Shown here piece by piece: positions 1 through 64,000 of a stretch of DNA of 64,000 nucleotides. Numbering within the stretch: the stretch's first letter is position 1; every line of letters begins with the position of its first letter. The stretch lies in NCBI GenBank assembly GCA_965203515.1, contig OZ241907.1, forward strand, positions 1,714,578 through 1,778,577. The letters run 5' to 3'. This DNA comes from Spirochaetia bacterium (GTDB lineage: Bacteria > Spirochaetota > Spirochaetia > SZUA-6 > Bin103). The notes beneath the pieces were generated by a model. That model was not told where the DNA came from and did no database searches. It saw only the letters and a list, made by a program, of their open reading frames with translations. The position numbers were made by a program, and so were the translations under genes.

Positions 1-253
1 AGTGGAAGAAGGTGGAGAAGGCGCGCACCAGATTGGTCGTGTCGGCGATGTCCAGACCGGTCAGCAGGTCGGTCAGCGCAGCGCGCGCGCCGCTTCCCGC
101 CGCCGCGTCGCGCGCCTGCTTGCTCAGCGTGCGCACCTGCTCCACCAGTTCCAGCAACTGCGGGCCATGCTGGCGGACCAGCGTCTGCCCCAGCAGGTTG
201 CCGAGCAGCCTGATGTCCGACCGCAGCGCCGCGTCGTTCCCCGAAGAGCTCAT
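1..253 (-). CDS. ppc: phosphoenolpyruvate carboxylase, N-terminal fragment (rest of the gene lies beyond the window start)
   Basis: Reverse complement of 251-253 is ATG. Hand translation of the minus strand gives MSSSGNDAALRSDIRLLGNLLGQTLVRQHGPQLLELVEQVRTLSKQARDAAAGSG..., which resembles the conserved PEPC N-terminus (E. coli Ppc [43 protein letters not shown]). Not in the ORF track because it runs off the window edge. Confidence 0.6.
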   Translation of the reverse strand, partial: MSSSGNDAALRSDIRLLGNLLGQTLVRQHGPQLLELVEQVRTLSKQARDAAAGSGARAALTDLLTGLDIADTTNLVRAFSTFFH

Positions 254-340
254 GATCGGTACTATAGTGCTCGTCCTGCGATCGGTCGTTCCCGACCGCC
301 GTCTACTGGCAAGCGACCCATCGCGGCTTGGCGGTCCTGC

Positions 341-1633
341 ATGAATGCACTACTTCCCTACGTCCGCGAACTCGAACGTGAGCTGAGCGCGCCGAGTCGC
401 TCCGGTGCGCAATGGGAATCATGGCGCGACCGCTGTCTGGACGGTGGACCGGCCCGCGAACTGCGAGCAGCCGTTCAGCGGGCGGACCTGAGGGAGCAGG
501 GCGCGTTCTTTACCGGCCCCGAACTTGGCAGGAGAGCAGCGCTCGCGTTCGGCCCGCCGATTGCTGACGACTCGGTGTACTTTGATCCGTCCTGCGGGAC
601 AGGAGACCTGCTGCTCGCCGCGGCCGGACGGCTGCCCCGAGCGCCGACGGTTGCCGGGACACTTGCGCTCTGGGGAAGCCGCTTGGCGGGCTGCGATCTT
701 TCTCCGGTGTTCGTCCGGGCGGCCAGTGCGCGCCTTGCCCTGCTGGCGATGCGCCGTTGCGGCACCCGCGAGCGGGTCGCGCCGGAAGCGGCAGGTGCTC
801 TGCTGCCGGCGTTAACGGTCGACGATGCGTTGCGCTGTCCCGACCGGTACGCGGCGGCGGGCCGGATCATGATGAACCCGCCGTTCCGTGCCATCCGTGC
901 GCCGGACGGCTGCGAGTGGTCGGCCGGCCGCATCAACGCGGCCGCTCTCTTCACGGAGACCGCCATTCTCAACTCCCGGGACGGAACACGGATCACCGCC
1001 ATTCTTCCCGATGTCCTACGCTCGGGAAGTCGCTACCATCGGTGGCGCTGCATGATCGGCGGCAATGCGGTCGTAGAAGAGATTACCGCATACGGAGCGT
1101 TTGATCGCCACGCCAACGTCGACGTATTCCTGTTGCGCCTGACCGTCGCCAAGGGCAGGGAGGTCCCGACCGCCGAGGAGTGGGCGGGTATCGACAGGGT
1201 TTGCAGTGACACCGTGGCGGGGCACTTCACGGTCCGCGTCGGCGCCGTCGTGCCCCATCGGCACGGGGAAACCGGGCCGGAATACCCGTACCTGCATGCG
1301 CGCTCGTTGCCGCCTTGGCAAACGGTTACGAAGATAACTAAAACGCGGCGCTTCGCCGGCACGGTCTTCGCGCCGCCATTCGTCGCGGTGAGACGTACGT
1401 CCGGCCCCCGGGATCGACACCGGGCGGTGGCTACGATCGTGCTCGGCCGGCGGGCGGTGGCGGTCGAGAATCACGTCATCGTGTGCCTGCCCGACGACGG
1501 CACGATCGAGCGGTGTCGGGCTCTGCTGGCTCGTCTGCGCAGCGGCAATACCGATGGCTGGCTCAACCGGCGCATCCGCTGTCGTCACCTGACGACCTCG
1601 GCAGTGGCCGAGATACCGTGGTGGGAGCCATGA
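341..1633 (+). CDS. N6-adenine DNA methyltransferase-like protein (gamma-class: motif X FFTGP, motif I DPSCGTGDLL, motif IV MMNPPF; C-terminal TRD-like region)
   Basis: Track ORF 2..1633. Its first 113 aa overlap ppc on the opposite strand, so the start is set at ATG 341 (MNALLPYVRELE...). Motif order X-I-IV is typical of Eco57I/TaqI-like N6A MTases. The stop TGA 1631-1633 overlaps the next start (ATGA). Confidence 0.6.
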   Translation: MNALLPYVRELERELSAPSRSGAQWESWRDRCLDGGPARELRAAVQRADLREQGAFFTGPELGRRAALAFGPPIADDSVYFDPSCGTGDLLLAAAGRLPRAPTVAGTLALWGSRLAGCDLSPVFVRAASARLALLAMRRCGTRERVAPEAAGALLPALTVDDALRCPDRYAAAGRIMMNPPFRAIRAPDGCEWSAGRINAAALFTETAILNSRDGTRITAILPDVLRSGSRYHRWRCMIGGNAVVEEITAYGAFDRHANVDVFLLRLTVAKGREVPTAEEWAGIDRVCSDTVAGHFTVRVGAVVPHRHGETGPEYPYLHARSLPPWQTVTKITKTRRFAGTVFAPPFVAVRRTSGPRDRHRAVATIVLGRRAVAVENHVIVCLPDDGTIERCRALLARLRSGNTDGWLNRRIRCRHLTTSAVAEIPWWEP

Positions 1634-3696
1634 GCACGGCGCGCATACGGTTTTCCGCCGACATCCTGCGCCGACTGGGCGAGGAATTGAATCCCCATCT
1701 GGACAAGGGGATCGTGGAGCTGGTCAAGAACTCCTACGACGCGGACGCGACCTGGTGCCGCATCGAGATGAGCGGAACAGGCGGCGCCGGCGGCACCATC
1801 ATCGTTACCGACAACGGCGACGGCATGACGCCGGCCGAGATCGAACGGGGGTGGCTGGTGCTCGGCAGATCCACCAAGAATGCGGCGCGACGTACGCGGC
1901 TGGGGCGCATCCCGGCCGGCAGCAAAGGTTTGGGGCGGCTGGCGGCCCTACGTATGGGATCGCACGCGCTGCTGAGCACCAGACCGCGGAAGCAGCCTGC
2001 GGACGAGTATCGGCTACCGATCGACTGGCGTGCGTTCGATGCCACGGATCTGGTCGATGACGTAGCGCTGAATATCGACCATGCCCCGAGGTCACCGGAC
2101 TCCGGCCCGGGAACCGAGATCAGGATCAAAGGACTGCGCAAGCGGATACAGCGCATGGAGGTCAAGCGTCTAGCGCGCGAGTTGATCCTGCTTGCTGATC
2201 CGTTCGGCGACGATCCTGCCGGGTTCGCGCCCACGCTGATCGCACCCGACTTCAATGACTTGGCCGGGCTGGTGAGGAATCGATACTTCGATGATGCCGA
2301 GTACCATCTGGCCGCCGGCGTCGACGAGACCGGCCGCGCAACCGCGGCGGTGGTCGACTGGAAGGGCCAGCTCCTGTTCAGCGCCGGCCATGACGAAATC
2401 GCCGCGGCTGACGAACGCCGGCCCTACCACTGTCCCGCGGTCCGTTTCGATCTTTGGGTCTTCATTCTGAATCGCGCCACCTTTTCCACGAGAATCAGCA
2501 CCCTGAAAGAAGTCCGTCAATGGTTGGGTGAGTTCGGCGGCGTGCACGTCTATCACAATGGGCTGCGGGTGATGCCGTACGGCAACCCCGGCAACGACTG
2601 GTTGGAGATGAACCTGCAGCGCGTGCGTAGCCCAGAAGAACGTCCGGGAACGAATACCTCCATCGGCCGCATCGTGGTGACCGATACCGATGCGCGGCTC
2701 GTCCAGAAGACCGACCGCTCCGGGTACGTCGAGGACGAAGCGTTTACCGATCTGGTGCGATTCGCCCAGGAGGCCATGGAGTGGATGGCCGACCGGCGGC
2801 TGGAGACAGCGGAGCGGCGCCGCGCCACGGCGCGCGGCATCGCCTCGAACAGGTCACGCGAGGCGCAACGAGCGTTGCGAACGGCCATCGACCAAGTTCC
2901 GCTTTCAGATCGCGAGCCCCTGGAGGCCGCATTCAAGCAGTATGATCGTTCACGAGACCAGGAGGCGGATACCTTGCGCAAGGAGGTGCAGTTGTATCGG
3001 ACGTTGAGTACGGCGGGCATCACCGCAGCGACCTTTGCGCACGAGTCGAGCGGCAATCCGATCAAGGTGATAAGGCAGTCGGTCGACGCGCTCGCGCGCC
3101 GCGCCGGTGAGATGCTAGGCGACCGGTACGAGCCTCTGTTGAGCCGACCGGTGACCGGTATTCAACGAGCCGTCCGCAGCCTTGCCGTTCTGGGAAACGC
3201 CACGCTGAAGCTGCTCGACCACGACAAACGCCGGTTATCGAGAGTCGATCTGCATGACGTCGTACGTGAGGTCGTAGACACGTTCAGACCATTCCTCAAT
3301 GGAAGAAACGTGGCGACCACCGTGTGCCTGTGTTCAGGTGATCCCTACGTCCGCGGCAGTCGGGCAGCGATCGAATCGATCGTCACCAACCTGCTCAACA
3401 ACAGCCTCACCGCGTTCGAAAACGCCGGCACGATGGAACGAAGGATCGAGCTTACCACCTCGATCGAAGATGGTCGTTGGCGGCTGGCGGTGTCCGACAA
3501 CGGTCCGGGGATCACCGACATTAGTACGCGCGACATCTGGCTGCCCGGCCGCACTACGCGCAAGAACGGCACCGGACTGGGACTGACGATCGTCCGGGAT
3601 GCGGTCCGGGACCTCGACGGCGACGTCGATGCCCATGAGCACGGTGGCCTGGGCGGCGCCGAAATCATCGTAGAGATACCGATTCTGGGAGGCTGA
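1630..3696 (+). CDS. dual GHKL-ATPase protein: N-terminal MORC/Hsp90-like Bergerat ATPase + candidate H-box + C-terminal histidine-kinase HATPase_c
   Basis: ATG 1630 overlaps the upstream stop (ATGA). N-terminal domain motifs: ELVKNSYDADAT (N-box), VTDNGDGMT (G1), GSKGLGRLAA (G2). Mid region: ATFAHESSGNP (H-box-like). C-terminal domain motifs: IVTNLLNNSLTAF (N-box), VSDNGPGI (G1), GTGLGLTIV (G2). No TM segments. Confidence 0.6.
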   Translation: MSTARIRFSADILRRLGEELNPHLDKGIVELVKNSYDADATWCRIEMSGTGGAGGTIIVTDNGDGMTPAEIERGWLVLGRSTKNAARRTRLGRIPAGSKGLGRLAALRMGSHALLSTRPRKQPADEYRLPIDWRAFDATDLVDDVALNIDHAPRSPDSGPGTEIRIKGLRKRIQRMEVKRLARELILLADPFGDDPAGFAPTLIAPDFNDLAGLVRNRYFDDAEYHLAAGVDETGRATAAVVDWKGQLLFSAGHDEIAAADERRPYHCPAVRFDLWVFILNRATFSTRISTLKEVRQWLGEFGGVHVYHNGLRVMPYGNPGNDWLEMNLQRVRSPEERPGTNTSIGRIVVTDTDARLVQKTDRSGYVEDEAFTDLVRFAQEAMEWMADRRLETAERRRATARGIASNRSREAQRALRTAIDQVPLSDREPLEAAFKQYDRSRDQEADTLRKEVQLYRTLSTAGITAATFAHESSGNPIKVIRQSVDALARRAGEMLGDRYEPLLSRPVTGIQRAVRSLAVLGNATLKLLDHDKRRLSRVDLHDVVREVVDTFRPFLNGRNVATTVCLCSGDPYVRGSRAAIESIVTNLLNNSLTAFENAGTMERRIELTTSIEDGRWRLAVSDNGPGITDISTRDIWLPGRTTRKNGTGLGLTIVRDAVRDLDGDVDAHEHGGLGGAEIIVEIPILGG

Positions 3697-4353
3697 GTGA
3701 CCAACGGCAGCAGTACGATTGAACGGGTGCTTATCGTCGATGACGACGAAACGGCAAGGGAGGGATTCGGGTATCCGATTGAAGAACTGGGAATCACTCC
3801 CGTGCCGGAGACCGGGCCGATAGAAAACCTGCGTCGGTTCGTTGAGGGAGTGCCAGACCGGGCGCAGGCGGTGCTGTGTGATTATCGACTGAAGACGTCC
3901 GCCTATTCTTCATACAACGGGGATGAGGTGGTCGCCGCCTGCTATCGGCGCGGCATTCCGGGTCTGCTGTGCACGCAGTACACCGACGTGATCGTCGAAA
4001 TAAATCGGCGGCTGCGTCGGTTCATTCCGTCTCTCCTCAAGACGAGCTCGCCAACTCCTGAGGCCATTCACGCCTCACTACGCGCCTGCCAGGACGAACT
4101 CTCCGGTTCGATTCATCCTGCCCGGCGGCCGTGGCGCACTCTGGTCCGGGTGCATGACGCACCGGCGGATGCGGGCTACTGTCACGTTGTCGTACCCGCC
4201 TGGAATGCTGACCAAGCGATTCGACTGTATTTACACGACATTCCCGAAGAGATATTGCCGTGCATGACGGCAGGGTCGCGCGTGCATGCCAAGGTCAACA
4301 TCGGTGCCGGTAGTTTCGAAGAGGTGTACTTCGATGAGTGGGAGCCGGAATGA
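3697..4353 (+). CDS. receiver (REC) domain protein with ~100-aa uncharacterised C-terminal domain
   Basis: GTG 3697 abuts the upstream stop at 3696. RVLIVDDDETAREGF acidic pocket, AVLCDYRL candidate phospho-Asp, GLLCTQYTD, LLKTSS. Stop 4351-4353 overlaps the next ATG 4350 (ATGA). Confidence 0.55.
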   Translation: MTNGSSTIERVLIVDDDETAREGFGYPIEELGITPVPETGPIENLRRFVEGVPDRAQAVLCDYRLKTSAYSSYNGDEVVAACYRRGIPGLLCTQYTDVIVEINRRLRRFIPSLLKTSSPTPEAIHASLRACQDELSGSIHPARRPWRTLVRVHDAPADAGYCHVVVPAWNADQAIRLYLHDIPEEILPCMTAGSRVHAKVNIGAGSFEEVYFDEWEPE

Positions 4354-5417
4354 GAGATTGCGCCGGGCGCCTGCGTGAGACGCTGGCCGTACTGGACGTC
4401 GGACACGGCTCCAGTGCCGTCCTCTTTTCCGGGGGCGACGTGGCGGTCTTCGATACGGGACCCGGCTCCGGCCTGCTCGAGTTTCTCAAAGAGCAGAACG
4501 TCAAGCATATCAAGACCGTCTTCGTTTCGCATGCGGACCGCGATCACATCGGCGGCCTGGTCGGTCTGCTGGCCGCGAATATCATCACAGTCGAGCGGGT
4601 CGTCCTCAATACCGACAGCTCGAAAGGCTCCGCCGCGTGGGATGACCTGCTCTACGAGCTCGATGCTCGGCATCGGGCCGGAACGACCAGGTTCGACACC
4701 ACGATCCGCGCAGGTGACAGCGAAGTCTTCGGGACGGTGACCGCGGCCGCGGCCGGCCCGAGTACGTATCTTACGGCAAGAGGACCCGGCAGTACAGACC
4801 GGTCCGGCAGGAGAATCACCAGTAACTCGATCAGTGCCGTGATCCGGCTCGCCGCCGACACCGGTCCGGTAGCACTCCTGACCGGTGACCTCGACATGAT
4901 CGGGCTCGATGCACTGCTGCACGAGGGAGGCGCCATAGATGCGCCGGTACTGGTGTTTCCTCATCATGGCGGAGGAGTAGGCGGCAGCAATGTCGGTGGT
5001 TACGTCACCAAGCTGGTCAAGCGCGTGCGCCCGTGTGTCGTGGTGTTCTCCATCGGTCGCCGGCGGAAGGGAACGCCCGATCCTGAGATAGTCCGTTACC
5101 TTCGGGGGGCGGCGCCGGCGGCACGCATTGTGTGCACGCAGTTGTCGCAGCACTGCGCGAAGGCGCGTCCGACGTTCGCACCGGCGCACTTGTCACCGGC
5201 GTTCGCGCTCGGTCGAAGTGACGGCGCCTGCTGTGGCGGCACGATTCTGATGCCGTTGCGTGATGCGCCCGGGATCACGCCGGACTCCGCCAATCACCTG
5301 GAATTCATCAGGAAAGCGGCTGAAACACCGTTGTGCATGGGATGGCCGATCCCCGCCGTAGAACGGCCGCTCAGGCCAAGTGCCGGGAGAAGAACCGGAC
5401 CCAGTTGCGGTGCATGA
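4350..5417 (+). CDS. MBL-fold metallo-hydrolase (ComEC/Rec2-like beta-lactamase fold), Cys-rich C-terminus
   Basis: VLDVGHGSSAVL...VFVSHADRDHIGGL (HxHxDH-like), PVLVFPHHGG. ATGA coupling to the upstream gene. C-terminal CTQLSQHCAK...GACCGG cysteine cluster. Confidence 0.6.
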   Translation: MRDCAGRLRETLAVLDVGHGSSAVLFSGGDVAVFDTGPGSGLLEFLKEQNVKHIKTVFVSHADRDHIGGLVGLLAANIITVERVVLNTDSSKGSAAWDDLLYELDARHRAGTTRFDTTIRAGDSEVFGTVTAAAAGPSTYLTARGPGSTDRSGRRITSNSISAVIRLAADTGPVALLTGDLDMIGLDALLHEGGAIDAPVLVFPHHGGGVGGSNVGGYVTKLVKRVRPCVVVFSIGRRRKGTPDPEIVRYLRGAAPAARIVCTQLSQHCAKARPTFAPAHLSPAFALGRSDGACCGGTILMPLRDAPGITPDSANHLEFIRKAAETPLCMGWPIPAVERPLRPSAGRRTGPSCGA

Positions 5418-6483
5418 CGTCGGTCACCTGTTCGTCGTCGTAGCCGCGGCGGGTCAGCACGTCGGCCAGCCGGCGGTAGTCGACCACGGTGTCGATCTCC
5501 GCCGGCGCGCCGGCGCGTCCGCCCTGGCCGTCGGTGTCCCCGCCGATGCCGGCGTGGCGCGCGTCGCCGGCGAGCTGACAGACGTGATCGACGTGGTCGG
5601 CAAGATCGTCGAGCGTGACGTCGGCCTTGCCGAACGGCCGTTGCAGCCCCTCGACGTTGGCCCAATCGATGCCGCCGCGGTACAGCATGGCGGTGTCCAT
5701 CGACACCCCGATCACGCCGTCCCGCTCGATGATCGCCCGCAGGATTGCGTCGGGGAACTGCCGCTCACCGGGTACGATCGCCCGGCAGTTCTGGTGCGTG
5801 GCGATCACCGGGCCGTCGAACCGGTCGAGCGCCTGCGTGATGGTCGCGTCGGAGGCATGCGTGGCATCCAGCACGATGCCCAGCCGCCGCATGTCCGCCA
5901 GCAGCCGGCCGGCCGGTGGAAACAGCCCGCCGTCGGTACCCGTGCCGGTGCCGTGTCCGTACGCGCTGGTGTCGTAGTGGGTCAGGCTGACGATGCGCAA
6001 GCCGGCCGCGTGGTACTCCTCCAGCGACTCCGTATCCAGGATCGGATCGGCGCCCTCCAGCCCCAGGATCACGCCCACCGGCAGGTCGTCGAAGCCGCTC
6101 CCCGCGCGCTCCGCATCCTCCCAGCTCCGCACGTGCGCGGCCAGGTCGGCCGCCGATTTCAGGACGCGGTAGCGCCCGCGCCGCTCCATGATCCGGTAAT
6201 AGGCGATCTGGCCCCAGGTCTCCGCGTAGGCCAGCTCGCCGGAGCGGTGCCCCCAGAGCTGCGCCCCCGGACGATGGATGCGCGCGGTCAGCTTGCCGAT
6301 GAAGGCGGCGATGCCGGCGCGCCGCTGCTCCGGGACCGACGCCATCAGTTCCGTCTGATAGCCCAGGTCCTCGCTCGCCATCCCCGCCGGCGGCGCGGAG
6401 CGCACCGCCTCGATCGGCTGGGTGAGGTCGGCGTTGAGCCGCGCCGCCACGTTGACCGGATAGTCGCCGTCGAAGATCAGCAT
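5371..6483 (-). CDS. membrane dipeptidase (peptidase family M19)
   Basis: Track ORF. VSLTHYDTSAYGHG, ATHQNCRAIVPGERQ and AMLYRGG resemble renal-dipeptidase family motifs. Convergent 47-nt overlap with the MBL gene end. Confidence 0.75.
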   Translation of the reverse strand: MLIFDGDYPVNVAARLNADLTQPIEAVRSAPPAGMASEDLGYQTELMASVPEQRRAGIAAFIGKLTARIHRPGAQLWGHRSGELAYAETWGQIAYYRIMERRGRYRVLKSAADLAAHVRSWEDAERAGSGFDDLPVGVILGLEGADPILDTESLEEYHAAGLRIVSLTHYDTSAYGHGTGTGTDGGLFPPAGRLLADMRRLGIVLDATHASDATITQALDRFDGPVIATHQNCRAIVPGERQFPDAILRAIIERDGVIGVSMDTAMLYRGGIDWANVEGLQRPFGKADVTLDDLADHVDHVCQLAGDARHAGIGGDTDGQGGRAGAPAEIDTVVDYRRLADVLTRRGYDDEQVTDVMHRNWVRFFSRHLA

Positions 6484-6505
6484 TTCCGCGCCTCCGCTCG
6501 CCCAG

Positions 6506-7540
6506 TCAGGCGCCGGTCCAGTCGAACACGACGTTGACCATGCTCTTATCGCGCTTGAAGGCCATGTCGTACGCCTGCCGCATCTCGGTGTAGTGGAGCC
6601 GATGGGTGATCAGCTTGCTGGGCTCGAGCACGCCGTCCGCCATGAGCTGCAGCACGTGAGGCCGGTGATGGCGCGTGCCGGAGGTCGTGCCCGCACGCGC
6701 GGCCGGGCGCGGATACAGGCTGGGATCGCCGCCGCTGACGGCGATCAGGGTCACCGCCTTGTCGTAGAAGAGCTGCATCGACAGCGGGTTGAAGTCGAGC
6801 GCCTCCTCGCCGCGGCCGAGCAGGCTGACGATCGCCACGCGGCCGTCGTAGCGCACGATCTCCAGCGACGTCCGATACGCCGGCCACGGGTTCGCGGTCA
6901 GGATCACCAGGTCGATGCCGCGCCCGTCGCTGAACCGGTCGAGCTTGGCGCGCAGGTCCGGGTCGTCGGACATGAGCGCCTCGTGCGCTCCCATGGTGCG
7001 CGCCGCCCGCAGGCGGATGTCGCTGTTGCCCAACGCGACGGTGCGGGCGCCGAACAGCGGACCCAGCGCCACCGCGCCGAGCCCCAGGGTGCCCAGGCCC
7101 ACCACCGCCACCGTCTCTCCCGGCCGGAACAGCGCCTTGTGGTAGCAGAGCGCGCTCAGCGCATAGAGGTTGGCGTACACCGCGTCCTCGTCGGCGGCGC
7201 CGTCCGGGACCTTGGCGGGATCTTCGCCCGCCTGCTGGACGTACATCGACTGGTGCCAGGCGCCGGAGACCACCCGATCGCCGACTGCGAGGTGCCGCAC
7301 CGCGCTCCCCACCCCGCGTACGATGCCGAGGTTGCTGTCGCCGACCCCGCGCGGGTAGTCGGGCGCGCCGGGAACCCGTTCCGCCCCCTCGTAGTTGCCC
7401 CGGTCGGTTCCGATCTTCAGCGCGCTGACCGTCGTCTGCACCCACACTTCGTCCGGCGCCAGGTTGTCGGTATCGAGGGTATCCTCCTCGATGCGCAGGT
7501 CGCCGGGTCCGTAGAGGACCGCTTTCTTGCAGATCGTCAT
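6506..7540 (-). CDS. zinc-dependent alcohol dehydrogenase family (MDR) oxidoreductase
   Basis: Track ORF. GETVAVVGLGTLGLGAV Rossmann motif; GroES-like N-terminal region. Confidence 0.7.
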   Translation of the reverse strand: MTICKKAVLYGPGDLRIEEDTLDTDNLAPDEVWVQTTVSALKIGTDRGNYEGAERVPGAPDYPRGVGDSNLGIVRGVGSAVRHLAVGDRVVSGAWHQSMYVQQAGEDPAKVPDGAADEDAVYANLYALSALCYHKALFRPGETVAVVGLGTLGLGAVALGPLFGARTVALGNSDIRLRAARTMGAHEALMSDDPDLRAKLDRFSDGRGIDLVILTANPWPAYRTSLEIVRYDGRVAIVSLLGRGEEALDFNPLSMQLFYDKAVTLIAVSGGDPSLYPRPAARAGTTSGTRHHRPHVLQLMADGVLEPSKLITHRLHYTEMRQAYDMAFKRDKSMVNVVFDWTGA

Positions 7541-8976
7541 GGCGAGTCTCCCTCCTTATGCTCCTCGGCCTCGGCCGGATGCTCCTCGGCCGGATGCTCC
7601 TTGGACAGATGCGCCTGCAGACGCTGCGCCTGCTTGCGGCTGCCGATGTGGAGCTTCCGGTATGCCTCTTCCGAGGACGCGAACGGCGCGTCGCCGGTGC
7701 CGTGCCAGCCGAGCTGGGTGAACATCGGGTTGCGGCGGCCGGTCTGCGCCTCGCGCCGCTCGACGTGGGCCGCCATCCGCTCCTCCAGCAGGGCGACCAC
7801 GGCCGGTTCCCGATCGGCCAGGTTCTCCGTCTCATCCGGGTCGCGCACCAGGTTGTACAACTCCACCTCCGGCTTGCGGTGGAAGTCGGGCTCCAGGGCG
7901 CGGATCAGCTTCCACTCGGGCGTGCGCCAGCCGTGCTTGCGCATCCAGGTCGCCTCCGTCAGGTAGAGCTCGGTCTCCGGGACGAACGGCTCACCGCGCG
8001 CCGGCGGCAGCAGGCTGCGGCCGTCGAACTCCAGCCCCGCGTCGACGCCCAGCAAGTCGAGCATGGTGGGCGTCATGTCCCTGGTCTGCACCCACGGATC
8101 GACCCGCGCCCCGGCGGGCAGCTTGCCGGGCGCGCGGATGATCAGCGGCACCACCAGATTCGAGTCGTACAGGCCGTGATGGTCGTACCAGCACTCATGC
8201 TCGTTCAGGGTCTCGCCGTGATCGGCGGTGACCACCACCACCGTGTTCTCCGCCAGCCCGAGCTCGTCGAGCACCGTGAACAGCCGGCCGATCGCGGCGT
8301 CCATGTAGGCGACCGCCCCGTCGTACAGGCTGTCGACGAACCGGGCGTCGGTGACCTTGCCGGGAAACCAGGACCTGAAGTAATCCGCGAACGGCGCGAA
8401 CGCGTACAGGCGGTCGAGCGAGCGATTGGCGGGGTCGAGCTCGTCGCCCTCGTAGAAGAGACGGTCGAACGGCGCCGGCGGCAGGTACGGGCTGTGCGGG
8501 TCCATGTGACGCAGGAACAGAAAGAACGGATCGCCGCCGGCGGCGGCCGTGCGCAGATACGGGACGGCCACCTCGTTCAGGGCGTGCGCCTTGGGCATCG
8601 CGCCGCCGGGCGCGTCCCCCCAGCCTTCGTACTCCAGATAGGTCCGGAAGCCGCGCGACGCCGGATTGCCGGGAAACCCCACGCAGCAGGTCGAGTAGCC
8701 GGCCCGCTCCAGGATCTCGGGCAGCATCGGCGCGGCCACGTCGCCCTTGTGGCGCAGGCCCACCACGCCGGTGCCGAAGCAGTCGCGCCCGGTGAGCATC
8801 GACGCGTAGGCCGGCGTGGTCGGCACGCTCGGGCTGAAGGGGCGGCGGAACATCGTCCCCTGCTCGGCGAAGCGGGCGAGGTGCGGCGTGGTGAGGCGAT
8901 GGTAGCCGTACAGGCTCATGTGATCGCGACGCAGGCTGTCGATGGCGATCAGCAGCAGGTTCGGTCGAGCGGCCAT
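7537..8976 (-). CDS. sulfatase-like hydrolase/transferase (alkaline-phosphatase superfamily)
   Basis: Track ORF 7537..9162 trimmed to the internal ATG at 8974-8976 (MAARPNLLLIAIDSLRRDHM...). That ATG overlaps the upstream stop (ATGA). Motifs: VVVTADHGE, TPAYASMLTGR. Confidence 0.7.
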   Translation of the reverse strand: MAARPNLLLIAIDSLRRDHMSLYGYHRLTTPHLARFAEQGTMFRRPFSPSVPTTPAYASMLTGRDCFGTGVVGLRHKGDVAAPMLPEILERAGYSTCCVGFPGNPASRGFRTYLEYEGWGDAPGGAMPKAHALNEVAVPYLRTAAAGGDPFFLFLRHMDPHSPYLPPAPFDRLFYEGDELDPANRSLDRLYAFAPFADYFRSWFPGKVTDARFVDSLYDGAVAYMDAAIGRLFTVLDELGLAENTVVVVTADHGETLNEHECWYDHHGLYDSNLVVPLIIRAPGKLPAGARVDPWVQTRDMTPTMLDLLGVDAGLEFDGRSLLPPARGEPFVPETELYLTEATWMRKHGWRTPEWKLIRALEPDFHRKPEVELYNLVRDPDETENLADREPAVVALLEERMAAHVERREAQTGRRNPMFTQLGWHGTGDAPFASSEEAYRKLHIGSRKQAQRLQAHLSKEHPAEEHPAEAEEHKEGDSP

Positions 8977-9779
8977 CAGCGTGCTCCCAGCGCCTTGAGG
9001 CAGGCGTTGAGGTAGCCGGCGCTCTCGGCGGCGATGGTGGCGCTCAGCGCCGGATCGTCCCAGGTCTGGGCGCCGATCACCTCCAGGCTCAGCGCGCCGT
9101 CGTAGCCGGCCTCCACGAGCACCCGGCAGTAGCCGGCCAGGTCGATCTGACCGCGGCCGCACGCCTGTTGCGCGGGAGGTCCGGGCGAGGGGTCGCGCGA
9201 CGGGCAGTCGCGGACGTGCACGTGCCGCACGCGGGCGACCACGGCGCGCAGCGCCTCCACCACGTCCTCGCCCGCGCGGTGGATGTGGCTGGGGTCCATG
9301 TTGACGCCGAATCCGGGCGAGTCGATCGCCTCCATGGCGGCCAGCGTGGTCGGCGTGTCGTGGACGGCGCTGCCGACGTGCGCCTTCAGGCAGAGGGTGA
9401 CCCCGTGCCGGTGCGCTTCGTCGGCCAGCGCCGCGATCCGCTCCACGGCGGCGTCGAGCGAGTCCCGGTCGCCGGCGGCGCCGCCGGAGCCGATGCAGAC
9501 CACGGGGATGCCGAGCTCGGCAGCCGCCTCGAAGGCAAGGCGCAGGCGCTCCTCATTCAGGGCCGACTCCTCCATGGCGAGCGCCTGCAGGCCGTGGTCG
9601 TCGAGGACCGCGCGCAGCTCGGCCGCCTGCCGGCGCCAGCTCGACAGTTTCAGGTGCTCGCACATACCGGCCAGGGCCGCGACCTCGACCCCGTCGTAAC
9701 CGGCCGCGGACAACAGGCGCGCCGCGGCCGCGAATCCGGACCGGCCGAAGAGAACGGTGTTCGCTGACAGCTTGATCAT
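8976..9779 (-). CDS. sugar phosphate isomerase/epimerase (xylose-isomerase-like TIM barrel)
   Basis: Track ORF 8976..9818. Start is more likely ATG 9779 (MIKLSANTVLFG...), as is typical for this family. The 9818 start is possible. Confidence 0.6.
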   Translation of the reverse strand: MIKLSANTVLFGRSGFAAAARLLSAAGYDGVEVAALAGMCEHLKLSSWRRQAAELRAVLDDHGLQALAMEESALNEERLRLAFEAAAELGIPVVCIGSGGAAGDRDSLDAAVERIAALADEAHRHGVTLCLKAHVGSAVHDTPTTLAAMEAIDSPGFGVNMDPSHIHRAGEDVVEALRAVVARVRHVHVRDCPSRDPSPGPPAQQACGRGQIDLAGYCRVLVEAGYDGALSLEVIGAQTWDDPALSATIAAESAGYLNACLKALGAR

Positions 9780-9878
9780 GGCAGCGCATCTTGTCACTTC
9801 GGACGGCCGCGGCGCCACCGGGCGCGCTGCCGAGGCGCTTGACCGCCGCTCCCGTCCGCCGTATGTTCGGGTGCTCCC

Positions 9879-10931
9879 ATGGCATTCGAGTCACGAGTCT
9901 ACGCCCTGCGTATCGAGCCGCACCCCAACGCCGACCGCCTGGAGCTGGCGGCGATCGGCGGCTTCCGTTGCGTCGTCGGCAAGGACAGCTACGTCGACGG
10001 CGACCTGGCCGCGTACATCCCGGAAGGGGCGGTCTGTCCCGAATGGCTGATCGCGGAGCTGGGGCTGGAAGGCAAGCTGGCCGGCAGCAAGAAGAACCGC
10101 GTCAAGGCGGTGCAGCTCCGCGGCGCGCTTTCGCAGGGGTTGGTCTATCCGGTCCGCGACGGGATGATCCGCGGGCGGCAGGTCGCCGAAGGGGACGAAG
10201 TCACCGAGCTGCTGGAGCTGGTCAAGTACGAACCGCCGATCCCGATCTCCATGCAGGGCGAGGTGCGGTCCGCGCACGGCGCCACCCTCCACTACGACAT
10301 CGAGGACTTCAAGAAATACCCGGAGGAGTTCCGGGACGGGGACCCGGTGATGGTCACGGAGAAGCTGCACGGCACGTGGTGCTGCCTGGGCTGGCACGCC
10401 GACCACGGCCCGATCGTCACCTCCAAGGGTATGTCGGACAAGGGCATGGCGCTGCTGATCGACGACGCGAACAAGACCAATCTGTACGTGCGCACGTGGC
10501 GCGCGCATCAGGAGGCGTTCGAGTCGGCGCGCGCCCGCCTTGCCGGCGACGGCCGGCCGTTCTACGTCCTGGGCGAGGTGTACGGCCGCGGCGTGCAGGA
10601 CCTCCATTACGGGGAGCCCAACCCGGCGTTCCGGGTGTTCGATGCGTACCTGGGCGAACCGGGAACCGGCCGCTACCTGAACCCGGAGGAACTGGCGGAA
10701 TCGCTGAGCGATCTGTTTCCGCTGGTGCCGGAGCTCTATCGCGGCCCGTTCAGCCTGGCGAAGCTGCAGGAGCTCACCGACGGCGCCACCACGCTCGGCG
10801 GCGGCCACGTACGCGAAGGCGTGGTCGTGAGGCCGGCCATGGAGCGCGTGTCGCACGCCTGCGGACGGGTGATCCTGAAGAGCGTCTCCGGCAAGTACCT
10901 GACGCGCAAGGGCGGCACGGAGTTCAACTGA
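9879..10931 (+). CDS. RNA ligase family protein (Rnl2/PF09414-like nucleotidyltransferase, motif I KLHGT) with N-terminal tRNA-binding-like OB domain
   Basis: EKLHGTWC matches the KxHG adenylylation motif (T4 Rnl2 KIHGTN). The N-terminus MAFESRVYALRIEPHPNADRLELAAIGGFRCVVG resembles the CsaA/EMAP-type OB fold seen in DraRnl-like ligases. Confidence 0.5.
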   Translation: MAFESRVYALRIEPHPNADRLELAAIGGFRCVVGKDSYVDGDLAAYIPEGAVCPEWLIAELGLEGKLAGSKKNRVKAVQLRGALSQGLVYPVRDGMIRGRQVAEGDEVTELLELVKYEPPIPISMQGEVRSAHGATLHYDIEDFKKYPEEFRDGDPVMVTEKLHGTWCCLGWHADHGPIVTSKGMSDKGMALLIDDANKTNLYVRTWRAHQEAFESARARLAGDGRPFYVLGEVYGRGVQDLHYGEPNPAFRVFDAYLGEPGTGRYLNPEELAESLSDLFPLVPELYRGPFSLAKLQELTDGATTLGGGHVREGVVVRPAMERVSHACGRVILKSVSGKYLTRKGGTEFN

Positions 10932-10955
10932 CTCCGAAAGGCCGGCTCCCCTTCT

Positions 10956-12104
10956 TTACGACGCCTCGCCGGCGAGGCGCCGGATCAGGTCCGGGAGGCT
11001 GACGAAGCGGACGCTGAAACCCGGAAAGTCACGCACCCAGGAGCGTTCCGTGTCCGCAGTCACGACGTAGTTGGCGCCGGTGGGATAGCGGGCGCGGAAG
11101 GCGCGCAGGTTCCGGGGATCGAATCCGCCGGCGCGCCACTTGCACTCCACGGTCACCGGGGGCGCGGCGCGATCGTCGATCACGAAGTCGATCTCATGGC
11201 CGCGCTTGTCGCGCCAGTAGCAAAGCCGACGCCGTTGCAGGCGTCCGAGGTATTCGTTGAGCACGCAGTGCTCCCACAGGGAGCCGCGATCCTCGTCGCG
11301 CAGCCGGTTCCAGCCCATGAACAGGCTGACGAAGCCGGTATCGAAGCCGTAGACCTTGGGCGTCGCCACGATCTCCGTCGCGCGGCGCGTGCTGAAGGGC
11401 CGAACGATCTGCACGACGTGGGTATCTTCGAGCACCTGCAGATAGTTGACGATGGTGGCGCGGCTCACCTCGCACGAGGCGGCGTACCTGGTCGCCTCGA
11501 ACAACCCGCCGCTGGCGGCGAACAACAACTCCACGAAGCGCAGGAAGGACCAGCGCCGTTGCAGCCGGAAGTGCTCCTGGATGTCCCGCGCCCAGTAGGA
11601 GTCGATCCAGTCCTGAAACCCGCGCTCCGGAAACTCGGAAGCAAGGAAGAAGGGGGGCAGCCCGCCGTGCAGAAAGCGGTGATCGATGCCGCGCGGGCCG
11701 AACTCGTGCTCGTCCTGGAGCAGCATCGGCGTCATCCACAGATCGCGCTTGCGGTCGGTGAGCGTATCCCGAAATCGGCGCGACGCTCCCAGTGACGAGG
11801 AGCCGGTAGCGACGATCTGCGTATCGGGATGGTAATCCGCCGCGATCTTCAGCAGCTCGGACGGATTGGGCAGACGGTGTATCTCGTCCAGCACGACCCG
11901 CCGCGCACCGACGTCACGCAGGAAGCTCTCAGGGGACTCCAGCGCGCGGCGGGTGCTCGGCAGTTCGCAGTCGAGGTACTCGACGTCCGGCAGAGACTGA
12001 CACAGGACCGTCTTGCCGGCGCGGCGGACCCCCGACAGCCAGACGACCGACTTCTCGCGCCACAGCTTCTCTACGGCCGCGATCCAGTAGCTTCTCCGTA
12101 CCAT
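10956..12104 (-). CDS. AAA+ ATPase with DUF4143 (AAA_14 family), paralog 1
   Basis: GVRRAGKT Walker A, VVLDEIHRLPN Walker B. Paralogous to the gene at 42406..43734. Confidence 0.7.
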   Translation of the reverse strand: MVRRSYWIAAVEKLWREKSVVWLSGVRRAGKTVLCQSLPDVEYLDCELPSTRRALESPESFLRDVGARRVVLDEIHRLPNPSELLKIAADYHPDTQIVATGSSSLGASRRFRDTLTDRKRDLWMTPMLLQDEHEFGPRGIDHRFLHGGLPPFFLASEFPERGFQDWIDSYWARDIQEHFRLQRRWSFLRFVELLFAASGGLFEATRYAASCEVSRATIVNYLQVLEDTHVVQIVRPFSTRRATEIVATPKVYGFDTGFVSLFMGWNRLRDEDRGSLWEHCVLNEYLGRLQRRRLCYWRDKRGHEIDFVIDDRAAPPVTVECKWRAGGFDPRNLRAFRARYPTGANYVVTADTERSWVRDFPGFSVRFVSLPDLIRRLAGEAS

Positions 12105-12150
12105 GTGTAAACCAGGATGTCACATGGTGGCACCATATGTCAATCATGGT
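12105..12150. promoter_or_regulatory. palindromic operator-like element upstream of the DUF4143 ATPase
   Basis: TGTCACATGGTGGCACCATATGTCA is an imperfect 25-bp palindrome with a perfect core ATGGTG-G-CACCAT. It lies in a lower-GC intergenic region. Confidence 0.3.
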
Positions 12151-12222
12151 GGCGTTCGGTAGCAGTTGCGCCATCTTCCCGGACGCGACGGAACCGCGGT
12201 GGTGCGTGTGGCTGAACTGAAG

Positions 12223-13254
12223 TCAGCGCTCCCGATCTGACGCGTGGGTCTGTCGGCGGAGCAACTCGAACGCCTGCTGGCCGATGCCGGTAGCCTGCTC
12301 GATGATCGACCACTCGACGCCGGCGCGCAGAAAACTCTCGATGGTGGCCACCTGGCCTTCCTGGCGGCCCTCCTGGCGGCCTTCCTGGCGGCCCTCCTGG
12401 CGGCCTTCCTGACGGCCTTCCTGACGGCCTTCCTGACGGCCTTTCAGCACGCCTTCCTGGATCAACTGCTCCCCATACGTCTTCATATCCCCTCCTGGTC
12501 CCCGTACTTCCCGCCGCAGCGCCGCGCCGAACTCCCGCAACCTCTCATCATCCTGCGTGCGGAGCACGTACAACACCACCACCGCGAACCGTTCGCTCTG
12601 TCCCGCCCGGTCCAACTCTCCCATGAGCTGCACCGCCGTCTCCAGCGCCGCCCTCACCTCGCGGCGCGCCGCCGCCATCAGCGCAAGCTGTGCTATCCGG
12701 CCCAGCGTTTCGCCCTGTACCGCTCCCACCCCCATCTGCGACTGGTCCACCAGCAGGTGCTCGAACTGCGGCGTCCAGGGCCACCCTCTGACCGATTCCG
12801 CAAACAAGTCGCTGAACTGAGCCGCATGTCGCCAGTGGGACTCACCCTGATAGAACACCACCGGCACGATCGGCGGCAAGTCCGGCGTCTCCCCTGCTTC
12901 GTCAGAGCGCAAGAAATCATCCCAGATGCGGCAGCAGTACTTCAGCAGCCGGAAGCGCATCAATCGATCCGGCCTCGATTGGTGCTCGAACAGCAGATAG
13001 AGCCGCAGCGAACGCCGCGCGTCACCCGGCTCGGCGGCGCCCGGTCGCTGCTCGATGGCATACAGCAGGTCGGACTCGCTGGCGCGCAGGTCGTCGTCCA
13101 CATAGCTGTCGGGCATCAGCGTCAGGCTGGCCCAGTCCAGCGTACCGGCGAGCCACGACGGCACGTGGGCGCGCAGCAAGCCAGCCGCTTCGGCCGGCTC
13201 GGAGAACACCTTGCGAAACAGATGGTCGTGCGGCTGGTGCAGATCGCGTGTCAT
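12223..13254 (-). CDS. Rpn/YhgA-family recombination-promoting nuclease / putative transposase (PD-(D/E)XK), copy 1
   Basis: Start ATG 13252-13254 (MTRDLHQPHDHLFRKVF...). LYLLFEHQSRPDR and LLKYCCRIW are family motifs. C-terminal QEGR tandem repeat. Paralog at 58974..59933. Confidence 0.7.
   Translation of the reverse strand: MTRDLHQPHDHLFRKVFSEPAEAAGLLRAHVPSWLAGTLDWASLTLMPDSYVDDDLRASESDLLYAIEQRPGAAEPGDARRSLRLYLLFEHQSRPDRLMRFRLLKYCCRIWDDFLRSDEAGETPDLPPIVPVVFYQGESHWRHAAQFSDLFAESVRGWPWTPQFEHLLVDQSQMGVGAVQGETLGRIAQLALMAAARREVRAALETAVQLMGELDRAGQSERFAVVVLYVLRTQDDERLREFGAALRREVRGPGGDMKTYGEQLIQEGVLKGRQEGRQEGRQEGRQEGRQEGRQEGRQEGQVATIESFLRAGVEWSIIEQATGIGQQAFELLRRQTHASDRER
12354..12437. repeat. 12-nt tandem repeat GGCC(T/C)TCCTG(G/A)C x7 (encodes (RQEG)n on the minus strand)
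   Basis: Seven consecutive 12-nt units read directly from the sequence, inside the Rpn copy-1 coding region. Confidence 0.85.
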
Positions 13255-13343
13255 GCGTGGTGCCGCGCAGCATAGCATGGATCGAACGGACGCCGAAGCG
13301 CAAGTATCTTCGCCGGCAAGCGGCCGTCTGTGGCGCCGGCGCG

Positions 13344-14070
13344 TCATGCCCTGCGAGCGACGAGAATATAGCCAAAGACCAGACTGTCGACGCGCAGGAC
13401 CCGGCACGCAGGGGACTCGTTCAGATGATCCAGCACCACTCGCCAATCGAAGCCGAGGTGCGGCCCCCAGCCGTCGGCGTCCGGGTCCCGAAACACGGAG
13501 ATCGATTGGCCCGTGAGCAGGTGCCACACGTAGCGGGATTCGCTCTGATCGCGGAAGAAGCTCTCGTACGGCCTCCTTCGGAATACCTTCCTCGCACCGT
13601 ACTTGAGCAATCCGGGCAAGCCGATCTCGTTCGGCACCGAGATGAGCAGCGTGCCGCCGGGCTTGCACGAGGCGAGCAGCGTGTCGATAGCATTCGGGAC
13701 GTTGCCTACGTGCTCCAACGTCTCGAAGCAGGTGACGACGTCGAACAGACGCTCCCCGGGGGGGGGGGGGGGGGGGGGCGTTGAGATCGACGTAATCGAA
13801 CACGGCGTTGTCGATGTTGCGAGCCTTCGCCGCGGCCAGCAGATCGGACGAGTGATCGAAGCCGAACAGGCACATCGAACCGGCTTCGGGCAGCGCTCGC
13901 AACAGTTCTGCGAAGAAGAATGCGTTGGAGCACCCGAAGTCGGCGACGGCCGCCCGTACCGGTAACGAGAGCGAGCGCATGGTCTCGACGACCCGGCGCA
14001 GTCGGGCACGATGGAAGAAGCTGAACGGATGAAGTCCCTTGTAGGAGCTTTCGTGTACGACCACCGCCAT
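13344..14070 (-). pseudogene. class I SAM-dependent methyltransferase, frameshifted at a poly-C (poly-G on + strand) tract
   Basis: N-terminal part (VADFGCSNAFFFAELL motif I) is in the frame of track ORF 12223..14070. C-terminal part (FDVVTCFETLEHVGNVPNAIDTLLASCKPGGTLLISVPNE) is in the frame of ORF 13344..14117. The switch is at the 21-G run 13758-13778, which encodes poly-Pro in both frames. Confidence 0.6.
13758..13778. repeat. 21-nt G homopolymer inside a coding sequence
   Basis: Direct count: g at 13758-13778. Confidence 0.9.
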
Positions 14071-14074
14071 GATC

Positions 14075-15730
14075 CTACGATGAGTCCACCTTTCGCGAAA
14101 GATCGGAAGTGAGGCACTCCACCAGGGAGATGGCTGACAGTACGACGGCGGCCGCGAAACCGACGGTGACCTGATCGCCCGATAGGTGCTGACCGTAGTT
14201 ACCGACCGAATGCAGATGGTTCACTATGAGGCTGGTAGTTCTGGTGACATACGTGCTCTGGCGTTGGGCGCGCTCAGAGCCGGTTATGAGCCGCAGTATC
14301 CGGCACTCCCGGCCTGGGGAGTCGTGAGGAATCTTGCCTCGTTCGTCCGGCAGCCTCTCGATTCCTGCGTGCTTCCATTCGTCGAGCCATGCATCGGGTA
14401 GACGGCGGTCAGGTGGGAGCTCGGCGGTCCAGATCAGATGCAGCGCCCGATTGGCAATGCTCCTGATCCAGACGAGTGCACTCTCTGGAGCCGGGACGAG
14501 GTCGCGGATCGCCAAGCGCACGTAGTCGCAAAGGTCACTGTCCACGGATCCCTGCGACACTTGGTCGAGGCGCAGCTCAAGCAGCATCTGAACATGCGTC
14601 TCGAATTTGGCGGCCGTGCCCAGAAGACGGGTCAGGTCGGCAATGGCGGGTGCCTGATCCTGAGCGTAGCGCTGCATCAGGCGACAGGAACTGCGCAGTC
14701 GGTTCCTCGACTGTTGGCCGAACCCTCGCTCCTCCAGTGCTTGCCGCCGCGGCTGAGACAGCTCGGCCAGCGGTATTTCGTCGGCAGTCAGCGCGCCGAG
14801 ATCAGCACGCAATTCGCTGTCGCAATCATCCCACAATGCGTCGAGGAGCTGGCGCGGCCCGTCCAGCACCGCTTCCGCAGCATGATCTATTTCCGATTTG
14901 GAAAGACGTTGTCCGCGGTGTCCGGCCCACAGCCTCTGCAGGAGCGCGCAAACGAGCAAAGGCACCCTTCCTGTCCAGTTGGCTATCTCCTTCCGCACCG
15001 ACTCGTCCAACTCGCAGCCGGCGTCACGGAGCGGCTGCAGGAACGCTTCCAGATCACGGTCGTCGAGCGCGGCCACGCGCACCGGCGTATCGTAGAATAT
15101 CCCCCAGAAGTCCGAGGTCCGCGACTCCTCCGTCTTGCACAGCTCGCGCAACGGCCGCCGGCTGCCGGTGACCAGTCGCAGACTGGTCCTCTGCGCCAGC
15201 GCGCGCAGTTGGTCCCACAGGTTCCGCGTCAACCCGGTACCGGCAAGCGCATAGTCGAAGCCATCGAGCACCGCGAGCAGGCGCACGCCGTCCTTTTCGA
15301 GTTGGTCGAATATGATGCCCAGCACCTCATGCCTGGAAACTTCTTCGAAGTCGTCGAAATACCCCACAAGGTCTGGACAGACCCCCTGCAACGCCGCCTT
15401 GATCTCGTCCGCAAACCGCCGCATGAATTCGTGGTCCGAGGCCGGTACCCCGCGGCGGAGATCGACGTACGCAGCGGTGACATACTGCTCGACCCCGTCC
15501 CGGTAGGTGGCGGCGGCATGGTGCAGCAGGACGGACTTTCCGTAGTGCGCCGGCCCCACGACCGACACGTGATCCGGCGACGGTTTCCGCAGGTGCTTGT
15601 CGATGCGGCTCATGAGCGCTGCGCGGCCCAGCATGGGGGGGACCGAAGGTCCCAGGACTTGGTACGGGTCAGGGTCAGGCATGGCGTATGGCCTCCTGGC
15701 GGGCGCGCTCCACGAGGTCGTCGAAGTCAA
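14075..15730 (-). CDS. STAND-like P-loop NTPase (Arch_ATPase/AAA_16-like) with C-terminal helical domain
   Basis: VSVVGPAHYGKSVLL Walker A, RLLAVLDGFD Walker B, LVTGSRRPL sensor-like. Resembles the ATPase module at the C-terminus of the upstream giant gene. 4-nt gap to the downstream SAM-MTase. Confidence 0.55.
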   Translation of the reverse strand: MTSTTSWSAPARRPYAMPDPDPYQVLGPSVPPMLGRAALMSRIDKHLRKPSPDHVSVVGPAHYGKSVLLHHAAATYRDGVEQYVTAAYVDLRRGVPASDHEFMRRFADEIKAALQGVCPDLVGYFDDFEEVSRHEVLGIIFDQLEKDGVRLLAVLDGFDYALAGTGLTRNLWDQLRALAQRTSLRLVTGSRRPLRELCKTEESRTSDFWGIFYDTPVRVAALDDRDLEAFLQPLRDAGCELDESVRKEIANWTGRVPLLVCALLQRLWAGHRGQRLSKSEIDHAAEAVLDGPRQLLDALWDDCDSELRADLGALTADEIPLAELSQPRRQALEERGFGQQSRNRLRSSCRLMQRYAQDQAPAIADLTRLLGTAAKFETHVQMLLELRLDQVSQGSVDSDLCDYVRLAIRDLVPAPESALVWIRSIANRALHLIWTAELPPDRRLPDAWLDEWKHAGIERLPDERGKIPHDSPGRECRILRLITGSERAQRQSTYVTRTTSLIVNHLHSVGNYGQHLSGDQVTVGFAAAVVLSAISLVECLTSDLSRKVDSS

Positions 15731-18700
15731 CGTTCATCCGCAGCCAGTCGGCCATCAACGGGATGGCCAGTCGGTACGTGACCCCGCGGTTGGATTGGTC
15801 GATCTCGAGCAGCTCCAGTTCACGGAGCTCGGTAATGTCGTCAGCGAGAGCTTCGTCATCCCGGACCGGTACACGATATTCCTCGAATTTCAGGCCGATG
15901 AGATCGCGGTTGAAGGCGTCCGGGGCGTCCGCCATACGGTCGCTGAGCGCCAGTATCAGTCTGCGCCGTTCGCTGCCGGCGTAGCCCCACAGGGTCTGGA
16001 AGTGCTCGTTGTCCCGCACCATCTCGGTTGCGGCCCGGTCCACGAGGTCACCCGTGATGATTCGTTCGCTCCCCGCGGCGGCCTGGTCGAACACCCGGCT
16101 GCAGAGCGACTGGATGAGAAACGGATGGCGCGAGCACAGTGCTACCAGCTGGTCACGCGCCTGTGGCAGGTAGCGGATTCGACGCGCGACCGGTTCGGTG
16201 ACCAGCCGCCGGGCTTCCTCCTCCGGCAGCGCACTGACCCCGATCCGGTGGCCGAACCCGAACAGCGCCGACCAGTACTCTTCGCGCAGCCGCTTCAGCC
16301 TGCGGGAGCCGGTGAGGATCGCGCCCAGACCGGATTGGTGCTGCAACAGGTGACGAATGTTCTCGGGGACCTGCTGACTGGTAATACCGCCGTCGATACC
16401 ATCCTGGAGCTTGTCGAACTCGTCGAGCATGAGCAGGACCCGGCGCCGGCGCGGCTTGGCGGCCTCGATCGCCGTCGACAGGTACAACGCCAACGTCTCG
16501 TAGGGGTGATCGTCGGAGAACGCGCCGCGCAATGCGGCGAGGAAGGCCAACTTGAACGGTCGCCCCGACTCCGGGGCCGGCGCATCAGGAATCCAGGTTT
16601 CGATGCCGGCGTCGGCAAGGGCAATACCCGTCTGCCTCGCCAACAGCCTGAACACGTTGGACGTGGACATGCTGTCCATATCCTGGAACGAGCAGTAGAC
16701 GGGAACCCATCCGGGAAGCGCTTCCTCTTTCCGCAACTGCTGCAGGATCGACGTCTTGCCGGTACGCCGATTCCCTTCCAGCAGGATCACGTTGGCCTGC
16801 TCACCGCCGAGATGGCGCCTGATCTGATCCATGATGCCGTCGCGGCCGAAGAACATTTCGGCCCGGTCCACCGGAGGCCCGACGATGTAGGGACTGGCGT
16901 CGAGGTCGCCGGTAGCGGCGGCCTCATTGCCGGAGCGGACCGGCACGGAGACCTTCGTCCGGCCCTCTACGGGCGTGGCGTCGAGGCGGCGCGCCTGCCA
17001 CGCCACGTCGATATCCAGCGGCTGCGTATCGTCTTGCGCCCGGACGACAAGCGGAATCTCATGCCGCTGACCTTCGGCCAAGTAGGGCACTTCTCTCACT
17101 AACGTACGATCGGCCTGACTCACTAACGTGAGATCGGCCTGCCGCACGGTCACCCGCACCTTGCTCAGCGGCACCGGCGACAGGTTGGCAACCCGAAGCC
17201 GCACCTCAGCGACGGTGCCGGCCAGCACTTCCGCGGGTACGGTGATGTCGAGCCTGCCTCTGCGCTGCATGGCGTGGGCCTCATCCTCGACGAGACCCAC
17301 CAGCCCCCAAGTAACAGAACGCAGGCGCTCACCGAGCGGATCTTCGGCCCGGTCGAGGACGCCAAGCGCCTCGCGCAACTTCGCCACAGCGAATTCGAGA
17401 ACCACCAGGCGGCCTGCGCCTTCAGGAACCGAATCGAGATAGTCCAAGGAGGCAGCCGCCCTCCTCGCCGCCTCCAGCCATCTGTCGATCGCACCATCGC
17501 CGGCCGTCGGTGCGGCTGGGGGAGTATCGAGCGATCGTATCTCCGCCGCGAGCTTTGCAAGCATATCTATGCCGCGCGCGCCGTCAGAACGGCGCCCTGC
17601 CGCCAGACTCGCCGCAAGAGGTCCTTCCAGCCAGAGGGCGACCGGATGCCGCGCCATCCCGGAGAGCAGGCGGAAGAGCACGGCCAGCGCGTCTCCGCGC
17701 AGCTCGCCAAGTTCCTTGAGCACGGCATCCTGCACCGAGACAGGCGGCACCGGAACTTTCAACGCGCGGAGCACGGGAATCGACAGATGACGAATCGTCG
17801 ATCCGGTGGCGTGACCCGACAACCAGAACCAATACGCGGGTGAGCGCAACAGGGCGGCCAGGAATCGCGGCTTGACGATCCCTTCGTGCACGCGAACGAA
17901 CGCGATGGTCTCGTCGGCCATCACCTCATACTCGTGCTCGTGCTCGTTTTCCTCAACCAGAAAGATGCTGCCTACGTTGTCCGTCATCGGGACGAGCAGG
18001 TCGCCGCCACGAAGATATGCCCGTGGGTCAGGGTTACCCAACAACGAGCTGAAATCGAAGGGCCAGGTCTGCGGCCGGCGAATACGCACATCCGTCACGT
18101 CGGCGGAGCGGAGCAGATTCGGCTCGGGTGCGTCAAAAAAATCGTTTTCCACCCCAGGAAACACCTCTGCGACCTCGTCCAGACTTTTCACCTTCAGAGA
18201 AGGGTCTGCCTTGACGAGCCGCTCGATCTCGGCGTCCAGCCGCTCGCTTCCCGACTTCTTGGCGATCAACTCGTAGTCGCGGAGCGTGAGTTCGCGCACG
18301 GGGGCGGACCATGACTCGACACCCGGCGAAGCGTAACTCGCAGACGCCTGGCGGTGATCCCCGATCATCTCGGCGACGCCCCGCGCATCTTCCTGGGCCG
18401 CCTGCCATGCCATCGGTGAGACGGTCAGAAACCGTACGGCGTCACGCGGTTCATCGCGGGAAAACACGATAACGCTCATGGATATACCGGTGAACGGCTC
18501 GAACGAGCCGGCCGGAAGCGCGATCACATCCTGCACGCGGTATTCCGAAAGAAGCGCCTTCCTCAGAGGCAAGGAATCGGCATGGAACAGCGGCCGCTCC
18601 GGTAACGCGACTACGGCTCGTCCGCCGGGCCGCATGTTGGCCATCACGTGCTGCAGGAACAGCTCTTCGACGCGATAGCTGGGAAACCGGAAGCTATCGT

Positions 18701-19553
18701 CTTCGTCGTATAACTCGTCTTCGTCGCTCCACGGCGGGGAGGCGACGACGCAGTCGAAGACCGCCTCCGATCCGTCACTCGGCACTGCCTTTTTCAGCGC
18801 GTTACCGTACTCCAGCCCCGGGGGTTCGACCCCGGCCAACAACAGTCGGCACAGTGTGATAAGGTACGCGCGTTCCGCGACTTCGACGCCGGAAACCGCA
18901 GCCGGTCCGACATTCGATCGCGGTGATGACGGAAGCGCCGCGTTCAGCCGGCGCGATGCCCCAGCGAGCAGTTCCCCAAAGCCGAAGCACGGATCATAGA
19001 CGCTTTCACCGGGTTTGAGGTCGGCCAGATCCAGCATGAGATCGGCGACCGGCGCAGGCGTGATGAACTGGCCCAGGCGATCCGCGTGCCGTTTCACCAT
19101 GAACCGCAACGCGTCGTCGAATACACCCGTCGCACGCCGGCGCCCTTCCGACGTGCTCAAATCGAGAGCGAACAACCAGTCGATTACCCGACGCATCTCG
19201 GCGCCGGTAGAAGTTCTCAATATCACATTCGTCGCTAAATCGGAAAATCCATAAAAATCTTCGTCGATAAGATATCGATCTTGCATCCGAAACAGCCCGG
19301 CATCGACACGCTTCGCCGCCAGTATGGCATCCGACTTTGGGGGCCTCTTCCATCTCTTTTTCTCGACCAATTCATCTATATCATCGCCTGAATCGATCTG
19401 GCCTTCGGTATCGTCCGAACCGGCGTATCCGATGAACAGTCCGGCCAGCCCCCACACTGCGCTCACAGGATGCTTCCACTCTTCGATCAGCGTCCGCAGG
19501 TCGGAACGCACCTGTTCCAAGGCTGCTTGTTCGTGCTTCCCGTCATGGTTCAT
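15675..19553 (-). CDS. 1292-aa fusion protein: HsdM-like N6-adenine MTase + HsdS-like TRD + uncharacterised middle + C-terminal STAND/Arch_ATPase-like NTPase
   Basis: GQFITPAPVADLM (motif X), YDPCFGFGELL (motif I), FDCVVASPPW (motif IV variant). HLSIPVLRALKVPVPPVSVQDAVLKEL is an S-subunit TRD signature. C-terminal PYIVGPPVDRAEMFFGRDGI...VILLEGNRRTGKTSIL (Walker A), RRVLLMLDEFDKL (Walker B), ILTGSRRL. Overlaps the downstream NTPase gene by 56 nt. Confidence 0.6.
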   Translation of the reverse strand: MNHDGKHEQAALEQVRSDLRTLIEEWKHPVSAVWGLAGLFIGYAGSDDTEGQIDSGDDIDELVEKKRWKRPPKSDAILAAKRVDAGLFRMQDRYLIDEDFYGFSDLATNVILRTSTGAEMRRVIDWLFALDLSTSEGRRRATGVFDDALRFMVKRHADRLGQFITPAPVADLMLDLADLKPGESVYDPCFGFGELLAGASRRLNAALPSSPRSNVGPAAVSGVEVAERAYLITLCRLLLAGVEPPGLEYGNALKKAVPSDGSEAVFDCVVASPPWSDEDELYDEDDSFRFPSYRVEELFLQHVMANMRPGGRAVVALPERPLFHADSLPLRKALLSEYRVQDVIALPAGSFEPFTGISMSVIVFSRDEPRDAVRFLTVSPMAWQAAQEDARGVAEMIGDHRQASASYASPGVESWSAPVRELTLRDYELIAKKSGSERLDAEIERLVKADPSLKVKSLDEVAEVFPGVENDFFDAPEPNLLRSADVTDVRIRRPQTWPFDFSSLLGNPDPRAYLRGGDLLVPMTDNVGSIFLVEENEHEHEYEVMADETIAFVRVHEGIVKPRFLAALLRSPAYWFWLSGHATGSTIRHLSIPVLRALKVPVPPVSVQDAVLKELGELRGDALAVLFRLLSGMARHPVALWLEGPLAASLAAGRRSDGARGIDMLAKLAAEIRSLDTPPAAPTAGDGAIDRWLEAARRAAASLDYLDSVPEGAGRLVVLEFAVAKLREALGVLDRAEDPLGERLRSVTWGLVGLVEDEAHAMQRRGRLDITVPAEVLAGTVAEVRLRVANLSPVPLSKVRVTVRQADLTLVSQADRTLVREVPYLAEGQRHEIPLVVRAQDDTQPLDIDVAWQARRLDATPVEGRTKVSVPVRSGNEAAATGDLDASPYIVGPPVDRAEMFFGRDGIMDQIRRHLGGEQANVILLEGNRRTGKTSILQQLRKEEALPGWVPVYCSFQDMDSMSTSNVFRLLARQTGIALADAGIETWIPDAPAPESGRPFKLAFLAALRGAFSDDHPYETLALYLSTAIEAAKPRRRRVLLMLDEFDKLQDGIDGGITSQQVPENIRHLLQHQSGLGAILTGSRRLKRLREEYWSALFGFGHRIGVSALPEEEARRLVTEPVARRIRYLPQARDQLVALCSRHPFLIQSLCSRVFDQAAAGSERIITGDLVDRAATEMVRDNEHFQTLWGYAGSERRRLILALSDRMADAPDAFNRDLIGLKFEEYRVPVRDDEALADDITELRELELLEIDQSNRGVTYRLAIPLMADWLRMNVDFDDLVERARQEAIRHA

Positions 19554-19567
19554 GGCTATACCGTACG

Positions 19568-19583
19568 TAGCAGAAACCGTGCC
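19568..19583 (-). promoter_or_regulatory. sigma-54 (-24/-12) promoter TGGCACGGTTTCTGCT
   Basis: Minus-strand sequence matches TGGCACG-N4-TTGCW with GG and GC at canonical spacing. It lies 15 nt upstream of the giant ORF start (19553) and 2 nt downstream of the RtcR-like stop (19585-19587). Confidence 0.5.
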
Positions 19584-19584
19584 A

Positions 19585-21081
<1,497 letters not shown>

Positions 21082-21082
21082 C

Positions 21083-22078
21083 TCAGCCGATCGGCTCGAC
21101 CTCGACTACCTCGGAACGCTGGAAGGAGCGGACGCACGCCTCGATGACCAGTTGCGCCTGCAGCGCGTCGACGCCGGACGCGTCGATCCGCTCCGGCGGC
21201 ACGCCCTGGTCGAGTTGATCGACCCAGCGGCCGATGCGGCTGTCGAAGGTCTCGCCGAAGCCCAGCATCCCGCCCAGAAACTGATACGTCTCCGCCTCCT
21301 GGCTCTCCCGCGTGAAGAAGGTGAGGCGCTGGCACGCCTCCTCCAGCAGGAAGCGGCCCTTGGAGCCGGTCACGTCGCAGGTCTCCAGGCCGAAGCCGCC
21401 GCCGGCGTCGTAGCTGCCGGTGAGCGACCCGATCATGCCGCCGGCGAACTCCAGGACGATCTTGGCGTTCGACCAGATGGCGCGGCCCTCCCCCTGCATG
21501 AAGAACGCCGCCACCCGCCGCACGTCGCCGGCGAAGTAGCGCATGACGTCGATCGAATGCGGGTGCAGCGCGCGGATGTGGAACCACGGCGAGGTCTCCA
21601 CCGGGTTGTCGATCCACATGGTCATGCCGATCATGTGCAGCGTCCCCAGCCGGCCCGACTCGACCCACTCCCTGGCGCGCTCGGCGGCCGGCGTGAAGCG
21701 GTGGTTGAGGTTGATGCCGTAGGGCAGTCCCTTGGACGCGGCCAGCTCGACCATCCTGCGCCCCTCGTCGATCCGGTTGGAGATCGGCTTCTCTCCCAGG
21801 ACCGGGATGCCGGCTGCGAGCAGCTCCATGGTCGGGGCGAAGTGATCGCCGCCGTTCTCCTCACCCTTGGTGCAGACGCTGCACGCCGCCAGCTCGATGC
21901 CGCTGGCCAGCATGTCGGCGATCGACGTGAACGCCCGCGCGCCGTGCGCGTCCGCCAGTCGGGAAGCGCGCGCGGCGTCGACGTCGCAGACCGCCGCCAC
22001 GTCGCTCTTGGGGTGCCTGGCGTATGCTTGCGCGTGGCGGGTGCCGATGCCGCCTGCGCCGACGATTCCGATCTTCAT
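21083..22078 (-). CDS. Gfo/Idh/MocA family oxidoreductase
   Basis: MKIGIVGAGGIGTRHAQAY Rossmann N-terminus; GEKPIS motif. Confidence 0.75.
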   Translation of the reverse strand: MKIGIVGAGGIGTRHAQAYARHPKSDVAAVCDVDAARASRLADAHGARAFTSIADMLASGIELAACSVCTKGEENGGDHFAPTMELLAAGIPVLGEKPISNRIDEGRRMVELAASKGLPYGINLNHRFTPAAERAREWVESGRLGTLHMIGMTMWIDNPVETSPWFHIRALHPHSIDVMRYFAGDVRRVAAFFMQGEGRAIWSNAKIVLEFAGGMIGSLTGSYDAGGGFGLETCDVTGSKGRFLLEEACQRLTFFTRESQEAETYQFLGGMLGFGETFDSRIGRWVDQLDQGVPPERIDASGVDALQAQLVIEACVRSFQRSEVVEVEPIG

Positions 22079-22119
22079 GTCGCGCGGCAGCTTAGCACGG
22101 CGCCCGCCCGGGGGGTGAC

Positions 22120-22920
22120 GTGAACCGAGCGTGCGGATACGTGATCGCGAACGACGGCGTGCGGCTCCACTACGACGAAGCCGGCGTCGGCAAGGCGGCG
22201 GTGCTCATCCACGGCGGCGGCCTGAGCAACGTATGGTGGGAGCGCAACCTGCCGGCGCTCAGCGGTCGGTTCCACGTGATCGCGCCCGACACGCGCGGCT
22301 GCGGGCGCTCGCAACGCACGCCCTGGGGCCATCGCACCGCCCGCTACGCGGCGGACGTGCGGGAGATCATCCACGCCCTGGGCCTGCACGACGTGACGCT
22401 GGTCGGCTGGTCGATCGGCGCGCGCACCTGCTACTCCTACCTGGAGCTGTTCGGCGCGCACCGGCTGCGCGGCGTGGTGCTGGTCGATGAGACCGTGCAC
22501 GTCTCCGTCCACCGGCCTCCCCCGCCGGGTTCGGAGCGGCAGCCGGGCGAGAGCGACGGCGATTACCGGCGGCGCAAGATGCGGGCGCTGCTGGGCCCGG
22601 TCTACGGCCCGCAGGCGACCGGCCCGGAGATCGATCGGCTGGCGAACTCCGCCTCCGACTACGCGCCGGCCGGCCAGACGCTCGGCCCCGACTACCACGC
22701 GCAGGACTGGCGCCCGCTCTGCCCGGCGATCAGGGTTCCGGTGCTGGTGGCCGCCGGCCGGCACAGCGGCGCACTCCCCGGCTGCCGCTACGCGGCCGAT
22801 CACATCCCCGGCGCCCGCCTGGAGATATTCGAGCACAGCGATCACGCGCCGTTCTACTCGGAGGCGGAGCGGTTCAACCGCGTCGTCGCCGATTTCGTGA
22901 ACGATCCGCTCCCGGCGTAG
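22120..22920 (+). CDS. alpha/beta hydrolase fold protein
   Basis: AVLIHGGG...VGWSIGA nucleophile elbow (GxSxG). GTG start. Confidence 0.65.
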   Translation: MNRACGYVIANDGVRLHYDEAGVGKAAVLIHGGGLSNVWWERNLPALSGRFHVIAPDTRGCGRSQRTPWGHRTARYAADVREIIHALGLHDVTLVGWSIGARTCYSYLELFGAHRLRGVVLVDETVHVSVHRPPPPGSERQPGESDGDYRRRKMRALLGPVYGPQATGPEIDRLANSASDYAPAGQTLGPDYHAQDWRPLCPAIRVPVLVAAGRHSGALPGCRYAADHIPGARLEIFEHSDHAPFYSEAERFNRVVADFVNDPLPA

Positions 22921-22995
22921 CCGCTCTCCGGCGGCTACGGGTCGGCGTGCGCCTGCGCATGGACGCTCGCCGGTTCGACGGCCGCTCCCGGGCGG

Positions 22996-24324
<1,329 letters not shown>

Positions 24325-24402
24325 CAGCTACCTCCGATCAGAGAATCGTCACGGACGGTACCGCCCCGCAGGCTTGCGCTCAAGGTCACCCCGATATATC
24401 CC

Positions 24403-26289
24403 ATGCCAACCGATCCGCCGCCCTACGGAGTCGTCAACGCCCGCAACTGCGGGATGACCGCGCGCGACGGCGCGTGGCTGGCCACCGACGTGTGGCGGCC
24501 GGCGCGCGATGGCGAGCCGCTGCCCGGCCCGTTTCCCGCCATCCTGCTGCGCACGCCGTACGACCGCGCGCGCCCCACGGTCCAGGAGACGGGCGAGTTC
24601 TTCGCCGGCCGCGGCTACCTGGCCGCGATCCAGGACTGCCGCGGGCGCTACGGCTCGGAAGGCGAGTTCGTCCTGTTGGCGAACGAGGGCCCCGACGGCT
24701 ACGACGCGATCGAGTGGCTGGCATCCTTGCCGTACTGCGACGGCAACGTCGGCACCTACGGCACCTCCTACCTGGCCTGGGTACAGAACGCCGCGGCGAT
24801 CGAGCGGCCGCCGCACCTCAAGGCGATGTGGGTCAACCAGGGCGGCGCCAACGGCAACACCGCCACGCTGCGCCACAACGGCGCGCTGGAGCTGCGCTGG
24901 CTGACCTGGGCGGTCACCTTTGGCACGGTGTCGTGCGAGGCGCAACGCGATCCGGCGCTGCAGGCCGACCTGACCCGCGCCGGCGAGCGGATGTACGAAT
25001 GGCTGACGCGGCTGCCGTGGCGGGGCCGCGACTCGCCGCTGGCCGGCCTGCCGGTATACGAGCGCTGGGCGCGCGACCTCTACGAGCACGGCGATGCCGA
25101 CGAGTTCTGGCAGCAGTCCGGCCTCAACTTCGCCGCCCACTACGATCGCACCGCCGACGTGCCGACCATGTACGCCGGCTCCTGGTACGACTCCTATACG
25201 CGCGCCACGGTGGAGAACTACCAGGCGCTGAGCGCGCGTCTGGCCGAGCAGTCGCTGCTGGTGGGGGCATGGACCCACGGCGACGCCACCATGGATACCT
25301 GCGTGGCGGGCGACGTCGACCTGGGGCCGGGCCTGCCGGTAGCGGGCAACCTGGCGGCCGATCACCGGCACCTGGTACTGCGCTGGTTCGACCGCCACCT
25401 GCGCGGCCGGACCGACGGCGCCCAAGCCGACCCGCCGGTGCGCCTGTTCGTCATGGGCGGCGGCTCCGGCGGCCGCAGCGCCGAGGGGCGGCTGCAGCAC
25501 GGCGGGCGCTGGCGCGCCGAGCGCGCGTGGCCCCTGGCGCGGGCGGTCGCCACGCCCTTCTTTCTGGCGGCCGACGGCCGGCTCGCAGCCGGTCCGCCGT
25601 CTGCGCCCGCCGCGCTGTCGGCGCGCTTCGATCCGGCCGATCCGCTGCCGACCATCTCGGCCAACACCTCCTCCCTCAACGAGATCCTGCCGGCGCCGGA
25701 ACGCTTTGCGCCGGACGCCCCGAACGCCCTGACGCGGGTGATGGTCGTGCAGGGCGGCGCCGATCAGCGGACGCGGCCCGACCTGCACGGGTGCGCGCCG
25801 CCGTATGCGCCGCTGGAGTCCCGGCCGGACGTCCTGCTGTTCGCCACCGAACCGCTCGACGAGCCGCTCGAAGTGACCGGACCGATCGCCGCGACCCTCT
25901 ACCTCTCCTCCGACGCGCCGGATACCGACCTGTTCGTGATGCTGCAGGACTACTATCCGCCGAGCGCCGCGTGGCCGGACGGCTATCGGCTCAACGTCGC
26001 CGACGGCATCATGCGCGTGCGCTACCGCGACGGCATGGACCGGCCGCAGCCGATGGAGCCGGGCCGGGTCTACCGCGTCGTCGTGCCGCTCTACCCCACC
26101 AGCAACCTGTTCGCCGCCGGCCACCGGCTGCGGCTGCTGGTCAGCTTCTCGTCGTTCCCGCGGTTCGACGTCAACCCCAACACCGGCCAGCCGATCGGCC
26201 GCCATACGCGCACGCAGACGGCGACCAACACGATCCACCTGTCGCCGGAGCACCCGTCCGCGGTCGAGCTTCCGGTGGTTCCGACGTGA
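24403..26289 (+). CDS. CocE/NonD family hydrolase (S15 X-Pro dipeptidyl-peptidase-like)
   Basis: Track ORF 628 aa. GTSYLAW nucleophile region and family-typical C-terminal beta-sandwich. Confidence 0.7.
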   Translation: MPTDPPPYGVVNARNCGMTARDGAWLATDVWRPARDGEPLPGPFPAILLRTPYDRARPTVQETGEFFAGRGYLAAIQDCRGRYGSEGEFVLLANEGPDGYDAIEWLASLPYCDGNVGTYGTSYLAWVQNAAAIERPPHLKAMWVNQGGANGNTATLRHNGALELRWLTWAVTFGTVSCEAQRDPALQADLTRAGERMYEWLTRLPWRGRDSPLAGLPVYERWARDLYEHGDADEFWQQSGLNFAAHYDRTADVPTMYAGSWYDSYTRATVENYQALSARLAEQSLLVGAWTHGDATMDTCVAGDVDLGPGLPVAGNLAADHRHLVLRWFDRHLRGRTDGAQADPPVRLFVMGGGSGGRSAEGRLQHGGRWRAERAWPLARAVATPFFLAADGRLAAGPPSAPAALSARFDPADPLPTISANTSSLNEILPAPERFAPDAPNALTRVMVVQGGADQRTRPDLHGCAPPYAPLESRPDVLLFATEPLDEPLEVTGPIAATLYLSSDAPDTDLFVMLQDYYPPSAAWPDGYRLNVADGIMRVRYRDGMDRPQPMEPGRVYRVVVPLYPTSNLFAAGHRLRLLVSFSSFPRFDVNPNTGQPIGRHTRTQTATNTIHLSPEHPSAVELPVVPT

Positions 26290-27470
26290 GCCTGCGGGTC
26301 GGGCTGGTCGGCGCGCGCTTCGCCGCCAACTTCCACGCCGACTGCTACCGCGGGCTCGGTCCGGGAGCGGTCACGGTCGCCGGCGTCTACTCGCCCACCG
26401 CCGCGCGCCGCGATGCCTTCGCCGAGCGCCACGGCGTGGCGGCGTGCTCGTCGCTCGACCACCTGCTGGACGTCTCCGACGTGATCGACGTGTGCGCGCC
26501 GCCGTACGCCCACGAACCCTGCGTCGTCGCCGCGGCGGCGGCCGGCAAGCACGTGATCGTCGAGAAGCCGTTCACGGGCGCCTTCGGGCCGGACGGCGAT
26601 CCCGACTGGCGAGGCGACCGCGCCTCCAAGGCCGAGCTCCTGGCGGAGGCGATGGCCAGCGCGGATCGCATGCGGCAGGCGGTCGAGCAGGCCGGGATCA
26701 CGCTCTGCTACGCCGAAAACTGGGTCTACGCTCCGTCCATACGGAAGGAGGTCGAAGTCATCGTCAAGACGCAGGCGCGCATCCTGTGGATACACGGCGA
26801 GGAGTCCCATTCCGGCTCGCACTCCCCGGTCTACGGCATCTGGGCCAGGACCGGCGGCGGCTCCCTGGTCGGCAAGGGGTGCCATCCGCTCACCGCGGCG
26901 CTCTACCTGAAGCGGGTGCAGGGCCAGGCGACCGACGGCGCCCCGGTGCGCCCGCGCGCGGTGAGCGCCCGCGTGCACCGCCTGACGGCGGCGGCCGGCT
27001 TTCGCGACCTCGGCTGGCTGCGTACCGACTACCGGGACGTGGAGGACTACTGCCAGGTGCACGTGGTCTTCGACGACGGCACCGTAGCCGACGTCCACTC
27101 CACGGAGATCGTCATGGGCGGGGTGCACAACTGGCTGGAGGTCTACGCGAACAACCACCGCATGCGCTGCAACGTCAATCCCACCGACGCCAACATCCTG
27201 TACAACCCGGAGGAACGGCAGCTCGACGACGTGTACGTCGTCGAAAAGATCGGCACCAAGCAGGGCTGGTCGTTTCCCGCCCCGGACGAGGATTGGGCGA
27301 CCGGCTACCGCCAGGAGCTGGCGGACTTCCTTGCCGCGATCCGCGACCGCCGCGAACCGGCGAGCGGTCTGCCGCTCGCGCTCGATACGACCGCGGTGCT
27401 GTACGCGGCGTACCTGTCGGCCGAGCGCGACGGCCGGGAAGTCGCCGTCCCGCGTCTGACGGAAGGCTGA
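26286..27470 (+). CDS. Gfo/Idh/MocA family oxidoreductase
   Basis: GTG 26286 overlaps the upstream stop (GTGA). VSLRVGLVGARFAANFH...EKPF motifs. Corresponds to the second half of the 1050-aa track ORF 24318..27470. Confidence 0.7.
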   Translation: MSLRVGLVGARFAANFHADCYRGLGPGAVTVAGVYSPTAARRDAFAERHGVAACSSLDHLLDVSDVIDVCAPPYAHEPCVVAAAAAGKHVIVEKPFTGAFGPDGDPDWRGDRASKAELLAEAMASADRMRQAVEQAGITLCYAENWVYAPSIRKEVEVIVKTQARILWIHGEESHSGSHSPVYGIWARTGGGSLVGKGCHPLTAALYLKRVQGQATDGAPVRPRAVSARVHRLTAAAGFRDLGWLRTDYRDVEDYCQVHVVFDDGTVADVHSTEIVMGGVHNWLEVYANNHRMRCNVNPTDANILYNPEERQLDDVYVVEKIGTKQGWSFPAPDEDWATGYRQELADFLAAIRDRREPASGLPLALDTTAVLYAAYLSAERDGREVAVPRLTEG

Positions 27471-27487
27471 GCGAAGGCAGGCGACGG

Positions 27488-28213
27488 ATGGCAGGCGAGC
27501 TCCGCATCGGCCGCGACCGCGTCGTGGTCCTGGCCAAGACCGGCCGGCAGGCGAGCTGGCACCGGCTGGCGGCCGACCGGCGCCGCGCGGCCGAACGGGA
27601 GCACGTCGATCTGATGCTGTCGATCGCGGCCCGGCACCGTCTGCGGCGACTGGAAGGCTATCGGCTGATCGGACTGCAGGGCCGTTGGGAGCGGTTCTGG
27701 GTGATCGAGTTCCCCGACCTGGACGGCGCCGAGGCGTGGATCGAGGCGGAAATGGCGCCGCCGTACGGGGCGTACGGATTCTATGAATATCATCTGACCC
27801 GGCCGCTGGCGCCGGAAGTCCTGGCCGGCTGGCTGCCGGGGCCGCCGCGGGAGATCGAACCGCAGGCAGCCGATCCGAGGGCGATTCCCGCGCTCGCCGC
27901 CGACCGTTCCAGCGTGGCCGTGCTGCAGTTCTCGCGGACCGCCGCGGCAGCCGGTCACGCCGATGCCGAGCGCACCGAGGACCTGCGGCGGATCGCCCGC
28001 GAGCGCGGGATGCTGAGCCTGGAGTGCTTCCAGCTCATCGACCCGATCCCGGCCTGGCACCGCGTCTGGATAGGCGAGTTTCCGGACTTGGCCGGCGCCG
28101 AGGCATGGATCGACGCCGAGGCGGCGCCGGCGCGCGCCGCGCATGCCGAACGCGCCTCGTATCTGGCGCGCCGCTGGGCGCCGGCCTACTTCGCCTCCTG
28201 GCGCCGTCCTTGA
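27488..28213 (+). CDS. hypothetical protein with internally duplicated ~100-aa domain
   Basis: The two halves share W.R.WVIEFPDLDGAEAWIEAEMAP vs WHRVWIGEFPDLAGAEAWIDAEAAP. Confidence 0.4.
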   Translation: MAGELRIGRDRVVVLAKTGRQASWHRLAADRRRAAEREHVDLMLSIAARHRLRRLEGYRLIGLQGRWERFWVIEFPDLDGAEAWIEAEMAPPYGAYGFYEYHLTRPLAPEVLAGWLPGPPREIEPQAADPRAIPALAADRSSVAVLQFSRTAAAAGHADAERTEDLRRIARERGMLSLECFQLIDPIPAWHRVWIGEFPDLAGAEAWIDAEAAPARAAHAERASYLARRWAPAYFASWRRP

Positions 28214-28256
28214 CGGCCCGTCCGTAAAAACGGCGAGCAGGCGGCAGAACCGATCC

Positions 28257-29018
28257 ATGCTGCTCGGACAGCCGCTGCCGGCGGTGGCGGCGGCGGCGGC
28301 GATCGTGGCCGCCGCGTCGGCTCTGCAGGCCACCATCGGCTTCGGTCTGGCGCTGCTGGCCATCCCCTTGCTGCACCTGAGCGGCTTCGCGCCGCCGGAG
28401 GCGATCGCCGTCTCCAGCTCGGCCATGCTGGTGCAGATGGCCAACGGGGTAGTGCGGCTGCGCGCCTGGGTACGGCCGCAGGAGCTGCTGTGGCCGCTGG
28501 CGGTCGTCATGGCGGCGCTGGCGGCCGGCGTGCTGGCGCTGCGCGCGGTGGTCGCCGTCCGGCCCGATCTGGCCCGGCAGGCCGCCGGCGCCGTGGTGCT
28601 GATCGCGCTGCTGGCGCTGGCGCTCCGCCGGCCGCCGCCGCGGCAGCGGGTGGCGGCGCCGTGGACGGTGCTGGCGATGGGCGCCTCCGGGCTGCTGGCC
28701 GGCTCGACCGGCATGGGCGGCGTGCCGCTGGCGCTCTGGACCTACGCGCACCGGTGGCCGCCGGAGCGCATCCGCGCCACGATCTGGGCTATCGCGCTGC
28801 CGGCCACCGCCATGCTGCTGGCGCTGCTGGCGGTCACCTTTGGCGCCGGCGTGGTCCGCGCGCTGGCGCTGGCGGCGCTGTTGTCTCCGTGCGCGCTGGC
28901 CGGATCGAACGCCGGACTCGCCCTGGCGCGGCGCCTGTCGGTGGCGCGTCTGCGGGCGGCCGCCTTCGCGGCGCTGGCCGTACTCGGCGTGAGCGCGGTC
29001 ATCCGCCCGCTGCTGTAA
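28257..29018 (+). CDS. TauE/SafE-type membrane transporter (sulfite exporter family)
   Basis: ~250-aa polytopic membrane protein, Gly/Ala-rich TM helices. Internal ATG 28257 chosen over track start 28143. Confidence 0.55.
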   Translation: MLLGQPLPAVAAAAAIVAAASALQATIGFGLALLAIPLLHLSGFAPPEAIAVSSSAMLVQMANGVVRLRAWVRPQELLWPLAVVMAALAAGVLALRAVVAVRPDLARQAAGAVVLIALLALALRRPPPRQRVAAPWTVLAMGASGLLAGSTGMGGVPLALWTYAHRWPPERIRATIWAIALPATAMLLALLAVTFGAGVVRALALAALLSPCALAGSNAGLALARRLSVARLRAAAFAALAVLGVSAVIRPLL

Positions 29019-29055
29019 GGTATCGCCGGAGATACGCAGCGTATCGCCGGAGATA
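29019..29055 (+). promoter_or_regulatory. tandem direct repeat (G/C)GTATCGCCGGAGATA x2, each a near-palindrome TATC-N6-GATA; candidate enhancer-binding-protein UAS
   Basis: Repeats at 29019-29034 and 29040-29055, about 75-90 bp upstream of the sigma-54 promoter at 29108. Confidence 0.4.
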
Positions 29056-29107
29056 GGGCGGTGCGCCCCGCAGCCCGCGCGCGGACTCGTCAGGCGCCCG
29101 GAATCGG

Positions 29108-29122
29108 TGGCACGGATTGTGC
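29108..29122 (+). promoter_or_regulatory. sigma-54 promoter TGGCACGGATTGTGC
   Basis: Perfect -24 TGGCAC and -12 TGC at canonical spacing. Followed by RBS AGGAGG (29134-29139) and ATG 29149. Confidence 0.55.
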
Positions 29123-29148
29123 CTGAAACATCGACAGGAGGATTCCAC

Positions 29149-30024
29149 ATGCACAAATCACTGATCGCGACCGTACTCGGCGTCATGATCGTCGCCGGCG
29201 CCGCCGCCAACGACGACGACGACAACGACGAGGTGTCGACCGTCGATGTCCTGGCGGTGCTCGAAGAGATCAACCAGAAGCTCGATCACGACCGGTCGTT
29301 CGACTCTGACGGAGCGCCGGACTCCGGCTTCGGCGGCGGCCCGTGGATGCCGGTGCGCTACCTGCCCGCCATCGCCGACCTCAACGCCTACTTCAAGAAG
29401 CTCGGTTCGTACGCTCCCATGAACCCGTTCTTCTTCCCGTTCAAGGACGGCGGCGCCGGCACCTGGCGATGGAGCCTCGACCGCAGCCTGCAGATCGGCA
29501 TGGAGTACGGGGGGTTCGGCCAGGACGTCCTGGGCTTCGCCACGCATGCGAGCGATCCTCTGGGACCGCGCGACACCGTCGATGCGGACGGCGACGGCTA
29601 CGACGACTACCACAGCTACGCCGGATACGGGCAGCACTACTTCGCCGGCATCTTCCAGTACAAGGTGCCGATAGCGCCCCGGCTGCTCTATTTGGCGACC
29701 GGTATCAAGACCGGCCTGGCGTTCGAGTCGCTGCGGTACGGCATGGACCGCCGCCAAGTGCTCACCGACACGCTCGGCATCACGTCCGGCGGCAACTCCT
29801 GGAAGCGGACCAGCCTGCTGGGCGGCGTGTACGCCGGGCTGCAGATCCGCCTGGACGGCGATCTCAACGTATTCAAGCTGGGGATCGAGGCCGGCGTGAC
29901 CGGACACTACGCCATAAGCGCCTGGGCGCCGGCCACCGGCGTCCACAAACGCACGCCCGCTCCCCCCGACGCCATGCAGGCGCACAACTTCTGGGTGGCG
30001 ATCGGCCCTCAGTTTCACTACTGA
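29149..30024 (+). CDS. secreted hypothetical protein (signal peptide MHKSLIATVLGVMIVAGAAAND, Asp-rich region)
   Basis: Strong RBS AGGAGG 10 nt upstream of ATG 29149. Hydrophobic N-terminal signal sequence. Confidence 0.5.
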   Translation: MHKSLIATVLGVMIVAGAAANDDDDNDEVSTVDVLAVLEEINQKLDHDRSFDSDGAPDSGFGGGPWMPVRYLPAIADLNAYFKKLGSYAPMNPFFFPFKDGGAGTWRWSLDRSLQIGMEYGGFGQDVLGFATHASDPLGPRDTVDADGDGYDDYHSYAGYGQHYFAGIFQYKVPIAPRLLYLATGIKTGLAFESLRYGMDRRQVLTDTLGITSGGNSWKRTSLLGGVYAGLQIRLDGDLNVFKLGIEAGVTGHYAISAWAPATGVHKRTPAPPDAMQAHNFWVAIGPQFHY

Positions 30025-30040
30025 GTCCGCCGTCTGAGGG

Positions 30041-30553
30041 ATGGACCTGGGATCGCTGCTCGACGGGCTGCTCCGGTCCACGGCGGTCGCGCTGGGCCTG
30101 ATCGGCGTGGTCGAGATCGGCCTGGACCGGCCGGAGGTCCAAACCGACCGTTCCGGGGCGATCACCATCACCGTGCATCTGCACGGCCACGTGACCGATC
30201 AGGTCCGCGATCTGATTCAGAGCTCGGCGCGGGTGGCGATCGATTTCGAGCTCCGGTACTTTCCTCGCACGGGCCGGAAGCTCCGGCTGGTCAGCCGCAA
30301 TCTGATCCGGTTCCACAGCCTGACCGGCCGCTACGAAGTGCGCCGCGGCGATGAGACGGCATCGGTCGCTTCCCTGGAGGAGGCGGCGGAGCTGCTCGGC
30401 TCGGCAACGGTGAAGATCGGGCCGGTCGGCCCGGGGCTCGCGGTCATCAAGGCGCGCGCCTCGCTCCCCGACGTTCACGCCGGAGACATGCCCGGCGCAC
30501 TGTGGTCCGGGGCCGTGCCGAGCACGTCGGCGTTGATCCCCGCGGACCCATGA
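30041..30553 (+). CDS. DUF4390-like protein (commonly precedes sensor kinase/NtrC pairs)
   Basis: Gene position and ~170-aa size. Stop overlaps the HK start (ATGA). Confidence 0.45.
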   Translation: MDLGSLLDGLLRSTAVALGLIGVVEIGLDRPEVQTDRSGAITITVHLHGHVTDQVRDLIQSSARVAIDFELRYFPRTGRKLRLVSRNLIRFHSLTGRYEVRRGDETASVASLEEAAELLGSATVKIGPVGPGLAVIKARASLPDVHAGDMPGALWSGAVPSTSALIPADP

Positions 30554-31698
30554 GAGGCTATGCGGTTGCGCTGATCGCCCTTACCCTGGCCGCGGTCGCC
30601 GCCGTCACCCTGGCGGCGATCGGATCGATCGGGCGGCTCTCCGACCCGGCCGACGCGGTGCGGGCCGCCGCTCACCTGCAGGAGGCGCGCGGCGCGGTGC
30701 GCAACGCCTACGCCGCCGAATCGGCGCCGGCCGCGCGGGCGCTGCTCGAGGAGGCGGCGCAGCAGCTCGACACGGCCGGCGGGCTGCTCGCCGGAGCCGA
30801 GGTCGTGCAGGCTGCGGTCAGCCGCACCGTCCTGGTGACCGTCTTCGCCGCGGCGCTGCTGGGGCTCCTTGCCGGCGCGCTCCTGTGGTTCGGTTCGTTC
30901 CGGTGGGTGATCGCACCCCTGTCCGGTCTGGCCGACCGCATGCAGCGACTGACCGACGCGCCCGCGCCGGTCGAGGTGACGGCTCGCGGGCCTCGGGAGA
31001 TACGCGCGCTGCAGCGCGCCTTCAACCGCCTGGTCACCGCGCTGCGCGACTACCGGGAACGGATCACGGCGATGGAACGCGCCCACATAGGCCGCTTCCT
31101 CACGCACCAGTTCCGTAACTCCCTCACCCCGATCCGCCTGGCCGCCGACGAACTGGCGCGGGCGCCGGCCGCCGATACCCGGTCGATCGCCGACCTGCTG
31201 AGCGGGGAGGCGGCCCGGATGGAGGAGATACTGCAACGGTTCGGCACGCTCTACCGTTTTCCCGAGCCGGAACCGGCCGATCTCGACATCGCCCTGTTGG
31301 CGCGGCGCGTGGCGGCCGGCTATCCCGGTATCCGGGTGGAGGTACCCGGGCATACGGTGCTGGTGCATGCCGATCGCACCCTGATAGAGCAGGCGCTGAC
31401 CAACCTCATCCGCAACGCCATCGACGCCACGGAAGGGGGCGATTACGGTTCCGTCACCGTCCGGGTAACCGACCGGCCGGCGGTGATCGGCGTCCGCGAC
31501 CGCGGTGCCGGGATGACGCCGGAACAGCGGAATCGCGCCTTCGACGACTACTTCACCACCAAGGAGAACGGCATGGGCGTGGGCCTCAGCTTCGTGCGGA
31601 AGGTAGCCGCCGCGCACCGTATCCGGCTGACGATGCGGTCCCGCCCCGGCCAGGGCACGACCGTCGAGCTGGCATTCCCGGCAACCGGCCGCCCATGA
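30550..31698 (+). CDS. sensor histidine kinase (two TM helices, H-box THQFRNSLTPI, HATPase_c)
   Basis: LTNLIRNAIDA N-box, VRDRGAGMT G1, GMGVGLSFV G2. Confidence 0.75.
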   Translation: MRGYAVALIALTLAAVAAVTLAAIGSIGRLSDPADAVRAAAHLQEARGAVRNAYAAESAPAARALLEEAAQQLDTAGGLLAGAEVVQAAVSRTVLVTVFAAALLGLLAGALLWFGSFRWVIAPLSGLADRMQRLTDAPAPVEVTARGPREIRALQRAFNRLVTALRDYRERITAMERAHIGRFLTHQFRNSLTPIRLAADELARAPAADTRSIADLLSGEAARMEEILQRFGTLYRFPEPEPADLDIALLARRVAAGYPGIRVEVPGHTVLVHADRTLIEQALTNLIRNAIDATEGGDYGSVTVRVTDRPAVIGVRDRGAGMTPEQRNRAFDDYFTTKENGMGVGLSFVRKVAAAHRIRLTMRSRPGQGTTVELAFPATGRP

Positions 31699-31708
31699 AG
31701 ACCCGCCC

Positions 31709-33061
31709 ATGAAGACCACCGTGCTGATCGTCGACGACGATGAGAACGTCGGCCGCAGCGTCTCCATGACGCTGGCCCGGCGCGGGATGGAGCCGCGTTG
31801 CGCGTCGCCGTCCGAATGGCCTGCGGCGCTGACCGAAGCCGTCGACGTGGTGCTGCTCGACCTGTACCTGGGCGGCGTCAAGGGCCGCGACGTCCTGGAG
31901 CGTCTGCTGGCGGAGCATCCGCTGGTGCCGGTCATCATCATGTCCGGTCTCGCTTCGGCCGAGGAGGCGGTCGACTGCGTGCGGCGCGGCGCCTTCGACT
32001 ACCTGGAGAAACCGCTCACCGCCGAACGGCTGGCGATCACCGTGCGCAACGCCGCCCGCTTCCGGCAGGTGCGGCTGTCGGTCCTGGCCGACACCATGCC
32101 GGTCTTCGCGTCGCAGAGCATGCGCGCGCTGGCCGAAGACGCGCGCAAGGTGGCGGCCACCGACGCCGCCGTGCTGATCACCGGCGAGAGCGGAACCGGC
32201 AAGGAGGTGACCGCGCGCTACATCCACGGCCTGTCGCGCCGCAGCGGGCAGCCGCTGATCAAGGTCGATTGCGGCGCGTTGCCCGAGAGCCTGATCGAGA
32301 GCGAGCTGTTCGGGCACGCGAAGGGGGCCTTTACCGGCGCGAACGCGGACTATGCCGGCAAGCTGCCGGCGGCCGCCGGCGGCACCCTGTTTCTGGACGA
32401 GGTAGCGGAGTTGCCGCCCACCGCGCAGACACGACTGCTGCGCTTCCTGGACTCGGGCGAGGTGCAGCGCGTCGGCTCGACTGCGGTCACCACGGTCGAC
32501 GCACGGGTCATCGCCGCCACCAACGTCGACCTCGAACAGGCCGTCGCCGACGGCGCGCTGCGCCGTGACCTCTACTACCGCCTCAACGTCATTCGGCTGC
32601 GGATCCCGCCGCTGCGGTCACGGCGCGAGGACATCGCCCCGCTCGCCGACAGCTTCGTGACCTCGTTGGCCGTGCGGCTGGGCGTGCAGCCGCCGGTCCT
32701 GAGCCCGGACGCGTACCGGCGGCTGCGCGCGCTGTCGCTCCCCGGCAACGTGCGCGAGCTCAAGACGATCATCGAGCGGGTGCTGGTGCTGGTCGGCGCG
32801 CCGGTGATCGACGCGGCGCACGTCGAGCGAGCGGCGGCCGGCGGCATGGTCGATGCCGACGACCCCTTCGCCCGCACCATGCCGCTTGCGGAGGCGAAGC
32901 GGCAGCTCGAACGCCGGTACCTGCAGCGCCAGCTCGATCTGCATGGGCGTTCGGTCAAGCGCACGGCAGCGGCGCTCGGTATACTGCCGAACAATCTGAG
33001 TCGCCGCGTGCGCCAGCTCGAATCGCGGGATACGGAAGAGATCGAAGACGGCGAGCCGTGA
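31709..33061 (+). CDS. sigma-54-dependent response regulator (NtrC family: REC + AAA+ + Fis HTH)
   Basis: LIVDDDENV, VLLDLYL, ITGESGTGKE, GAFTGA, LFLDEVAEL. Confidence 0.8.
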   Translation: MKTTVLIVDDDENVGRSVSMTLARRGMEPRCASPSEWPAALTEAVDVVLLDLYLGGVKGRDVLERLLAEHPLVPVIIMSGLASAEEAVDCVRRGAFDYLEKPLTAERLAITVRNAARFRQVRLSVLADTMPVFASQSMRALAEDARKVAATDAAVLITGESGTGKEVTARYIHGLSRRSGQPLIKVDCGALPESLIESELFGHAKGAFTGANADYAGKLPAAAGGTLFLDEVAELPPTAQTRLLRFLDSGEVQRVGSTAVTTVDARVIAATNVDLEQAVADGALRRDLYYRLNVIRLRIPPLRSRREDIAPLADSFVTSLAVRLGVQPPVLSPDAYRRLRALSLPGNVRELKTIIERVLVLVGAPVIDAAHVERAAAGGMVDADDPFARTMPLAEAKRQLERRYLQRQLDLHGRSVKRTAAALGILPNNLSRRVRQLESRDTEEIEDGEP

Positions 33062-33146
33062 AGCGGCCGGCCGAGCGGATCGTCCGCCCCGGGCGCTGCG
33101 TGCCTCAACCCGACTCCGGGACACATCCCGATATGGAAGGCGATCC

Positions 33147-34799
33147 ATGAAGCCACGCGCCGATCTCAACTACGATCTGGATACGTTCCGCGGCGACCTG
33201 TTCGGCGGCATCACCTCCACGGTGGTGGCGTTGCCGGTCTCGCTGGCGTTCGGCGTCGCGTCGGGGCTCGGGGCGGCGGCCGGGCTGTACGGGGCGATCG
33301 CGGTCGGCTTCTTCGCCGCCGTGTTCGGCGGCACGCGCTCGCAGATTTCGGGTCCCACCGCCCCCATGGCGGTGGCGATGTCGGTGATCATCACCACCCA
33401 CGCGTCCAACCTCTCGGAGGCGCTGACGGTCGTGATGGCCGCCGGCCTGCTGCAGATGCTGTTCGGCGTGCTGGGCATCGGCCGCTTCATCGCCTACACG
33501 CCGCACGTCGTGGTCTCCGGCTTCATGACCGGCATCGGCATCATCGTCATGCTGATTCAGACGCTGCCGTTCCTGGGAGCGCCGACTGCGGCCGGCGGCG
33601 CGATCGGCGCGGTGCGCGCATGGCCGGAGGCGGTGGAGAACCTCAATCTCCACGCCATGGCGATCGCCGCGGCGACGCTCGTCATCGGCGCGATCTGGCC
33701 GCGCCGCCTGGCGCGCGTCGTTCCCGGCTCCCTGGTTGCGCTGATCGTGGGCACGGCGCTCGGCGTGCTGGTGTTCCGCGACGCGCCGGTGATCGGCGCA
33801 GTGCCCAGCGGGCTGCCGCAACTGCCGCACACGGAATTGCCGTCCGCCGGTTTCCTGCTGCGCGCTCTGCAGCCGGCGCTCATCCTGGCGCTGCTCGGGT
33901 CGGTCGACAGCCTGCTCACCTCCCTGGTGGCGGATTCGATCACCGGCACCCGTCACAACGCGAATCGGGAACTGGTGGGGCAGGGCCTCGGCAATCTGGT
34001 CGCCGGGCTGATCGGGGGCGTACCGGGAGCCGGCGCGACCATGGGCACCGTGACCAACATCCGCGCCGGCGGGCAGACGCGCCTGTCGGGCGTGGTGCGC
34101 GCGGTACTGCTGCTCGGTCTGGTGCTGGGTCTGGGGCGCTACGTCGAGCCGATTCCGCATGCCGTGCTGGCCGGCATCCTGATGAAGGTGGGATGGGACA
34201 TCGTCGACTGGCGTATGGTGCTTCGCCTCCACCGCATCCGACGCGAGCACCTGATGGTGCTGCTGCTCACGTTCGTCCTGACCGTGTTCGTGGATCTGGT
34301 GACCGCGGTGGCGATCGGGCTGATCGCGGCCGGCATGGCGCATGCCCGTCAGCTCGAACGGCTGGAGCTCGACAGCGTGGTCTCGGTGCCGCTGCTGGAC
34401 CGGACGTTCCTGACCGATGCGGGCGGCGCGATCGACCCGTACTCGGCGCGGGTCGGTCTCATCGCGCTCAGGGGCAGCTTCACCGTCGCCTCCGCCCAGA
34501 AGCTGGTCAGAGTGATCGGCCCGGACATCAAGGACCATGAGGTGGTGATCTTCGACTTCTCGGGCGCCACGTACGTGGACGACAGCGCGGCGATGCTGAT
34601 CCGGCAGCTCCTGGACCTCGCCGGTGACGAGAACACCCAGTGCGTGGTGATGGGGCTGTCCGGCTCGGTCGCCGATACGCTCCGCGCGCTCGACGTGCTG
34701 CGCGGCGTCCCCGCCGATCAGGTCGTAGCGACGCTCGACGACGCTCGGCAGACCGCCCGGAAGCTGCTCGACGCCGCCTCTCCGGCTGCCGCATCCTGA
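33147..34799 (+). CDS. SulP family anion transporter with C-terminal STAS domain
   Basis: Track ORF 550 aa; family-typical TM core and STAS. Confidence 0.8.
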   Translation: MKPRADLNYDLDTFRGDLFGGITSTVVALPVSLAFGVASGLGAAAGLYGAIAVGFFAAVFGGTRSQISGPTAPMAVAMSVIITTHASNLSEALTVVMAAGLLQMLFGVLGIGRFIAYTPHVVVSGFMTGIGIIVMLIQTLPFLGAPTAAGGAIGAVRAWPEAVENLNLHAMAIAAATLVIGAIWPRRLARVVPGSLVALIVGTALGVLVFRDAPVIGAVPSGLPQLPHTELPSAGFLLRALQPALILALLGSVDSLLTSLVADSITGTRHNANRELVGQGLGNLVAGLIGGVPGAGATMGTVTNIRAGGQTRLSGVVRAVLLLGLVLGLGRYVEPIPHAVLAGILMKVGWDIVDWRMVLRLHRIRREHLMVLLLTFVLTVFVDLVTAVAIGLIAAGMAHARQLERLELDSVVSVPLLDRTFLTDAGGAIDPYSARVGLIALRGSFTVASAQKLVRVIGPDIKDHEVVIFDFSGATYVDDSAAMLIRQLLDLAGDENTQCVVMGLSGSVADTLRALDVLRGVPADQVVATLDDARQTARKLLDAASPAAAS

Positions 34800-34839
34800 T
34801 CCCGAGCTCCCGCCGACGGCCGATCCGGAATCTTTTTTG

Positions 34840-34875
34840 AGACACTTGTCTTCGACAGCAAAGGTGTCTTATACT
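34840..34875 (+). promoter_or_regulatory. MerR-type promoter/operator: -35 TTGTCT (34846-51), 18-bp spacer, -10 TATACT (34870-75), flanked by inverted repeat AGACAC/GTGTCT
   Basis: Read directly. The -10 ends 7 nt before MerR ATG 34883 (near-leaderless). Confidence 0.35.
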
Positions 34876-34882
34876 GCATGCG

Positions 34883-35314
34883 ATGTCGAATGACGGCGAC
34901 CGTCTGGCGATAGACGAACTGTGCGCCCTGGTGGATCTGCCCAGGCGTACCGTCCGCTACTACATCCAGGAAGGACTCGTCGACCGGCCCGCCGGGGCCA
35001 AGCGTGGCGCCTACTACACCAGGCGCCACGTGGAACAATTGATGACGATCCGCACCTGGCAGCGGGCCGGCCTGAGCCTGGAACGTATCCGCGAGCTGGT
35101 GGCCGGCGGCGGTAAGAGCTCCGCTCCCCTGCCGCCGCCGCGCCCCCGGCGCCCCGGAGACGTGACGTTGCGTACCCACGTCACGATCCGCCCCGGCGTC
35201 GAGCTGGTGATCGATCCGCATGAATCGGGTCTGAGCGCCGAGGAGGTGCGTGCGGTCGTCCGTCGAACGGCATCGCTCATCGACGAAACGCGCAAGGAGG
35301 ATGCAGAGAGATGA
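34883..35314 (+). CDS. MerR family transcriptional regulator
   Basis: N-terminal HTH LAIDELCALVDLPRRTVRYYIQEGLV. Stop overlaps the next start (ATGA 35311-35314). Confidence 0.7.
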   Translation: MSNDGDRLAIDELCALVDLPRRTVRYYIQEGLVDRPAGAKRGAYYTRRHVEQLMTIRTWQRAGLSLERIRELVAGGGKSSAPLPPPRPRRPGDVTLRTHVTIRPGVELVIDPHESGLSAEEVRAVVRRTASLIDETRKEDAER

Positions 35315-37656
35315 GAACGACGACGATCCTGGTCGCAACGATGGAGACCGCTCACGGCGACGTGGTGTTGGAGGAGGTCGGCATCGACGCCGCGATCGAC
35401 GACCTCATGGCGGCCGTCAGCGTGTGTCAGCGGTACCGCAACCCCGGCACGACCCACGTGGAGGCGGTCTACACCTTCCCGCTGCCGCTGGATGCCGTCC
35501 TGTTGCAGTTCGAGCTGGAGCTGGGCGATCGGCGGATGGCCGGCACGGTCATAGCCAAGCCGGACGCCGAAGAGCGGTATGAGAACGCCATCGCCGAAGG
35601 CGACGCGGCGGTGCGCCTGGAGCAGTCGCAGCCGGGGCTCTACACCGCGAACGTCGGCAACCTGGCTCCGGGCGAGACGGCGACCGTCCGCTTCCGGTAC
35701 GGGCTTCTGCTGCGCTGGAACGGCGACACCGTCCGGCTCATGCTGCCGACGACCATCGCCCCGCGGTACGGCGATCCGGCCGCCGGCGGCCTTGCCCCGC
35801 ATCAGGCGCCGGAGTACGCGTTCGACGCCGAACGCTCCTTTCGGCTGCAGGCCGCGGTGCGGGGCGCGCTGCAGGGGGCGCGCTGGGCATCGCCGTCGCA
35901 CGACATCGCGGTCACGCCTGACACCTGGCAGACGGTGATCGAGATCGCCCGGCCTGCGGCGATGGACCGCGACGTGGTGCTGGAGGCGCGCGCCGCGGCG
36001 GCGGTCGATACCGGCGATAGCAGGGCGTTGCTCGCCCGCGACGGAGGAGGCTGGGTCGTCCTGGCGAGCTTCCGGCCCGAGCTGACCGACCTGACCGAAC
36101 CCGCAGCGCACCGCAACCTCAAGATCGTCGTCGACTGCTCCGGATCGATGAGCGGCGACTCGATCGCCCAGGTGCGGATCGCCGGAGAGCGGATACTCGA
36201 AAGCCTGCGGCCCGGCGACCTGTTCGACATCGTCGCGTTCGGCAGCCGCCATCGCGCGCTGTTCGGCCGCGAGACGCCGGCGTCCGCGGCCAACGTCGCC
36301 CGCGCGCGCCGCTTCGTGAGCGGCCTGGACGCCGACATGGGCGGCACGGAGATACAGGCCGCGCTGCGGGCCGCCTACCGCATCGCCGGAGAACCCGGCA
36401 TGACGCGCGACCTGCTGCTGATCACCGACGGCGAAGTGTGGCAGACCAGGAGCGCCGTCGATGAGGCGCGCCGGTCCGGCCACCGCATCTTTACGGTCGG
36501 CGTCGGCAGCTCGGTCGCCGAGCCGTTCGTCCGCGCGCTCGCCAAAGCGACCGGCGGCGCCTGCGAGCTGGTAGCGCCGCGGGAAGACATGGCCGAACGC
36601 ATCCACCGCCACTTCCAGCGCATCCTCGCGCCGCCCGCGCGTACGGCTCGCGTCGTCTGGCCGGCCCCCGTACGGCAGACGGTCCCCGATCCGCTGCCGC
36701 CGCCGTACCCCGGCGACACCATGCACCTGTTCGGATCGTTCGCCGAGCGGCCGTGCGGACCGGTCACCCTGGAGCTGGAGTTGGCCGACGGCCGCACGAT
36801 CACCCAACGGATGGAGGTCGGCCCGGAGCCGACCGATGACACCGTGGACGGGCCGAGCGCCGTTCGGTCCGACGTGGCGCGCATGGGCGCCGCGCAGCGG
36901 TTGCCGGCGATGGCCGACGGGGCGGCGGCGACCGAGCTGGCGGTCCGGTATCAACTCCTGTCGGAGTGGACGGACTACCTGGTCGTTCACGTGCGGGCGG
37001 AGGCCGACAAGGCGAACGATCTGCCGGCCCTGGTCAAGGTCCCGCAGGTGCTGGCCGCCGGCTGGCACGGAGTCGGCACCGTGCTGCACGATCGCGCCGC
37101 GCCGCGCCCGATGGCCGCGCCACAGCCGATGGATCAGGACGTCGGCGAACCGCTCTGTGAGTACAGAGCAAGACCTTCTGCGGGCCGTTCTGACAAATCC
37201 CGAAGAGGCACGCGGAAACCAGCGTCTGGGGCGCGAGCGAGCCACCGCCGGTCGGATCTCACCTATGCAGAACGCCGGCTTCCAGATGAGGCCTTCTCCC
37301 CAGAGCCCCTTCCAGCGCCGCACGCGATCACCCCTGTCGAACTCGTCGCCGCGCTGAACGAGCGCCCGCTGCCGGCCGCGCCGACGCTCGACGATCTGCT
37401 GGCGCGCGGCGTTCCCGACGAGATCGTCGACCAGCTCCGGGAACTGGCCGACGGAGGCGGTGAGGACCCGTCCGCTATCGCCATCATCTTCCTGTACCTG
37501 CTGTGCCGGTCATCCGCCGGCAAGGCGCTGGACGCGCAGCAACGCCGGTCGATACTGGCCGCCTACCGGAAGCTGTCGGACCGCGAGGCGACGGTCCGCG
37601 CCGTCCGGCGCGTCTGGCGGGAGTGGGAGGCATCCGGCGCCCACGCGCTCCCGTAA
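35311..37656 (+). CDS. VIT domain + von Willebrand factor A (vWA) domain protein with long C-terminal extension
   Basis: vWA MIDAS motif KIVVDCSGSMSGDSI...TDG; VIT-like N-terminal region. Confidence 0.65.
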   Translation: MRTTTILVATMETAHGDVVLEEVGIDAAIDDLMAAVSVCQRYRNPGTTHVEAVYTFPLPLDAVLLQFELELGDRRMAGTVIAKPDAEERYENAIAEGDAAVRLEQSQPGLYTANVGNLAPGETATVRFRYGLLLRWNGDTVRLMLPTTIAPRYGDPAAGGLAPHQAPEYAFDAERSFRLQAAVRGALQGARWASPSHDIAVTPDTWQTVIEIARPAAMDRDVVLEARAAAAVDTGDSRALLARDGGGWVVLASFRPELTDLTEPAAHRNLKIVVDCSGSMSGDSIAQVRIAGERILESLRPGDLFDIVAFGSRHRALFGRETPASAANVARARRFVSGLDADMGGTEIQAALRAAYRIAGEPGMTRDLLLITDGEVWQTRSAVDEARRSGHRIFTVGVGSSVAEPFVRALAKATGGACELVAPREDMAERIHRHFQRILAPPARTARVVWPAPVRQTVPDPLPPPYPGDTMHLFGSFAERPCGPVTLELELADGRTITQRMEVGPEPTDDTVDGPSAVRSDVARMGAAQRLPAMADGAAATELAVRYQLLSEWTDYLVVHVRAEADKANDLPALVKVPQVLAAGWHGVGTVLHDRAAPRPMAAPQPMDQDVGEPLCEYRARPSAGRSDKSRRGTRKPASGARASHRRSDLTYAERRLPDEAFSPEPLPAPHAITPVELVAALNERPLPAAPTLDDLLARGVPDEIVDQLRELADGGGEDPSAIAIIFLYLLCRSSAGKALDAQQRRSILAAYRKLSDREATVRAVRRVWREWEASGAHALP

Positions 37657-37792
37657 CCCTTACGGCCGGCCGGGGGAACCCGGCCGGCCCTTCAGGCGCC
37701 TCACGTCCGCAGCCGACGGCCCGGCGCATCGCCGGCTCACCCTCCTTGACCGTGGCCGCCGGTTGCGGTAATCACGTCCGGTCACTCACGAG

Positions 37793-38824
37793 ATGAGCAT
37801 TACCCGCACCGAGTTCGGCGTTGCCGGCGACAGCCCGGTCTACCGCTATGAAATGCGCAACCGCCGCGGCACGACCGCGGCGGTGTTGACGCTGGGCGCC
37901 AATCTGCAATCGGTGCGCGCGCCGGGCCGGCATGACCCGGAAGAGATCACCCTGAGCTACGACGACGTGAGCGGCTACCTGGACCCGGACTACCCGTACT
38001 TCGGCGCCGTGATCGGCCGGGTCGCCAACCGCATCGCCGGCGGCGTCTTCGATCTCGACGGCGCCCGCTACGAGCTGGCGCGCAACGCGGGCGACCTGCA
38101 CCTGCACGGCGGCGCGATCGGCTTCGACCGGCGCATCTGGGAAGCCGACGCGCACGAGGACGACGGCGAGGACCGCATCGCGCTGCGCTACCGCAGCCCC
38201 GACGGCGAGGAGGGATACCCCGGCGCTCTCACCGCGCAGGCGGTCTACCGATTGACCGAGCACGACGAGCTGGTGATCGATCTGCAGGCGTCCACCGACG
38301 CGCCGACGATCGTCAACCTCACCAATCACGCCTACTGGAATCTGGCCGGCGCCGGCAACGGGACCGTGGAGGGCCACGAGCTCCACCTGCACTGCTCGCG
38401 CGTGCTGCAGCGAGGCGCCGACGGAGTCCCCACCGGCGCAGTGGTGCCGGTGACCGGCAGCGCCTTCGACTTCACTCACCCGCGCCGGATCGGCGATCGG
38501 ATCCGGCAGGCCGGCGGTTACGACCACTGCTTCGTGATCGACGGAGCGCCCGGACAGCTCCGCACGTTCGCCCGCGTGTACGCGCCGGGCTCCGGCCGGG
38601 TCATGGAGGTGGCCACCACGCAGCCCGGAGTGCAGCTCTACACCTCGGAGTTCCTGCCGCCCACCGTCGGCGCCGGCGGGCGGATGTTCGGGCCGCGCGG
38701 CGCCCTCTGCCTGGAGACCCAACACTTCCCCGACAGCGTGCACCACCCCCACTTTCCCTCGATCGTGCTGCGGCCGGGCCAGACCTACCGGCACCGCACC
38801 GTGCACCGCTTCTGGGTGACGTAA
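37793..38824 (+). CDS. aldose 1-epimerase (galactose mutarotase)
   Basis: LTNHAYWNL and HGGAIGFDRRIW mutarotase motifs. Confidence 0.8.
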   Translation: MSITRTEFGVAGDSPVYRYEMRNRRGTTAAVLTLGANLQSVRAPGRHDPEEITLSYDDVSGYLDPDYPYFGAVIGRVANRIAGGVFDLDGARYELARNAGDLHLHGGAIGFDRRIWEADAHEDDGEDRIALRYRSPDGEEGYPGALTAQAVYRLTEHDELVIDLQASTDAPTIVNLTNHAYWNLAGAGNGTVEGHELHLHCSRVLQRGADGVPTGAVVPVTGSAFDFTHPRRIGDRIRQAGGYDHCFVIDGAPGQLRTFARVYAPGSGRVMEVATTQPGVQLYTSEFLPPTVGAGGRMFGPRGALCLETQHFPDSVHHPHFPSIVLRPGQTYRHRTVHRFWVT

Positions 38825-38871
38825 CCGACGCCAGGAACCGCGGCTCCGGCCGCCAGGGAACGGCGGCTCCG

Positions 38872-40020
38872 TCAGACCGCCAGCCGGTACTCCTCGTAAG
38901 CGTTGGCGCGCGGGTTGCCGCGGCTGACGTGCATGCGGCCGGCGTCCGCCTCGATGACGACCGAGAACACGCTGGTCCAGAAGCCGTGCCGGGGGTGATC
39001 GTTGGCGTGCCGGCAGATCGACCGCGGCGCGCCCTGATGATCGCGCAACGCCGCCTGCGCCGCCCGGAGGACGTCGCCGCCGCCGGCGGCCCCTTCCAGC
39101 AGGGCGTCGATGCGCCGCTTGCGCGGACCGGACTCGATCAGCTCCGGGAAGCGGTCGTTCACCGCGGCCAACGCCGGATGCAGGCAGTGGTTGGTGTGGG
39201 TCAGCCAGGCGGCTCCGCCGTCCGGCCGCAGCACGCGCAAGTCGTCGATCAGAATCTCGAAGTCGGCCGGCCCCTGCGGCGTAGCCAGCAGGAGGTTGGC
39301 CGGAATGGCGCGCCGCGCGCTCCGCACCTCGTCGATAGCGGCATCGAGCGATTCGGCCTCCAGCACGCGGCGCACGATGAAGTAATGCGGTACGCCGACC
39401 CCGCGGGCTGGCGCCGGCAGCGCGTTCAGACAGACGCCGATGCCGCGCTCGCTGCAACCGACGTAGCCGATCAACCCGGCCTGGCCGATCGTCAGCGTCG
39501 CCGGAGCGGCCAACGGCCGGCGGGTCAGCACCACCGTGTACGGGTCGAGTTCCGGGTCGTTGTCCCAGTTCTGGGCGACCAGCGCCGGCCGCCGCGCCGC
39601 CAGAGCGGTGCAGCCGCCGTCGCCCGGCGCCGCCTCGCCTGCGTGCCGCCGCCCGGCGTCTTCGCTGCCCCGAAGTTGATTGCGGACCTGCAGGAGCATC
39701 AACTCCGCAAGCGATAGGCCGCTCGATTCGGCCATTCCGTGCAGCTCGGCAAGCAGCTCCGGCGCATAGTCGGCGACGTACGGGATGCACGCGGAGGCGG
39801 CGGCGAGCGCATGCTCGCGGGTGACCGGTACCGTCTTGTTGACCCGGTCCAGGGCGATGCGCGCGAAGCCGCGAATCTCCTCTCCCGCCGCTTCGCCGAT
39901 CCGGCGGCCGATTTCGCGCGGCGTCCCCTCCACCTCGATTTCGCGATAGCGCCAAGCACTGCCGGCCGCAATGCGGCGGTAGCCGCTGGGCGGCGCGCCG
40001 CCGGCGATCGGTTCCATCAC
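38872..40020 (-). CDS. C45 family peptidase / acyl-CoA:6-APA acyltransferase-like
   Basis: GDGGCTAL nucleophile region. Family size ~380 aa. Confidence 0.5.
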   Translation of the reverse strand: MMEPIAGGAPPSGYRRIAAGSAWRYREIEVEGTPREIGRRIGEAAGEEIRGFARIALDRVNKTVPVTREHALAAASACIPYVADYAPELLAELHGMAESSGLSLAELMLLQVRNQLRGSEDAGRRHAGEAAPGDGGCTALAARRPALVAQNWDNDPELDPYTVVLTRRPLAAPATLTIGQAGLIGYVGCSERGIGVCLNALPAPARGVGVPHYFIVRRVLEAESLDAAIDEVRSARRAIPANLLLATPQGPADFEILIDDLRVLRPDGGAAWLTHTNHCLHPALAAVNDRFPELIESGPRKRRIDALLEGAAGGGDVLRAAQAALRDHQGAPRSICRHANDHPRHGFWTSVFSVVIEADAGRMHVSRGNPRANAYEEYRLAV

Positions 40021-41000
40021 GAATCGAGATCGATCACGACCTGGCAGGCGCCGTCGTCGCCGGAGCGCGACAGCTCATAGGCCCGCGCCGCGTCGTCGAT
40101 CGACAGGCGGTGGGTGATCAGTCCGTCGAAGTCGAAATCGCCGCGGGCCAGATGGTTGGTCGCCAGTCGATAGGCGTGGTAGCCGCCGGCCTCGTAGGTG
40201 GCCGGCGTCGACATCAGCACCGCGCACTGCTTCTGGTAGAGCACGCCGTAGTCGAGCGGAACGGTCGGCGCGCGCGGCTCGCCGTACAGCAGCAGGCGCC
40301 CCTCCGCGCGCACCAGCGCAAGCGCCAGGTTGATCGACGCCGCGGCGCCGGCCGCCTCCACCACCACGTCCGGGAGCGCGCCGGAGACCGCGGCCACCTG
40401 CGCCGCCGCATCGGCAGCGCCGCCGCCGGGATCGACTACGGCGGTGGCGCCGTAGCGCAACGCCGCCTCGCGCCGCGCGGCGATCGGGTCGATCCCGATC
40501 ACCTGCCGCGCGCCGGCGCGCCGCAGCACCGCGTCCAGCACCACGCCGGCCGGCCCCTGACCGACCACCGCCACCGACCGCCCCACGACGTCGCGGAGCC
40601 GGTCGGCCGCGATCAGGGCGCAGGCGAGCTGATGCACCAGCGCCAGCCGGTCGAGCGGCGTGTCGAGCGTCTGATGGATCAGCTCGCCGATCGGGACCAG
40701 GATCTGCTCCGCCAGTCCGTCGTAGCCGGGACGCCGGACGATGGCGACCTCGTCCACCACGAACGGCAGCGGCTTGACGCCGACGTACTCGATCGCCTCG
40801 ACGCGGCCCACGATCTGATGCGCGCACGTCGACTGAGCCAGCGGGTAGGAGCCGGGGGCGCCGTCGTAGACGCGGCGCGTGTCGCCGCCGCCGATGGCGA
40901 TGACCAGCGGTCGTACCACCGCGCTGCCGGGCCGGACCGTCAGATCGGCGACCTGATCCACTTCGACGCGGCCGGGCGCGACGATCCGGGCGCTCTTCAT
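40017..41000 (-). CDS. zinc-binding dehydrogenase (MDR family)
   Basis: VAVVGQGPAGVV Rossmann motif. ATGA overlap with the downstream gene. Confidence 0.7.
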   Translation of the reverse strand: MKSARIVAPGRVEVDQVADLTVRPGSAVVRPLVIAIGGGDTRRVYDGAPGSYPLAQSTCAHQIVGRVEAIEYVGVKPLPFVVDEVAIVRRPGYDGLAEQILVPIGELIHQTLDTPLDRLALVHQLACALIAADRLRDVVGRSVAVVGQGPAGVVLDAVLRRAGARQVIGIDPIAARREAALRYGATAVVDPGGGAADAAAQVAAVSGALPDVVVEAAGAAASINLALALVRAEGRLLLYGEPRAPTVPLDYGVLYQKQCAVLMSTPATYEAGGYHAYRLATNHLARGDFDFDGLITHRLSIDDAARAYELSRSGDDGACQVVIDLDS

Positions 41001-41059
41001 GCCGCCCCGATCCTACCGAACTGGCCGCAGGCGACAACAGCCCGATACAATCCGCACCG

Positions 41060-42376
41060 ATGAAGCTGCTGTTCATGGACCGGCGCGACGTGCATCGGCC
41101 CTGGGGCCACGTGCGGTTCCGGCCTACCCCGTTCCGGTATCTGGGCAGGACCGGGATGCGCGACGTCATCTGCTTTGCGGCGCCCCGACCCGACGGCGCT
41201 GCGGACGTGTTCCACTACCGGATGAGCCGCCACACGCCCTGGAAGCTGCTGCGCAGCGTGACGGCCGACGGCATCCGGTTCGAGGAGACGCACGTCGTCT
41301 GCGAGCGCTCGGAGCACAAGTGGCACTACGCCGCGCGCATGATGCACAGCCCGGAGCTGGAGCGTTACGTCTTCATGAAGAACGCGTTCCACGACGGCGA
41401 GATGCAGATGTACGTCTTCCACAGCCGCGACGGCGAACGCTGGGAGGAGCATGCTGGCGGCCCGGTGTTCGCCGAGGGCGACGCCTGGGGCGCGATGTGG
41501 TCTTCCGCCGCGCAGCGGTTCATCTACTACGGCAAGGGCTGGCAGCGCTGGGACAAGGGCGTGCACGACCTGGTGCTCAACGGCCGCCGGGTGGTGACGA
41601 TCCGCACGAGCCCGGACGGCTTCCGGTGGACGCCGGACTCCGCCAGCCGGTATTTCGAGGGATCGGAGTACCGCAACGACATGCTGCTGCTGCGCGGGCG
41701 GCTGGTGCCGATCGAGTTCCAGATCTCGCCGGACGATCGGGACCCGCCGGACCTGGAGTTCTACTCGGCCAACGCCTTCGCGTACGAGGGCCGCTATTAC
41801 CTCCACATGAACAACTACGCCGGCAGCTTCATCCAGCCCGGCATCGACCCGATGCGCGCCAATGGCCACGGCGTGTTCCTGCCCTGCGAGCGCTGGATCA
41901 GCCGCGACGGCCTGCACTGGAGCCGGCCGTTCCGGGAGATCGACGTGGGCGCGTTCGCGCTGCACAACCCGATCCTGGCGGGCGGCATGATGCTGTTTCA
42001 GCGCGGCGACCGCCTGCACGGGCTGCCGGCCGACCGGCTGACCTACGTGACCTCACCGACCAATTCCCGGTTCGAGACCGACGAGTTCCGGATGCCGGCC
42101 GGCCCGTTGCGGCTCAACGCCAAGATTCCCGGCGACGAGTACGACAACCAGGAGAACCAGGCCTACGTGATGGCGGAGCTGATCGACGCCCGCGATCGGG
42201 TGATCCCCGGCTACGAGCGGGACGGCTGCCTGCTGCAGGCGCCGCTCGACCGCCCCGACCACCCGCTGGTCTGGCGGAGCGAAGGCCGGCGCCGCGACGG
42301 CTCGGCGCTGGCCGGCTCGCCAGTGCGGGTCCGCTTCTACGCCCGCGCGTCCGCTGTCTACGCGCTCACCGGATAG
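41060..42376 (+). CDS. hypothetical protein (possible beta-propeller/glycoside-hydrolase-like)
   Basis: Track ORF, no shadow conflict, no recognisable motifs. Confidence 0.4.
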   Translation: MKLLFMDRRDVHRPWGHVRFRPTPFRYLGRTGMRDVICFAAPRPDGAADVFHYRMSRHTPWKLLRSVTADGIRFEETHVVCERSEHKWHYAARMMHSPELERYVFMKNAFHDGEMQMYVFHSRDGERWEEHAGGPVFAEGDAWGAMWSSAAQRFIYYGKGWQRWDKGVHDLVLNGRRVVTIRTSPDGFRWTPDSASRYFEGSEYRNDMLLLRGRLVPIEFQISPDDRDPPDLEFYSANAFAYEGRYYLHMNNYAGSFIQPGIDPMRANGHGVFLPCERWISRDGLHWSRPFREIDVGAFALHNPILAGGMMLFQRGDRLHGLPADRLTYVTSPTNSRFETDEFRMPAGPLRLNAKIPGDEYDNQENQAYVMAELIDARDRVIPGYERDGCLLQAPLDRPDHPLVWRSEGRRRDGSALAGSPVRVRFYARASAVYALTG

Positions 42377-42405
42377 CCGGTCGGCCGAGCGAGGCGTAGT
42401 ACCGA

Positions 42406-43734
42406 TCATTCGTCGGGAGGCGCCAACAACCATTCGCAGGCGGGCTGCGCCACGACGCCGGCCGGCAGGTCGTCGGGGATGCCGTCGCGAACGAGCGTCA
42501 GCAGCCGCTTGCCGGCGCCGGGGAACATCGCTCCGGCGGCGGCGAGCGCGCGCAGTTCACGGTTGGCGGTCGCCGCGTCGGAGAGGTCCGCGCAGACCTG
42601 GATCAGTTCCGCTTCGCCGCCGGCGCGCCGGGCCAGAAAGTCGACCTCGAACCCTTCCCGGCTCCGCACGTAGGTGACGTCATACCGGCGCCGTTCCAGC
42701 TCTACCAGGACGGCGGTCTCCAGCGCGTGGCCGACGTTCGCCCGGCCGGTGCGATCGAACAACGGGATCAATCCCGGATCGACCGGATACGCCTTGCGGG
42801 GGTTCACCATGCGCTGGCGCTCCGACCCGGATTCCATCCACACCAGCCGCACCAGGAAGCAGTCTTCCAGATGGGCCAGGAGCCGATGCAGCGTGTCCCT
42901 GCCGATCGCGATGCCCTGCGACCTGAGCGCGGCGTGAAACTTCTCCACGCTGAACATCGAGCCGGCGTTACCCAGAAGGTGACGGACCAGGGCGCGCAAA
43001 CCGACCACGTTGCGGACCTCGTGGCGCTCGATGACGTCGCGCAGCACCGCCACGTCGACGTAGTCGTGGAGCAGCCGGTGCCGCGACGCCGCGTCGAGAC
43101 CCTGCGCTTCCGGGAATCCGCCCGCCTGCAGCCAGTCGAGCAGCGCGCGCTCCACCTGGGACCGTTCTTTCGGGGCAAGAAAGCCCGGTTCCGCCGGGAC
43201 GGGCTGCCGCCGGTGACGCAGGGCCTCCTCGAACGAGAACGGATGCATCACCACCTGCCACGCACGGCCGCGGAGCGCGGTGGCGATCTCCCGCGACAAC
43301 AACGCGGCCGACGAACCGGTGACGAACACCCGCACCCGGTCGGTGTCGAGCAGGCGGCGCACGAACCGCTCCCACCCGGCGACCATCTGCACCTCGTCGA
43401 AGCACCACGTCACCTCGACGTCGTGAAGGTCGGGAAACCGCCGGTAGTACTCTTCCACCGCCAACCCCAGGTCGCGGCCGTCGAGCCCGGCCAGCCGTTC
43501 GTCCTCGAACGACAGGTACGGCAGGCGCTCCCGGGGCACGCCGCGATCGACGAGGTCGCGGCGCATCCGGTGGAGGAAGGCGGTCTTGCCCGCGCGGCGG
43601 ATGCCGGTGACCGCGGTCGCCTTGCCGGCGAACCAAAGCCGGCCGAAGACGCGGCGGGCCGTGTACTCCGGCAGCGGCCGTCGCAGGGAATCGGCGAGCT
43701 GCTCGGACAGGACCCGACGCTGCAGGTCATCCAT
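42406..43734 (-). CDS. AAA+ ATPase with DUF4143 (AAA_14 family), paralog 2
   Basis: GIRRAGKT Walker A, WCFDEVQ Walker B. Strong SD AAGGAGAA 8 nt upstream of the ATG. Confidence 0.7.
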   Translation of the reverse strand: MDDLQRRVLSEQLADSLRRPLPEYTARRVFGRLWFAGKATAVTGIRRAGKTAFLHRMRRDLVDRGVPRERLPYLSFEDERLAGLDGRDLGLAVEEYYRRFPDLHDVEVTWCFDEVQMVAGWERFVRRLLDTDRVRVFVTGSSAALLSREIATALRGRAWQVVMHPFSFEEALRHRRQPVPAEPGFLAPKERSQVERALLDWLQAGGFPEAQGLDAASRHRLLHDYVDVAVLRDVIERHEVRNVVGLRALVRHLLGNAGSMFSVEKFHAALRSQGIAIGRDTLHRLLAHLEDCFLVRLVWMESGSERQRMVNPRKAYPVDPGLIPLFDRTGRANVGHALETAVLVELERRRYDVTYVRSREGFEVDFLARRAGGEAELIQVCADLSDAATANRELRALAAAGAMFPGAGKRLLTLVRDGIPDDLPAGVVAQPACEWLLAPPDE

Positions 43735-43740
43735 GTCGTC

Positions 43741-43800
43741 AATGTTCTCCTTGCGAAAAGGAGAAGATACCCGATTTTTCTCCTTTCTGAAAGGAGAAAT
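43741..43800 (-). promoter_or_regulatory. two tandem SD/anti-SD hairpins in the 5' leader of the DUF4143 ATPase gene
   Basis: TTCTCCTT-GCGAA-AAGGAGAA (8-bp stem) and TTTCTCCTTTC-T-GAAAGGAGAAA in a locally AT-rich region. The first hairpin contains the gene's SD. Confidence 0.45.
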
Positions 43801-43874
43801 TATCTTAGAAGGCCTTACTTCAATGGAATACTATCTTTCACTGCAACTGAATCCCGACATATGTCTGCCCGGAC

Positions 43875-44612
43875 TCACGCCCTCAGCGTCTCGGCCAAGG
43901 CGATGCAGTCGTCCGCGGTCAGGCCATGCGGAGCGGCCGGCGCCTCGGCGCTCCCGTTCGGTCCCCACTCCTGCGGCCGCGGCAGAAAGGCGGTGCGAAA
44001 GCCGACCGCCCGCGCCCCGCGCAGGTCGTCGTCATGCGCCGCCACCATGAGGATCCGCTCCGGCGGCAGGCTCAGGCGAGCGGCTGCGGTGGTATAGACC
44101 GCCGGCGCCGGCTTGTAGGTGCGCGCGTGCTCGGCCGACAGGATGCGGTCGAAGCGCAACCGGTTGTAACTCGCCAAGTCCTCCAGCAGCAAGACGTTGC
44201 CGTTCGAGAGCGCGCAGACCCTGAAGCGCCCGCGCAGCCGCTCCAGCCCCTCCCGCACGTCGGGCCATGACGGCAACCGGTGCCAGGCGTGGTTGAGCCG
44301 GCGGCGATCGTCTTCCTCGATCCCCAGGCCGAGATCGGCCAGCAACCGGTCGAGTATCTCCCGGTGCAGCACGTCGATCGGCGCCCACGGGCGCCGGCCG
44401 CTGCGCACCTCTTCCATCGCCGGCTCGTAGCCGCCGCGCCACGCGTCGGCGAACCGCGCCCAGTCCGTGTCGATACCGGTCCGCCCGCGCAGTTCCCGGC
44501 CGGCGTCGATCACCCCGGTGCGCCAGTCGACCAGCGTGCCGAACACGTCGAAGGTGACCGCTTCGATCGATCCGGGGGCCGGTCCGTCGCCGTCGTTGCC
44601 GCGCTGCGCCAC
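43875..44612 (-). CDS. haloacid dehalogenase type II (HAD superfamily)
   Basis: VTFDVFGTLVDW (DxYGTL-like motif I); family C-terminal motifs. Confidence 0.7.
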   Translation of the reverse strand: MAQRGNDGDGPAPGSIEAVTFDVFGTLVDWRTGVIDAGRELRGRTGIDTDWARFADAWRGGYEPAMEEVRSGRRPWAPIDVLHREILDRLLADLGLGIEEDDRRRLNHAWHRLPSWPDVREGLERLRGRFRVCALSNGNVLLLEDLASYNRLRFDRILSAEHARTYKPAPAVYTTAAARLSLPPERILMVAAHDDDLRGARAVGFRTAFLPRPQEWGPNGSAEAPAAPHGLTADDCIALAETLRA

Positions 44613-44668
44613 GTCGCCGCATCATAGCAGCCCGCACGGTGCCCCGGGGCGCCGGAGGAGGAGCGCCG

Positions 44669-46213
44669 ATGCCATACTCGCCCGACGCCGACCTGCCCGC
44701 CCGCATCGCGTTCGCCATGGCGTACGTGAGCCGCTGGTGCGAGCGCAGTCTGAACGCCGGCGTCCCGGATCCGCACAACTACGGCCGGGCGGTCGACGCG
44801 CTCCTGAAGGGAGCCGCGGCGAGCGGTACGCCGGCCCCGGAGCCGATCGTCGACCGCCTGCGCACCGTGCTGTTGGAACTGACCGACAACCCGCTGGGAT
44901 TCCCGTACGCCAACGGCCGAACCGATCCGCACGACCTGCGCGAGATCGTGCAGGCGTTCACGGAGCTCGGTACCGCCCGCGACGACCGCGCCGCCCGCGC
45001 GCGGTTGGGCCGGCTGCTCGACGCATGGCTGCGCCTCACCAACCCGGACGGCACGTGGCGGGCCGATCCGGTAGCGGCCGAGCCCGGCCTGCGCCACCCG
45101 GGCTTCACCGACGACCGCCACGGAGTCGAGTCCCCGCCGCCGCGCTCGCGGACGCGGGCCGTGATGGCGCTCACCCACCTCTTCCGCCTCACCGGCGATC
45201 AGCGCGCCCTGGAGCTGGCCGACCGCTTCGTGCGGCTGGCGCGCGCCAAGGCGTTCACGGATGACGGCCGGCTCACCATGCAGGCCGGCGTCCATACCCA
45301 CTCGGTGACCGGCGCCGTGCACGGCCTTGCCGACTACGGGCTGCTGATCGGCGATCTGGACATCGTCGAACACGCCCGCCGCATCTTCGACGTGGGACTG
45401 GCTCCCACGCGCAGCAGCTTCGGCTGGTCGATCGAGAGCCTGGGAAACGAGCGCGTGCCCGGCCGCGGCGAGATCAACAACACCGGCGACATGATCCAGA
45501 CGGCGATCGTGCTGGGACTGGCCGGCCGGCCCGAGTACTTCGGCGTGGCCGAGCGCATGATCCGCAGCCACGTGCTGCCGAGCCAGTGGCTCGTCGGGCA
45601 GGAGATACTCCGGCCGGCGGACGCTCCCGATTACGCGATGACCGCCTTTCCGCGGGAAGCCGACGGCGGCTGGGGGTTTCCCGGCCCCTCGGACCGCCAC
45701 GTCCCCGACCCGCTGGGGATCGCCAACAGCGTGCTGGACATCACGCAGGGCGGCATCCAGTGCCTGTGGGCCGCGCTCCGCCGCGGATCGACGCGCCGCG
45801 GCGCGGACACGCGGCTCAACCTGCTATTCTCCAGCGACCAGGCCGCCGCGCGCACTCGCAGCCGGCTGCCCGGCGCGGGTGAGGTGACGGTGACCATGCC
45901 GGCCGCCGGCCGCCTGTGGGTGCGCACGCCGGACTGGTTGCCGCCGGAGGAGCTGGCCGTCGACCGCGTCGATCAGGCCGGCGGCCCGCTCGGCTTGCTG
46001 CGCATCGCGCCGTGGGCGGTGACCGATCCGCTGCCGACGGGCGCGGAGGTGCGGGTGCGCTTCAGGCCGGTGCGCCGCGTGGAGGAGGAGTGGAGCTACT
46101 GGCAGCGGTACCGCATGGCGTTCGAAGGCGATACCCTGGTGGAGATGAGCCCGCGCGGCCGCCACGCGCCGATGTTCCCGGCGCTCCGCAGCCCGGCCGA
46201 ACGGACGCGCTGA
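44669..46213 (+). CDS. hypothetical protein (possibly alpha/alpha-toroid glycoside-hydrolase-like)
   Basis: Track ORF 44639..46213. Internal ATG 44669 (MPYSPDADL) chosen. Confidence 0.4.
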   Translation: MPYSPDADLPARIAFAMAYVSRWCERSLNAGVPDPHNYGRAVDALLKGAAASGTPAPEPIVDRLRTVLLELTDNPLGFPYANGRTDPHDLREIVQAFTELGTARDDRAARARLGRLLDAWLRLTNPDGTWRADPVAAEPGLRHPGFTDDRHGVESPPPRSRTRAVMALTHLFRLTGDQRALELADRFVRLARAKAFTDDGRLTMQAGVHTHSVTGAVHGLADYGLLIGDLDIVEHARRIFDVGLAPTRSSFGWSIESLGNERVPGRGEINNTGDMIQTAIVLGLAGRPEYFGVAERMIRSHVLPSQWLVGQEILRPADAPDYAMTAFPREADGGWGFPGPSDRHVPDPLGIANSVLDITQGGIQCLWAALRRGSTRRGADTRLNLLFSSDQAAARTRSRLPGAGEVTVTMPAAGRLWVRTPDWLPPEELAVDRVDQAGGPLGLLRIAPWAVTDPLPTGAEVRVRFRPVRRVEEEWSYWQRYRMAFEGDTLVEMSPRGRHAPMFPALRSPAERTR

Positions 46214-46252
46214 GCGGACCGGCTCAGCGCGGACCGGCTCAGCCCAGACCGC

Positions 46253-47893
46253 TCAGCCCGGCCGCGGCGAGTCCGGCCAGATGCCGTCCGGGTACTCGTA
46301 GCGCAGCTCCAGCTCGACGTCCTCTACGGTGATGGCGAACTCCGCGGCCAGCCGTTCGTTGCGCTTGGCCATGCGCAGGGTCACCTCGTTGCGGCCGCGC
46401 CGCGGCAGATGGTCCGACAGGTCGTACTCGAACCAGTCCCGCCCGGTCCAGCGCATGCAGTACGCGCCGGGACGCTGCGGCGTGGCGCACTCCAGCAACT
46501 CGCCGTTCAGCCTCACCTCCACCTGGTCGTACACGGTCATGTTCCGCAGGTGGACGCGCAGCCGGCACCCGCTCAGACGGTCCGCCTTGCCGCGCGCGTC
46601 ATCCGCCACCTCAATCGTGATCGGCAGCGGCCGGGAGCCGAGCACCGCCGGTATCTGCCGCTCGGTCCGCAGGCAATTGGGGAACGAGTCGTGCGAACGC
46701 ATGACCACGTAGGTCTTGTCCTTGCACTCCAGCCGCAGCGGGCTGCCTATGTCGTCCAGCGCGTCGCGGTTGTCGTAGTTGTAGGTGGGAGCGGTGCCGA
46801 AGTAGTTGAACACGTACAGGCCGGGGACGCCCTTCGCCAGATGGCGGGCGGCGATCGCGCGCGTCATCTCATTGGTCATGCGCGTCATGATCGGCGTGCG
46901 GATGAACCAGCGCTTGTCGTCGGCGTCGCCGGCCAGGTAGCCCTCCTCGATCGCGGGATATACCTGCACGTCGGTCGACGCGGTCAGCTCGACCCACTCG
47001 CTCACGTCCTCCTCCACGTCCTGCCCGAAGAAGCAGGACGGCACCAGCAGGTCGACCAGGCCGTCGCGCACCCAGGAGCGTACGTCCAGCCCCAGCCGTT
47101 CGCTGCCGGCGATGGTGTTGGGCACGCGCGCGGCAAAGCCGATCGGCCGGCCGCGCGCGTCGCCGATGCGGTCGAGCCCGGCGCGCATCTGCCGCATCAG
47201 GTCGGTCATGAGCGGCATGCCGGCCTGCTCCGCGCCGCGCTTGAAGTAGCCGGGGCAGCGCATGAAGTCGCACAGGAACCCGTCCACGTCGTAGCGCTCG
47301 CACGCCTCGAACGCCAGGTCGCGCCGCAGGTCGCGGACCTCCCGGTGGGCGTAGTCCTGGAAGAAGCGGAGCACGTTCCACAGGTTTTTCGGCCAGCCGG
47401 CGGCGCCGTCCTCGCCGATCAGGTATTCGGGATGCTCGGCGAAGAACTCGCCCGACCAGAGGTTGGCGTCGTCGGCGTCCGCCCCCCAGTGGTGCCAGTC
47501 GTTCATGGCCAGCCGGAACCAGAAGTCGACGCCGATCCGCTTGGCCTCCCGCACCTTGACCGCTTCCGGGTCGATGCCGGCGGCGAACGCCAGGCGCAGG
47601 TGCTCGGCGTGGCGCCACAGCTTGAGGTCGCCCACGCGGGCGCCCCGCTGCATGCGATCGACGATGAACTCCGCGCCCTCGACCTGCGTCGGCCACCCCA
47701 CGGTGAAGCCGGCGTTGGAGCCCATGGCGCCGACGTAGGCGTCGACCGGGCGGCCCTGGAAGAAGCCGAAGTGCGCCTGCGCTATCCGTTCCGCCGAGAT
47801 CGGCGGGTGATAGAACATCTCCTGCCCCGCGTTCTGGTCCCACATGACCCGGTAGCGCCGCACGCGCCGGTCCCCGCTCCGATCGTCAGCCAC
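46253..47893 (-). CDS. hypothetical protein, putative glycoside hydrolase-like
   Basis: Track ORF 546 aa. Start may be the internal ATG (MWDQNAGQ) at 47845. Confidence 0.4.
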   Translation of the reverse strand: MADDRSGDRRVRRYRVMWDQNAGQEMFYHPPISAERIAQAHFGFFQGRPVDAYVGAMGSNAGFTVGWPTQVEGAEFIVDRMQRGARVGDLKLWRHAEHLRLAFAAGIDPEAVKVREAKRIGVDFWFRLAMNDWHHWGADADDANLWSGEFFAEHPEYLIGEDGAAGWPKNLWNVLRFFQDYAHREVRDLRRDLAFEACERYDVDGFLCDFMRCPGYFKRGAEQAGMPLMTDLMRQMRAGLDRIGDARGRPIGFAARVPNTIAGSERLGLDVRSWVRDGLVDLLVPSCFFGQDVEEDVSEWVELTASTDVQVYPAIEEGYLAGDADDKRWFIRTPIMTRMTNEMTRAIAARHLAKGVPGLYVFNYFGTAPTYNYDNRDALDDIGSPLRLECKDKTYVVMRSHDSFPNCLRTERQIPAVLGSRPLPITIEVADDARGKADRLSGCRLRVHLRNMTVYDQVEVRLNGELLECATPQRPGAYCMRWTGRDWFEYDLSDHLPRRGRNEVTLRMAKRNERLAAEFAITVEDVELELRYEYPDGIWPDSPRPG

Positions 47894-47967
47894 CGTTTCG
47901 ACCTCCGTGTCATGCTACTATTGCATCTAACGCCTGCGTTCGCCAGGACGCAGCGCAAGGGAGGGAC

Positions 47968-48763
47968 GATGACCGCCACGCAGAAGTATCTCTTCGACCT
48001 GCAGGGCTTCCTGATCGTCGAGGACGTGCTCTCGGACGAGGAATGCGAGCTTGCCAAGCGCAAGATAGACGAGCGCATGGAGCCGATGGACAAGACGCCG
48101 GACGGCTACGACGCGAACGGCACCTGGCACCGCGCCTGGGGGCTGGTCAACGCCGGCGAGCCGTTCACCACGCTGATCGACCATCCCAAGCTGATCTCGG
48201 TGCTCACCGAGATCATCGGCCCCAAGTTGCGGTTGGAAGGCAACTACAGCTTCGTGCGCTCGAAGGGCTGCCCGCACTTCGAGATGCACGGCGGCCACCG
48301 CGGCGGCCGGGTCAACTTCCGCTACTACGTGCATGGCGATCAGATCTACACCGGGCTCACCGTCGTGTCGTTCACCCTGCAGGACATCGCCGAGGAGGAC
48401 GGCGGCTTCGCCTGCATCCCCGGCTCGCACAAGTCCGACTTCAACGTCCCGCGCGAGGACCACAAGCGCCTGTTCGCGATCGACGGCCCGCTGGTCCGCA
48501 ACATCGCCGCGCCCAAAGGCTCGGCCATCATCTTCACGGAGACGCTCGCGCACGGCGCCGCCTCCTGGCAGGGGGACGAGCCCCGCTACGGGGTGTTCTA
48601 CAAGTACAACGACCGCGCGGCGACCTACGGCTACCGGCCCTATCGGCTCCCCGGCAAGGAGACGCTGGCCACGCTCACGCCGGCGCAGCGCGTCTTCTTC
48701 AACGGCACGTGGGAGGCGTTCGGCCCGGAGGACAACCCGCACAACGAGTACGCCGAGGCGTAG
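47968..48763 (+). CDS. phytanoyl-CoA dioxygenase (PhyH) family protein
   Basis: RBS AAGGGAGGG before ATG 47968. 2OG-Fe(II) oxygenase-like His/Asp residues. Confidence 0.55.
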
Positions 48764-48787
48764 CCGTTCCGGGGGTCGGGCGCAGGA

Positions 48788-51922
<3,135 letters not shown>

Positions 51923-51953
51923 CGCCCGTCCTCCCCTGTGACGATGACGAATC

Positions 51954-53021
51954 TCACCGTGCCGGCCCGCCGCTGATCACGTTCGCCTTCCAAAGTTGGC
52001 CCAGAGAGTACTCCTTTAGCCAGTCCTGCAGGCGATCCGGGTCCAGCCGCTCGAAGGCCGACTCGCCATCCCGGCGATCGACCACCACGATGTCTTCCGG
52101 CCGAAACTCGCTGACCAGGTCGGCGGATTGCGTGGAGACGATCACCTGCCGCGCTTCACTCGCCGACTGCAGCATCTCCGCCAGCAGCGTAAGCGCGAAC
52201 GGATGCAGCCCCAGTTCCGGCTCATCGATCAGAATCAGCCGCGGCTGCATCGCGGTCGGCTGCAGAAGCAGGGTGGCAAGGCACAGGAAGCGGAGCGTGC
52301 CGTCCGAAAGCTGAAGCGGTCCCAGCGGCGTATCGGCATCGTCGACGTGGTGCCATTCGAGCTCCATGCGCTCATCGACATCCCTGCGATAGACGAAGCC
52401 GCCGAAGAACGGCGCGGCCAGCCGCACGGCGTCGACGATCTCGCGGTGCTCGTGCGGATGGCGTTCATGGAGCAAGCGCAGGAATGGCCCCAGGTTGGCC
52501 CCGTCCGGCTTCAACCGCAGGTTGTCGCGCACCGCCTGCGGGCAGCGCATGCCCGCAACCTCACTGGTATCGTGAAAGTGATACACCCGCCAGTCCCGCA
52601 TCGCCGGCAGCACGTAAGCCGCAAAGTCGCCGCCCTCGATACTCGCCGCCTGCGCTTCCAGGTGGCCCGACCAAGTCGATCTTTCCGGAAAAACGTGCTC
52701 TCGCGCGAACGCCATTCCGTCCGCCACCGGCTCAAGCGAAAAGCCGTATCGGCGGCTGTTGCCGTTGAAGGACAACTCCACGTCCAGACCCGAAGTCCGC
52801 CGGCGACCGCCGAACAGCAGAGCGTCCGCTCTCCCCTCCCGCTTGACGAACAGTTGGAGTCTCTTCGCGGCAAGTTCGGACACCATCCGAAACAGACTCA
52901 TCAAGTTGCTCTTGCCCGCTCCGTTCGCTCCGACGAGGACATTCAGTCCGCGCAACTCGAAGTCCTCCAGCACCCGAATCGACTTGAAGCCGCGAACGGA
53001 CAGTCGGTCTATCGCAGCCAT
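51954..53021 (-). CDS. AAA_21/ABC-type ATPase (OLD/Abi-like NTPase domain only)
   Basis: [13 protein letters not shown] Walker [14 protein letters not shown] Walker B/D-loop. Internal ATG ([14 protein letters not shown]) chosen. Confidence 0.6.
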
Positions 53022-53207
53022 GTCGTGTCTCTCGCTTCGAGAAGCTGGGCGTCCCATACGCGAATGACGACCTTCGTCGCCGCGACCGTCTCGTGCATCA
53101 TCCTCATTCGCGCCACAGGTACCGACTCAGACTTCGGCGCCGAAGTCCCGCCCCGCCCACAGTCCGACTCTGCCCTCTCCCGCTGCCGGTCATCGCCGCT
53201 AGCGACT

Positions 53208-54323
53208 TCAGTTTCCAGCCTCGACGGAAATGATGCATGCGTTACGTAAGGAAAGACGTTGACGGTGTTGCTCTAGATCGCCTCTCATAACGACCGTTGA
53301 TCTCTGCCTATGGGCCTCCGTCAGTCGCTCGTAATCAGTTCTCTTGGCGTAAACCTTGACCGATTTCCATTGTCCGTCAATAGGCGCCCGCATGGTGACC
53401 ACACCGTCGCTCTCCCATTCCTCGCGATGCAGACGGTGTATCGGTCCGGTCAGAGATATGTCGGGGTGAGGCTCGCGCTCGCGAAACGACCGCGCTGCTT
53501 CCCGCAGGATCGGAGCGTCGGGGTTAGAGAATTCAACGATCTTTCCAGCCGACTTCATCGGCCGTGTACGAGCCCAGGTCATGTCTACATCAAGCGTCGG
53601 AAACGGACTGATCATCCTGTATAGCGCTTCGCACAGGTTCGCGCTAACCCCCTTGTCGACGACTCTCGCAAAGGCTTCTCCGTCACCTGCAACCGTGCTC
53701 TCCGTAGCGCTCCGGGCAGCGTCGAGAGCCTCGATCAGACGTGTTGTCATCCGTCGTTCGATGGGGGCGTCGAATTCCTCAGAGTCTCCGAACAAGGTCG
53801 GAATCGGTGGAGGTATCGAGATCACTAGTGCGACAACGAAACTTCCCTGTTCGGTCTGTCCCAGACGAACTCGGCTCAGAAGGTCGGCCGCCTCCTTGTT
53901 GGCGCCCGCGCGGTACAGTGCCTGCGGCTCACGCAACGAGCAGGCCGCCGCCAAGAGCATGTCACGCGCGCCATCGATGAGGTCGACGCCGTCGTTCACT
54001 GTCAGGCTGCCGTCATCGCTTCCGCCGGCTCTTACCCGCACGACATCACGGTTGGCGTTCACCAAATCGCGGTAGAGGGCGAGTTCGTCGCGTTCGGTTA
54101 CTCTCGTGAATATCTCGATCAGTTGGGCTACGACACTTGCGTAGTCACCTAAACGTTGCGTGCGTGGCAGGATGATCTCAGGCAGCCCCTCTGCGGCATA
54201 AACGTCGGAATGGGCGCCGTATCTCTCATTCGTCTTGGACCAACCCGCAGCCCGCGCGTAAGCCGAAAGCGCATCCGGCGAAATCGCCCGCAAAGCGTCG
54301 CGATCTCGAATATTCACCTTCAT
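53208..54323 (-). CDS. hypothetical protein (lower-GC, within R-M island)
   Basis: Track ORF. ATGA overlap with the upstream DUF4365 gene. Confidence 0.4.
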   Translation of the reverse strand: MKVNIRDRDALRAISPDALSAYARAAGWSKTNERYGAHSDVYAAEGLPEIILPRTQRLGDYASVVAQLIEIFTRVTERDELALYRDLVNANRDVVRVRAGGSDDGSLTVNDGVDLIDGARDMLLAAACSLREPQALYRAGANKEAADLLSRVRLGQTEQGSFVVALVISIPPPIPTLFGDSEEFDAPIERRMTTRLIEALDAARSATESTVAGDGEAFARVVDKGVSANLCEALYRMISPFPTLDVDMTWARTRPMKSAGKIVEFSNPDAPILREAARSFREREPHPDISLTGPIHRLHREEWESDGVVTMRAPIDGQWKSVKVYAKRTDYERLTEAHRQRSTVVMRGDLEQHRQRLSLRNACIISVEAGN

Positions 54324-54850
54324 CGGACGTTCCCTCCTCTCGATCGATCCATGATCAGACGCAAATTTTTGACGTCAAACACGTTCTCATTCGGAATCCG
54401 CACCGTGACAGAAGATCGGTTGTCGGTCTCATCCGCTCCCACCAAGCTCAGCCAGTAGGCACACCGCCTCAGAGCCAACTCGTCGGTCGTAACTTTAATC
54501 CATTGGTCCTCATCTCTGGGTAGATCGAGCACTACGAGCACGCGTGGTGTCTGGGTCTGAATGCGGAGCAGGTCGTAGTTGCGCCGTTTCAACTCAAAGC
54601 GGTAGTGACCATCGCCCACCGGATTCAGATTGACGGTCGCCTTCAACTGCAAGTCGATGGCCGGCCTCATCCGTCCGCCCGAATGAATTCGGAGATCGAC
54701 ACCGTCACGGTCGAAGTCGCAGTCTGCTGTCACGTACCCCGCACCCGCCGCCACGGCGCGCGCGTACACACGGGACAGCGCTTCTTCCCGATCCGCGGGC
54801 GTAAGCAAAGCATCCTTCACACGGCCTCTATATTCCACTGTCATCCACAC
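54320..54850 (-). CDS. DUF4365-like protein
   Basis: Size and context. Lower GC than surroundings. Confidence 0.4.
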   Translation of the reverse strand: MWMTVEYRGRVKDALLTPADREEALSRVYARAVAAGAGYVTADCDFDRDGVDLRIHSGGRMRPAIDLQLKATVNLNPVGDGHYRFELKRRNYDLLRIQTQTPRVLVVLDLPRDEDQWIKVTTDELALRRCAYWLSLVGADETDNRSSVTVRIPNENVFDVKNLRLIMDRSRGGNVR

Positions 54851-56490
54851 AGCTCCCCGGAAATCAGTTTCGGCAAGAGCGCGTCGAGCTGCGCCATCAG
54901 ATTACGGGATGCATTCTGGTTTGCCAGAATACCCTCCATGTACGGAGACACCAAGTCATCGAACATGCCCGCTACTTTCGTCGGAGGGATAATCGTCGTT
55001 GCGACTGTGAACGTGTCACGTGTTATCGTGTCGAAAATCGTACCATGGGTTCGGGTGGTAAGCTCCTTGATCGACATTCGCAGGTTCCAATAGGTGAATA
55101 GATCCGGGTACCCGTCACGTCCACGAATTCCATAACACGTCTGGTTCATTGCCATCGGGACCCCTAAGCATGCTAATTTGCCTACGGTACCTCGCGCCGT
55201 AATGATTGTCGTCCGAGCAGGAAGGATCCGAGTGGAACTATTGGCGACGCCCAGCGGTGATATGGTACGCTCGGTGTCGATAGCGAAAACGCCGTTGAAC
55301 GAAGGATCGTCCTTTGCGGTATACCAGGGAATATCACCATCCCAGTATTCCGGCACGGACGTTCGGGGAGTGCCTCCGTTGATGATCTCAACGATATTCG
55401 CCAAGGCTCCAATCTCCCAACCGTAAGGTACGTTCGCTCCGTTGTTCGACGCCACGAAGCGGTCAGGGAACAGGTCGGCGATATCTTTGGGCAGGCCGGT
55501 GTCGCGATCTTCTTGCTTGGCCCATACCGGCTCAAAATCGACAAACCACGACATGAACAGCGCTCGTGCCGTTGCATCCAGAGTCTCGTTCATGAGGCAG
55601 TATAGCTTAATTCTTTCGTCAAGTGGTTCAAGTACGCGGACAATGGCGCGCTGTACGTCGAGGGGCGGAACCGGTATCGATATGGATCGAAGATAAGAGA
55701 TCGGCTGCGCTATCGAGGGGACGCCGACCTGGGACGTGTTCGCGAGTAACTTGTGCCGACCTTCGGGTGTCTTGAAGTAGTACGCCACGAACTGCGGGAG
55801 CACCTGACGTCGATCACAGCGCATGTAGAACTGGCTTTGAGAAATGACGTAACGATCGTAGATTGAATTCTCCGGGACATAGGCGACCTGGCCGATGGTA
55901 CCTCGATGAGTGAATACTACGTCGCCTCGTGCTACGTTCGCGTTCCGCAGCCGCTCTGCATGTTCTTCAGTGATGAAGTTGAATCCCGGTCTGTCATCGA
56001 CCATCATTCCGTGGAGATGCTGGCCGCTGATTATCGGTACGCCCGTTGGTACGAACGTGTTCACGCGAATGGATGACCCGAAAGGACCCATCGCGACCTT
56101 CTCGGCGATCTCCTCAATGCGCTTCTCTTGCCACTTCACCCGCCGAGACCGTTCCTTTTCTATAAGAGCCACGTAGTCCCTTTCAATGCGGGAATGAAAG
56201 CTCTCCGGCAAGCGTGCCCAGTCGTGCGCTTCAACCAGGAACGGAACCGTGGAATCGCGCAGTGCTTCCTCGAAATCGGCCAGCCGCGTAATGTCGATCT
56301 TGGCGAGGCCGGGGCCGCGCAGCACGAGGTCGAGGTCGCTGCCGTCGTGGCTCTCGCCGTTCACGCGGCTGCCGTAGGCCCACACTTCCACCTCGGGCAG
56401 GTGCTCCTGCAGCAGCGCTTCGAGCATGGCGCGATGGCGAGCCGACAGATGCAGCGTGCCGGCGGGCCGCTCACCCGGTGCGTCAGGCAT
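54841..56490 (-). CDS. hsdS: in-frame fusion of minimal nucleotidyltransferase (MNT antitoxin-like) domain and type I R-M specificity subunit
   Basis: ATG 56488-56490. AYGSRVNGESHDGSDLDLVL (MNT GSx9-11DxD), then with no intervening stop KVAMGPFGSS...two TRDs...KLISGELCG (HsdS). Track ORF 54841..56721. Confidence 0.55.
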   Translation of the reverse strand: MPDAPGERPAGTLHLSARHRAMLEALLQEHLPEVEVWAYGSRVNGESHDGSDLDLVLRGPGLAKIDITRLADFEEALRDSTVPFLVEAHDWARLPESFHSRIERDYVALIEKERSRRVKWQEKRIEEIAEKVAMGPFGSSIRVNTFVPTGVPIISGQHLHGMMVDDRPGFNFITEEHAERLRNANVARGDVVFTHRGTIGQVAYVPENSIYDRYVISQSQFYMRCDRRQVLPQFVAYYFKTPEGRHKLLANTSQVGVPSIAQPISYLRSISIPVPPLDVQRAIVRVLEPLDERIKLYCLMNETLDATARALFMSWFVDFEPVWAKQEDRDTGLPKDIADLFPDRFVASNNGANVPYGWEIGALANIVEIINGGTPRTSVPEYWDGDIPWYTAKDDPSFNGVFAIDTERTISPLGVANSSTRILPARTTIITARGTVGKLACLGVPMAMNQTCYGIRGRDGYPDLFTYWNLRMSIKELTTRTHGTIFDTITRDTFTVATTIIPPTKVAGMFDDLVSPYMEGILANQNASRNLMAQLDALLPKLISGELCG

Positions 56491-56932
56491 CGCCCGTCCC
56501 GTCGATGACGGCAGCCAACCTCTTGGCGTCGGCGATGAAGGCCGGGAGCAGCTTGAGGGTCGCCTCGGCGAAGCCTTCACCGTAGTCGTGGGCAGTGTCG
56601 TTACGGTTGTCGCGGTACTCCAGCCAGCGCTCGCAGGCGTCCGCCGGCAGCAGGCAGTGCTTGGCGGCGTGGCGGAACACGTCCTTGAACACGAGGCGGT
56701 CGGCCTGCCGGTTGCTGGCAAACCAGGGGCGCAGGCGCTTCTTCAGCAGCTTGCCGCTCTGTTCCAGCACCAACTCGAACTCCTTGACGCAGGCAGCGCG
56801 GTAGATGTCGCGGAGTACGTCGTCGCCGGCAGCCTGGTCGCGGAGTCTGTCGAGCGCCTGCTCCAGGGTCCTGATGCAACGCTTCAGATAGGTGGTGTCT
56901 ATCGCCCTCTGTTCCATTGGGTCCTGGCTCAA
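56483..56932 (-). CDS. hepT: HepT-like HEPN toxin (nucleotidyltransferase substrate-binding protein family)
   Basis: RNDTAHDY (Rx4HxY HEPN motif). Immediately upstream of the MNT domain. Confidence 0.65.
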   Translation of the reverse strand: MSQDPMEQRAIDTTYLKRCIRTLEQALDRLRDQAAGDDVLRDIYRAACVKEFELVLEQSGKLLKKRLRPWFASNRQADRLVFKDVFRHAAKHCLLPADACERWLEYRDNRNDTAHDYGEGFAEATLKLLPAFIADAKRLAAVIDGTGDA

Positions 56933-57074
56933 TCAACCGTGCGCCGGCTACCGAGCCGACGAATCTCGCACGACCGAGCGCTTCAACATACCATGGCGAA
57001 CGCCCCCCATTCACCGGCCGGCGGGCACCGCGGCGCTTGACGTACCGATCTCCGCACGTACAGTACACGTACTC

Positions 57075-57356
57075 ATGGCGAGTGAACGGATTACGAACTA
57101 CACTGAGGCCCGTCAGAATCTCAAGTCGTTGATGGACAGCGTCATCGAGGACGGCACACCGGTGATCATCACGCGGACGACAGGCGACCCGGTGGTCATG
57201 CTGGCCAAGATGGAGTACGACGCCATGATGGAGACCCTTCACCTGCTGCGCTCGCCACGAAACGCGACACGCCTACGCGACGCGATGGCCGGCGTCGAAG
57301 CGGGTAACGTCGTCCACGCCGGCCTCATCGACGGGGAGATCGCCGAGCGGCCGTAA
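57075..57356 (+). CDS. Phd/YefM family antitoxin (apparently orphan)
   Basis: MASERITNYTEARQNLKSLMDSVIEDGTPVIITR resembles a YefM N-terminus. No toxin ORF downstream. Confidence 0.6.
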   Translation: MASERITNYTEARQNLKSLMDSVIEDGTPVIITRTTGDPVVMLAKMEYDAMMETLHLLRSPRNATRLRDAMAGVEAGNVVHAGLIDGEIAERP

Positions 57357-57480
57357 ACCGGGAGCGCACCGGCCGTCATCGCGTTCTCCCGGCAGGGCTT
57401 GGCAGGGTCGTCCGCCGGAACGCGCGGCTGATCAAGGAGTCACCCATTCGTCGTAGCCACGTACGGGGTCACGTGTTGGA

Positions 57481-58074
57481 TCACGGGGAGAAATGTCTGA
57501 GGACACGTACCGCTTGGCTCAAAGTTCCGCCATGAGAGCGCAGCCACTGAGGAACATCGTTTGGGTCAACTGTTAGCCATGCCGTATCTCTACCAGCGCG
57601 ACCGCCGTGCTGTGACTGGATTTCACCCGAACGCCACTTCTCCATCATTATCGACTTTGGGACAATCCAGCAGTGGGCGTTGAATGGTGCTATTCCGAGC
57701 CAGATTCCGATGTGGTAATTCTGGTCACGAAGTTGCTGAAACTTGTACGAACCAGCCTTCCACAGTGTGGAAAATTTGATCTCTACGCGGACGCCGCCAA
57801 TGATCCTGTCAGCTTCGCTATCCGGGGACTTGGCTACGTCGAAGTTCTTTGCGGCGAAGAAACCCGCGACCAGTTGCTCGCCGATCTTTCCTATCTGGCG
57901 AGACGGCCGTGACTTGATCCAGGCGAAGGGACTCCCGGCCCATGACATATCCCCATCTTCATAATCAGCATACAGCGAAGTGGCGATCCCCGTAAGCATC
58001 CTTACGTCCGGATCGGCAATGTTGTAGCTATTGTCCATGAGTTTCCTGAAACAGCGTGGGCTGAGCATCATCAT
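57481..58074 (-). CDS. hypothetical protein, candidate restriction endonuclease partner of the adjacent MTase
   Basis: Markedly lower GC. Co-oriented and overlapping the MTase 3' end. No recognisable motifs. Confidence 0.3.
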   Translation of the reverse strand: MMMLSPRCFRKLMDNSYNIADPDVRMLTGIATSLYADYEDGDMSWAGSPFAWIKSRPSRQIGKIGEQLVAGFFAAKNFDVAKSPDSEADRIIGGVRVEIKFSTLWKAGSYKFQQLRDQNYHIGIWLGIAPFNAHCWIVPKSIMMEKWRSGEIQSQHGGRAGRDTAWLTVDPNDVPQWLRSHGGTLSQAVRVLRHFSP

Positions 58075-58930
58075 CGTGTAGAACGAGGCTTTCGCATCCG
58101 TCGAACTCGACGCCGTACGGCGCCAGGCGCTTGCTCATGACCCGTATCGCATCCGGGTTGTCGTCGATCAGGATGAAGTCGCGGCCGAGCCGCGCAGCGG
58201 CCTCGCCCAGCGTTCCGCTGCCCGCGAAGAAGTCGATCACCAAGTCGCCGGGATGGGTGTGCACGCGGACGATTCGCTCGATGATGCCGAGCGGCTTCTG
58301 CGTCGCGTAGCCGGTCTTTTCCTTGCCATTGGGACTGACGATCGTATGCCACCAGACGTCGGTCGGCGTCTTGCCTCGGGCTGCCTTTTCGGCACCGACC
58401 AGGCCGGGAGCCAGGTACGGAATCCGGTCGATCTCGTCGTACCGGAAGGTGTAGTTTGCCGGATCCTTGGCGTACCAGAGGATGTTGTCGTGCTTGGCCG
58501 GCCATCGGGACTTGGAGCGGCCGCCGTAGTCGTAAGCCCAGATGATCTCGTTGATGAACGACTCGCGACCGAAGAGTTCGTCCAACAGCACCTTGCAATA
58601 GTGGACTTCCCGATAGTCCACGTGCAGGAAGAACGAGCCGTTCGGTTTGAGCACGCGCCGCGCCTCGCGCAACCGAGGTTCCAGGAAGCCGAGGTAATCG
58701 TCGAACGCGTCGGCATAGCCGCTGGAGCCGAGCTCGATAGTCCGATAGCGCTTGCCCTGGAAGCCGGTGCGGTCGCCGGTTACCTCATCCCGCACCGTGC
58801 TGATGGTCGTCCTGGACTGCGTCCGCCCGGTATTGAACGGCGGATCGATATAGACGAGCGCCGCCGACTCGTCCGGCACCGACGCTAGCGCTTCGAGATT
58901 GTCGGCAAAGATCACCTTGCCCATACTCAA
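58028..58930 (-). CDS. beta-class DNA methyltransferase (N6A/N4C; motif IV DPPF precedes motif I FAGSGT)
   Basis: YIDPPFNTG, DFFAGSGTLGEAA. Confidence 0.8.
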   Translation of the reverse strand: MSMGKVIFADNLEALASVPDESAALVYIDPPFNTGRTQSRTTISTVRDEVTGDRTGFQGKRYRTIELGSSGYADAFDDYLGFLEPRLREARRVLKPNGSFFLHVDYREVHYCKVLLDELFGRESFINEIIWAYDYGGRSKSRWPAKHDNILWYAKDPANYTFRYDEIDRIPYLAPGLVGAEKAARGKTPTDVWWHTIVSPNGKEKTGYATQKPLGIIERIVRVHTHPGDLVIDFFAGSGTLGEAAARLGRDFILIDDNPDAIRVMSKRLAPYGVEFDGCESLVLHDDDAQPTLFQETHGQ

Positions 58931-58973
58931 CTCATCTATGAGGTATAACGCTCGATCCTTATGCCACGAGGAG

Positions 58974-59933
58974 TTACAACGGCGCAGCCTGCTCCGCCCC
59001 GGGGGAGGCGTCGCGTTTGAGGGTGCGGTAGGTCTGCTCGTCGATGCCGGTGGCGGATTGGATCACCGGCCACCCGACCCCCTCCCGCAGGAACCCTTCG
59101 ATGGCCTCCATCAGGCCCTTTCGGCGGCCCTTCAACTCGCCTTCCTGCCGGCCTTCCCGGCGCAGCATCTCGCCACAGGTCATCAAATCACCTCTCAGTT
59201 CCGGCGCCATGCGCGGCTTCAGCTCATCCAGCGTGTCCGCCGGCCCGGTCTTCACAATGTACTCCATGAACGCCCGGTAGTAATCCACCCCGCCACGCGC
59301 CGGCTCCCGCTGCAACGCCGCCAGCAGCGGTGCGATCCGCTCCCGCGCCTCCCTCGGAGCCTGCTCGAAGGTGTGCATCATCGCCAGTTGGAGCAGCCGG
59401 CCGCGCAACGCCCCGGCCACGGCCGCCGGCGCCACCTGGGTCTGGTCCAACAGCAGGTGACGGAAGCGCGGCACCCAGGGCTGATCGCGCAGCGCCGGCG
59501 GGAAGGACTCCGCCAGTTCGGTGGCGTAGCGCCAGCGGCGCTTGCCCTGGTAGAACACCAGCGGCAGCACCGGGCGCAGGAACCGTTCCTTGGGGTGGGT
59601 GTGGCGGTCGGCCTCCCAGATGCGGCAGCAGTAGCGCAGCAAGCGCAGCGCCATCCAGCGGTCGGGGCGGGATTGATGTTCGAACAGCAGGTAGAGCCAC
59701 AGCGGCGGCGCGGCCGCGGCGGCGGTGCGCACCTCGAACAGCAGGTCGGAGACGGAGCCGCGCAGTTGCTGGTCGACGAAGGAGCCTGGGGCGCGGCGCA
59801 GGGAGGACCAGAGGAAGCGGCGCCGGAGGGAGTCCGGCAGGCGGGCGCGGAGGAAGGCGGCAGTCTCCTCGGAGTCGGCGAACACTAGGCGGAACAGGTG
59901 ATCGTGGGGCTGGCGCAGCGGCGGTGCCATCAC
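58974..59933 (-). CDS. Rpn/YhgA-family recombination-promoting nuclease / putative transposase, copy 2
   Basis: QPHDHLFRLVF, LYLLFEHQSRPDR, LLRYCCRIW. Paralog of 12223..13254. Confidence 0.7.
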   Translation of the reverse strand: MMAPPLRQPHDHLFRLVFADSEETAAFLRARLPDSLRRRFLWSSLRRAPGSFVDQQLRGSVSDLLFEVRTAAAAAPPLWLYLLFEHQSRPDRWMALRLLRYCCRIWEADRHTHPKERFLRPVLPLVFYQGKRRWRYATELAESFPPALRDQPWVPRFRHLLLDQTQVAPAAVAGALRGRLLQLAMMHTFEQAPREARERIAPLLAALQREPARGGVDYYRAFMEYIVKTGPADTLDELKPRMAPELRGDLMTCGEMLRREGRQEGELKGRRKGLMEAIEGFLREGVGWPVIQSATGIDEQTYRTLKRDASPGAEQAAPL

Positions 59934-60089
59934 GCATTGACATCGACGCGGCGTCCGTGGCGCTTTTCGACGCGCGGCGCCGGCGAGATCGTGCGCGGCG
60001 GAGAATCGACGGTAGAAAGCGGGTCCCCATACGGTTCTCTCCTAGACCTAGAGCGTTGCTTCCGGCGCGGGTTGCGGCATGATCGCCGG

Positions 60090-61754
60090 TCATCCGCCGA
60101 ACCCGAGCCGCTTCAGGTTGTCGGCGATGGCGGCGTCGAGTGAGCGCGCCTCTGCCTGCTGCTCGCGCCACGAGGAGGCGAGGCGCTTCATCTTCTCCGC
60201 GAACGGCTCGCCGTCGTCCGCCGGCGCTGCGGCGCCGACATACCGGCCGGGGGTGAGCACGTAGCCGTGCCGGCGCACCTCCTCCAGCGCGGCGCTCTTG
60301 CAGAAGCCGGGCACGTCGGCGTATTCGCCGGCGCCCTCCTCCCCGCGCCACGCGTGATAGGTGTCGGCGATGCGGGCGATCTCCTCCGCGGTCAGTTCGC
60401 GGTGGGTGCGGTCGACCATGCGGCCGAGCTTGCGCGCGTCGATGAACAGCAGCTCCCCGCGCCGGTCGCGCAGCGCGCCGTTGCCGCGGGCGCGGGCCAG
60501 GAACCACAGGCAGGCCGGTATCTGCGTCGAGTAGAACAGTTGCCCCGGCAGCGCCACCATGCAATCGATCAGGTCCGCCTCGAGCAGGCTCCGGCGAATG
60601 GCGCCTTCGCCGGCTTGGTTCGACGACATCGAGCCGTTGGCCAGCACGAACCCGGCCACGCCGGCCGGCGCCAGATGATGCACGATGTGCTGCGCCCACG
60701 CGAAGTTGGCGTTGCCCTTGGGCGGCGCGCCGTAGCGCCAGCGGCGGTCCTCGGCCAGCCGTTCGCCGCCCCAGTCGGAGACGTTGAACGGCGGATTGGC
60801 CAGGATGAAGTCCGCCTTCAGATCGGGGTGGCGGTCGTCGTGGAAGCTGTCGCCGTGCTCGATCCGTCCGTCGATGCCGCGAATCGCCAGGTTCATCTTG
60901 GCCAGCCGCCACGTCGTGTAATTCGACTCCTGGCCGTAGATCGAGATGTCGGTCGCGGCGCCGCGCGGCGCCTTGCCGCCGTTGCCATTGCCGGTGGCGT
61001 GCGCGTCGATGAACGCGACCGACTGCACGAACATGCCGGACGAGCCGCAGCACGGGTCGTACACCCGCCCCCGGTAGGGCTCCAGCATCTCCACCAGCAG
61101 CTTGACGATGCAGCGCGGGGTGTAGAACTCGCCGCCCTTCTTGCCCTCGGCGCTCGCGAACTGCGACAGGAAGTACTCGTAGACCCGGCCGAGCACGTCC
61201 TTGGAGCGGGCGTCTTCGTCGCCCACCTTGATGTTGCCGATCAAGTCGATGAGCTGGCCGAGGCGCTGCTGGTCGAAGCCGGGGCGGGCGTAATCCTTGG
61301 GCAGCACGTCCTTGAGCGCCGCGTTGTCACGCTCGATGCCGGCCATCGCGTCGTCGACCGCGCGCCCGATGGCAGGCTGCCGCGCCAGCGCCCGGAGGCG
61401 CTCCCAGCGCGCCTCGCGCGGCACCCAGAAGATGTTTTCGGCGCGGTACTCGTCAGGGTCCTCGGGGTCGGCCCCCTCGCCCCGCTCCGCTTCCAGGACG
61501 GCATGACGCTCCTCGAAGGCGTCGGAGATGTACTTGAGGAAGATCAGCCCCAGCACGACGTGCTTGTACTCGGCGGCGTCCAGCGAGCCGCGCAGGGTGT
61601 CGGCCATGCGCCACAGCTCCGCCTCATGGCCGGTGGTGGCGCCGCTGGCGTCGGCGGTAACGGCTGCCTTGCGGGCGGCGCCGGCGTTGCGCCTGTCCGG
61701 CCGCCCGCGCGCCCGTCCTTCCGAATCGCCGTCCCTGATGATGAGTCGTGGCAT
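60090..61754 (-). CDS. hsdM: type I R-M DNA methyltransferase subunit M
   Basis: [11 protein letters not shown]...[17 protein letters not shown] (HsdM_N), [27 protein letters not shown]. Confidence 0.85.
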
Positions 61755-61833
61755 CCTCGCATCAACCTCGTCTCGGGTAGTATACGCGCTATCGGGCGGT
61801 ATCGGCGGCCTTTACGCCGGTACCCGCAGGAGC

Positions 61834-62805
61834 ATGACGCACGTGACGCTGGCACCTCGCAGAATACGCACCTCGATCGTCGGTTTGGTCGCCGCGGTAC
61901 TCGCGATACTGCTGTGGGCCGGTTCGAGTTCGCCGGCGCGGGCGCATGAACGTCAGGACGGCGTGGCGCGCACCGCCGTGGTATCTGCCTTCGCGCCGGA
62001 GCTGTCGATCCTCAAGGCGGAGCTGGACGGCGCCGTCACCCATTCGCTGAACGGCGTGGAGTTCTCCGCCGGGACCCTGCAGGGGCGCCCGGTCGTATTG
62101 TTCCTGAGCGGCATCAGCGTCGTCAACGCGGCGATGACGACCCAGCTCGCCCTGGACCACTTCACCATCGAGCGGATCGTGTTCTCCGGCATCGCCGGCG
62201 GCGTCGATCCCGCGCTCCACGTCGGCGACCTCGTGATCGCCGACCGATGGGGCCAGTATCTCGAACTGGTCTTTGCCCGCGAGGAGGAAGAGGGATGGCG
62301 TCCGCCGCCGTTCTTCGACTATCCGTACCCCAACTACGGCATGATGTTTCCGCGCTCCGTCACCGTGCAGGGCGTGGGCGCCGGCGCAGGCGCGGACGCG
62401 CCGGAGACCCGCTTCTGGTTCCCGGTCGACGCGGCGCTGCTGGCCGCCGCCGGGGAAGCCGCCGCGGCGGTGACGCTCGCTCGCTGTACCGCGGCCGGCG
62501 CCTGCCTGCGGCGCGCGCCCAGGATCGTGGTCGGCGGCGCCGGCGTCTCCGGGAGCGCCTTCATCGACAACGCGGCGTTCCGGGAATACACGTTCGAGAC
62601 CTTCGGCGCGCGCGTGCTGGACATGGAAAGCGCCGCGGTGGCGCACGTGGCCTACGCGAACGGCGTCCCGTTCATCGCCATTCGCAGCCTGTCCGACTTG
62701 GCGGGCGGCGGCGAGGGTGAGAATCAGTTGGAGGTCTTTCTCGATCTCGCGGCCGGCAACGCGGCGGCGGCCGTCAAGTCGCTCCTGCGCGCGCTGCCCG
62801 CATAG
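61834..62805 (+). CDS. nucleoside phosphorylase family 1 protein (MTA/SAH nucleosidase-like) with N-terminal signal/TM segment
   Basis: SIVGLVAAVLAILLWAG hydrophobic N-terminus. AFAPELSILK...VVLFLSGISVVNAAM...IAIRSLSDLAGG resemble PNP_UDP_1 family motifs. RBS GGAG before ATG 61834. Confidence 0.55.
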   Translation: MTHVTLAPRRIRTSIVGLVAAVLAILLWAGSSSPARAHERQDGVARTAVVSAFAPELSILKAELDGAVTHSLNGVEFSAGTLQGRPVVLFLSGISVVNAAMTTQLALDHFTIERIVFSGIAGGVDPALHVGDLVIADRWGQYLELVFAREEEEGWRPPPFFDYPYPNYGMMFPRSVTVQGVGAGAGADAPETRFWFPVDAALLAAAGEAAAAVTLARCTAAGACLRRAPRIVVGGAGVSGSAFIDNAAFREYTFETFGARVLDMESAAVAHVAYANGVPFIAIRSLSDLAGGGEGENQLEVFLDLAAGNAAAAVKSLLRALPA

Positions 62806-62877
62806 ACCGGCCTTGAACCTTGAACAGACCACTTGCCCATACGTGCCAAACGTGAGATATTGATACGTAGCAGCGTC

Positions 62878-63141
62878 ATGAGCACGAAACTCACCCTGAG
62901 CGTCAACGCTACGATCGTCCAACGGGCGAAGGAGTTGGCGAGACGGCGACGAACGAGCCTCTCCGGACTGGTCGAGGAGTATCTCCGATTTGCCAGCGCC
63001 GGCCTTGATGAGCCGCCCGCCGTCAGCGTCCGAGTTCAGGCGGTTGCCGAATCACTGCCGATGCCGCCGGACGCTACCTACGATCGCTTGCAGGAGCAGT
63101 ACCTGCGGGAAAAGCTACTCGGTGCGGAAGATTCTACTTGA
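62878..63141 (+). CDS. vapB: RHH-type antitoxin (VapB-like)
   Basis: MSTKLTLSVNATIVQRAKELARRRRTSLSGLVEEYL. Overlaps the VapC start by 20 nt. Confidence 0.5.
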   Translation: MSTKLTLSVNATIVQRAKELARRRRTSLSGLVEEYLRFASAGLDEPPAVSVRVQAVAESLPMPPDATYDRLQEQYLREKLLGAEDST

Positions 63142-63586
63142 TTCCGACGTCATTCTGGATCTGTTCGTCTCGCGCGAACCGCATCACACGGTCGCCCTGC
63201 ATTTCTTCTCGTGCATCGATCTCGCGCGAGACACCATCAGCGCAACGGCGTCGCCGGTGGCTATGGCCAACGTCGCCTACGTGTTGTCCAAGTTGAAGAA
63301 TCAGGCATTTGCGGTGGGTAAACTGCGCGAACTCAGAACCATGATCGGGGTGTCTCCCATCAACCAAACGGTCGTGGACCGTGCCCTGGCACGTCCGCAT
63401 CGTGATTTCGAAGATGCCCTGCAACGAGAATGCGCGCTGGAGAATGGCATCGAGATTCTCGTGACTCGCAACACCCGCCACTATCCCAAGACCGACGTCG
63501 CTATCCTCTCACCGGCTGACTTCTTGCAGCTTCACGGCGCCGCGCTGGCGCTCATGGGCGGCGGCGGACCGGGCAGACCGTCCTGA
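63122..63586 (+). CDS. vapC: PIN-domain toxin VapC
   Basis: GTG 63122. (M)[13 protein letters not shown] with the conserved first Asp, then further acidic residues through the domain. Confidence 0.65.
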
Positions 63587-64000
63587 TCCGCCAGCCGAAC
63601 CAGAAGCTGCTTGCCCTCCAGCGTTTGGCGCGCCCAATACAGGTTCTGGTATTGATCGTAGCCGCCGTCGCTCTCGCTCTCTGCCAGCCTGGCCGCGCCG
63701 GTCGCGGTGGTGCCGCCGGACGGCGCCGCGCCGAAGGTCACGGTTGGGGCAGTCGTGTAGCCGCTCCCACGGTTCGTGATCGTCACCGACGTGACGCCGG
63801 TTTGCAGCACTGCGGTGCCGATTGCCGTGGTGCCGCCGGACGGCGCCGCTCCGAAGGTCACGGTAGGAGCGGAGGTGTAGCCGGCCCCCGCGTTCGTGAT
63901 CGTCACCTCCTCTACTCTGGTGGTCCGTAACGTCGCGGTGGCGCTCGCGCCGGAGCCTCCTCCTCCCGAAAACGATACGGTTGGGGCAGAGGTGTAGCCG
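63532..64000 (-). CDS. repeat-containing (Gly/Thr/Ala-rich, ~41-aa repeats) protein, C-terminal part; gene continues beyond the window end
   Basis: Minus-strand translation shows repeated VTITN(A/R)G(A/S)GYT(S/T)[16 protein letters not shown] units. The underlying ~123-nt DNA repeats run from ~63700 to the window end. Confidence 0.4.

Follow-up and report, generated by a model that had tools for sequence, protein, structure and literature searches.

A predicted MBL-effector relative of the Ambrosia anti-phage system, widespread across bacterial phyla, in a Spirochaetia genome

Close to the start of a 64,000-nucleotide stretch of a Spirochaetia genome (the window), four chained genes encode a putative N6-adenine DNA methylase, a soluble histidine kinase, a receiver (REC) protein, and an MBL-fold hydrolase. 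Judged by homology, this module is a widespread MBL-effector relative of Ambrosia (AbrR-AbrA-AbrB-AbrC-AbrD), an anti-phage system that was validated in Pseudomonas and consists of an MTase, a HATPase_c_3/histidine kinase, a REC protein, and a nuclease (van den Berg et al., bioRxiv 10.1101/2025.09.30.679545). The sequence-only reading of this DNA had found the architecture unassignable to any described system; since Ambrosia has the same MTase-kinase-REC-nuclease architecture, that claim is outdated. The same reading had proposed that the genes are a candidate defence system, modification/restriction-like, phosphorelay-gated, and different from Detocs; this proposal has gained ground, since two of the four proteins are clearly homologous to Ambrosia proteins. 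In our view, an anti-mobile-element system of the Ambrosia class, probably directed against phage, was acquired here by horizontal transfer; it would combine a methylase and a nuclease in the manner of restriction-modification, with a His-Asp phosphorelay of its own licensing the nuclease (probability about 0.65). Its function is probably defence: homology to a validated system, conserved synteny, plasmid copies, foreign GC3, exchangeable partners, and a nuclease-like effector speak for it, and weak PADLOC matches, housekeeping surroundings in several lineages, and cyanobacterial triads without a methylase speak against it.

The four genes lie on the plus strand at 341-1633 (gene 1, gamma-class N6-adenine DNA methyltransferase, AbrA homologue), 1630-3696 (gene 2, soluble fusion of a MORC-like GHKL ATPase and a histidine kinase, AbrB homologue), 3697-4353 (gene 3, atypical REC protein), and 4350-5417 (gene 4, ComEC-like MBL-fold phosphodiesterase, presumed DNase effector). 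When the junctions in the ORF list were inspected, ATGA overlaps were seen at 1630-1633 and 4350-4353, the TGA stop at 3694-3696 abutted the GTG start at 3697, and a GGAG-type ribosome-binding site preceded each of the four starts. Three metagenome contigs carry the same locus, and there, too, independent gene calling yielded the four products of 430, 688, 218, and 355 aa. Tight chaining is also retained in the orthologous loci of other phyla and is therefore not a chance feature of the window sequence. The open reading frames and start/stop overlaps described earlier are thus confirmed, and the module indeed sits between ppc and a dipeptidase gene: the N-terminus of ppc is at 254 on the minus strand, divergent from gene 1, and the M19 dipeptidase gene (5371-6483) is convergent to gene 4 and overlaps its end. 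The third codon positions of the module genes (GC3 0.66-0.77) differ from those of their neighbours in the window (about 0.925-0.93). This foreign composition, the different flanks found elsewhere, and the co-conservation of the neighbourhood across phyla bear out the earlier view of a single, horizontally inserted operon.

The intergenic region that separates gene 1 from the divergent ppc start (255-340 on the plus strand) is the presumed promoter region. Because it is only 86 nt long, it leaves no space for an XRE/AbrR-type regulator gene, and none is present at the module, the other end of which is closed by the overlap of gene 4 with the M19 gene. A sigma-70-like consensus was not found in 255-340, and a consensus scan is uninformative for a high-GC organism; promoter and terminator scans at the module returned chance-level matches. 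Neither direct nor inverted repeats bounding the module were found, the matches of 14-19 nt being at chance level.

Gene 1 had been read as a gamma-class N6-adenine MTase from its FFTGP, DPSCGTGDLL, and NPPF motifs, and this assignment holds. Motif X (GAFFT58G, residues 54-59), motif I (D82-P-S-C-G-T-G-D-L-L, 82-91), and motif IV (N179-P-P-F, 179-182) occur in the X-I-IV order of the gamma-class N6A MTases of type II restriction-modification (R-M) systems, together with the protein's own C-terminal target-recognition-like domain. By itself, the window copy falls below the Pfam thresholds; among its orthologues, 28 of 29 match N6_Mtase and 14 of 29 match Eco57I. The nearest solved relatives in a PDB profile search are M.BseCI (1.6e-9) and HsdM (4e-9). 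A BLASTP comparison with AbrA gave 37% identity over 361 aa (E 5e-70), and the two proteins have the C-terminal motifs LPDVLRSGxRY, VGxVVPHR, PPFVAVRRTS, and VAVENH in common. By homology, gene 1 is thus a predicted N6-adenine DNA methylase.

The kinase encoded by gene 2 carries two ATPase domains in Pfam, HATPase_c_3 at aa 26-124 and HATPase_c at aa 579-684. The first is a MORC/MutL-like GHKL ATPase (N34, D61xGxG65, and G97xKGLG102), for which a PDB profile search matched aa 26-145 to MORC2/3 and MutL (E 5e-6 to 1e-3) and which resembles the GHKL domain of the BbrUII/HgiDII restriction enzymes. It is followed by a conserved region of about 300 aa and then by a DHp domain with the H-box FAH471ES and a C-terminal CA domain (N587/N591, D623xGxG627, and G647TGLGL). 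Residues 437-685 align with the DHp and CA domains of the bona fide histidine kinases ZraS and FixL in the PDB profile search, and H471 and the N, G1, and G2 boxes are invariant in the family alignment. No hydrophobic segment was found in gene 2; the description of a cytoplasmic protein with two Bergerat-fold ATPase domains and an AHE-type H-box was accurate. Against the N-terminal 399 aa of AbrB, BLASTP gave 28% identity over 367 aa (E 3e-34); N34 falls opposite N40, which is essential in AbrB. The kinase also aligns end to end with an Ambrosia-type kinase from Deinococcus (hhalign probability 100, E 4.7e-48).

Gene 3 encodes a REC domain (aa ~9-135) in which D15, D16, the phospho-acceptor D62, and T93 are all invariant and the REC fold is confirmed, and a C-terminal domain (aa ~143-216) that was unrecognised at first reading and proves to be a five-stranded, beta-rich domain with the invariant residues R143, R147, R151, W169, R195, N201, F212, and W215. 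In Pfam, 33 of 38 REC proteins related to gene 3 give sub-threshold Response_reg matches, and the family comprises hundreds of 50%-identity clusters. The REC domains of gene 3 and AbrC align (probability 89%, E 2.6e-6), with D62 opposite the essential D60 of AbrC. The C-terminal domain does not form a winged helix, and no similarity between it and the C-terminal region of AbrC could be detected. As in classical two-component systems, a DHp histidine and a CA domain are present in gene 2, and the acidic pocket, acceptor aspartate, and threonine are present in gene 3; in other words, the pair has the motifs for a predicted His-Asp phosphotransfer. When the gene 3 profile was compared by hhalign with the proteins encoded after the kinase in distant variants, the results were mostly uninformative, the targets being single sequences, and only Campylobacter and Acaryochloris showed an N-terminal REC domain.

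Gene 4 matches Pfam Lactamase_B (3.7e-11) and NCBIfam ComEC_Rec2 (2e-11) and contains the metal motifs D16-V-G-H-G, S60-H-A-D-x-D-H66, D180/D182, and H205-H206. In the alignment, a C-terminal cluster of Cys and His residues (C262, C269, H280, C294, C295, H316, and C329) is also invariant and is probably a metal site. The AF2 model has a pLDDT of 78, with the Cys region at low confidence. The fold comparison proposed earlier as a check for nuclease likeness was made with Foldseek, and its top match was the ComEC MBL domain (9ic4, E 1.1e-14, target-normalised TM 0.77, 22% identity), followed by the Pce esterase and then RNase J/Z. These observations agree with the first description of a ComEC-like MBL hydrolase with a Cys cluster, and from its sequence and fold we presume that the protein is the DNase effector; against this stand the non-nuclease phosphodiesterases that also belong to the MBL fold and the second rank of the Pce esterase among the matches. 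At its C-terminal end, the protein has a lineage-specific extension of ~25 aa, the coding sequence of which runs into the convergent M19 gene. It should be mentioned that PF23023, precomputed for some gene 4 homologues, was not reproduced in our own domain scan.

The kinase-REC-MBL triad, with its order kept, was found on plasmids and in 50 genomes that represent more than 10 phyla; in 47 intact loci the three genes are tightly packed. The intact loci come from Acidobacteriota, Gemmatimonadota, Cyanobacteriota, Planctomycetota, Verrucomicrobiota, Chloroflexota, Bacteroidota, Actinomycetota, Pseudomonadota, and others. Across this patchy distribution, the module proteins are up to 81-89% identical, and the flanks of the window recur in none of the 50 genome loci. 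In a metagenome scan, the relatives of the window's M19 dipeptidase were all at most 55% identical, with neither ppc nor the module close to any of them. Plasmid copies occur in Burkholderia, Hymenobacter, and Pseudanabaena, next to toxin-antitoxin genes, integrases, a patatin-like gene, and helicases. Decayed copies exist as well, with truncations or, in one form, an IS982 insertion in the MBL gene. In several lineages, including that of the window, the surroundings are of the housekeeping kind rather than a classic defence island, and the Gemmatimonadota copies lie between an ABC transporter and metabolic genes. The host bacteria are mostly from soil and aquatic habitats. A phage origin was rejected, as no real phage genome with a homologue was present in the phage collection.

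The expectation that the four-gene neighbourhood would be conserved was borne out only in part. The neighbourhood is co-conserved across phyla, but the conserved core is the kinase-REC-MBL triad, and the methylase is exchangeable or absent. A gene-1-type methylase is present in 31 of the 50 loci and is swapped or missing in the other 19, many of which have intact nuclease genes. Its slot is occupied by a DUF1156/N6_N4 MTase with an SNF2 helicase in two loci (L001 and L022) and by an M.Eco57I-like enzyme in another (L015), and cyanobacterial triads have no adjacent methylase. The partners of the kinase family vary in a similar way: it is paired with HNH in Deinococcus (a true Ambrosia homologue), with GIY-YIG in Rhizobium TH2, with fusions of REC and an unknown domain in Acaryochloris and Campylobacter, and with C5 or N6 methylases. 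[quoted passage not shown]

We propose that the module works as follows. The AbrA-like methylase would mark DNA at its own recognition site, the mark serving as a self-mark or the enzyme as a co-factor. For the detection of a cue of infection or of DNA state, the kinase would use its GHKL module rather than a sensor domain of the conventional ligand-binding kind; having the necessary motifs, it would then autophosphorylate on H471. The phosphoryl group would pass from H471 to D62 of the REC protein, by analogy with the essential D60 of AbrC. The effector-specific beta-rich domain of this protein would switch on or release the MBL DNase, and the invading DNA would be degraded. Because a different nuclease type always comes with a different REC output domain and the genes for the two are always adjacent, we infer a direct post-translational control of the nuclease. 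On these comparative grounds, direct phosphorylation-dependent control seems to us more likely here than control by transcription alone, as proposed for Ambrosia. In its fullest form, the proposal is a tentative one: the phosphorelay may act on the enzyme and not on transcription, with the GHKL domain reading a DNA state (such as that of unmethylated or replicating foreign DNA), the REC protein, once phosphorylated, physically licensing the ComEC-like DNase as an adaptor, and the chassis accepting exchangeable nucleases (MBL, HNH, or GIY-YIG) and methylases.

An objection to direct gating and to a self-mark comes from Ambrosia itself. Its reporter fusions are induced on infection and its authors favour transcriptional control, the D60A mutation abolishes defence, and phage methylated by AbrA remains sensitive, so that methylation does not protect it (van den Berg et al.). 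The phosphorylated REC protein might accordingly bind DNA through its C-terminal domain and induce the operon, which would confine the production of methylase and nuclease to infection, and the nuclease would attack DNA that bears the system's own methyl mark in a type IV-like manner. The many invariant Arg and Trp residues of the gene 3 C-terminal domain, which could bind nucleic acid, would fit such a role. We regard this explanation as rather unlikely here, however: unlike that of AbrC, the domain is not a winged helix and it changes with the effector type, the kinase and REC genes sit inside the very operon that they would induce, and the window has no XRE partner. The triads without a methylase are, moreover, hard to reconcile with a nuclease dependent on the mark that the system itself makes.

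The mobility of the module, its plasmid copies with many different flanks, the translational coupling of methylase and kinase, and the BbrUII/HgiDII-like GHKL domain would also be expected of a selfish, regulated type II-like R-M addiction module. Its methylase would protect the host, its MBL enzyme would cut unmethylated DNA, and its kinase and REC protein would delay or tune the nuclease as C-proteins do, allowing establishment after transfer. This is improbable in view of the 19 of 50 loci that lack a gene-1-type methylase, many with an intact nuclease, and of the Ambrosia methylase mutant, which loses defence and is not toxic, the methylation being non-protective (van den Berg et al.). More improbable still is a housekeeping two-component system with an unrelated hydrolase beside an orphan methylase, acting for example in epigenetic regulation or in DNA uptake or repair. 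The ppc and dipeptidase flanks of the window, the flanks of the Gemmatimonadota copies, and the action of ComEC-type MBL domains in natural transformation agree with it; the foreign GC3, the patchy occurrence of highly identical copies in different contexts, and the homology to Ambrosia do not, and no membrane, OB, or competence domains were found in the module proteins.

If the module is active, it would be the most widespread branch so far of an immune class that puts R-M enzymes under two-component control, and a ComEC-like MBL nuclease with a Cys/His metal cluster would join the list of defence effectors. The same chassis with MBL, HNH, or GIY-YIG nucleases, and with AbrA-like, Eco57I-like, DUF1156 plus SNF2, or no methylase, is a natural comparative experiment, which can reveal the cue of the kinase, the purpose of the methylase, and whether or not the receiver gates the nuclease directly. 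If direct gating is true, this would be the first restriction nuclease gated post-translationally by two-component phosphotransfer, and the transcriptional model of Ambrosia would have to be revised.

Among the other known systems, the HEF_HK/Response_reg_2 pairs, the linkage of which to R-M genes was noted in 2021 (Bellieny-Rabelo et al., PMC8011034), are alike in having a soluble kinase with an N-terminal HATPase_c_3 and a C-terminal HATPase_c domain, in adjoining small atypical REC proteins, methylases, and nucleases, and in their interpretation as paraMORC-related. An MBL partner, present here, was not reported in that paper, and the DHp domain of the module kinase aligns with classical HisKA-type kinases. 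Membership was rejected for both families: PF19191 was found in none of 30 kinases even at E<=10, and PF19192 in one of 38 REC proteins, weakly (E 0.033). The MORC/paraMORC R-M systems have an N-terminal MORC/MutL GHKL domain, occur with DNA methylases and diverse nucleases, and are laterally mobile, and for paraMORC1 an extension at the C-terminus was noted, as were HNH neighbours (Iyer, Abhiman & Aravind 2008, PMC2292703). Here, the GHKL domain is instead fused to a complete histidine-kinase core that works with a REC protein, and the window unit is without an SF2 helicase.

Detocs (DtcA kinase, DtcB buffer REC, and DtcC REC-effector) likewise places a defence effector under a His-Asp phosphorelay, but the module has no buffer REC, a separate MBL effector in place of a REC-PNP fusion, a methylase, and a GHKL module as its sensor. 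The PADLOC 2.0 models gave only weak generic matches, so that the module goes undetected; no Detocs models were among them, MADS (mad1-mad8, eight genes) was represented only by a weak mad2 (methylase) match at 3e-7 and by no other mad gene, and the matches to the BREX and Avs/Lamassu MBL models were weak and generic. The ComEC beta-lactamase-like domain (PDB 9ic4) shares the SHxDxDH-type metal motif with gene 4, which differs in being stand-alone and soluble, without the ComEC membrane and OB domains, in its extra invariant Cys/His cluster, and in its place in a methylase/kinase operon.

The closest relative is Ambrosia. The methylase and the HATPase_c_3 plus histidine-kinase fusion are homologous, the fusion having the same Pfam architecture in both, a small REC protein with an aligned acceptor (D62/D60) is present in both, and the gene order is MTase-kinase-REC-nuclease. 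In Ambrosia, mutation of the MTase motif X Thr, GHKL N40, REC D60, or the HNH catalytic residues each abolishes defence (van den Berg et al.); the window counterparts of the first three, T58, N34, and D62, are invariant or nearly so among the relatives of the module. The effector is a ComEC-like MBL enzyme with a Cys/His cluster here and the HNH endonuclease AbrD in Ambrosia, there being no HNH gene in the module. The REC C-terminal domain is beta-rich here and helical in AbrC, described by its authors as REC plus wHTH, and the HipB-like XRE regulator AbrR of Ambrosia has no counterpart at the window module. Finally, whereas the 537 reported instances of Ambrosia are from Gammaproteobacteria only (van den Berg et al.), the MBL variant extends over more than 10 phyla.

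Four genes lie in one direction on the plus strand, gene 1 (341-1633), gene 2 (1630-3696), gene 3 (3697-4353), and gene 4 (4350-5417), and direct reading of their junctions bears out the earlier claim of four chained ORFs. Genes 1 and 2, and likewise genes 3 and 4, overlap at an ATGA (1630-1633 and 4350-4353), the stop codon TGA of gene 2 (3694-3696) abuts the GTG start of gene 3 (3697), and a GGAG-type ribosome-binding site is located 6-10 nt 5' of each of the four starts. The same locus occurs in three independent metagenome assemblies, all of which give identical gene calls (430, 688, 218, and 355 aa) between a divergent PEP carboxylase gene and a convergent M19 dipeptidase gene; in the window, ppc is read from the minus strand, and its N-terminus reaches to 254. 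The four genes have a GC3 of 0.66-0.77, versus 0.925 in the adjacent housekeeping genes. It should be mentioned that gene 4 carries a C-terminal extension of about 25 aa, shared among the aligned homologues only by the close homologue P0215, most of the others stopping at about 330-335 aa, and that its 3' end overlaps that of the dipeptidase gene by 47 nt (5371-5417).

The window copy of gene 1 alone has no Pfam match. Motif X (GAFFT), motif I (DPxCGxGDLL), and motif IV (NPPF) do not vary among 29 aligned orthologues, and the C-terminal domain is also conserved; 28 of the 29 family members match N6_Mtase and 14 match Eco57I, and the family profile finds the solved structures of M.BseCI, HsdM, and BpuSI. 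Judged by these motifs and relatives, gene 1 is a predicted gamma-class N6-adenine DNA methyltransferase, as had been proposed; the same motifs, domain matches, and M.BseCI/HsdM relatives rule out an RNA or protein methylase. Gene 2 contains HATPase_c_3 (aa 26-124) and HATPase_c (aa 579-684). In profile searches, aa 437-685 align with the DHp and CA core of ZraS, FixL, CpxA, and others, and aa 26-145 with MORC2, MORC3, and MutL; NCBIfam ties the N-terminus to the BbrUII/HgiDII restriction-enzyme family. Across 30 homologues, H471 (FAHES), both sets of ATP-binding boxes, and a middle region of about 300 aa are invariant or nearly so. Homology and motifs thus point to a kinase in which both Bergerat ATP sites are intact and the histidine is of the HisKA type. 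Gene 3 has no Pfam match above threshold; its invariant D15, D16, D62, and T93 indicate a receiver (REC) protein with a complete phospho-acceptor pocket. Gene 4 has an MBL fold, matching Lactamase_B (3.7e-11) and ComEC_Rec2 (2e-11); among solved structures its model comes closest to the ComEC beta-lactamase-like domain 9ic4 (E 1.1e-14), with Pce esterase and RNase J/Z next in line. Homology and the metal motifs SHADxDH and HH mark gene 4 as a ComEC-like binuclear-metal phosphodiesterase. Seven Cys/His are invariant in its C-terminal third, where the model is poor, as would be expected of a metal site. The two Bergerat domains and AHE-type H-box, the receiver domain, and the MBL hydrolase with its Cys cluster, all noticed in the sequence-only reading, were recovered by domain matches and alignment. 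The proteins of genes 1, 2, and 3 lack a hydrophobic segment.

The module is not confined to this organism. Homologues of gene 2 number in the thousands, typically exactly 688 aa long and at least 60% identical. When one genome per species was scanned, 50 loci were recovered, in Acidobacteriota, Gemmatimonadota, Latescibacterota, Planctomycetota, Verrucomicrobiota, Chloroflexota, Bacteroidota, Cyanobacteriota, Actinomycetota, Pseudomonadota, Desulfobacterota, and MAGs labelled Spirochaetia. The order kinase-REC-MBL and its tight spacing are kept in every locus with enough sequence, which supports the co-conservation on which the four-gene claim depended. A methylase of the gene 1 type lies directly upstream of this triad in 31 of the 50, often with a 4-nt overlap and in three loci divergently. 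The genes that flank the module in the window recur in none of the 50, so that gene 1, a putative DNA methylase, does not belong to a conserved housekeeping operon. At E<=1e-30, the REC family forms 329 clusters (50% identity) among 1.84 billion representatives, all of them stand-alone proteins of about 220 aa. A conjugative Burkholderia megaplasmid carries a copy beside ParDE, an integrase, and a helicase, and a Hymenobacter plasmid copy adjoins patatin and ThiF-like genes; a search of phage genomes did not find the module.

Several copies are decayed. In a Pseudanabaena plasmid (L056, 9818-11771) the MBL gene is split by IS982, and at L048-L050, L062 (12816-13739), and L065 (8281-10001) the damage includes a truncated kinase or MBL gene, an N-terminally shortened MBL gene, and an uncalled methylase gene, consistent with a costly, often inactivated accessory system. 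In Gemmatimonadota a MacB-type ABC transporter and a Laminin_G_3 protein flank the module at a fixed site (7591-8281 in L064 and L065; 3490-4875 in L062), which in different genomes also holds a PIN/RHH toxin-antitoxin pair or an AAA_14/DUF4143 gene; this site takes varied inserts and therefore appears to be a local integration hotspot.

The partners of the kinase vary. The same kinase family is paired with a GIY-YIG nuclease in Rhizobium TH2, with longer REC-containing proteins in Acaryochloris (388 aa) and Campylobacter pTet-type plasmids (340 aa), and with other partners, and it also stands beside C5 or N6 methylases. The MBL branch itself varies in the methylase slot: L001 and L022 have a DUF1156/N6_N4 methylase plus an SNF2 helicase there, L015 has an M.Eco57I-like enzyme downstream, and the slot is empty in 14 cyanobacterial loci, which sit amid integrase, ParAB, AAA_15/21, QueC-like, and Doc-like genes. 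In L001 (1446-8004) and L022 (254-7971), both from MAGs labelled Spirochaetia, the methylase (about 1100 aa) and helicase (about 930-1150 aa) run directly into the triad, the L001 helicase ORF ending 4 nt into the kinase gene; this arrangement suggests a larger composite system. The Campylobacter jejuni/coli plasmids (L057; about 50 kb, conjugative, with dozens known from clinical and food-chain sources) encode a dual-GHKL kinase distantly related to gene 2 (23% identity over 96% of it), the 340-aa REC protein, and, in convergent orientation, a Dcm methylase, bounded by VapD/recombinase genes and HicAB; this relative is uncharacterised, and its plasmid family is of medical relevance.

Two other stretches of the window are low in GC. 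The island at 48788-58074 (minus strand; GC about 0.59-0.62) holds a type I R-M system, in which an AAA_21/AAA_15 ATPase (51954-53057), a 371-aa protein, and a DUF4365 protein (54320-54850) lie between HsdR (48788-51922) and an HsdS-like protein (54841-56721) whose N-terminal domain is a nucleotidyltransferase, all on the minus strand; the whole resembles a defence island into which accessory genes have been inserted. At about 9860-16500, where GC is only moderately low (about 0.64-0.65), gene calls on the identical contig L051 give an RNA ligase (PF09414/PHA02142), an AAA_14/DUF4143 ATPase, a 343-aa protein, a class I SAM methyltransferase, and an AAA_16 protein, which may be another acquired cluster.

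How might the module work? The GHKL module, in place of a classical sensor domain, would read a cue from DNA or from infection; the phosphoryl group would pass from H471 to D62 of the REC protein, whose effector-specific C-terminal domain would then license the MBL DNase. Such direct gating of the nuclease is a tentative proposal, somewhat short of an even chance, and we prefer it to transcriptional control because the output domain of the REC protein changes with the type of nuclease (beta-rich beside MBL, helical beside HNH), because the MBL gene always lies next to the REC gene (overlapping it at the ATGA in the window), because the kinase and REC genes sit inside the operon that they would induce, and because the module lacks an XRE partner.

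Predicted two-component-like pairs tied to R-M genes have been described, HATPase_c_3 + HEF_HK + HATPase_c with Response_reg_2 (Bellieny-Rabelo et al. 2021, PMC8011034); the present kinase and REC proteins match neither HEF_HK nor Response_reg_2. The closer relative is Ambrosia, validated in P. aeruginosa (van den Berg et al. 2025, bioRxiv 10.1101/2025.09.30.679545) and composed of AbrR (XRE), AbrA (N6 methylase), AbrB (HATPase/histidine kinase), AbrC (REC), and AbrD (HNH). Its expression is induced by infection, and its defence is lost in point mutants of each domain and needs each of three residues: the Thr of motif X in the methylase, the Asn of the N-terminal GHKL domain, and the Asp of the REC domain. 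AbrA methylation does not protect phage, and this result, together with the methylase-less triads, argues against simple self-protection as the role of the methylase. Compared with the Ambrosia sequences (Table S1 of that preprint), gene 1 is 37% identical to AbrA over 361 aa (E 5e-70), gene 2 is 28% identical over 367 aa to the N-terminal 399 aa of AbrB (E 3e-34; N34 aligns with the essential N40), and the REC domain of gene 3 matches that of AbrC (probability 89%, E 2.6e-6; D62 aligns with the essential D60). The sequence-only reading could assign the architecture to no described system, a view that these homologies overturn.

The likeness has limits: the C-terminal domains of gene 3 and AbrC do not match, the effector is MBL instead of HNH, and the XRE gene of Ambrosia has no counterpart in the module. 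A Deinococcus plasmid locus with HTH, Eco57I-type methylase, kinase, REC, and HNH genes is a true Ambrosia homologue, and the gene 2 profile aligns with its kinase over the full length (probability 100, E 4.7e-48). The reading of the module as a defence system is well founded (probability about 0.7). The spread of the module far exceeds that of the validated Pseudomonas system, its effector is of a new type, and its natural module swaps can tell mechanistic models apart. Because HNH and XRE, both defining for Ambrosia, were sought and are absent, the module is a sister variant outside strict membership; its architecture is a variant of the known Ambrosia-type kind, not a categorically new one.

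What the first reader, a model, noticed from the sequence alone, without database searches (positions are those of the whole stretch)
1630..3696. Single polypeptide with two GHKL (Bergerat) ATPase domains: MORC/Hsp90-like N-terminal domain plus canonical histidine-kinase catalytic domain
Both domains carry complete N-box/G1/G2 motif sets. N-terminal: ELVKNSYDADAT, DNGDGM, GSKGLGRLAA. C-terminal: NLLNNSLTAF, DNGPGI, GTGLGLTIV. A candidate phospho-His motif (FAHESSGNP) sits between them. There are no TM helices or standard sensor domains, so the N-terminal GHKL module may be the sensing or regulatory element. MORC-type GHKL ATPases are recurrent in prokaryotic conflict systems. Fusion to a histidine-kinase core is unusual.
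Basis: partly seen in the sequence, partly recalled or inferred. Interest (0 to 1): 0.55.

Follow-up and report, generated by a model that had tools for sequence, protein, structure and literature searches.

The report
Double-ATPase sensor kinase defence cassette
The gene really does encode a soluble histidine kinase whose "sensor" is a second, MORC-like ATPase. This design is already published and widespread, and here it sits in a four-gene, horizontally acquired cassette that is a nuclease-swapped relative of the recently validated anti-phage system Ambrosia.

Summary
Both ATP-site motif sets are invariant in 78 homologs down to 25% identity.

The fusion is not unusual. The architecture was described in 2021 (HATPase_c_3 + HEF_HK + HATPase_c, R-M-linked, paraMORC-derived). 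The N-terminal half alone finds 461 clusters (50% identity) at E<=1e-30.

The gene is the second of four translationally coupled genes: N6-adenine methyltransferase, kinase, REC protein with an unknown beta-domain, and a ComEC-type MBL hydrolase. The methyltransferase and kinase are homologs of AbrA (37% identity, E 5e-70) and AbrB (28%, E 3e-34). These belong to Ambrosia, an anti-phage system validated in Pseudomonas aeruginosa in a 2025 preprint. AbrC, the HNH nuclease AbrD and the XRE regulator AbrR have no counterparts here; a different REC protein and the MBL take their place.

The kinase-REC-MBL trio is conserved across at least nine phyla. Seventeen loci, mostly cyanobacterial, carry no methyltransferase. 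GC3 is 0.66-0.77 against 0.925 in the neighbouring genes, which indicates horizontal acquisition.

Verdict: a new variant of a known kind, of moderate interest.

The parts
341..1633 (+). N6-adenine DNA methyltransferase, gamma class, AbrA homolog (430 aa). Motif I is FDPSCGTGDLL and motif IV is NPPF.
   Evidence: The gene call is identical on L084 and the exact product is in the collection. BLASTP to Ambrosia AbrA gives 37% identity over 361 aa, E 5e-70. Homologs carry a weak precomputed N6_Mtase hit. The nearest solved relative is the BpuSI methyltransferase domain, E 0.003. Pfam itself gives no significant hit.
1630..3696 (+). Dual-GHKL soluble histidine kinase, AbrB homolog (688 aa): the finding itself.
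1630..2199 (+). N-terminal MORC/Hsp90-type GHKL ATPase domain (residues ~1-190). It contains the catalytic E30, N-box N34, D61xGxG, and G97xKGxGR.
   Evidence: Pfam HATPase_c_3, E 5e-20. NCBIfam BbrUII/HgiDII restriction-enzyme N-terminus, E 9e-17. These residues are (near-)invariant across 78 homologs. N34 corresponds to AbrB N40, which is required for defence.
2212..2724 (+). Middle alpha/beta 'transducer-like' domain (residues ~195-365). D323-W324 and R363 are invariant.
   Evidence: AF2 secondary structure. Foldseek alignments of 440-487 columns to MORC2, SMCHD1, HtpG and TRAP1 span the GHKL domain plus this domain.
2737..3003 (+). Two long helices (residues 370-458): a coiled-coil linker between the ATPase head and the DHp.
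   Evidence: AF2 model helices H370-421 and H425-458. The best kinase matches are coiled-coil-linked sensor kinases such as YF1 (4gcz).
3010..3213 (+). DHp (H-box) helical hairpin, residues 461-528. The phospho-acceptor H471 (nt 3040-3042) is followed by E472.
   Evidence: H471 is invariant and E472 is 78-92% conserved. The region aligns to kinase DHp domains. PF19191 HEF_HK gives no hit.
3235..3693 (+). Histidine-kinase catalytic (CA) GHKL domain, residues 536-688. It contains N587/N591, D623xGxG and G647xGxG.
   Evidence: Pfam HATPase_c, E 8e-21. PDB histidine kinases.
3697..4353 (+). Receiver (REC) protein (218 aa). The REC fold spans residues ~10-135, with D15, D16, D62 and T93. A five-stranded beta-domain of unknown family spans residues ~143-218.
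4350..5417 (+). ComEC-type metallo-beta-lactamase-fold hydrolase (355 aa), the presumed nuclease effector. It carries a C-terminal Cys/His cluster.
   Evidence: Pfam Lactamase_B, E 4e-11. NCBIfam ComEC/Rec2. The closest solved relatives are ComEC MBL domains 9ic4 and 30bt, E 7e-11 and 6e-9. Conserved in 32 orthologs: D16, G18, G20, H61xD63xD65-H66, D180, H205, H206, C262, C269, C295, H316, C329.

Best explanation
The gene encodes the sensor kinase of a four-gene, horizontally transferred anti-phage cassette. The cassette is a variant of the Ambrosia system.

Proposed working:
1. The protein is a dimer held together by its DHp. Its MORC/Hsp90-like N-terminal ATPase head acts as the input module.
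2. ATP-dependent closure of the head is triggered or stabilised by an infection cue, most likely DNA or a nucleoprotein state.
3. The signal travels through the ~90-residue coiled coil to the DHp/CA transmitter.
4. H471 is autophosphorylated and the phosphoryl group passes to D62 of the adjacent REC protein.
5. The REC protein's private beta-domain then switches on the ComEC-type MBL hydrolase encoded by the overlapping next gene, which degrades nucleic acid.
6. The AbrA-like N6-adenine methyltransferase is an accessory partner, not an obligatory self-protection device.

Shown here: the domain anatomy, conservation of all catalytic residues, the cassette and its conservation, homology to AbrA and AbrB, and foreign codon usage.

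Shown by others, on a homolog: defence activity, and the requirement for the N-terminal GHKL Asn and the REC Asp.

Inferred: the nature of the cue, the coupling through the coiled coil, direct REC-to-MBL activation, and the substrate of the MBL.
For: 1. Architecture: two GHKL sites, a DHp His and a coiled-coil linker, all (near-)invariant over 78 homologs.
2. Operon: MTase/kinase and REC/MBL overlap as ATGA, and the kinase stop abuts the REC start. No internal promoter or terminator signal exceeds chance.
3. Conservation of the cassette: kinase -> REC -> MBL occurs in the same order in all 32 intact loci with >=40% kinase identity, from Acidobacteriota, Gemmatimonadota, Latescibacterota, Planctomycetota, Actinomycetes, Bacteroidota, Chloroflexota, Cyanobacteria and Proteobacteria. 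It is also found on plasmids.
4. Homology to a validated defence system: the MTase is 37% identical to AbrA (E 5e-70). The kinase N-terminal half is 28% identical to AbrB (E 3e-34). AbrB is 747 aa with HATPase_c, HATPase_c_3 and HATPase_c_5. In Ambrosia every gene is needed, and AbrB N40A (= N34 here) and AbrC D60A abolish defence.
5. The REC output domain and the nuclease change together between clades: beta-domain with MBL here, helical AbrC with HNH in true Ambrosia loci, and 350-460-aa REC fusions elsewhere. The REC protein here has no HTH. This favours physical REC-effector coupling.
6. The MBL metal ligands are conserved and its nearest solved relatives are ComEC nuclease domains.
7. Mobility: GC3 is 0.66-0.77 against 0.925 in flanking genes. 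The cassette is a discrete insert between PEP carboxylase and a dipeptidase. Kinase identity across phyla is 55-64%. One plasmid copy has its MBL gene disrupted by an IS element.
8. The N-terminal GHKL is the same type as that of GHKL-containing restriction enzymes and Shedu nucleases.
Against: - There is no experiment on this clade. Defence is inferred from a homolog at 28-37% identity in which two of the components are not homologous.
- The Ambrosia authors favour transcriptional control, because their reporters were induced on infection, not direct enzyme activation.
- The REC protein lacks the canonical beta5 Lys; R108-x-I110-P111 is invariant instead. Phosphotransfer chemistry or activation may therefore be atypical.
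- The fold family and partner of the REC C-terminal domain are unknown. No REC-MBL co-fold could be run.
- Most loci lie among housekeeping genes rather than in obvious defence islands.
- The substrate of the MBL is unknown. MBL folds also hydrolyse RNA, nucleotides and small molecules.
Confidence: 0.6

Rival explanations
1. Transcriptional-switch model, as proposed for Ambrosia. The dual-GHKL kinase senses infection and phosphorylates the REC protein. The REC protein then acts as a DNA-binding regulator that induces the otherwise silent methyltransferase and nuclease genes. The MBL needs no post-translational activation.
For: In Ambrosia, mNeonGreen reporters replacing abrA or abrD are barely expressed before infection and strongly induced after it. 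AbrC D60A abolishes defence. Small beta-barrel domains can bind nucleic acid. The REC beta-domain has invariant basic residues R143, R147 and R151.
Against: This clade's REC protein has no HTH or wHTH by Pfam, by profile search or in a high-confidence model. It is not homologous to AbrC. There is no XRE/AbrR gene: the upstream intergenic region is 88 bp. The kinase and REC genes lie inside the operon they would have to induce. The REC output domain co-varies with the nuclease type rather than staying constant.
Confidence: 0.25
2. Conventional restriction-modification or addiction module. The methyltransferase protects host DNA and the MBL cuts unmodified DNA. The GHKL-kinase/REC pair only tunes the methylase/nuclease balance or acts as an ATP-dependent restriction subunit. 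The module persists mainly by post-segregational killing.
For: Gene content looks R-M-like: an MTase next to a nuclease. The N-terminal GHKL matches the N-terminus of BbrUII/HgiDII restriction enzymes (E 9e-17) and PADLOC REase_II models. The 2021 survey found R-M genes statistically enriched around such kinases.
Against: Seventeen loci (15 cyanobacterial, one Enterobacterales, one plasmid) carry the kinase-REC-MBL trio with no DNA methyltransferase within +-6 kb. This was checked with a tblastn panel and with the [DNS]PP[YFW] motif. In Ambrosia, AbrA methylation did not protect phage DNA. Phosphorelay residues are (near-)invariant over the whole superfamily, which argues against a vestigial relay.
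Confidence: 0.1
3. Not an immune system. It is instead a cytoplasmic two-component pathway that reports on nucleotide or DNA status, for example for DNA uptake/processing or repair, using a ComEC-like hydrolase.
For: The MBL is closest to ComEC competence nucleases. Many loci lie among housekeeping genes. The 2021 paper speculated on NTP sensing.
Against: The distribution is patchy and cross-phylum, codon usage is foreign, and copies occur on plasmids and are disrupted by an IS element. There is direct homology to two components of a validated defence system. Sister clades pair the kinase with HNH nucleases and R-M methylases. The MBL lacks the ComEC membrane channel (355 aa). Its highest hydropathy window, 1.68 at residues 67-85, lies inside the MBL fold.
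Confidence: 0.05

Closest known systems
Ambrosia anti-phage system of Pseudomonas aeruginosa (AbrR-AbrA-AbrB-AbrC-AbrD; bioRxiv 10.1101/2025.09.30.679545)
   Same: Gene order is methyltransferase -> dual-GHKL kinase -> REC protein -> nuclease. The MTase is homologous to AbrA (37% identity, E 5e-70). The kinase is homologous to AbrB (28% identity over 367 aa, E 3e-34), and AbrB carries HATPase_c_3 + HATPase_c. The N-box Asn mutated in AbrB (N40A) aligns with N34 here.
   Different: There is no XRE regulator. The REC protein is not homologous to AbrC: it has a beta-domain in place of a helical 'wHTH' C-terminus. The nuclease is a ComEC-type MBL rather than the HNH AbrD. The clade is found mainly in Acidobacteriota, Gemmatimonadota, Cyanobacteria and other environmental phyla, and often lacks the methyltransferase.
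HK-like/RR-like 'TCS-like' pairs with HEF_HK (PF19191) and Response_reg_2 (PF19192) (Bellieny-Rabelo et al. 2021, PMC8011034)
   Same: The architecture is identical: HATPase_c_3 + DHp + HATPase_c. The protein is soluble, has an adjacent divergent receiver protein and an upstream methyltransferase, and a paraMORC origin was proposed. A near-threshold PF19191 member (the L047 kinase) is a full-length homolog at 25% identity.
   Different: The window proteins do not hit PF19191 or PF19192. The partners described in 2021 were mostly C5 methylases, HNH_2 and Vsr. I found no mention of the MBL or the REC beta-domain in the Results and Discussion sections I read.
GHKL-nuclease fusions: BbrUII/HgiDII-family restriction enzymes and GHKL-Shedu (VcSduA, paraMORC3)
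   Same: They have the same type of N-terminal GHKL ATPase (NCBIfam NF050001, E 9e-17 over residues 11-184; PADLOC REase_II). In VcSduA the catalytic Glu of the GHKL and the nuclease are both required for defence (PMC12137116).
   Different: In those proteins the GHKL is fused directly to the nuclease. Here a His-Asp phosphorelay (DHp/CA plus a REC protein) sits between the GHKL head and a separate nuclease.
Eukaryotic MORC2 / SMCHD1 and Hsp90-family ATPase modules
   Same: The fold-level matches to residues ~1-480 with the longest alignments (433-487 columns) are these GHKL+transducer modules (Foldseek E 4e-11 to 4e-10). The catalytic Glu, the N-box and the glycine-rich lids are conserved.
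   Different: Sequence identity is 12-15%. There are no CW, chromo or other chromatin-reader domains. The C-terminus is a histidine-kinase transmitter.
Detocs (defensive two-component system)
   Same: It is a cytoplasmic kinase plus REC proteins used for phage defence with an enzymatic effector. This comparison rests on my own knowledge of Rousset et al. 2023.
   Different: PADLOC gave no Detocs hit for any of the four proteins. Detocs has a different sensor region and a PNP effector fused to a REC domain, and it has neither a methyltransferase nor an MBL.

Membership tests
GHKL ATPase superfamily (N-terminal domain) | Bergerat-fold motifs: N-box (ExxxN), G1 (DxGxG) and G2 (GxxGxG-like lid). 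| tested here: met
   E30/N34, D61-G63-G65 and G97-K99-G100-G102 are present. Pfam HATPase_c_3, E 5e-20. The residues are 98-100% conserved in 78 homologs.
MORC / paraMORC-type GHKL | The GHKL is followed by a transducer (S5-like) domain that completes the ATPase module. | tested here: inconclusive
   Foldseek aligns 440-487 columns to the MORC2, SMCHD1, HtpG and TRAP1 modules. R363 and D323-W324 in the middle domain are invariant. I could not isolate the domain to confirm an S5 topology, and TM-scores are modest (0.3-0.4).
MORC / paraMORC-type GHKL | Genomic association with restriction-modification or nuclease genes (Iyer et al. 2008, PMC2292703). | tested here: met
   There is an adjacent N6 methyltransferase and an MBL hydrolase. 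Sister clades have HNH plus Eco57I-type or C5 methylases.
Class I (HisKA-type) histidine kinase transmitter | DHp helical hairpin with a phospho-acceptor His followed by an acidic residue. | tested here: met
   H471 is invariant and E472 is 78-92% conserved. Helices 461-528 are seen in the model. Alignments to ZraS, HK853 and YF1 cover the DHp.
Class I (HisKA-type) histidine kinase transmitter | CA domain with N, G1 and G2 boxes. | tested here: met
   N587/N591, D623xGxG and G647xGxG are present. Pfam HATPase_c, E 8e-21. The residues are (near-)invariant.
Class I (HisKA-type) histidine kinase transmitter | Cognate receiver with an acidic pocket and a phospho-acceptor Asp. | tested here: met
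Class I (HisKA-type) histidine kinase transmitter | Autophosphorylation and phosphotransfer activity. | not testable with these tools
   Biochemistry is required.
HEF_HK / Response_reg_2 TCS-like family (PMC8011034) | Architecture HATPase_c_3 + DHp + HATPase_c, soluble, with an adjacent divergent REC protein. | tested here: met
HEF_HK / Response_reg_2 TCS-like family (PMC8011034) | Matches to the family models PF19191 (DHp) and PF19192 (REC). | tested here: not met
   There is no hit even at E<=10 on the middle region or on the REC protein. Both models are in the library: the L047 kinase scores 23.8 bits on PF19191, and the L047 REC protein hits PF19192.
Ambrosia defence system | AbrA-type N6 methyltransferase. 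| tested here: met
   37% identity, E 5e-70 over 361 aa.
Ambrosia defence system | AbrB-type kinase / Hsp90-like ATPase. | tested here: met
   28% identity, E 3e-34 over the 399 N-terminal residues held in Table S1. The C-terminal half is compared only through AbrB's listed Pfam domains and length.
Ambrosia defence system | AbrC REC protein (helical / 'wHTH' C-terminus). | tested here: not met
   tblastn finds no AbrC match in the window or its clade. Profile comparison with an AbrC-type REC protein (L041) gave only 5.9% probability over the REC N-terminus. The model shows a beta-domain.
Ambrosia defence system | AbrD HNH endonuclease. | tested here: not met
   There is no AbrD match. The fourth gene is a Lactamase_B/ComEC-type MBL.
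Ambrosia defence system | AbrR XRE/HipB-like regulator. | tested here: not met
   Only 88 bp separate the divergent PEP carboxylase gene from the methyltransferase, and no gene is called there.
Ambrosia defence system | Protection against phage. | not testable with these tools
   Needs cloning and plaque assays.
Classical type II restriction-modification system | Obligatory pairing of the nuclease with a protective methyltransferase. | tested here: not met
   Seventeen trio loci have no methyltransferase within +-6 kb.
ComEC-type MBL nucleases | MBL fold with the H-x-D-x-D-H metal motif and downstream Asp/His ligands. | tested here: met
   H61-A-D63-R-D65-H66, D180 and H205/H206 are conserved in 32 orthologs. 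The best solved matches are ComEC MBL domains. Nuclease activity itself was not tested.
Detocs | DtcA/DtcB/DtcC profile matches (PNP effector). | tested here: not met
   PADLOC gave no Detocs model hit for any of the four proteins.

The most novel reading that the evidence does not exclude
The MORC-like ATPase head is a direct intracellular nucleic-acid (or nucleoprotein) sensor wired to a His-Asp phosphorelay. The phosphorylated REC protein activates a ComEC-type MBL nuclease post-translationally through its private beta-domain, with no transcription step. In cyanobacteria this would happen with no methyltransferase at all. That would make this a phosphorylation-gated nuclease immune system, mechanistically distinct from the transcriptional model currently proposed for Ambrosia, and the first histidine kinase whose input domain is an ATP-driven DNA clamp.
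Probability: 0.3. Interest if true: 0.7.

Novelty: new variant of a known kind. Interest (0 to 1): 0.45.

Why it matters
Two-component phosphorelays are textbook regulators of transcription. Their use inside immune effector modules is only now emerging, with Detocs and Ambrosia.

This clade offers a clean natural comparison with Ambrosia. It has the same sensor kinase and methyltransferase families but a different receiver output domain and a different nuclease. It also has methyltransferase-less versions in cyanobacteria.

That comparison makes three open questions directly testable:
- What does the MORC-like ATPase head sense?
- Does the relay act on transcription or directly on the nuclease?
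- What is the methyltransferase for, given that methylation does not protect phage in Ambrosia?

It also bears on how prokaryotic MORC-type ATPases, relatives of the eukaryotic chromatin silencers MORC and SMCHD1, convert ATP-dependent dimerisation into a downstream signal.

On the practical side, current databases name these genes only 'sensor histidine kinase', 'hypothetical protein' and 'MBL fold metallo-hydrolase'. PADLOC v2 returned only weak partial hits and no specific model for these four proteins.

Tried and rejected
1. PF19191/PF19192 membership. I scanned the middle region and the REC protein at E<=10 and found no hit. The family models are narrow; only the L047 proteins came near threshold.
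2. AbrC/AbrD homologs in the window clade. None were found, so I do not file the cassette as Ambrosia proper.
4. A hidden methyltransferase in cyanobacterial loci. Pfam on 58 flanking ORFs, a six-query MTase tblastn panel and a [DNS]PP[YFW] scan were all negative.
5. Regulatory DNA. I found no sigma-70-like promoter, no terminator excess, and no meaningful repeats upstream of the methyltransferase or inside the operon. There are no tRNA or Rfam elements in the window.
6. Phage carriage. Only two distant (23-30% identity) unannotated gut 'bacteriophage sp.' fragments matched, so this is not informative.
7. C-terminal domains of the 350-460-aa REC fusions in sister clades. Pfam and PADLOC gave only REC-type hits.
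8. Iyer et al. 2008 (paraMORC paper). It does not mention a receiver protein or an MBL; 'histidine kinase' appears only when spelling out GHKL. DefensePredictor 2026 lists HATPase and REC only in a figure legend.

Full report
**1. The observation.**
window:1630-3696(+) is a 688-aa ORF. Its ATG overlaps the stop codon of the upstream gene as ATGA. A gene call with exactly this product exists on a 4.14-Mb NCBI contig.

Pfam finds HATPase_c_3 at residues 26-124 (E 5e-20) and HATPase_c at residues 579-684 (E 8e-21). NCBIfam and PDB sequence searches align residues ~436-685 with complete DHp+CA transmitters such as AtoS, ZraS, CpxA and HK853. NCBIfam also aligns residues 11-184 with the N-terminus of the BbrUII/HgiDII restriction-enzyme family (E 9e-17).

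An AlphaFold2 model built on 78 homologs (pLDDT 79, pTM 0.70) shows five parts:
- a GHKL domain;
- an alpha/beta middle domain, residues ~195-365;
- two long helices, residues 370-458;
- a helical hairpin carrying H471;
- a CA domain.

Foldseek against the PDB matches the C-terminal half to histidine kinases. It matches the N-terminal 440-487 columns to the GHKL+transducer modules of MORC2, SMCHD1, HtpG and TRAP1. No 19-residue window is hydrophobic enough for a membrane helix (maximum 0.93).

**2. Both ATP sites and the phospho-His are under selection.**
I aligned 78 full-length homologs taken from genomes, at 25-100% identity to the window protein. The following are invariant or nearly so:
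- N-terminal GHKL: E30, K33, N34, D37, D61, G63, G65, M66, G97, K99, G100, G102, R103.
- Middle domain: D323, W324, R363.
- Transmitter: H471, N587, N591, D623, G627, G647, G649, G651.

E30 is the position of the general base in hydrolysing GHKL ATPases. This role assignment comes from established knowledge of MutL, GyrB and MORC.

**3. The fusion is common and already published.**
A search of 5.8 billion proteins returned more than 120 full-length homologs at 59-97% identity, all carrying PF13589+PF02518 and named at most 'sensor histidine kinase'. The N-terminal 440 residues alone find 461, 3,101 and 5,419 clusters (50% identity) at E<=1e-30, 1e-10 and 1e-3; among the 150 best listed, most are 680-720 aa long.

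Bellieny-Rabelo et al. 2021 (PMC8011034) described exactly this architecture, HATPase_c_3 + a new DHp model HEF_HK (PF19191) + HATPase_c. They reported the following:
- It accounted for 174 of 222 sequences, and the proteins are soluble.
- The gene sits next to a divergent receiver protein (Response_reg_2, PF19192).
- Restriction-modification genes are enriched in the neighbourhood.
- They proposed that the N-terminal GHKL acts as the sensor and that the family branched from paraMORCs.

The window proteins do not hit PF19191 or PF19192. A near-threshold PF19191 member, the L047 kinase, is a full-length homolog at 25% identity. The window protein therefore belongs to a sister clade of the published family.

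**4. The cassette.**
Gene calls on an identical metagenomic contig give four genes:
- methyltransferase, 341-1633 (430 aa);
- kinase, 1630-3696;
- a 218-aa protein, 3697-4353;
- an MBL-fold protein, 4350-5417 (355 aa).

The junctions are ATGA/abutting/ATGA. The insert lies between a divergent PEP carboxylase gene, 88 bp upstream, and a convergent dipeptidase gene. GC3 of the four genes is 0.66-0.77 against 0.925 for the three downstream housekeeping genes.

The MBL protein keeps D16, G18, G20, H61xD63xD65H66, D180 and H205/H206, plus a C262/C269/C295/H316/C329 cluster, in 32 orthologs. Its closest solved relatives are the MBL domains of ComEC (E 7e-11 and 6e-9). The methyltransferase has gamma-class order: motif I FDPSCGTG comes before motif IV NPPF.

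**5. Conservation of the cassette.**
Among the 38 genome loci whose kinase is >=40% identical, 32 are intact loci on contigs that extend far enough. All 32 have kinase -> REC homolog -> MBL homolog in the same order. They come from Acidobacteriota (the closest is a Vicinamibacterales MAG at 81%), Latescibacterota, Planctomycetota, Actinomycetes, Bacteroidota, Chloroflexota, Cyanobacteria and Proteobacteria. Gemmatimonadota loci retrieved separately (L001-L003, L087) show the same order. The remaining loci are cut by contig ends (L030, L033, L034) or are fragmented or decayed copies (L038-L040).

The same methyltransferase family lies immediately upstream in 21 loci, once divergently. Another N6 family takes its place in L031.

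Fifteen cyanobacterial genome loci, one Enterobacterales locus and a Pseudanabaena plasmid carry the trio with no methyltransferase within +-6 kb:
- No methyltransferase family was hit by two or more of the 58 flanking ORFs scanned.
- There were no tblastn hits with six methyltransferase queries.
- No [DNS]PP[YFW] motif occurs in any frame of >=150 aa.

Twelve plasmids carry homologs. A Hymenobacter plasmid has the full four-gene set, annotated 'N-6 DNA methylase | sensor histidine kinase | hypothetical protein | MBL fold metallo-hydrolase'. On the Pseudanabaena plasmid the MBL gene is split by an IS982 element. Flanking genes differ between genomes.

**6. Sister clades.**
Kinases at 25-30% identity are followed by one of three arrangements:
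- a ~210-230-aa REC protein, an HNH endonuclease and an Eco57I-type methyltransferase, or an AbrA-type methyltransferase upstream;
- a REC protein, a 200-aa protein and a C5 methylase, in Nitrosopumilus archaea;
- a 350-460-aa REC fusion protein.

Each kinase clade therefore has its own receiver output and its own effector.

**7. Link to a validated defence system.**
A 2025 preprint (10.1101/2025.09.30.679545) validates 'Ambrosia' in P. aeruginosa. It consists of the XRE regulator AbrR, the N6 methyltransferase AbrA, the 'sensor histidine kinase/Hsp90-like ATPase' AbrB, the REC protein AbrC and the HNH nuclease AbrD. The authors report the following:
- All genes are required for defence.
- Point mutations in each domain abolish defence, including AbrC D60A.
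- Reporters are induced on infection.
- AbrA methylation does not protect phage.

They propose transcriptional control.

Table S1 of the preprint holds the sequences, with AbrA and AbrB cut at ~399 residues. It lists AbrB as 747 aa with HATPase_c, HATPase_c_3 and HATPase_c_5. BLASTP gives 37% identity between the window methyltransferase and AbrA (E 5e-70). It gives 28% identity between kinase residues 28-368 and AbrB residues 34-397 (E 3e-34).

The AbrB mutation N40A falls on the N-box Asn of the N-terminal GHKL, which aligns with N34 here. That is experimental evidence that the MORC-like ATP site is needed for function in this family.

AbrC and AbrD homologs are found next to the kinase in ten distant loci (L041, L043, L044, L045, L049, L053, L055, L058, L066, L069). 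They are absent from the window and its whole clade. A profile comparison of the window REC family with an AbrC-type protein finds only weak similarity over the REC N-terminus.

**8. Interpretation.**
The cassette is best read as an Ambrosia-like defence module in which the output half has been exchanged. I think direct REC-to-nuclease coupling is more likely here than purely transcriptional control, for four reasons:
- The REC protein has no HTH.
- The REC output domain changes whenever the nuclease changes.
- The REC and MBL genes overlap and never separate.
- There is no XRE regulator, and the kinase and REC genes sit inside the operon they would have to induce.

This step is inference. The Ambrosia reporter data favour the rival model, which I rate at 0.25.

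The methyltransferase-less trios and the Ambrosia result that methylation does not protect both argue against a classical R-M reading. The cue sensed by the ATPase head is unknown. DNA is the obvious candidate, by analogy with MORC2/SMCHD1/MutL-type clamps and with GHKL-nuclease fusions such as VcSduA (PMC12137116).

**9. Verdict.**
The architecture and its defence role are known. The REC beta-domain + ComEC-type MBL version, which often lacks a methyltransferase, is not described in the papers I found and is not captured by the Pfam family models or PADLOC. I rate it a new variant of a known kind, with interest 0.45.

Noticed in passing
window:51957-58930 (- strand): This is a second low-GC stretch (0.56-0.62 against ~0.70) with defence or R-M-like genes. 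They are an AAA_21/AbiEii-type ATPase (51957-53057), an unknown 371-aa protein (53211-54323), DUF4365 (54323-54850), a type I Methylase_S specificity domain fused to a nucleotidyltransferase domain (54844-56721), and an N6_N4 DNA methylase (58031-58930).
   Followed up: partly
window:9879-12104: An RNA ligase with a PHA02142-type OB domain (9879-10931, +) is convergent with an AAA_14/DUF4143 ATPase (10956-12104, -). This looks like a possible small accessory or defence-like pair a few kb from the cassette.
   Followed up: no
window:3697-4353 (REC protein): The canonical receiver Lys at the end of beta5 is not conserved; R108-x-I110-P111 is invariant instead. The C-terminal beta-domain opens with an invariant R143-x-x-x-R147 and has an invariant V200-N201-x-G203-A204. 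It has no credible match in Pfam or PDB sequences.
   Followed up: partly
window:5133-5336 (MBL residues 262-329): A conserved C262/C269/C295/H316/C329 cluster follows the MBL fold in 32 orthologs. It may be a zinc- or iron-sulfur-binding module, and I saw nothing equivalent in the ComEC matches.
   Followed up: no
L091:8818-10771 (Pseudanabaena sp. ABRG5-3 plasmid); L038-L040: The MBL gene of a plasmid-borne trio is split by an IS982 transposase. Three genome loci (two Acidobacteriota, one Nostoc) show fragmented or decayed kinase, REC or MBL genes. This would be consistent with a costly effector, or with assembly errors in long-read MAGs.
   Followed up: no
L041, L043, L044, L045, L049, L053, L055, L058, L066, L069: AbrB-AbrC-AbrD homolog sets (true Ambrosia type) occur in Bacteroidota, Verrucomicrobiota, Paceibacterota (CPR), TM6, Gemmatimonadaceae and Methyloversatilis. 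This range is wider than the Gammaproteobacteria reported in the preprint. Many of these loci have an Eco57I-type methyltransferase downstream instead of AbrA upstream.
   Followed up: partly
L050:3889-8373, L052 (Nitrosopumilaceae archaea): Archaeal versions exist: a dual-GHKL kinase, a canonical REC protein (PF00072, E 4e-13), an unknown 200-aa protein and a C5 cytosine methylase.
   Followed up: no
L005:9950-12796; L001:5591-6281; L041:9487-14052: Some cassettes do sit beside other conflict genes: a type IIG Eco57I/MmeI-like R-M enzyme, an RHH/PIN toxin-antitoxin pair, and an RHS-repeat toxin.
   Followed up: no

Follow-up and report, generated by a model that had tools for sequence, protein, structure and literature searches.

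The homopolymer tract and the reading frame of the methyltransferase gene

The locus raises the question of whether a long run of guanines, which splits a small SAM-dependent methyltransferase (MTase) gene between two reading frames, is a genuine ON/OFF switch or an artefact of sequencing and assembly. The first-pass annotation had described a perfect run of 21 G, the two halves of an MTase in different frames on its sides and poly-Pro in both of these frames, and it had named both options. In the window, which is the whole 64-kb stretch of DNA analysed, the exact count gives 21 consecutive G on the plus strand, that is, C21 on the coding minus strand (Table 1). The longest other homopolymers in the window comprise 7 nt, and about 2e-5 runs of at least 21 nt are expected under an i.i.d. 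model with the base composition of the window (68% GC). The small MTase gene occupies 727 nt of the minus strand, from the ATG at 14070 to the stop codon at 13344. The switch between the frame of the N-terminal part, containing DFGCS, and that of the C-terminal part, containing TCFETLEH and HLGFDW, maps exactly across the tract, and every frame through the tract, not only the two noted before, is read as poly-Pro.

Tract lengths from 18 to 24 nt were tried in silico for their effect on the MTase ORF. A tract of 20 nt restores an intact protein of 241 aa and a tract of 23 nt restores one of 242 aa, lengths of 19 or 22 nt lead to a stop at about codon 120, and lengths of 18, 21 or 24 nt give a stop-free frame that runs into the downstream Rpn-like gene. 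The earlier suggestion that a change of one nucleotide in either direction would repair the gene holds for the loss of one nucleotide (20), but the gain of one (22) does not restore the frame and the gain of two (23) does. In the 21-G state, an ORF of 615 aa (12223-14070) joins the N-terminal frame of the MTase to the Rpn-like gene. This read-through fusion was considered as a designed product and rejected, the frame being out of phase in two related loci (L031 and L037).

Phase variation by simple-sequence repeats (SSR) is recognised by a hypermutable repeat inside an ORF, by a repeat number that toggles between full-length and disrupted products, and by a length that differs among close strains, with ON and OFF states of a gene that is otherwise intact. 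The run of 21 G lies inside the ORF, its length toggles the product, as is also the case for L034, L038 and L041, and both states of an otherwise intact gene occur among close strains. As assembled, the window carries the OFF state, for which the chances are perhaps even, the length call being uncertain by 1-2 nt.

Table 1. Features of the locus, listed by position in the window
Feature	Positions	Strand	Description
AAA_14/DUF4143 ATPase	10956..12104	-	PADLOC candidate PDC-S01
Rpn-family (Transposase_31) gene	12223..13251	-	92 nt downstream of small MTase
Small MTase gene, 3' part	13344..13757	-	other frame; FDVVTCFETLEH, HLGFDW; stop 13344-13346
Homopolymer tract, site 2	13758..13778	-	C21 coding; poly-Pro; loop between beta3 and beta4
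Small MTase gene, 5' part	13779..14070	-	ATG 14068-14070; codons 1-97; SAM motif I ADFGCS
Site 1	13951..13974	-	codons 33-40 SLSLPVRA; loop before beta1/motif I; tract-free in window
P-loop NTPase, AAA_16/AAA_22 type, otherwise unclassified	14075..15682	-	535 aa (551 aa from earlier TTG)
Fusion of N6-adenine DNA methyltransferase, HsdS-like target-recognition and STAND-like AAA_16 NTPase parts	15675..19553	-	1292 aa; N6_Mtase 2.4e-27
Candidate sigma-54-type -24/-12 element	19569..19584	-	TGGCACGGTTTCTGCT; in 31-nt gap upstream of 1292-aa gene
RtcR-like sigma-54 activator (CARF, AAA+, HTH)	19585..21081	-	Sigma54_activat 6.5e-71; RtcR_PspF2 CARF_AAA_HTH 1.7e-197

Comparison with the closest relatives

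The DUF4143 ATPase gene was used as an anchor for retrieving independent contigs. The independent contig L020 originates from another sample, shares the gene order of the window and is 99.0% identical to it over 15.8 kb. This contig terminates within the same tract, where ...GATCTCAACG is followed by C36 and then by 8 non-matching bases, and a break of this kind would be expected from a genuine run that the assembler could not span. The coding indels between the window and L020 are all multiples of three, with no frameshifts, which indicates that the window assembly is not generally indel-prone.

Another relative, L031, is a syntenic locus of about 95% identity on a 4.1-Mb circular contig. It is tract-free, encodes an intact protein of 237 aa and has the sequence GAA CCG CCT CGC ACG CGC at site 2. 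Both flanks of the tract are perfectly collinear with the orthologs, and the tract stands in place of an 18-nt G/C-rich loop. The absence of the tract from L031 indicates that the tract in the window is recent and not conserved. It had been proposed that orthologs with an intact gene and no homopolymer would refute the switch; taken literally, the closest syntenic ortholog does so, but the tracts of other alleles overturn this refutation. An artefact would be irreproducible and blind to gene structure, whereas L020 repeats the tract and two codon positions recur as tract sites.

Alleles with tracts at two sites

G/C tracts of 7-20 nt were found at site 1 or site 2 in no fewer than eight further samples or genomes (Table 2). 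No tract is present in L031, L016 and L017, and the contig of L040 stops 25 nt short of site 1. Tract lengths differ between closely similar sequences: L034 (G12) and L038 (G16) are 98.4% identical, L001 (G10) and L018 (G7) are 97.1% identical, and L002 (G15, in frame) and L041 (G10, out of frame) are 96.4% identical. In each of the four out-of-frame alleles other than the window (L034, L035, L038, L041), the frame is lost precisely at the tract and the complete ORF is restored by one change of tract length. Several of the in-frame alleles encode poly-Gly of variable length. The methyltransferase gene of L004 carries an unrelated 1-nt frameshift.

Table 2. Tract-bearing alleles of the small MTase gene
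Allele	Site	Tract	State
Window	2	C21	out of frame
L020	2	C36 or more	contig ends in tract
L001 (MAG chromosome)	2	G10	in frame
L018, L019	2	G7	in frame
L034, L035	1	G12	out of frame
L038	1	G16	out of frame
L041	1	G10	out of frame
L039	1	G20	contig ends just past tract
L002 (MAG chromosome)	1	G15	in frame
L037 / P0213	1	G7AG15	in frame, 243 aa
P0214	1	two Gly fewer than P0213, otherwise identical protein	in frame, 241 aa
P0209	1	short Gly run	in frame

The ON and OFF states of the alleles were taken from the DNA-level frame analysis only. Gene calls of 174 aa, which start at Met66, were discarded as evidence of the OFF state: L002 is in frame by translation and the product in its record is also 174 aa long. 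Because runs of 16-36 nt assemble unreliably on every platform, an individual call could be off by 1-2 nt. The length differences were seen between samples, in consensus assemblies, and could in principle be fixed differences between strains. In the annotation of several assemblies the small MTase gene is dropped or shortened, and contigs break at the tract, which calls for caution in annotation pipelines.

Selection, structure and background frequency of tracts

After correction of the tract, no further stop codon or frameshift was found in the OFF alleles, and the dN/dS values of tract-corrected OFF alleles against ON alleles range from 0.13 to 0.38. By this comparison, the OFF alleles are otherwise intact and under purifying selection. 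Sites 1 and 2 are both predicted to lie in surface loops of the AlphaFold model. Residues 94-108, which contain site 2, form the loop with the lowest internal pLDDT, and few stretches of the family alignment are less conserved than site 2.

The loci of distant homologues, comprising 80 JGI loci (332 kb) and 12 genome loci (181 kb), served as a control, and no G/C run of at least 9 nt was found in these 513 kb. The fetched loci of the Spirochaetia clade to which the window belongs (247 kb) contain 11 such runs, nine of them in the small MTase gene; with the C21 of the window included, the proportion is 10 of 12 in about 311 kb. Within the loci compared, the long tracts are specific to this Spirochaetia clade and to the small MTase gene.

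Predicted function of the small methyltransferase

The protein reconstructed with a tract of 20 G matches the Methyltransf_23, _12, _11, _31 and _25 families, all above the Pfam cut-offs (54.2 bits against a cut-off of 27 for Methyltransf_23). Searches of NCBIfam and of PDB sequences revealed a weak similarity to UbiG/Coq3-type proteins. The AlphaFold model, built with 30 homologues, has a pLDDT of 88 and a pTM of 0.87 and consists of alternating beta and alpha elements. The best Foldseek matches of the model, with a probability of 1.0, are Rv2258c, NovO, CouO, CysG, RebM and ChlM, which are methyltransferases of small molecules and natural products. With profile scores above the cut-offs, a Rossmann-like fold and motif I, the protein has the characters of a class I SAM-dependent methyltransferase. 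Homologues are plentiful, with 161 matches.

No DNA methyltransferase family of Pfam or NCBIfam was matched by the small MTase, and neither the (D/N/S)PP(Y/F/W) nor the PCQ catalytic motif was found in it; the motif IV region reads TCFETLEH. The match of the PADLOC model 'mad2' to this protein (27.5 bits) spans only the generic SAM-binding core. A phasevarion, that is, a phase-variable DNA methyltransferase, was ruled out for the small MTase by family, motif and fold.

In readable contexts, the homologues are often located beside genes of glycosyltransferases, sugar-modifying enzymes or polysaccharide export. The homologue follows DegT and GT1 genes in L016, is surrounded by several GT4 genes in L017, is flanked by GT4 on either side in L005 and follows GNVR and Poly_export/SLBB genes in L001; a DegT gene lies upstream of it in L004, GT4 and epimerase genes are near it in L015, and a GT2 gene is near it in L014. 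Because of these polysaccharide-gene neighbours and the nearest solved folds, the small MTase is most plausibly a predicted O-methyltransferase of the glycan or small-molecule type.

Gene neighbourhood

The description of the small MTase gene as the last gene of an operon is reasonable: its ATG is located 4 nt after the stop codon of the NTPase gene (535 or 551 aa, depending on the start), and the next gene on the same strand begins 92 nt further on. A scan found no terminator between the small MTase gene and the Rpn-like gene. The gene of the 1292-aa fusion, which carries no tract, opens the three-gene unit and overlaps the NTPase gene by 8 nt. The candidate sigma-54-type element has one mismatch; a window is expected to contain about 1.3 elements that match this well, but this one is located at the predicted place and is unchanged in L020. 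The NTPase is called with 535 aa in L020. The order of fusion, NTPase and methyltransferase genes is retained in all readable strains of the species group (L020, L031, L034, L037, L038, L039 and L040) and did not turn up in spirochaete MAGs that are more distantly related. No relatives of the 551-aa NTPase were found in the scan of JGI metagenomes. The stretch at about 11-19.6 kb has a GC content of 61-66% vs 69-73% in its flanks, which gives it an island-like appearance by composition.

PADLOC found no complete known defence system over the window. In the 1292-aa protein only the MTase and target-recognition (TRD) domains were recognised, by models of Type I MTase, specificity and mad2 proteins; the 551-aa protein had no match, and no R subunit, PglZ or BrxC was detected. 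The NCBIfam MAD2 score is 32 bits, far under the cut-off of 720 bits. The three-gene unit lacks the signature-gene sets of the BREX/Pgl, MADS and Type I restriction-modification systems.

A QEGR repeat whose copy number varies is present in the Rpn-family gene. No identical genome was found in the genome scan, in which the nearest named records were Spirochaetia MAG chromosomes with an identity of 75-83%.

Proposed mechanism and alternative explanations

The tract is very probably a genuine hypermutable simple-sequence repeat, which makes the small MTase gene a contingency (phase-variable) locus. Of the two options named in the first-pass annotation, the contingency switch is favoured over the artefact by the repetition of the tract in L020, by its restriction to two fixed loops and by the occurrence of both frames across samples. 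From what is established about repeats, replication would add or remove G:C pairs at high frequency by slipped-strand mispairing. Lengths of 3n+2 (17, 20, 23) would yield the full-length protein of 240-242 aa with 5-7 prolines in a surface loop, which is the ON state. Lengths of 3n+1 (19, 22) would yield a truncated product of about 120 aa, and lengths of 3n (18, 21, 24) would, in the lineage of the window, open a stop-free frame into the Rpn-like gene; both would be OFF. With slippage between ON and OFF, the population would be a mix of methylating and non-methylating cells. Proline runs hamper translation and require EF-P, so the 'ON' protein with its 6-7 prolines may be poorly made. The lineage has repeatedly evolved tracts in two loops of the Rossmann fold that tolerate them: site 1, before motif I, encodes poly-Gly, and site 2, between beta3 and beta4, encodes poly-Pro or poly-Gly.

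The tract could be real and the frameshift not, if the true modal length were 20 or 23 and had been miscalled by 1-2 nt, with the gene ON in most cells. Homopolymer length is the main residual error of long-read assemblies, and the presence of the window on a single 4.14-Mb contig suggests an assembly of this kind; the tract was left unresolved in L020, with noise after C36, and relatives with long tracts, L002 and L037, are in frame. Elsewhere, however, comparison with an independent assembly shows no frameshifting indel in the window, and the frame is likewise lost at the tract in four alleles of other assemblies, which indicates that OFF states are common in this gene. A miscalled length is possible, if somewhat unlikely; it touches the recorded state only and is compatible with a hypermutable tract. 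It is a different matter whether the tract is absent from the genome and was produced by two-colour poly-G or by a chimeric join. Some Illumina chemistries are known to generate poly-G artefacts, the run that terminates the L020 contig is followed by bases that do not match, and the closest syntenic genome, L031, has an ordinary sequence at the site. Nevertheless, the perfectly collinear flanks, between which an 18-nt loop is replaced, the tract at the same site in a strain of another sample diverging by 1%, and the recurrence of two codon positions in scaffold-level assemblies as well as in chromosome-scale contigs (L001, L002), in three allele lineages, speak against such an origin, and the run at the 3' end of L020 is poly-C on the strand reading in, unlike an artefactual poly-G tail. 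Because the recurrence at two fixed loop positions spans samples, assemblers and lineages, an artefact is extremely improbable.

A further alternative accepts both the tract and the frameshift and regards them as a neutral runaway expansion in homopolymer-prone G/C-rich loops, or as the early pseudogenisation of a dispensable gene, with no adaptive switching. The loop sequences CCG CCT CGC ACG CGC and CCG GCA CGG GCG GCC are indeed rich in G/C, the gene is accessory and mobile between polysaccharide clusters and the NTPase-gene context, and it is located in the island of lower GC content beside the Rpn-like gene and other genes of mobile or defence type; the tracts are not conserved, being absent from three relatives, and the L004 gene has a frameshift of another kind. 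Yet decay accords less well with the lack of a second lesion and the low dN/dS of the OFF alleles, with several alleles that keep long tracts in frame, with the repeated origin of tracts in only two structurally tolerant loops, and with the flanking genes, which are equally G/C-rich and almost tract-free in the clade sequences. Moreover, a run of 21 nt slips at high frequency whatever the selection, and switching therefore happens mechanistically under either reading. Neutral expansion or incipient pseudogenisation is thus disfavoured as the evolutionary reading and considered improbable. It is also conceivable that slippage of RNA polymerase, or ribosomal frameshifting on poly-Pro, rescues the 21-nt genotype, in which case the tract would be an attenuator and not a switch. 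Slippage during transcription of long homopolymers is an established phenomenon, known chiefly from A/T runs of at least 9 nt, and a run of 21 nt would be long enough to produce heterogeneous transcripts. This rescue is required by no sequence observation and has no conserved stimulatory structure to point to, and a tract length that varies between strains and puts the gene in either frame is what slippage at the DNA level predicts; it is judged highly improbable.

Beyond the contingency locus itself, a wider reading concerns its position in the operon. The long tracts at two loops of the terminal gene, in an operon of an N6-MTase/TRD/STAND fusion and an NTPase under sigma-54/RtcR-like control, might represent a switch superimposed on a new type of defence-like module that is induced by a signal, with the small MTase as a functional switchable part of it and not a passenger glycan-modifying gene. 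This reading is doubtful and on balance unlikely. If it were true, a stochastic genetic switch would be placed on top of the signal-induced module. The MTase-NTPase unit with its predicted RtcR-like/sigma-54 control is worth studying.

Comparison with known phase-variable systems

To our knowledge, nearly all documented cases of phase variation by homopolymer slippage come from host-associated pathogens. In the present case, a single gene with tracts of many lengths at two sites, and with both frames represented, gives the comparative signature of a contingency locus, which comes from assemblies alone and from a free-living or environmental, uncultured high-GC lineage of spirochaetes. The mechanism is already known and no new one is revealed; what is unusual is the host, the tract lengths and the two alternative sites.

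Phasevarions depend on phase-variable Mod/HsdM DNA methyltransferases and are known from Haemophilus, Neisseria and Helicobacter. Like them, the present locus would turn a methyltransferase ON and OFF stochastically through the slippage of a repeat, but the small MTase has neither the families nor the motifs of DNA methyltransferases, and an epigenetic regulon switch is therefore not supported. In Treponema pallidum, which belongs to the same phylum and also has poly-G of variable length, the tracts of the tpr genes sit upstream of genes and modulate transcription, whereas the tract described here is intragenic and acts on the frame, in a distant, free-living, high-GC lineage.

In Campylobacter, poly-G tracts in genes of SAM-dependent methyltransferases and glycan-modifying enzymes constitute core phase-variable loci, with UbiE_3, Cj0170 and UbiG-like genes and the modifying genes of capsule, LOS and flagellar glycans as examples (PMC6321876). 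This phasome has in common with the present locus an intragenic G/C homopolymer which sets the frame and varies in length between related strains, and a gene class of small class I SAM methyltransferases that frequently belong to glycan loci. The functional G/C tracts of Campylobacter have 7-13 nt, mostly 9-10, with 13-15 being rare, and G/C tracts are mutable at 7-9 nt (PMC6321876), a length well exceeded by the 21 nt of the window; the tracts of the present gene mostly have 10-21 nt or more. That the runs of 16-36 nt far exceed the usual functional range is a point against the contingency reading. Campylobacter is an epsilonproteobacterium with 30% GC, in contrast to the uncultured Spirochaetia lineage with about 68% GC; unlike Campylobacter, the latter has two alternative tract sites in one gene, and its switching is predicted from assemblies.

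High-GC bacteria provide two other comparisons. In Bifidobacterium breve, an intragenic G tract serves as an ON/OFF switch of pilus genes, as demonstrated by deep sequencing (PMC9187656); the type of tract and the high GC content are shared with the present locus, while the gene and the host differ. In Streptomyces, the G tract of pglX is reported to switch Pgl at a frequency of 1e-2 to 1e-4 (PMC4365076, citing Sumby and Smith 2003). The BREX-related Pgl system of Streptomyces coelicolor resembles the present locus in its high GC content, a G tract in a methyltransferase gene, ATPase partners and a defence-like context, and differs from it in that PglX is an N6-adenine DNA methyltransferase, whereas the tract found here is in a small UbiG/NovO-like enzyme. 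Unlike in Streptomyces Pgl, PglZ or BrxC-type genes were not found in the window by PADLOC. The closest counterparts of the locus are the poly-G methyltransferase and glycan genes of Campylobacter and, as regards high GC content and a defence-like operon, pglX of Streptomyces.

The tract offers a ready marker for following the switching in metagenomic time series. Of the two long G/C runs in the Spirochaetia-clade sequences that lie outside the small MTase gene, one, a C22 in L001, spans codons 6-12 of an ORF that resembles a lipoprotein gene and has a lipobox, in keeping with a phasome directed at the cell surface.

Putative regulatory region and genomic neighbourhood

The gap of 31 nt that separates the RtcR-like activator gene from the gene of the 1292-aa fusion, the first of the three-gene unit ending with the methyltransferase, is exactly where a sigma-54-type -24/-12 element falls, and the element does not differ between the window and L020, a 99%-identical strain from another sample. 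This placement and identity suggest that a ligand-sensing activator may drive an uncharacterised MTase-NTPase operon. PADLOC matched no complete known defence system in this region of the window. The GC content is 61-66% in the island (11-19.6 kb of the window) versus 69-73% in its flanks. The RNA ligase and DUF4143 ATPase genes, together with the RtcR-like regulator, hint at an RNA-repair or defence neighbourhood around the island.

The window and L020 differ by an indel of one 6-nt (His-Glu) repeat unit in the 1292-aa gene (17936-17941, minus strand), surrounded by an ENEHEHEYE stretch.

Features of the island, its flanks and a related locus
Feature	Source	Position	Strand	Remarks
Rnl/PHA02142-type RNA ligase gene	window	9879-10931	+	island flank
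DUF4143 ATPase gene	window	10956-12104	-	island flank; PADLOC candidate PDC-S01
12-nt in-frame repeat encoding QEGR	window	about 12364-12435	-	inside Rpn-like gene 12223-13251
1292-aa N6-MTase/TRD/STAND fusion gene	window	15675-19553	-	
Sigma-54-type -24/-12 element TGGCACGGTTTCTGCT	window	19569-19584	-	1 mismatch
RtcR-like CARF/AAA+/HTH activator gene	window	19585-21081	-	
C22 tract	L001	1882-1903	+	codons 6-12 of small lipoprotein-like gene (ORF 1868-2296)

Candidate frameshifted alleles and the read-through frame

The methyltransferase ortholog of L004, a MAG locus, carries one additional A at about 10060-10075 (CGCAAACATC vs. CGCAACATC). The resulting frameshift is independent of both the loop before motif I (site 1) and the loop with the window's tract (site 2); it reflects a genuine lesion in the gene or else an error of long-read sequencing. 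Two cluster mates from a lineage about 71% identical are known here from protein sequences. P0239 is intact (RPPPQDRHTSS); the N-terminal part of P0027 corresponds to the +1 frame of ...ARSRNLANAIFDYVDLN, and the frame is regained at PPPQQDRRHT. The protein sequence of P0027 suggests one more allele with a frameshift at site 2, possibly an additional OFF allele, from a third lineage.

With 21 G, the N-terminal frame of the methyltransferase stays open for ~170 codons, through the remaining gene and the intergenic gap, and fuses in frame with the Rpn-like gene into a 615-aa ORF (12223-14070, minus strand). This read-through looks incidental, since in L031, a ~95%-identical syntenic strain, and in the related locus L037 the corresponding frame does not match that of the Rpn gene. 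The Rpn-like gene itself contains three to eight copies of the QEGR repeat across strains (at least six in the window, eight in L031, three each in L024 and L004), and many fragmentary contigs from other samples begin inside it.

A second tract gene

On the related Spirochaetia MAG chromosome L001, the tract-bearing lipoprotein-like gene encodes MKPHY-P7-ARRVRKLFLSLAVVVAISMTVGC... and is a candidate for a second phase-variable surface gene of the clade. A C9 run is located at L001 2604.

Follow-up and report, generated by a model that had tools for sequence, protein, structure and literature searches.

A widely conserved fusion of a methylase-like fold, a target recognition domain and a STAND-type ATPase looks, with its HEPN-fold partner, like an inducible phage-defence module

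Several systems that combine restriction-modification (R-M) components with other defence functions have been described, and the locus analysed here resembles each of them in part. PrrC joins an NTPase to a HEPN domain, and in both PrrC/EcoprrI and RloC the NTPase with its C-terminal HEPN-type domain lies inside or beside hsdRMS and follows a second-line abortive logic that is tied to an HsdM/HsdS-type partner. In Ronin, a methylase/specificity unit derived from R-M serves as a methylation-independent sensor for which hsdR is not needed (bioRxiv 10.1101/2023.04.06.535777). CoCoNuTs of types II and III headed by an RtcR-like regulator form co-directional operons that may include type I R-M genes and have the HEPN module in terminal position, and feedback through cyclic-phosphate RNA ends has been proposed for them (PMC11090510).

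The window, a stretch of 64,000 nucleotides from a Spirochaetia bacterium (contig OZ241907.1), contains a gene, here MTS, that current genome annotation labels 'N-6 DNA methylase', a name that probably misleads inventories of methylomes and R-M systems. An earlier note on this DNA had described the product as a methylase, a single target recognition domain (TRD) and a STAND-like NTPase in one protein; this architecture is real and conserved across homologues, and the motifs quoted for it (GQFITPAPV, YDPCFGFGELL, SPPW, HLSIPVLRALKVPVPPVSVQDAVLKEL, GNRRTGKTS, LLMLDEFD and TGSRRL) were all found. Its parts are as follows.

15675-19553, minus strand: MTS, a fusion protein of 1292 aa (Pfam, PADLOC, homologue search)
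18234-19223, minus strand: HsdM-like gamma-class methylase fold, aa ~111-440 (Pfam and PADLOC matches, motif census)
18729-18740, minus strand: motif IV of MTS, SPPW, aa 272-275 (motif census)
17694-18233, minus strand: single HsdS-type TRD and TRD/CR junction (HLSIPVLRALKVPVPPVSVQDAVLKEL), aa ~441-620 (PADLOC Specificity_I)
17259-17693, minus strand: helical bundle linker, aa ~621-765, modelled over aa ~617-765 (AF2 model, pLDDT mostly 82-93)
16929-17258, minus strand: Ig-like beta-sandwich of 7-8 strands, aa ~766-875, modelled over aa ~768-870 (AF2 model)
15678-16916, minus strand: ORC/Cdc6-STAND-type ATPase with helical and winged-helix domains, aa 880-1292 (Pfam AAA_16/AAA_22/ATPase_2/nSTAND6)
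16749-16775, minus strand: Walker A of MTS, GNRRTGKTS (motif reading)

The domains run in this order, from the methylase fold through the TRD, helical bundle and beta-sandwich to the ATPase, in one uninterrupted frame of 1292 codons that starts with ATG. Homologue searches found 304 relatives, of which the best 120 are 1091-1512 aa long and share an identical Pfam combination. The ATPase module falls into 359 clusters at 50% identity (E<=1e-30); among the best 150 cluster representatives, 110 of the 111 long members (>=1100 aa) have the methylase N-terminus, and the full-length architecture is common to at least 110 independent clusters. An alignment-based scan of GTDB genomes identified carriers in 99 species, complete chromosomes and one plasmid among them, where a single-sequence scan had returned no match; the family occurs in about ten phyla and also on one clinical Acinetobacter plasmid, and its cultured carriers include Variovorax paradoxus NBRC 15149, Pseudomonas sp. 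KNUC1026 and Calothrix FACHB-343. An independent metagenome scaffold encodes a protein 99% identical to MTS, and its gene order and gene calls are the same as those of the window. Because the fusion is so conserved, an assembly chimera, or separate M, S and ATPase genes run together by a hidden frameshift, is refuted as an explanation and has a negligible probability. Nothing was found in its support; one locus (L075), where MTS is split into an HsdM-like protein of 749 aa and a TRD-ATPase of 812 aa, indicates that fission or fusion is possible in nature. Rare relatives carry a DEAD helicase in place of the methylase-TRD part and keep the ATPase/ATP2 chassis (ATP2 is the partner described below), so that the putative sensor module is exchangeable. 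The architecture matches no characterized family in Pfam, NCBIfam 20.0, PADLOC 2.0 or the searchable literature, and searches of accessible papers for the fusion, for links between RtcR and type I R-M and for N6_Mtase+AAA_16 returned no description. Judged from these comparisons, MTS is a real and widely conserved gene, previously undescribed in the libraries and papers within reach.

The domain matches of MTS stand far above chance. The methylase-like half is matched by Pfam N6_Mtase (aa 150-379, E 2.4e-27) and by the PADLOC type I methylase model (aa 98-434, E 3e-43). The SAM-binding motif I, YDPCFGFG, has Y186, D187, P188 and G193 invariant among 20 homologs and was found by regex in 60 of 78 locus ORFs; conservation extends to the acidic residues of motifs II/III. 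The earlier note had raised the question of whether the catalytic residues are intact, and in the window's clade they are not: PPW is invariant there and is preceded by A, V, T, S or H, never by the catalytic Asn/Asp. In proteins P0001-P0120 the motif reads AAPPW, ATPPW, AVPPW or ASPPW, with N or D in none, as against NPPY/F in 29 of 34 adjacent HsdM genes. Distant branches of the MTS family retain NPPW/DPPW, and some others lose the aromatic residue instead (NPPI, NPPV, AHPPV). The methylase half thus appears to have lost its catalytic residue, and since the residue at that position is inconsistent and the aromatic is lost elsewhere, catalysis does not seem to be under selection. dN/dS in this half is 0.33-0.39 between close pairs.

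The TRD evolves differently. Its N-terminal half is indel-rich and fast-evolving; the domain has a mean identity of 40% with 21% gaps, compared with 71-75% identity in the MTS ATPase, and its dN/dS is 0.73-1.05. The PADLOC type I specificity subunit matches aa 448-619 (best E 5e-12), which align to model positions 191-363 of 392, so that MTS has one TRD and not the two of HsdS, which two conserved helical regions separate. A derivation from a type I HsdM and half an HsdS is the best explanation of these matches. A shared specificity with the neighbouring HsdS was also considered and rejected: over 29 loci the MTS TRD is ~22-30% identical to HsdS TRDs throughout, the cognate HsdS is no closer than non-cognate ones, and it ranks top in only one locus. 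MTS is therefore not simply a reader of the companion R-M site. Most likely it binds its specific target, a nucleic acid, but does not methylate it.

Between TRD and ATPase lies a region for which an effector, a nuclease or a beta-sandwich had been suggested in the earlier note. The last of these is present in the AF2 model, and its Foldseek matches (complement C3c MG domain, E 2.7e-5; CARDB 3idu; TRAP-beta) are to generic Ig-like/MG/CARDB folds only; for the helical bundle Foldseek gave no specific fold match. No effector was recognized by AF2 and Foldseek, which also rule out a hidden nuclease in this region, and neither PD-(D/E)xK, Mrr nor an SF2 translocase was found in MTS by Pfam and PADLOC. 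In the ATPase, AAA_16 and AAA_22 match aa 901-1088 (E 3e-9 and 9e-8, Pfam), the Walker residues are invariant among homologs (Walker B is LLMLDEFD), and the nucleotide-binding, helical and winged-helix domains follow one another as in STAND and ORC/Cdc6-like proteins. The protein ends ~90 aa past the winged helix and has no C-terminal repeat sensor of the TPR, WD40 or LRR type.

MTS is flanked by a second ATPase gene and by a regulatory gene.

14075-15682, minus strand: ATP2, a partner of 535 aa with a STAND/ORC-like ATPase, helical/winged-helix domains and a C-terminal HEPN-fold domain
14084-14614, minus strand: HEPN-fold helical domain of ATP2, aa ~357-533
19569-19584, minus strand: predicted sigma-54 (-24/-12) promoter TGGCACGGTTTCTGCT, one mismatch to TGGCAC-N5-TTGCW
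19585-21081, minus strand: RtcR-like enhancer-binding protein (EBP) of 498 aa with CARF, sigma-54 AAA+ and HTH_8 domains (PADLOC, Pfam)

ATP2 always adjoins MTS, and in the window the two frames share 8 nt at the MTS stop and the ATG of ATP2 (ATGCCTGA). It has a Walker A GPAHYGKS and a NACHT-like Walker B LAVLDGFD, and no PADLOC family matches it. Direct BLASTP between the two ATPase modules is marginal (E 0.001) and a profile-profile comparison was therefore needed; it identified them as paralogous (hhalign probability 95.8%, E 7e-9). The C-terminal domain of ATP2 has the four-helix HEPN fold, which is of RNase and not DNase type, although Pfam matches are only marginal (HEPN_Swt1 0.094, DUF4145 0.13) and sequence profiles give no confirmation of HEPN identity. 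Its conserved motif, GNYGQH (14186-14203), has an invariant His (His499). In most loci, as in the window, Gly stands in place of the canonical HEPN Arg (GNYGQH/GDFGQH), which makes RNase activity of ATP2 uncertain in the window's clade. The Arg is kept as R-N-x3-H in six loci (L049, L063, L067, L069, L072 and L075) and as RDFGVH in L061.

The EBP matches the PADLOC model RtcR_PspF2--CARF_AAA_HTH over aa 4-496 (E 1.7e-197) and Pfam Sigma54_activat (E 6.5e-71) in addition to HTH_8, and scores 351 bits against NCBIfam RtcR, under the equivalog cutoff of 650; RtcR_PspF2 was reportedly named in a CARF classification paper in NAR in 2020. By tblastn it was found upstream of the module in 48 of 80 related loci, and by ORF clustering in 43; 32 of the 80 lack it. 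The predicted promoter lies within the 31 nt that separate the EBP stop from the MTS ATG, leaving a predicted leader of only ~5 nt. A sigma-54 element is present in 27 of the 43 EBP loci, mostly at or a few nt from the EBP stop and whether hsdR or MTS comes next; the chance expectation is 0.0095 per region. The genes that follow the promoter are MTS and ATP2, not rtcAB, and the window's operon consists of EBP, MTS and ATP2 only. In ~40% of loci the pair stands directly downstream of hsdR-hsdM-hsdS, with a 4-nt overlap between hsdS and MTS in L070; roughly half of the loci, the window included, have no adjacent type I system, and the Acinetobacter plasmid has the order hsdR-MTS-ATP2 with no separate hsdM or hsdS. 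Among ORFs >=110 aa, the conserved neighbour clusters are ATP2, EBP and hsdRMS only. A type I locus 30 kb away is separate and unrelated, and no tRNA genes were found within the window as island borders.

Because a protein with a HEPN fold always stands next to MTS, the pair is read as a sensor/effector defence module, and it looks like a new inducible phage-defence system rather than an R-M enzyme. The preferred reading, whose probability we put somewhat short of even, is that MTS is the sensor subunit of a two-gene defence-island module whose co-assembly leads to RNA cleavage by HEPN domains and abortive infection. The window's module would be expressed from the sigma-54 promoter under the RtcR-like CARF enhancer-binding protein; MTS, which retains the SAM-binding fold and a fast-evolving TRD, would bind a specific nucleic-acid target; and binding would license ATP-dependent co-assembly of its ATPase with the ATP2 paralog. 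The HEPN-fold domains of ATP2 brought together in this way may then cleave RNA and arrest the infected cell, and RNA ends with a 2',3'-cyclic phosphate could feed back on the CARF regulator. MTS is thus best read, we infer, as a nucleic-acid sensor that lacks catalysis and is linked to an ATP-driven assembly with a HEPN effector, and the earlier note's proposal of recognition coupled to NTP-dependent oligomerization remains the most reasonable framework. A difficulty for the sensor reading is that a DNA sequence read by the TRD would also occur on the host chromosome, which leaves self/non-self discrimination unexplained unless it is provided by gated expression, by the modification state of the DNA or by an abortive logic. 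In a more specific version, which we consider improbable, MTS would be a writer turned reader: having small or hydrophobic residues where the catalytic Asn stood, but still the stacking residue of PPW, it would flip out an adenine in a TRD-specified sequence and test its modification state, accepting, for example, the N6-methyladenine of foreign DNA with a foreign methylation pattern, and a positive read would nucleate a hetero-oligomeric 'resistosome' of the two paralogous ATPases, which would activate the HEPN-fold effector. If true, this would be a DNA sensor specific for sequence and epigenetic state, induced through CARF/sigma-54 and serving an NLR-like switch.

MTS might instead guard type I R-M, as a dead HsdM-HsdS mimic that baits phage anti-restriction proteins, either DNA mimics (Ocr/ArdA) or Stp-like peptides, and thereby triggers the ATPases and the HEPN domain in a logic like that of PrrC/EcoprrI and Ronin. 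The frequent position of the pair directly after hsdR-hsdM-hsdS, the overlap in L070, the gene order on the Acinetobacter plasmid and the decay of the catalytic motif with fold and SAM motif retained all suit a decoy, as do the PrrC-like layout of ATP2 and the capacity of Ronin HsdMS to serve as a methylation-independent decoy (bioRxiv 10.1101/2023.04.06.535777). It is nevertheless unlikely: the same chassis occurs with a DEAD helicase, which would offer no anti-R-M bait, it is not obvious why a bait for DNA mimics should need a rapidly diversifying TRD, and about half of the loci have no type I system beside them.

Activity as a DNA methyltransferase with an unusual motif IV, and possibly a changed chemistry, was also weighed. 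Some methylases tolerate substitutions in motif IV, and SPP(Y/F), with a Ser, occurs in N4-cytosine methylases and is similar to the window's SPPW. MTS would in that case mark self DNA in a BREX or type ISP-style system, and ATP2, or HsdR where present, would attack unmarked nucleic acid. Conservation of motif I, of the acidic residues and of PPW, retention of NPPW/DPPW in distant branches, a variable TRD typical of R-M specificity and the hsdR that precedes MTS on the Acinetobacter plasmid all point this way. We regard it as unlikely, given the lack of consistency at the catalytic position, the loss of the aromatic in other branches and the RNase-type fold of ATP2; moreover, an enzyme inducible through sigma-54/CARF would be unable to keep the chromosome continuously protected.

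If the sensor reading is true, R-M parts (HsdM and half an HsdS) have been put to new use as the module with which an NLR/STAND-like immune ATPase recognizes its target, and MTS-ATP2 would be a bacterial pair of sensor-subunit and effector-subunit ATPases. The family forms a natural series of active-looking (NPPW/RNxxxH), degenerate (xPPW/GNxxxH) and helicase-swapped versions, which would allow one to ask how ATP-dependent assembly is coupled to a programmable nucleic-acid sensor defined by its TRD. The pair would also be a second class of defence cargo, after the CoCoNuTs, under RtcR-like CARF/sigma-54 control.

No model for MADS, DS8, PrrC or BREX reached its threshold in PADLOC or NCBIfam; against NCBIfam MAD2, MTS scores 32 bits for a cutoff of 720, and no other genes of the mad1-8 set are among the conserved neighbours. 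PADLOC likewise gave no PrrC or RloC match in the module. The likeness to these two systems set out above is accompanied by differences: their ATPase is of ABC type and that of ATP2 ORC/STAND-like, MTS is a dedicated, catalytically degenerate HsdM/S fusion with its own paralogous ATPase, and in the window's clade ATP2 lacks the canonical HEPN Arg. MTS would share with Ronin a methylation-independent R-M-derived sensor unit that does not need hsdR, but it fuses M and S to an ATPase and has no Asn where Ronin HsdM keeps NPPF; the Ronin effector, RonA, is a membrane toxin of 61 aa, whereas the candidate here, among neighbours compared as ORFs >=110 aa, is the ATPase-HEPN protein (bioRxiv 10.1101/2023.04.06.535777). 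With type IIG/IIL/ISP enzymes and BREX PglX it has in common that a gamma-class methylase fold, one TRD and a helical spacer follow one another in the same polypeptide; unlike them it has neither nuclease nor SF2 translocase and its motif IV is non-canonical, and no PglZ, BrxC or other BREX genes were found nearby. The CoCoNuTs share the RtcR-like CARF-sigma54-HTH regulator at the operon head but have McrBC-derived CnuB/C where MTS-ATP2 is the terminal module here, and no mention of the pair was found in the consulted passages of their account (PMC11090510). Like the STAND/NLR-like ATPases (Avs, bNACHT, RADAR RdrA), the module has a P-loop NTPase to which helical and winged-helix domains are joined; NB-ARC resistosomes, CED-4, MalT and RdrA are among its structural neighbours, and of the solved structures archaeal PF01637 ATPases and ORC/Cdc6 come closest rather than NACHT. 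In place of the C-terminal TPR/WD40/LRR sensor of STAND/Avs proteins, the recognition module of MTS would be the N-terminal R-M methylase-TRD, and as in plant sensor/helper NLR pairs the recognition module and the effector-type module sit on different members of a pair of paralogous ATPases.

The earlier note read a methylase, a single specificity domain and an NTPase in one protein, and this is borne out: every motif that it quoted lies in one open reading frame (MTS), which starts with ATG and runs for 1292 codons with zero internal stops, and profile searches recover all three units. MTS and its neighbors are arranged as follows.

9879-10931, + strand: RNA ligase (PF09414 plus PHA02142 OB-fold), convergent to the MTS operon
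10956-12104, - strand: ATPase (AAA_14 plus DUF4143), flanked by the Rpn gene and the RNA ligase
12223-14070, - strand: Rpn-family gene (Transposase_31, PD-(D/E)xK), directly after ATP2
14075-15682, - strand: ATP2, a partner ATPase with a C-terminal HEPN-fold domain
15675-19553, - strand: MTS, the methylase-TRD-ATPase fusion
19585-21081, - strand: EBP, an RtcR-like regulator

Within MTS, an N6_Mtase fold occupies aa 150-379 (Pfam, E 2.4e-27) and a type I methyltransferase model aa 98-434 (PADLOC, E 3.2e-43); a single TRD of the type I specificity-subunit kind lies at aa ~448-619 (best E 5.4e-12), and aa 901-1088, which nSTAND6 also matches weakly, form a P-loop NTPase of AAA_16/AAA_22/ATPase_2 type. 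The same architecture is found in databases. Searching 5.8 billion proteins brought up 304 homologs; the top 120 measure 1091-1512 aa, share an identical Pfam combination and descend to 48% identity. An alignment-based scan that took one genome for each GTDB species identified 99 carriers, including Acidobacteriota, Gemmatimonadota, Planctomycetota, Cyanobacteria (Calothrix, Nostoc), Desulfobacterota, Myxococcota and, among Gamma- and Betaproteobacteria, Pseudomonas, Variovorax, Cupriavidus, Shewanella, Marinomonas, Alteromonas and a Klebsiella-labelled MAG. MTS also occurs on a clinical plasmid of Acinetobacter ursingii, where it is annotated only as ‘N-6 DNA methylase’, beside an ‘ATP-binding protein’. 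With only the ATPase module as query, an exhaustive HMMER search (E<=1e-30) gave 359 cluster representatives at 50% identity; 110 of the 111 long proteins among the best 150 of these have the methylase N-terminus, so the fusion is the canonical form of this ATPase family. One locus has a split form, the methylase being separate from a TRD-ATPase. An independent metagenome scaffold holds a 99%-identical MTS with identical gene order and gene calls, and this copy, the homologs and the GTDB carriers refute an assembly chimera. Base composition fits acquired DNA: G+C is 0.61-0.65 across 12-20 kb of the window against ~0.71, and GC3 is 0.75 in MTS and its downstream neighbor against 0.85-0.94 in flanking genes.

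When the catalytic residues of the methylase were checked, as the earlier note had proposed, motif I (YDPCFGFG) proved conserved, as did the acidic residues to which SAM normally binds, while motif IV is a non-canonical SPPW lacking Asn/Asp. Among the homologs P0001-P0120 it reads AAPPW, ATPPW, AVPPW or ASPPW, with Asn/Asp in none. Of the more distant branches, some keep ANPPW, SNPPW or DPPW, others retain Asn/Asp and have lost the aromatic residue (ANPPI, ANPPV, ADPPI), and still others have AQPPV or AHPPV; bona fide HsdM genes of the same loci carry (S/A/C)NPP(Y/F) in 29 of 34 cases. A catalytic position drifting among A/V/T/S/H within a domain under purifying selection points to a fold kept together with SAM or nucleic-acid binding, with methyl transfer not selected. 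Loss of the motif IV Asn in M.TaqI and EcoKI mutants cuts activity severely, although abolition is not inevitable, and Ser also occurs at this position in N4-cytosine methylases; the domain is therefore described as probably non-catalytic, not as proven dead.

The effector suspected in the middle region is absent. An AlphaFold2 model of aa 615-900 (32-sequence alignment, pLDDT 79) comprises a helical bundle (aa ~617-765) and a 7-8-strand beta-sandwich (aa ~768-870); in the PDB, Foldseek matched nothing more specific than Ig-like sandwiches (complement C3c MG domain, CARDB, TRAP-beta, arrestin and Kir C-terminal domains) and no nuclease. The parts of MTS have evolved unevenly. Mean pairwise identity is 71-75% in the ATPase module, 53% in the methylase fold, 40% in the N-terminal half of the TRD (21% gapped positions) and 30% in the first 110 residues, and in close pairs dN/dS rises from ~0.25 (ATPase) through 0.33-0.39 (methylase fold) to 0.73-1.05 (TRD). 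Within one pair, dS differs up to about five-fold between modules, as with the methylase and ATPase parts in L010, L014, L016 and L059 (dS 0.19 against 1.11 for the two parts when L010 is compared with L014), which indicates that recombination shuffles the modules.

All-against-all clustering of neighboring ORFs left ATP2 as the sole universally conserved neighbor, directly downstream of MTS in 79 of 80 loci. It is 535 aa long, counted from the Met of independent gene calling, and overlaps the MTS stop codon by 8 nt (ATGCCTGA), as it does in Variovorax and on the Acinetobacter plasmid. When their profiles are compared, ATP2 residues 6-302 align with MTS residues 885-1205 (95.8% probability, E 7e-9); the two ATPases are therefore paralogs. 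Walker A and B residues are invariant in both, and the Walker B region, which reads DGFD in ATP2 and DEFD in MTS, is similar to the D-G-x-D-E pattern of NACHT proteins. The two genes form a tightly coupled pair, and both ATPases appear active. The canonical HEPN Arg occurs in 4 of 10 loci with motif IV Asn/Asp and 0 of 39 without, a raw count that ignores relatedness. No PADLOC family matched ATP2 in the window, and in Variovorax it gave only a marginal match to mad8.

EBP combines CARF, sigma-54 AAA+ and HTH domains (PADLOC RtcR_PspF2 class, E 1.7e-197) and scores below the NCBIfam RtcR equivalog threshold. The 31 nt between it and the MTS ATG hold TGGCACGGTTTCTGCT, with one mismatch to the -24/-12 consensus, whose spacing predicts an MTS leader of only ~5 nt. 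Such an element lies 3' of the regulator gene in 27 of the 43 loci that have one (chance expectation ~0.01 matches per region), in most of them at the regulator stop or only a few nt from it, whichever gene comes next. The regulator, the element and its conservation make it very likely that the module is sigma-54-dependent and turned on by a CARF-sensed signal.

In seven related genomes (L001, L002, L008, L010, L014, L016, L059) the RNA ligase is a conserved flank at 86-89% identity, and the regulator, where retained, is 76-85% identical, against only ~50-55% for MTS and ~58-69% for full-length ATP2; these values mark the cassette between regulator and ligase as hypervariable. The ligase may be functionally tied to the module through RNA repair after HEPN cleavage. 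The Rpn ORF seems to be the remnant of a fusion or frameshift; its 278-aa N-terminal extension has an unusual, Arg-rich composition and a class I SAM methyltransferase-like fragment, and a (QEGR)x7 repeat lies close to the C-terminus. Six other loci have a weak homolog of the AAA_14 ATPase (26-29% identity) on the downstream side of ATP2. A second defence island (48788-61754, - strand) holds a type I R-M system of a different family, interrupted by several genes, and G+C falls to 0.56-0.62 at 52-58 kb; besides two further unknown ORFs it comprises the following.

48788-51922, - strand: HsdR with T1RH-like C-terminus
51954-53057, - strand: AAA_21 (AbiEii/OLD-like) ATPase
53208-54323, - strand: unknown ORF
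54841-56721, - strand: nucleotidyltransferase-HsdS fusion ORF
58028-58930, - strand: N6_N4 methylase
58974-59933, - strand: Rpn/Transposase_31 gene
60090-61754, - strand: HsdM

Elsewhere, MTS-ATP2 is preceded by the regulator only, as in the window (19 loci), by regulator-hsdR-hsdM-hsdS (about 20), by hsdRMS without regulator (about 8) or by neither (about 22). The Variovorax genes run EBP, HsdR (EcoEI-type C-terminus), HsdM, HsdS, MTS, ATP2, and their stop and start codons overlap; in Variovorax paradoxus (L070) a gene for nucleotide-modification-associated domain 3 (Nmad3, 15220-16071) follows ATP2 and is not conserved in other loci. No specific kinship was found between the MTS TRD and neighboring HsdS TRDs. 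Loci with neither regulator nor hsdRMS have McrBC, GmrSD, PLD nuclease and dynamin-like GTPase genes upstream and are defence islands. On A. ursingii pRIVM0002_IMP-4, a 317-kb carbapenemase plasmid (L081), hsdR, MTS (motif IV AHPPV) and ATP2 stand in direct succession (6074-13839), with a WYL-domain protein gene upstream; the incomplete PLSDB gene table lists no separate hsdM or hsdS, and the unannotated 1.5-kb gap at 4586-6073 contains no long ORF. In two genomes (L052, 7403-11242; L053, 7337-11227) and one further cluster representative (P0244) an N-terminal DEAD/DEAH helicase stands in place of the methylase-TRD part. The ATPase to which it is joined is of the MTS type (65% identity), and an ATP2 homolog comes next, so that the arrangement is a sensor-swapped sibling of MTS-ATP2.

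One ATPase is tied to an exchangeable nucleic-acid-binding module with decayed chemistry and a fast-evolving specificity domain, the other to a HEPN fold, in a defence-island context under inducible sigma-54/CARF control. MTS may be a non-catalytic sensor whose ligand binding would permit ATP-dependent co-assembly with ATP2, drawing HEPN domains together to cut RNA and arrest the cell; cleavage products may boost induction via the CARF regulator, a feedback proposed for CoCoNuT superoperons (PMC11090510). We place this model as a whole a little short of an even chance. Its weak points are the HEPN Arg, missing in the window's clade, and self/non-self discrimination, for which it does not account.

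The main rival concerns the trigger: MTS could lure anti-restriction proteins as a decoy, in the manner of PrrC/EcoprrI and Ronin. The type I linkage of many loci speaks for this, the swap to a helicase in one variant and the diversification of the TRD weaken it, and we consider it unlikely. That MTS is an active, unusual methylase in a true R-M-like system, as the intact motif I might suggest and the motif IV drift argues against, seems somewhat less likely again.

Pfam, NCBIfam 20.0 and PADLOC 2.0 contain no dedicated model for the pair, the architecture matched no characterized family there, and the accessible literature yielded no description of the pair. MTS differs from HsdM in motif IV, from HsdS, which requires two TRDs, from type IIG/ISP enzymes, which require a nuclease or translocase, and from MADS (NCBIfam score 32 against 720 bits); the pair lacks the ABC head of PrrC and the repeat sensor of classical STAND proteins. 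We rate MTS-ATP2 as a STAND-type sensor/effector defence module made of R-M parts, one that would work most like the R-M-linked second-line responses PrrC/EcoprrI and Ronin, and also like STAND/NLR immune switches.
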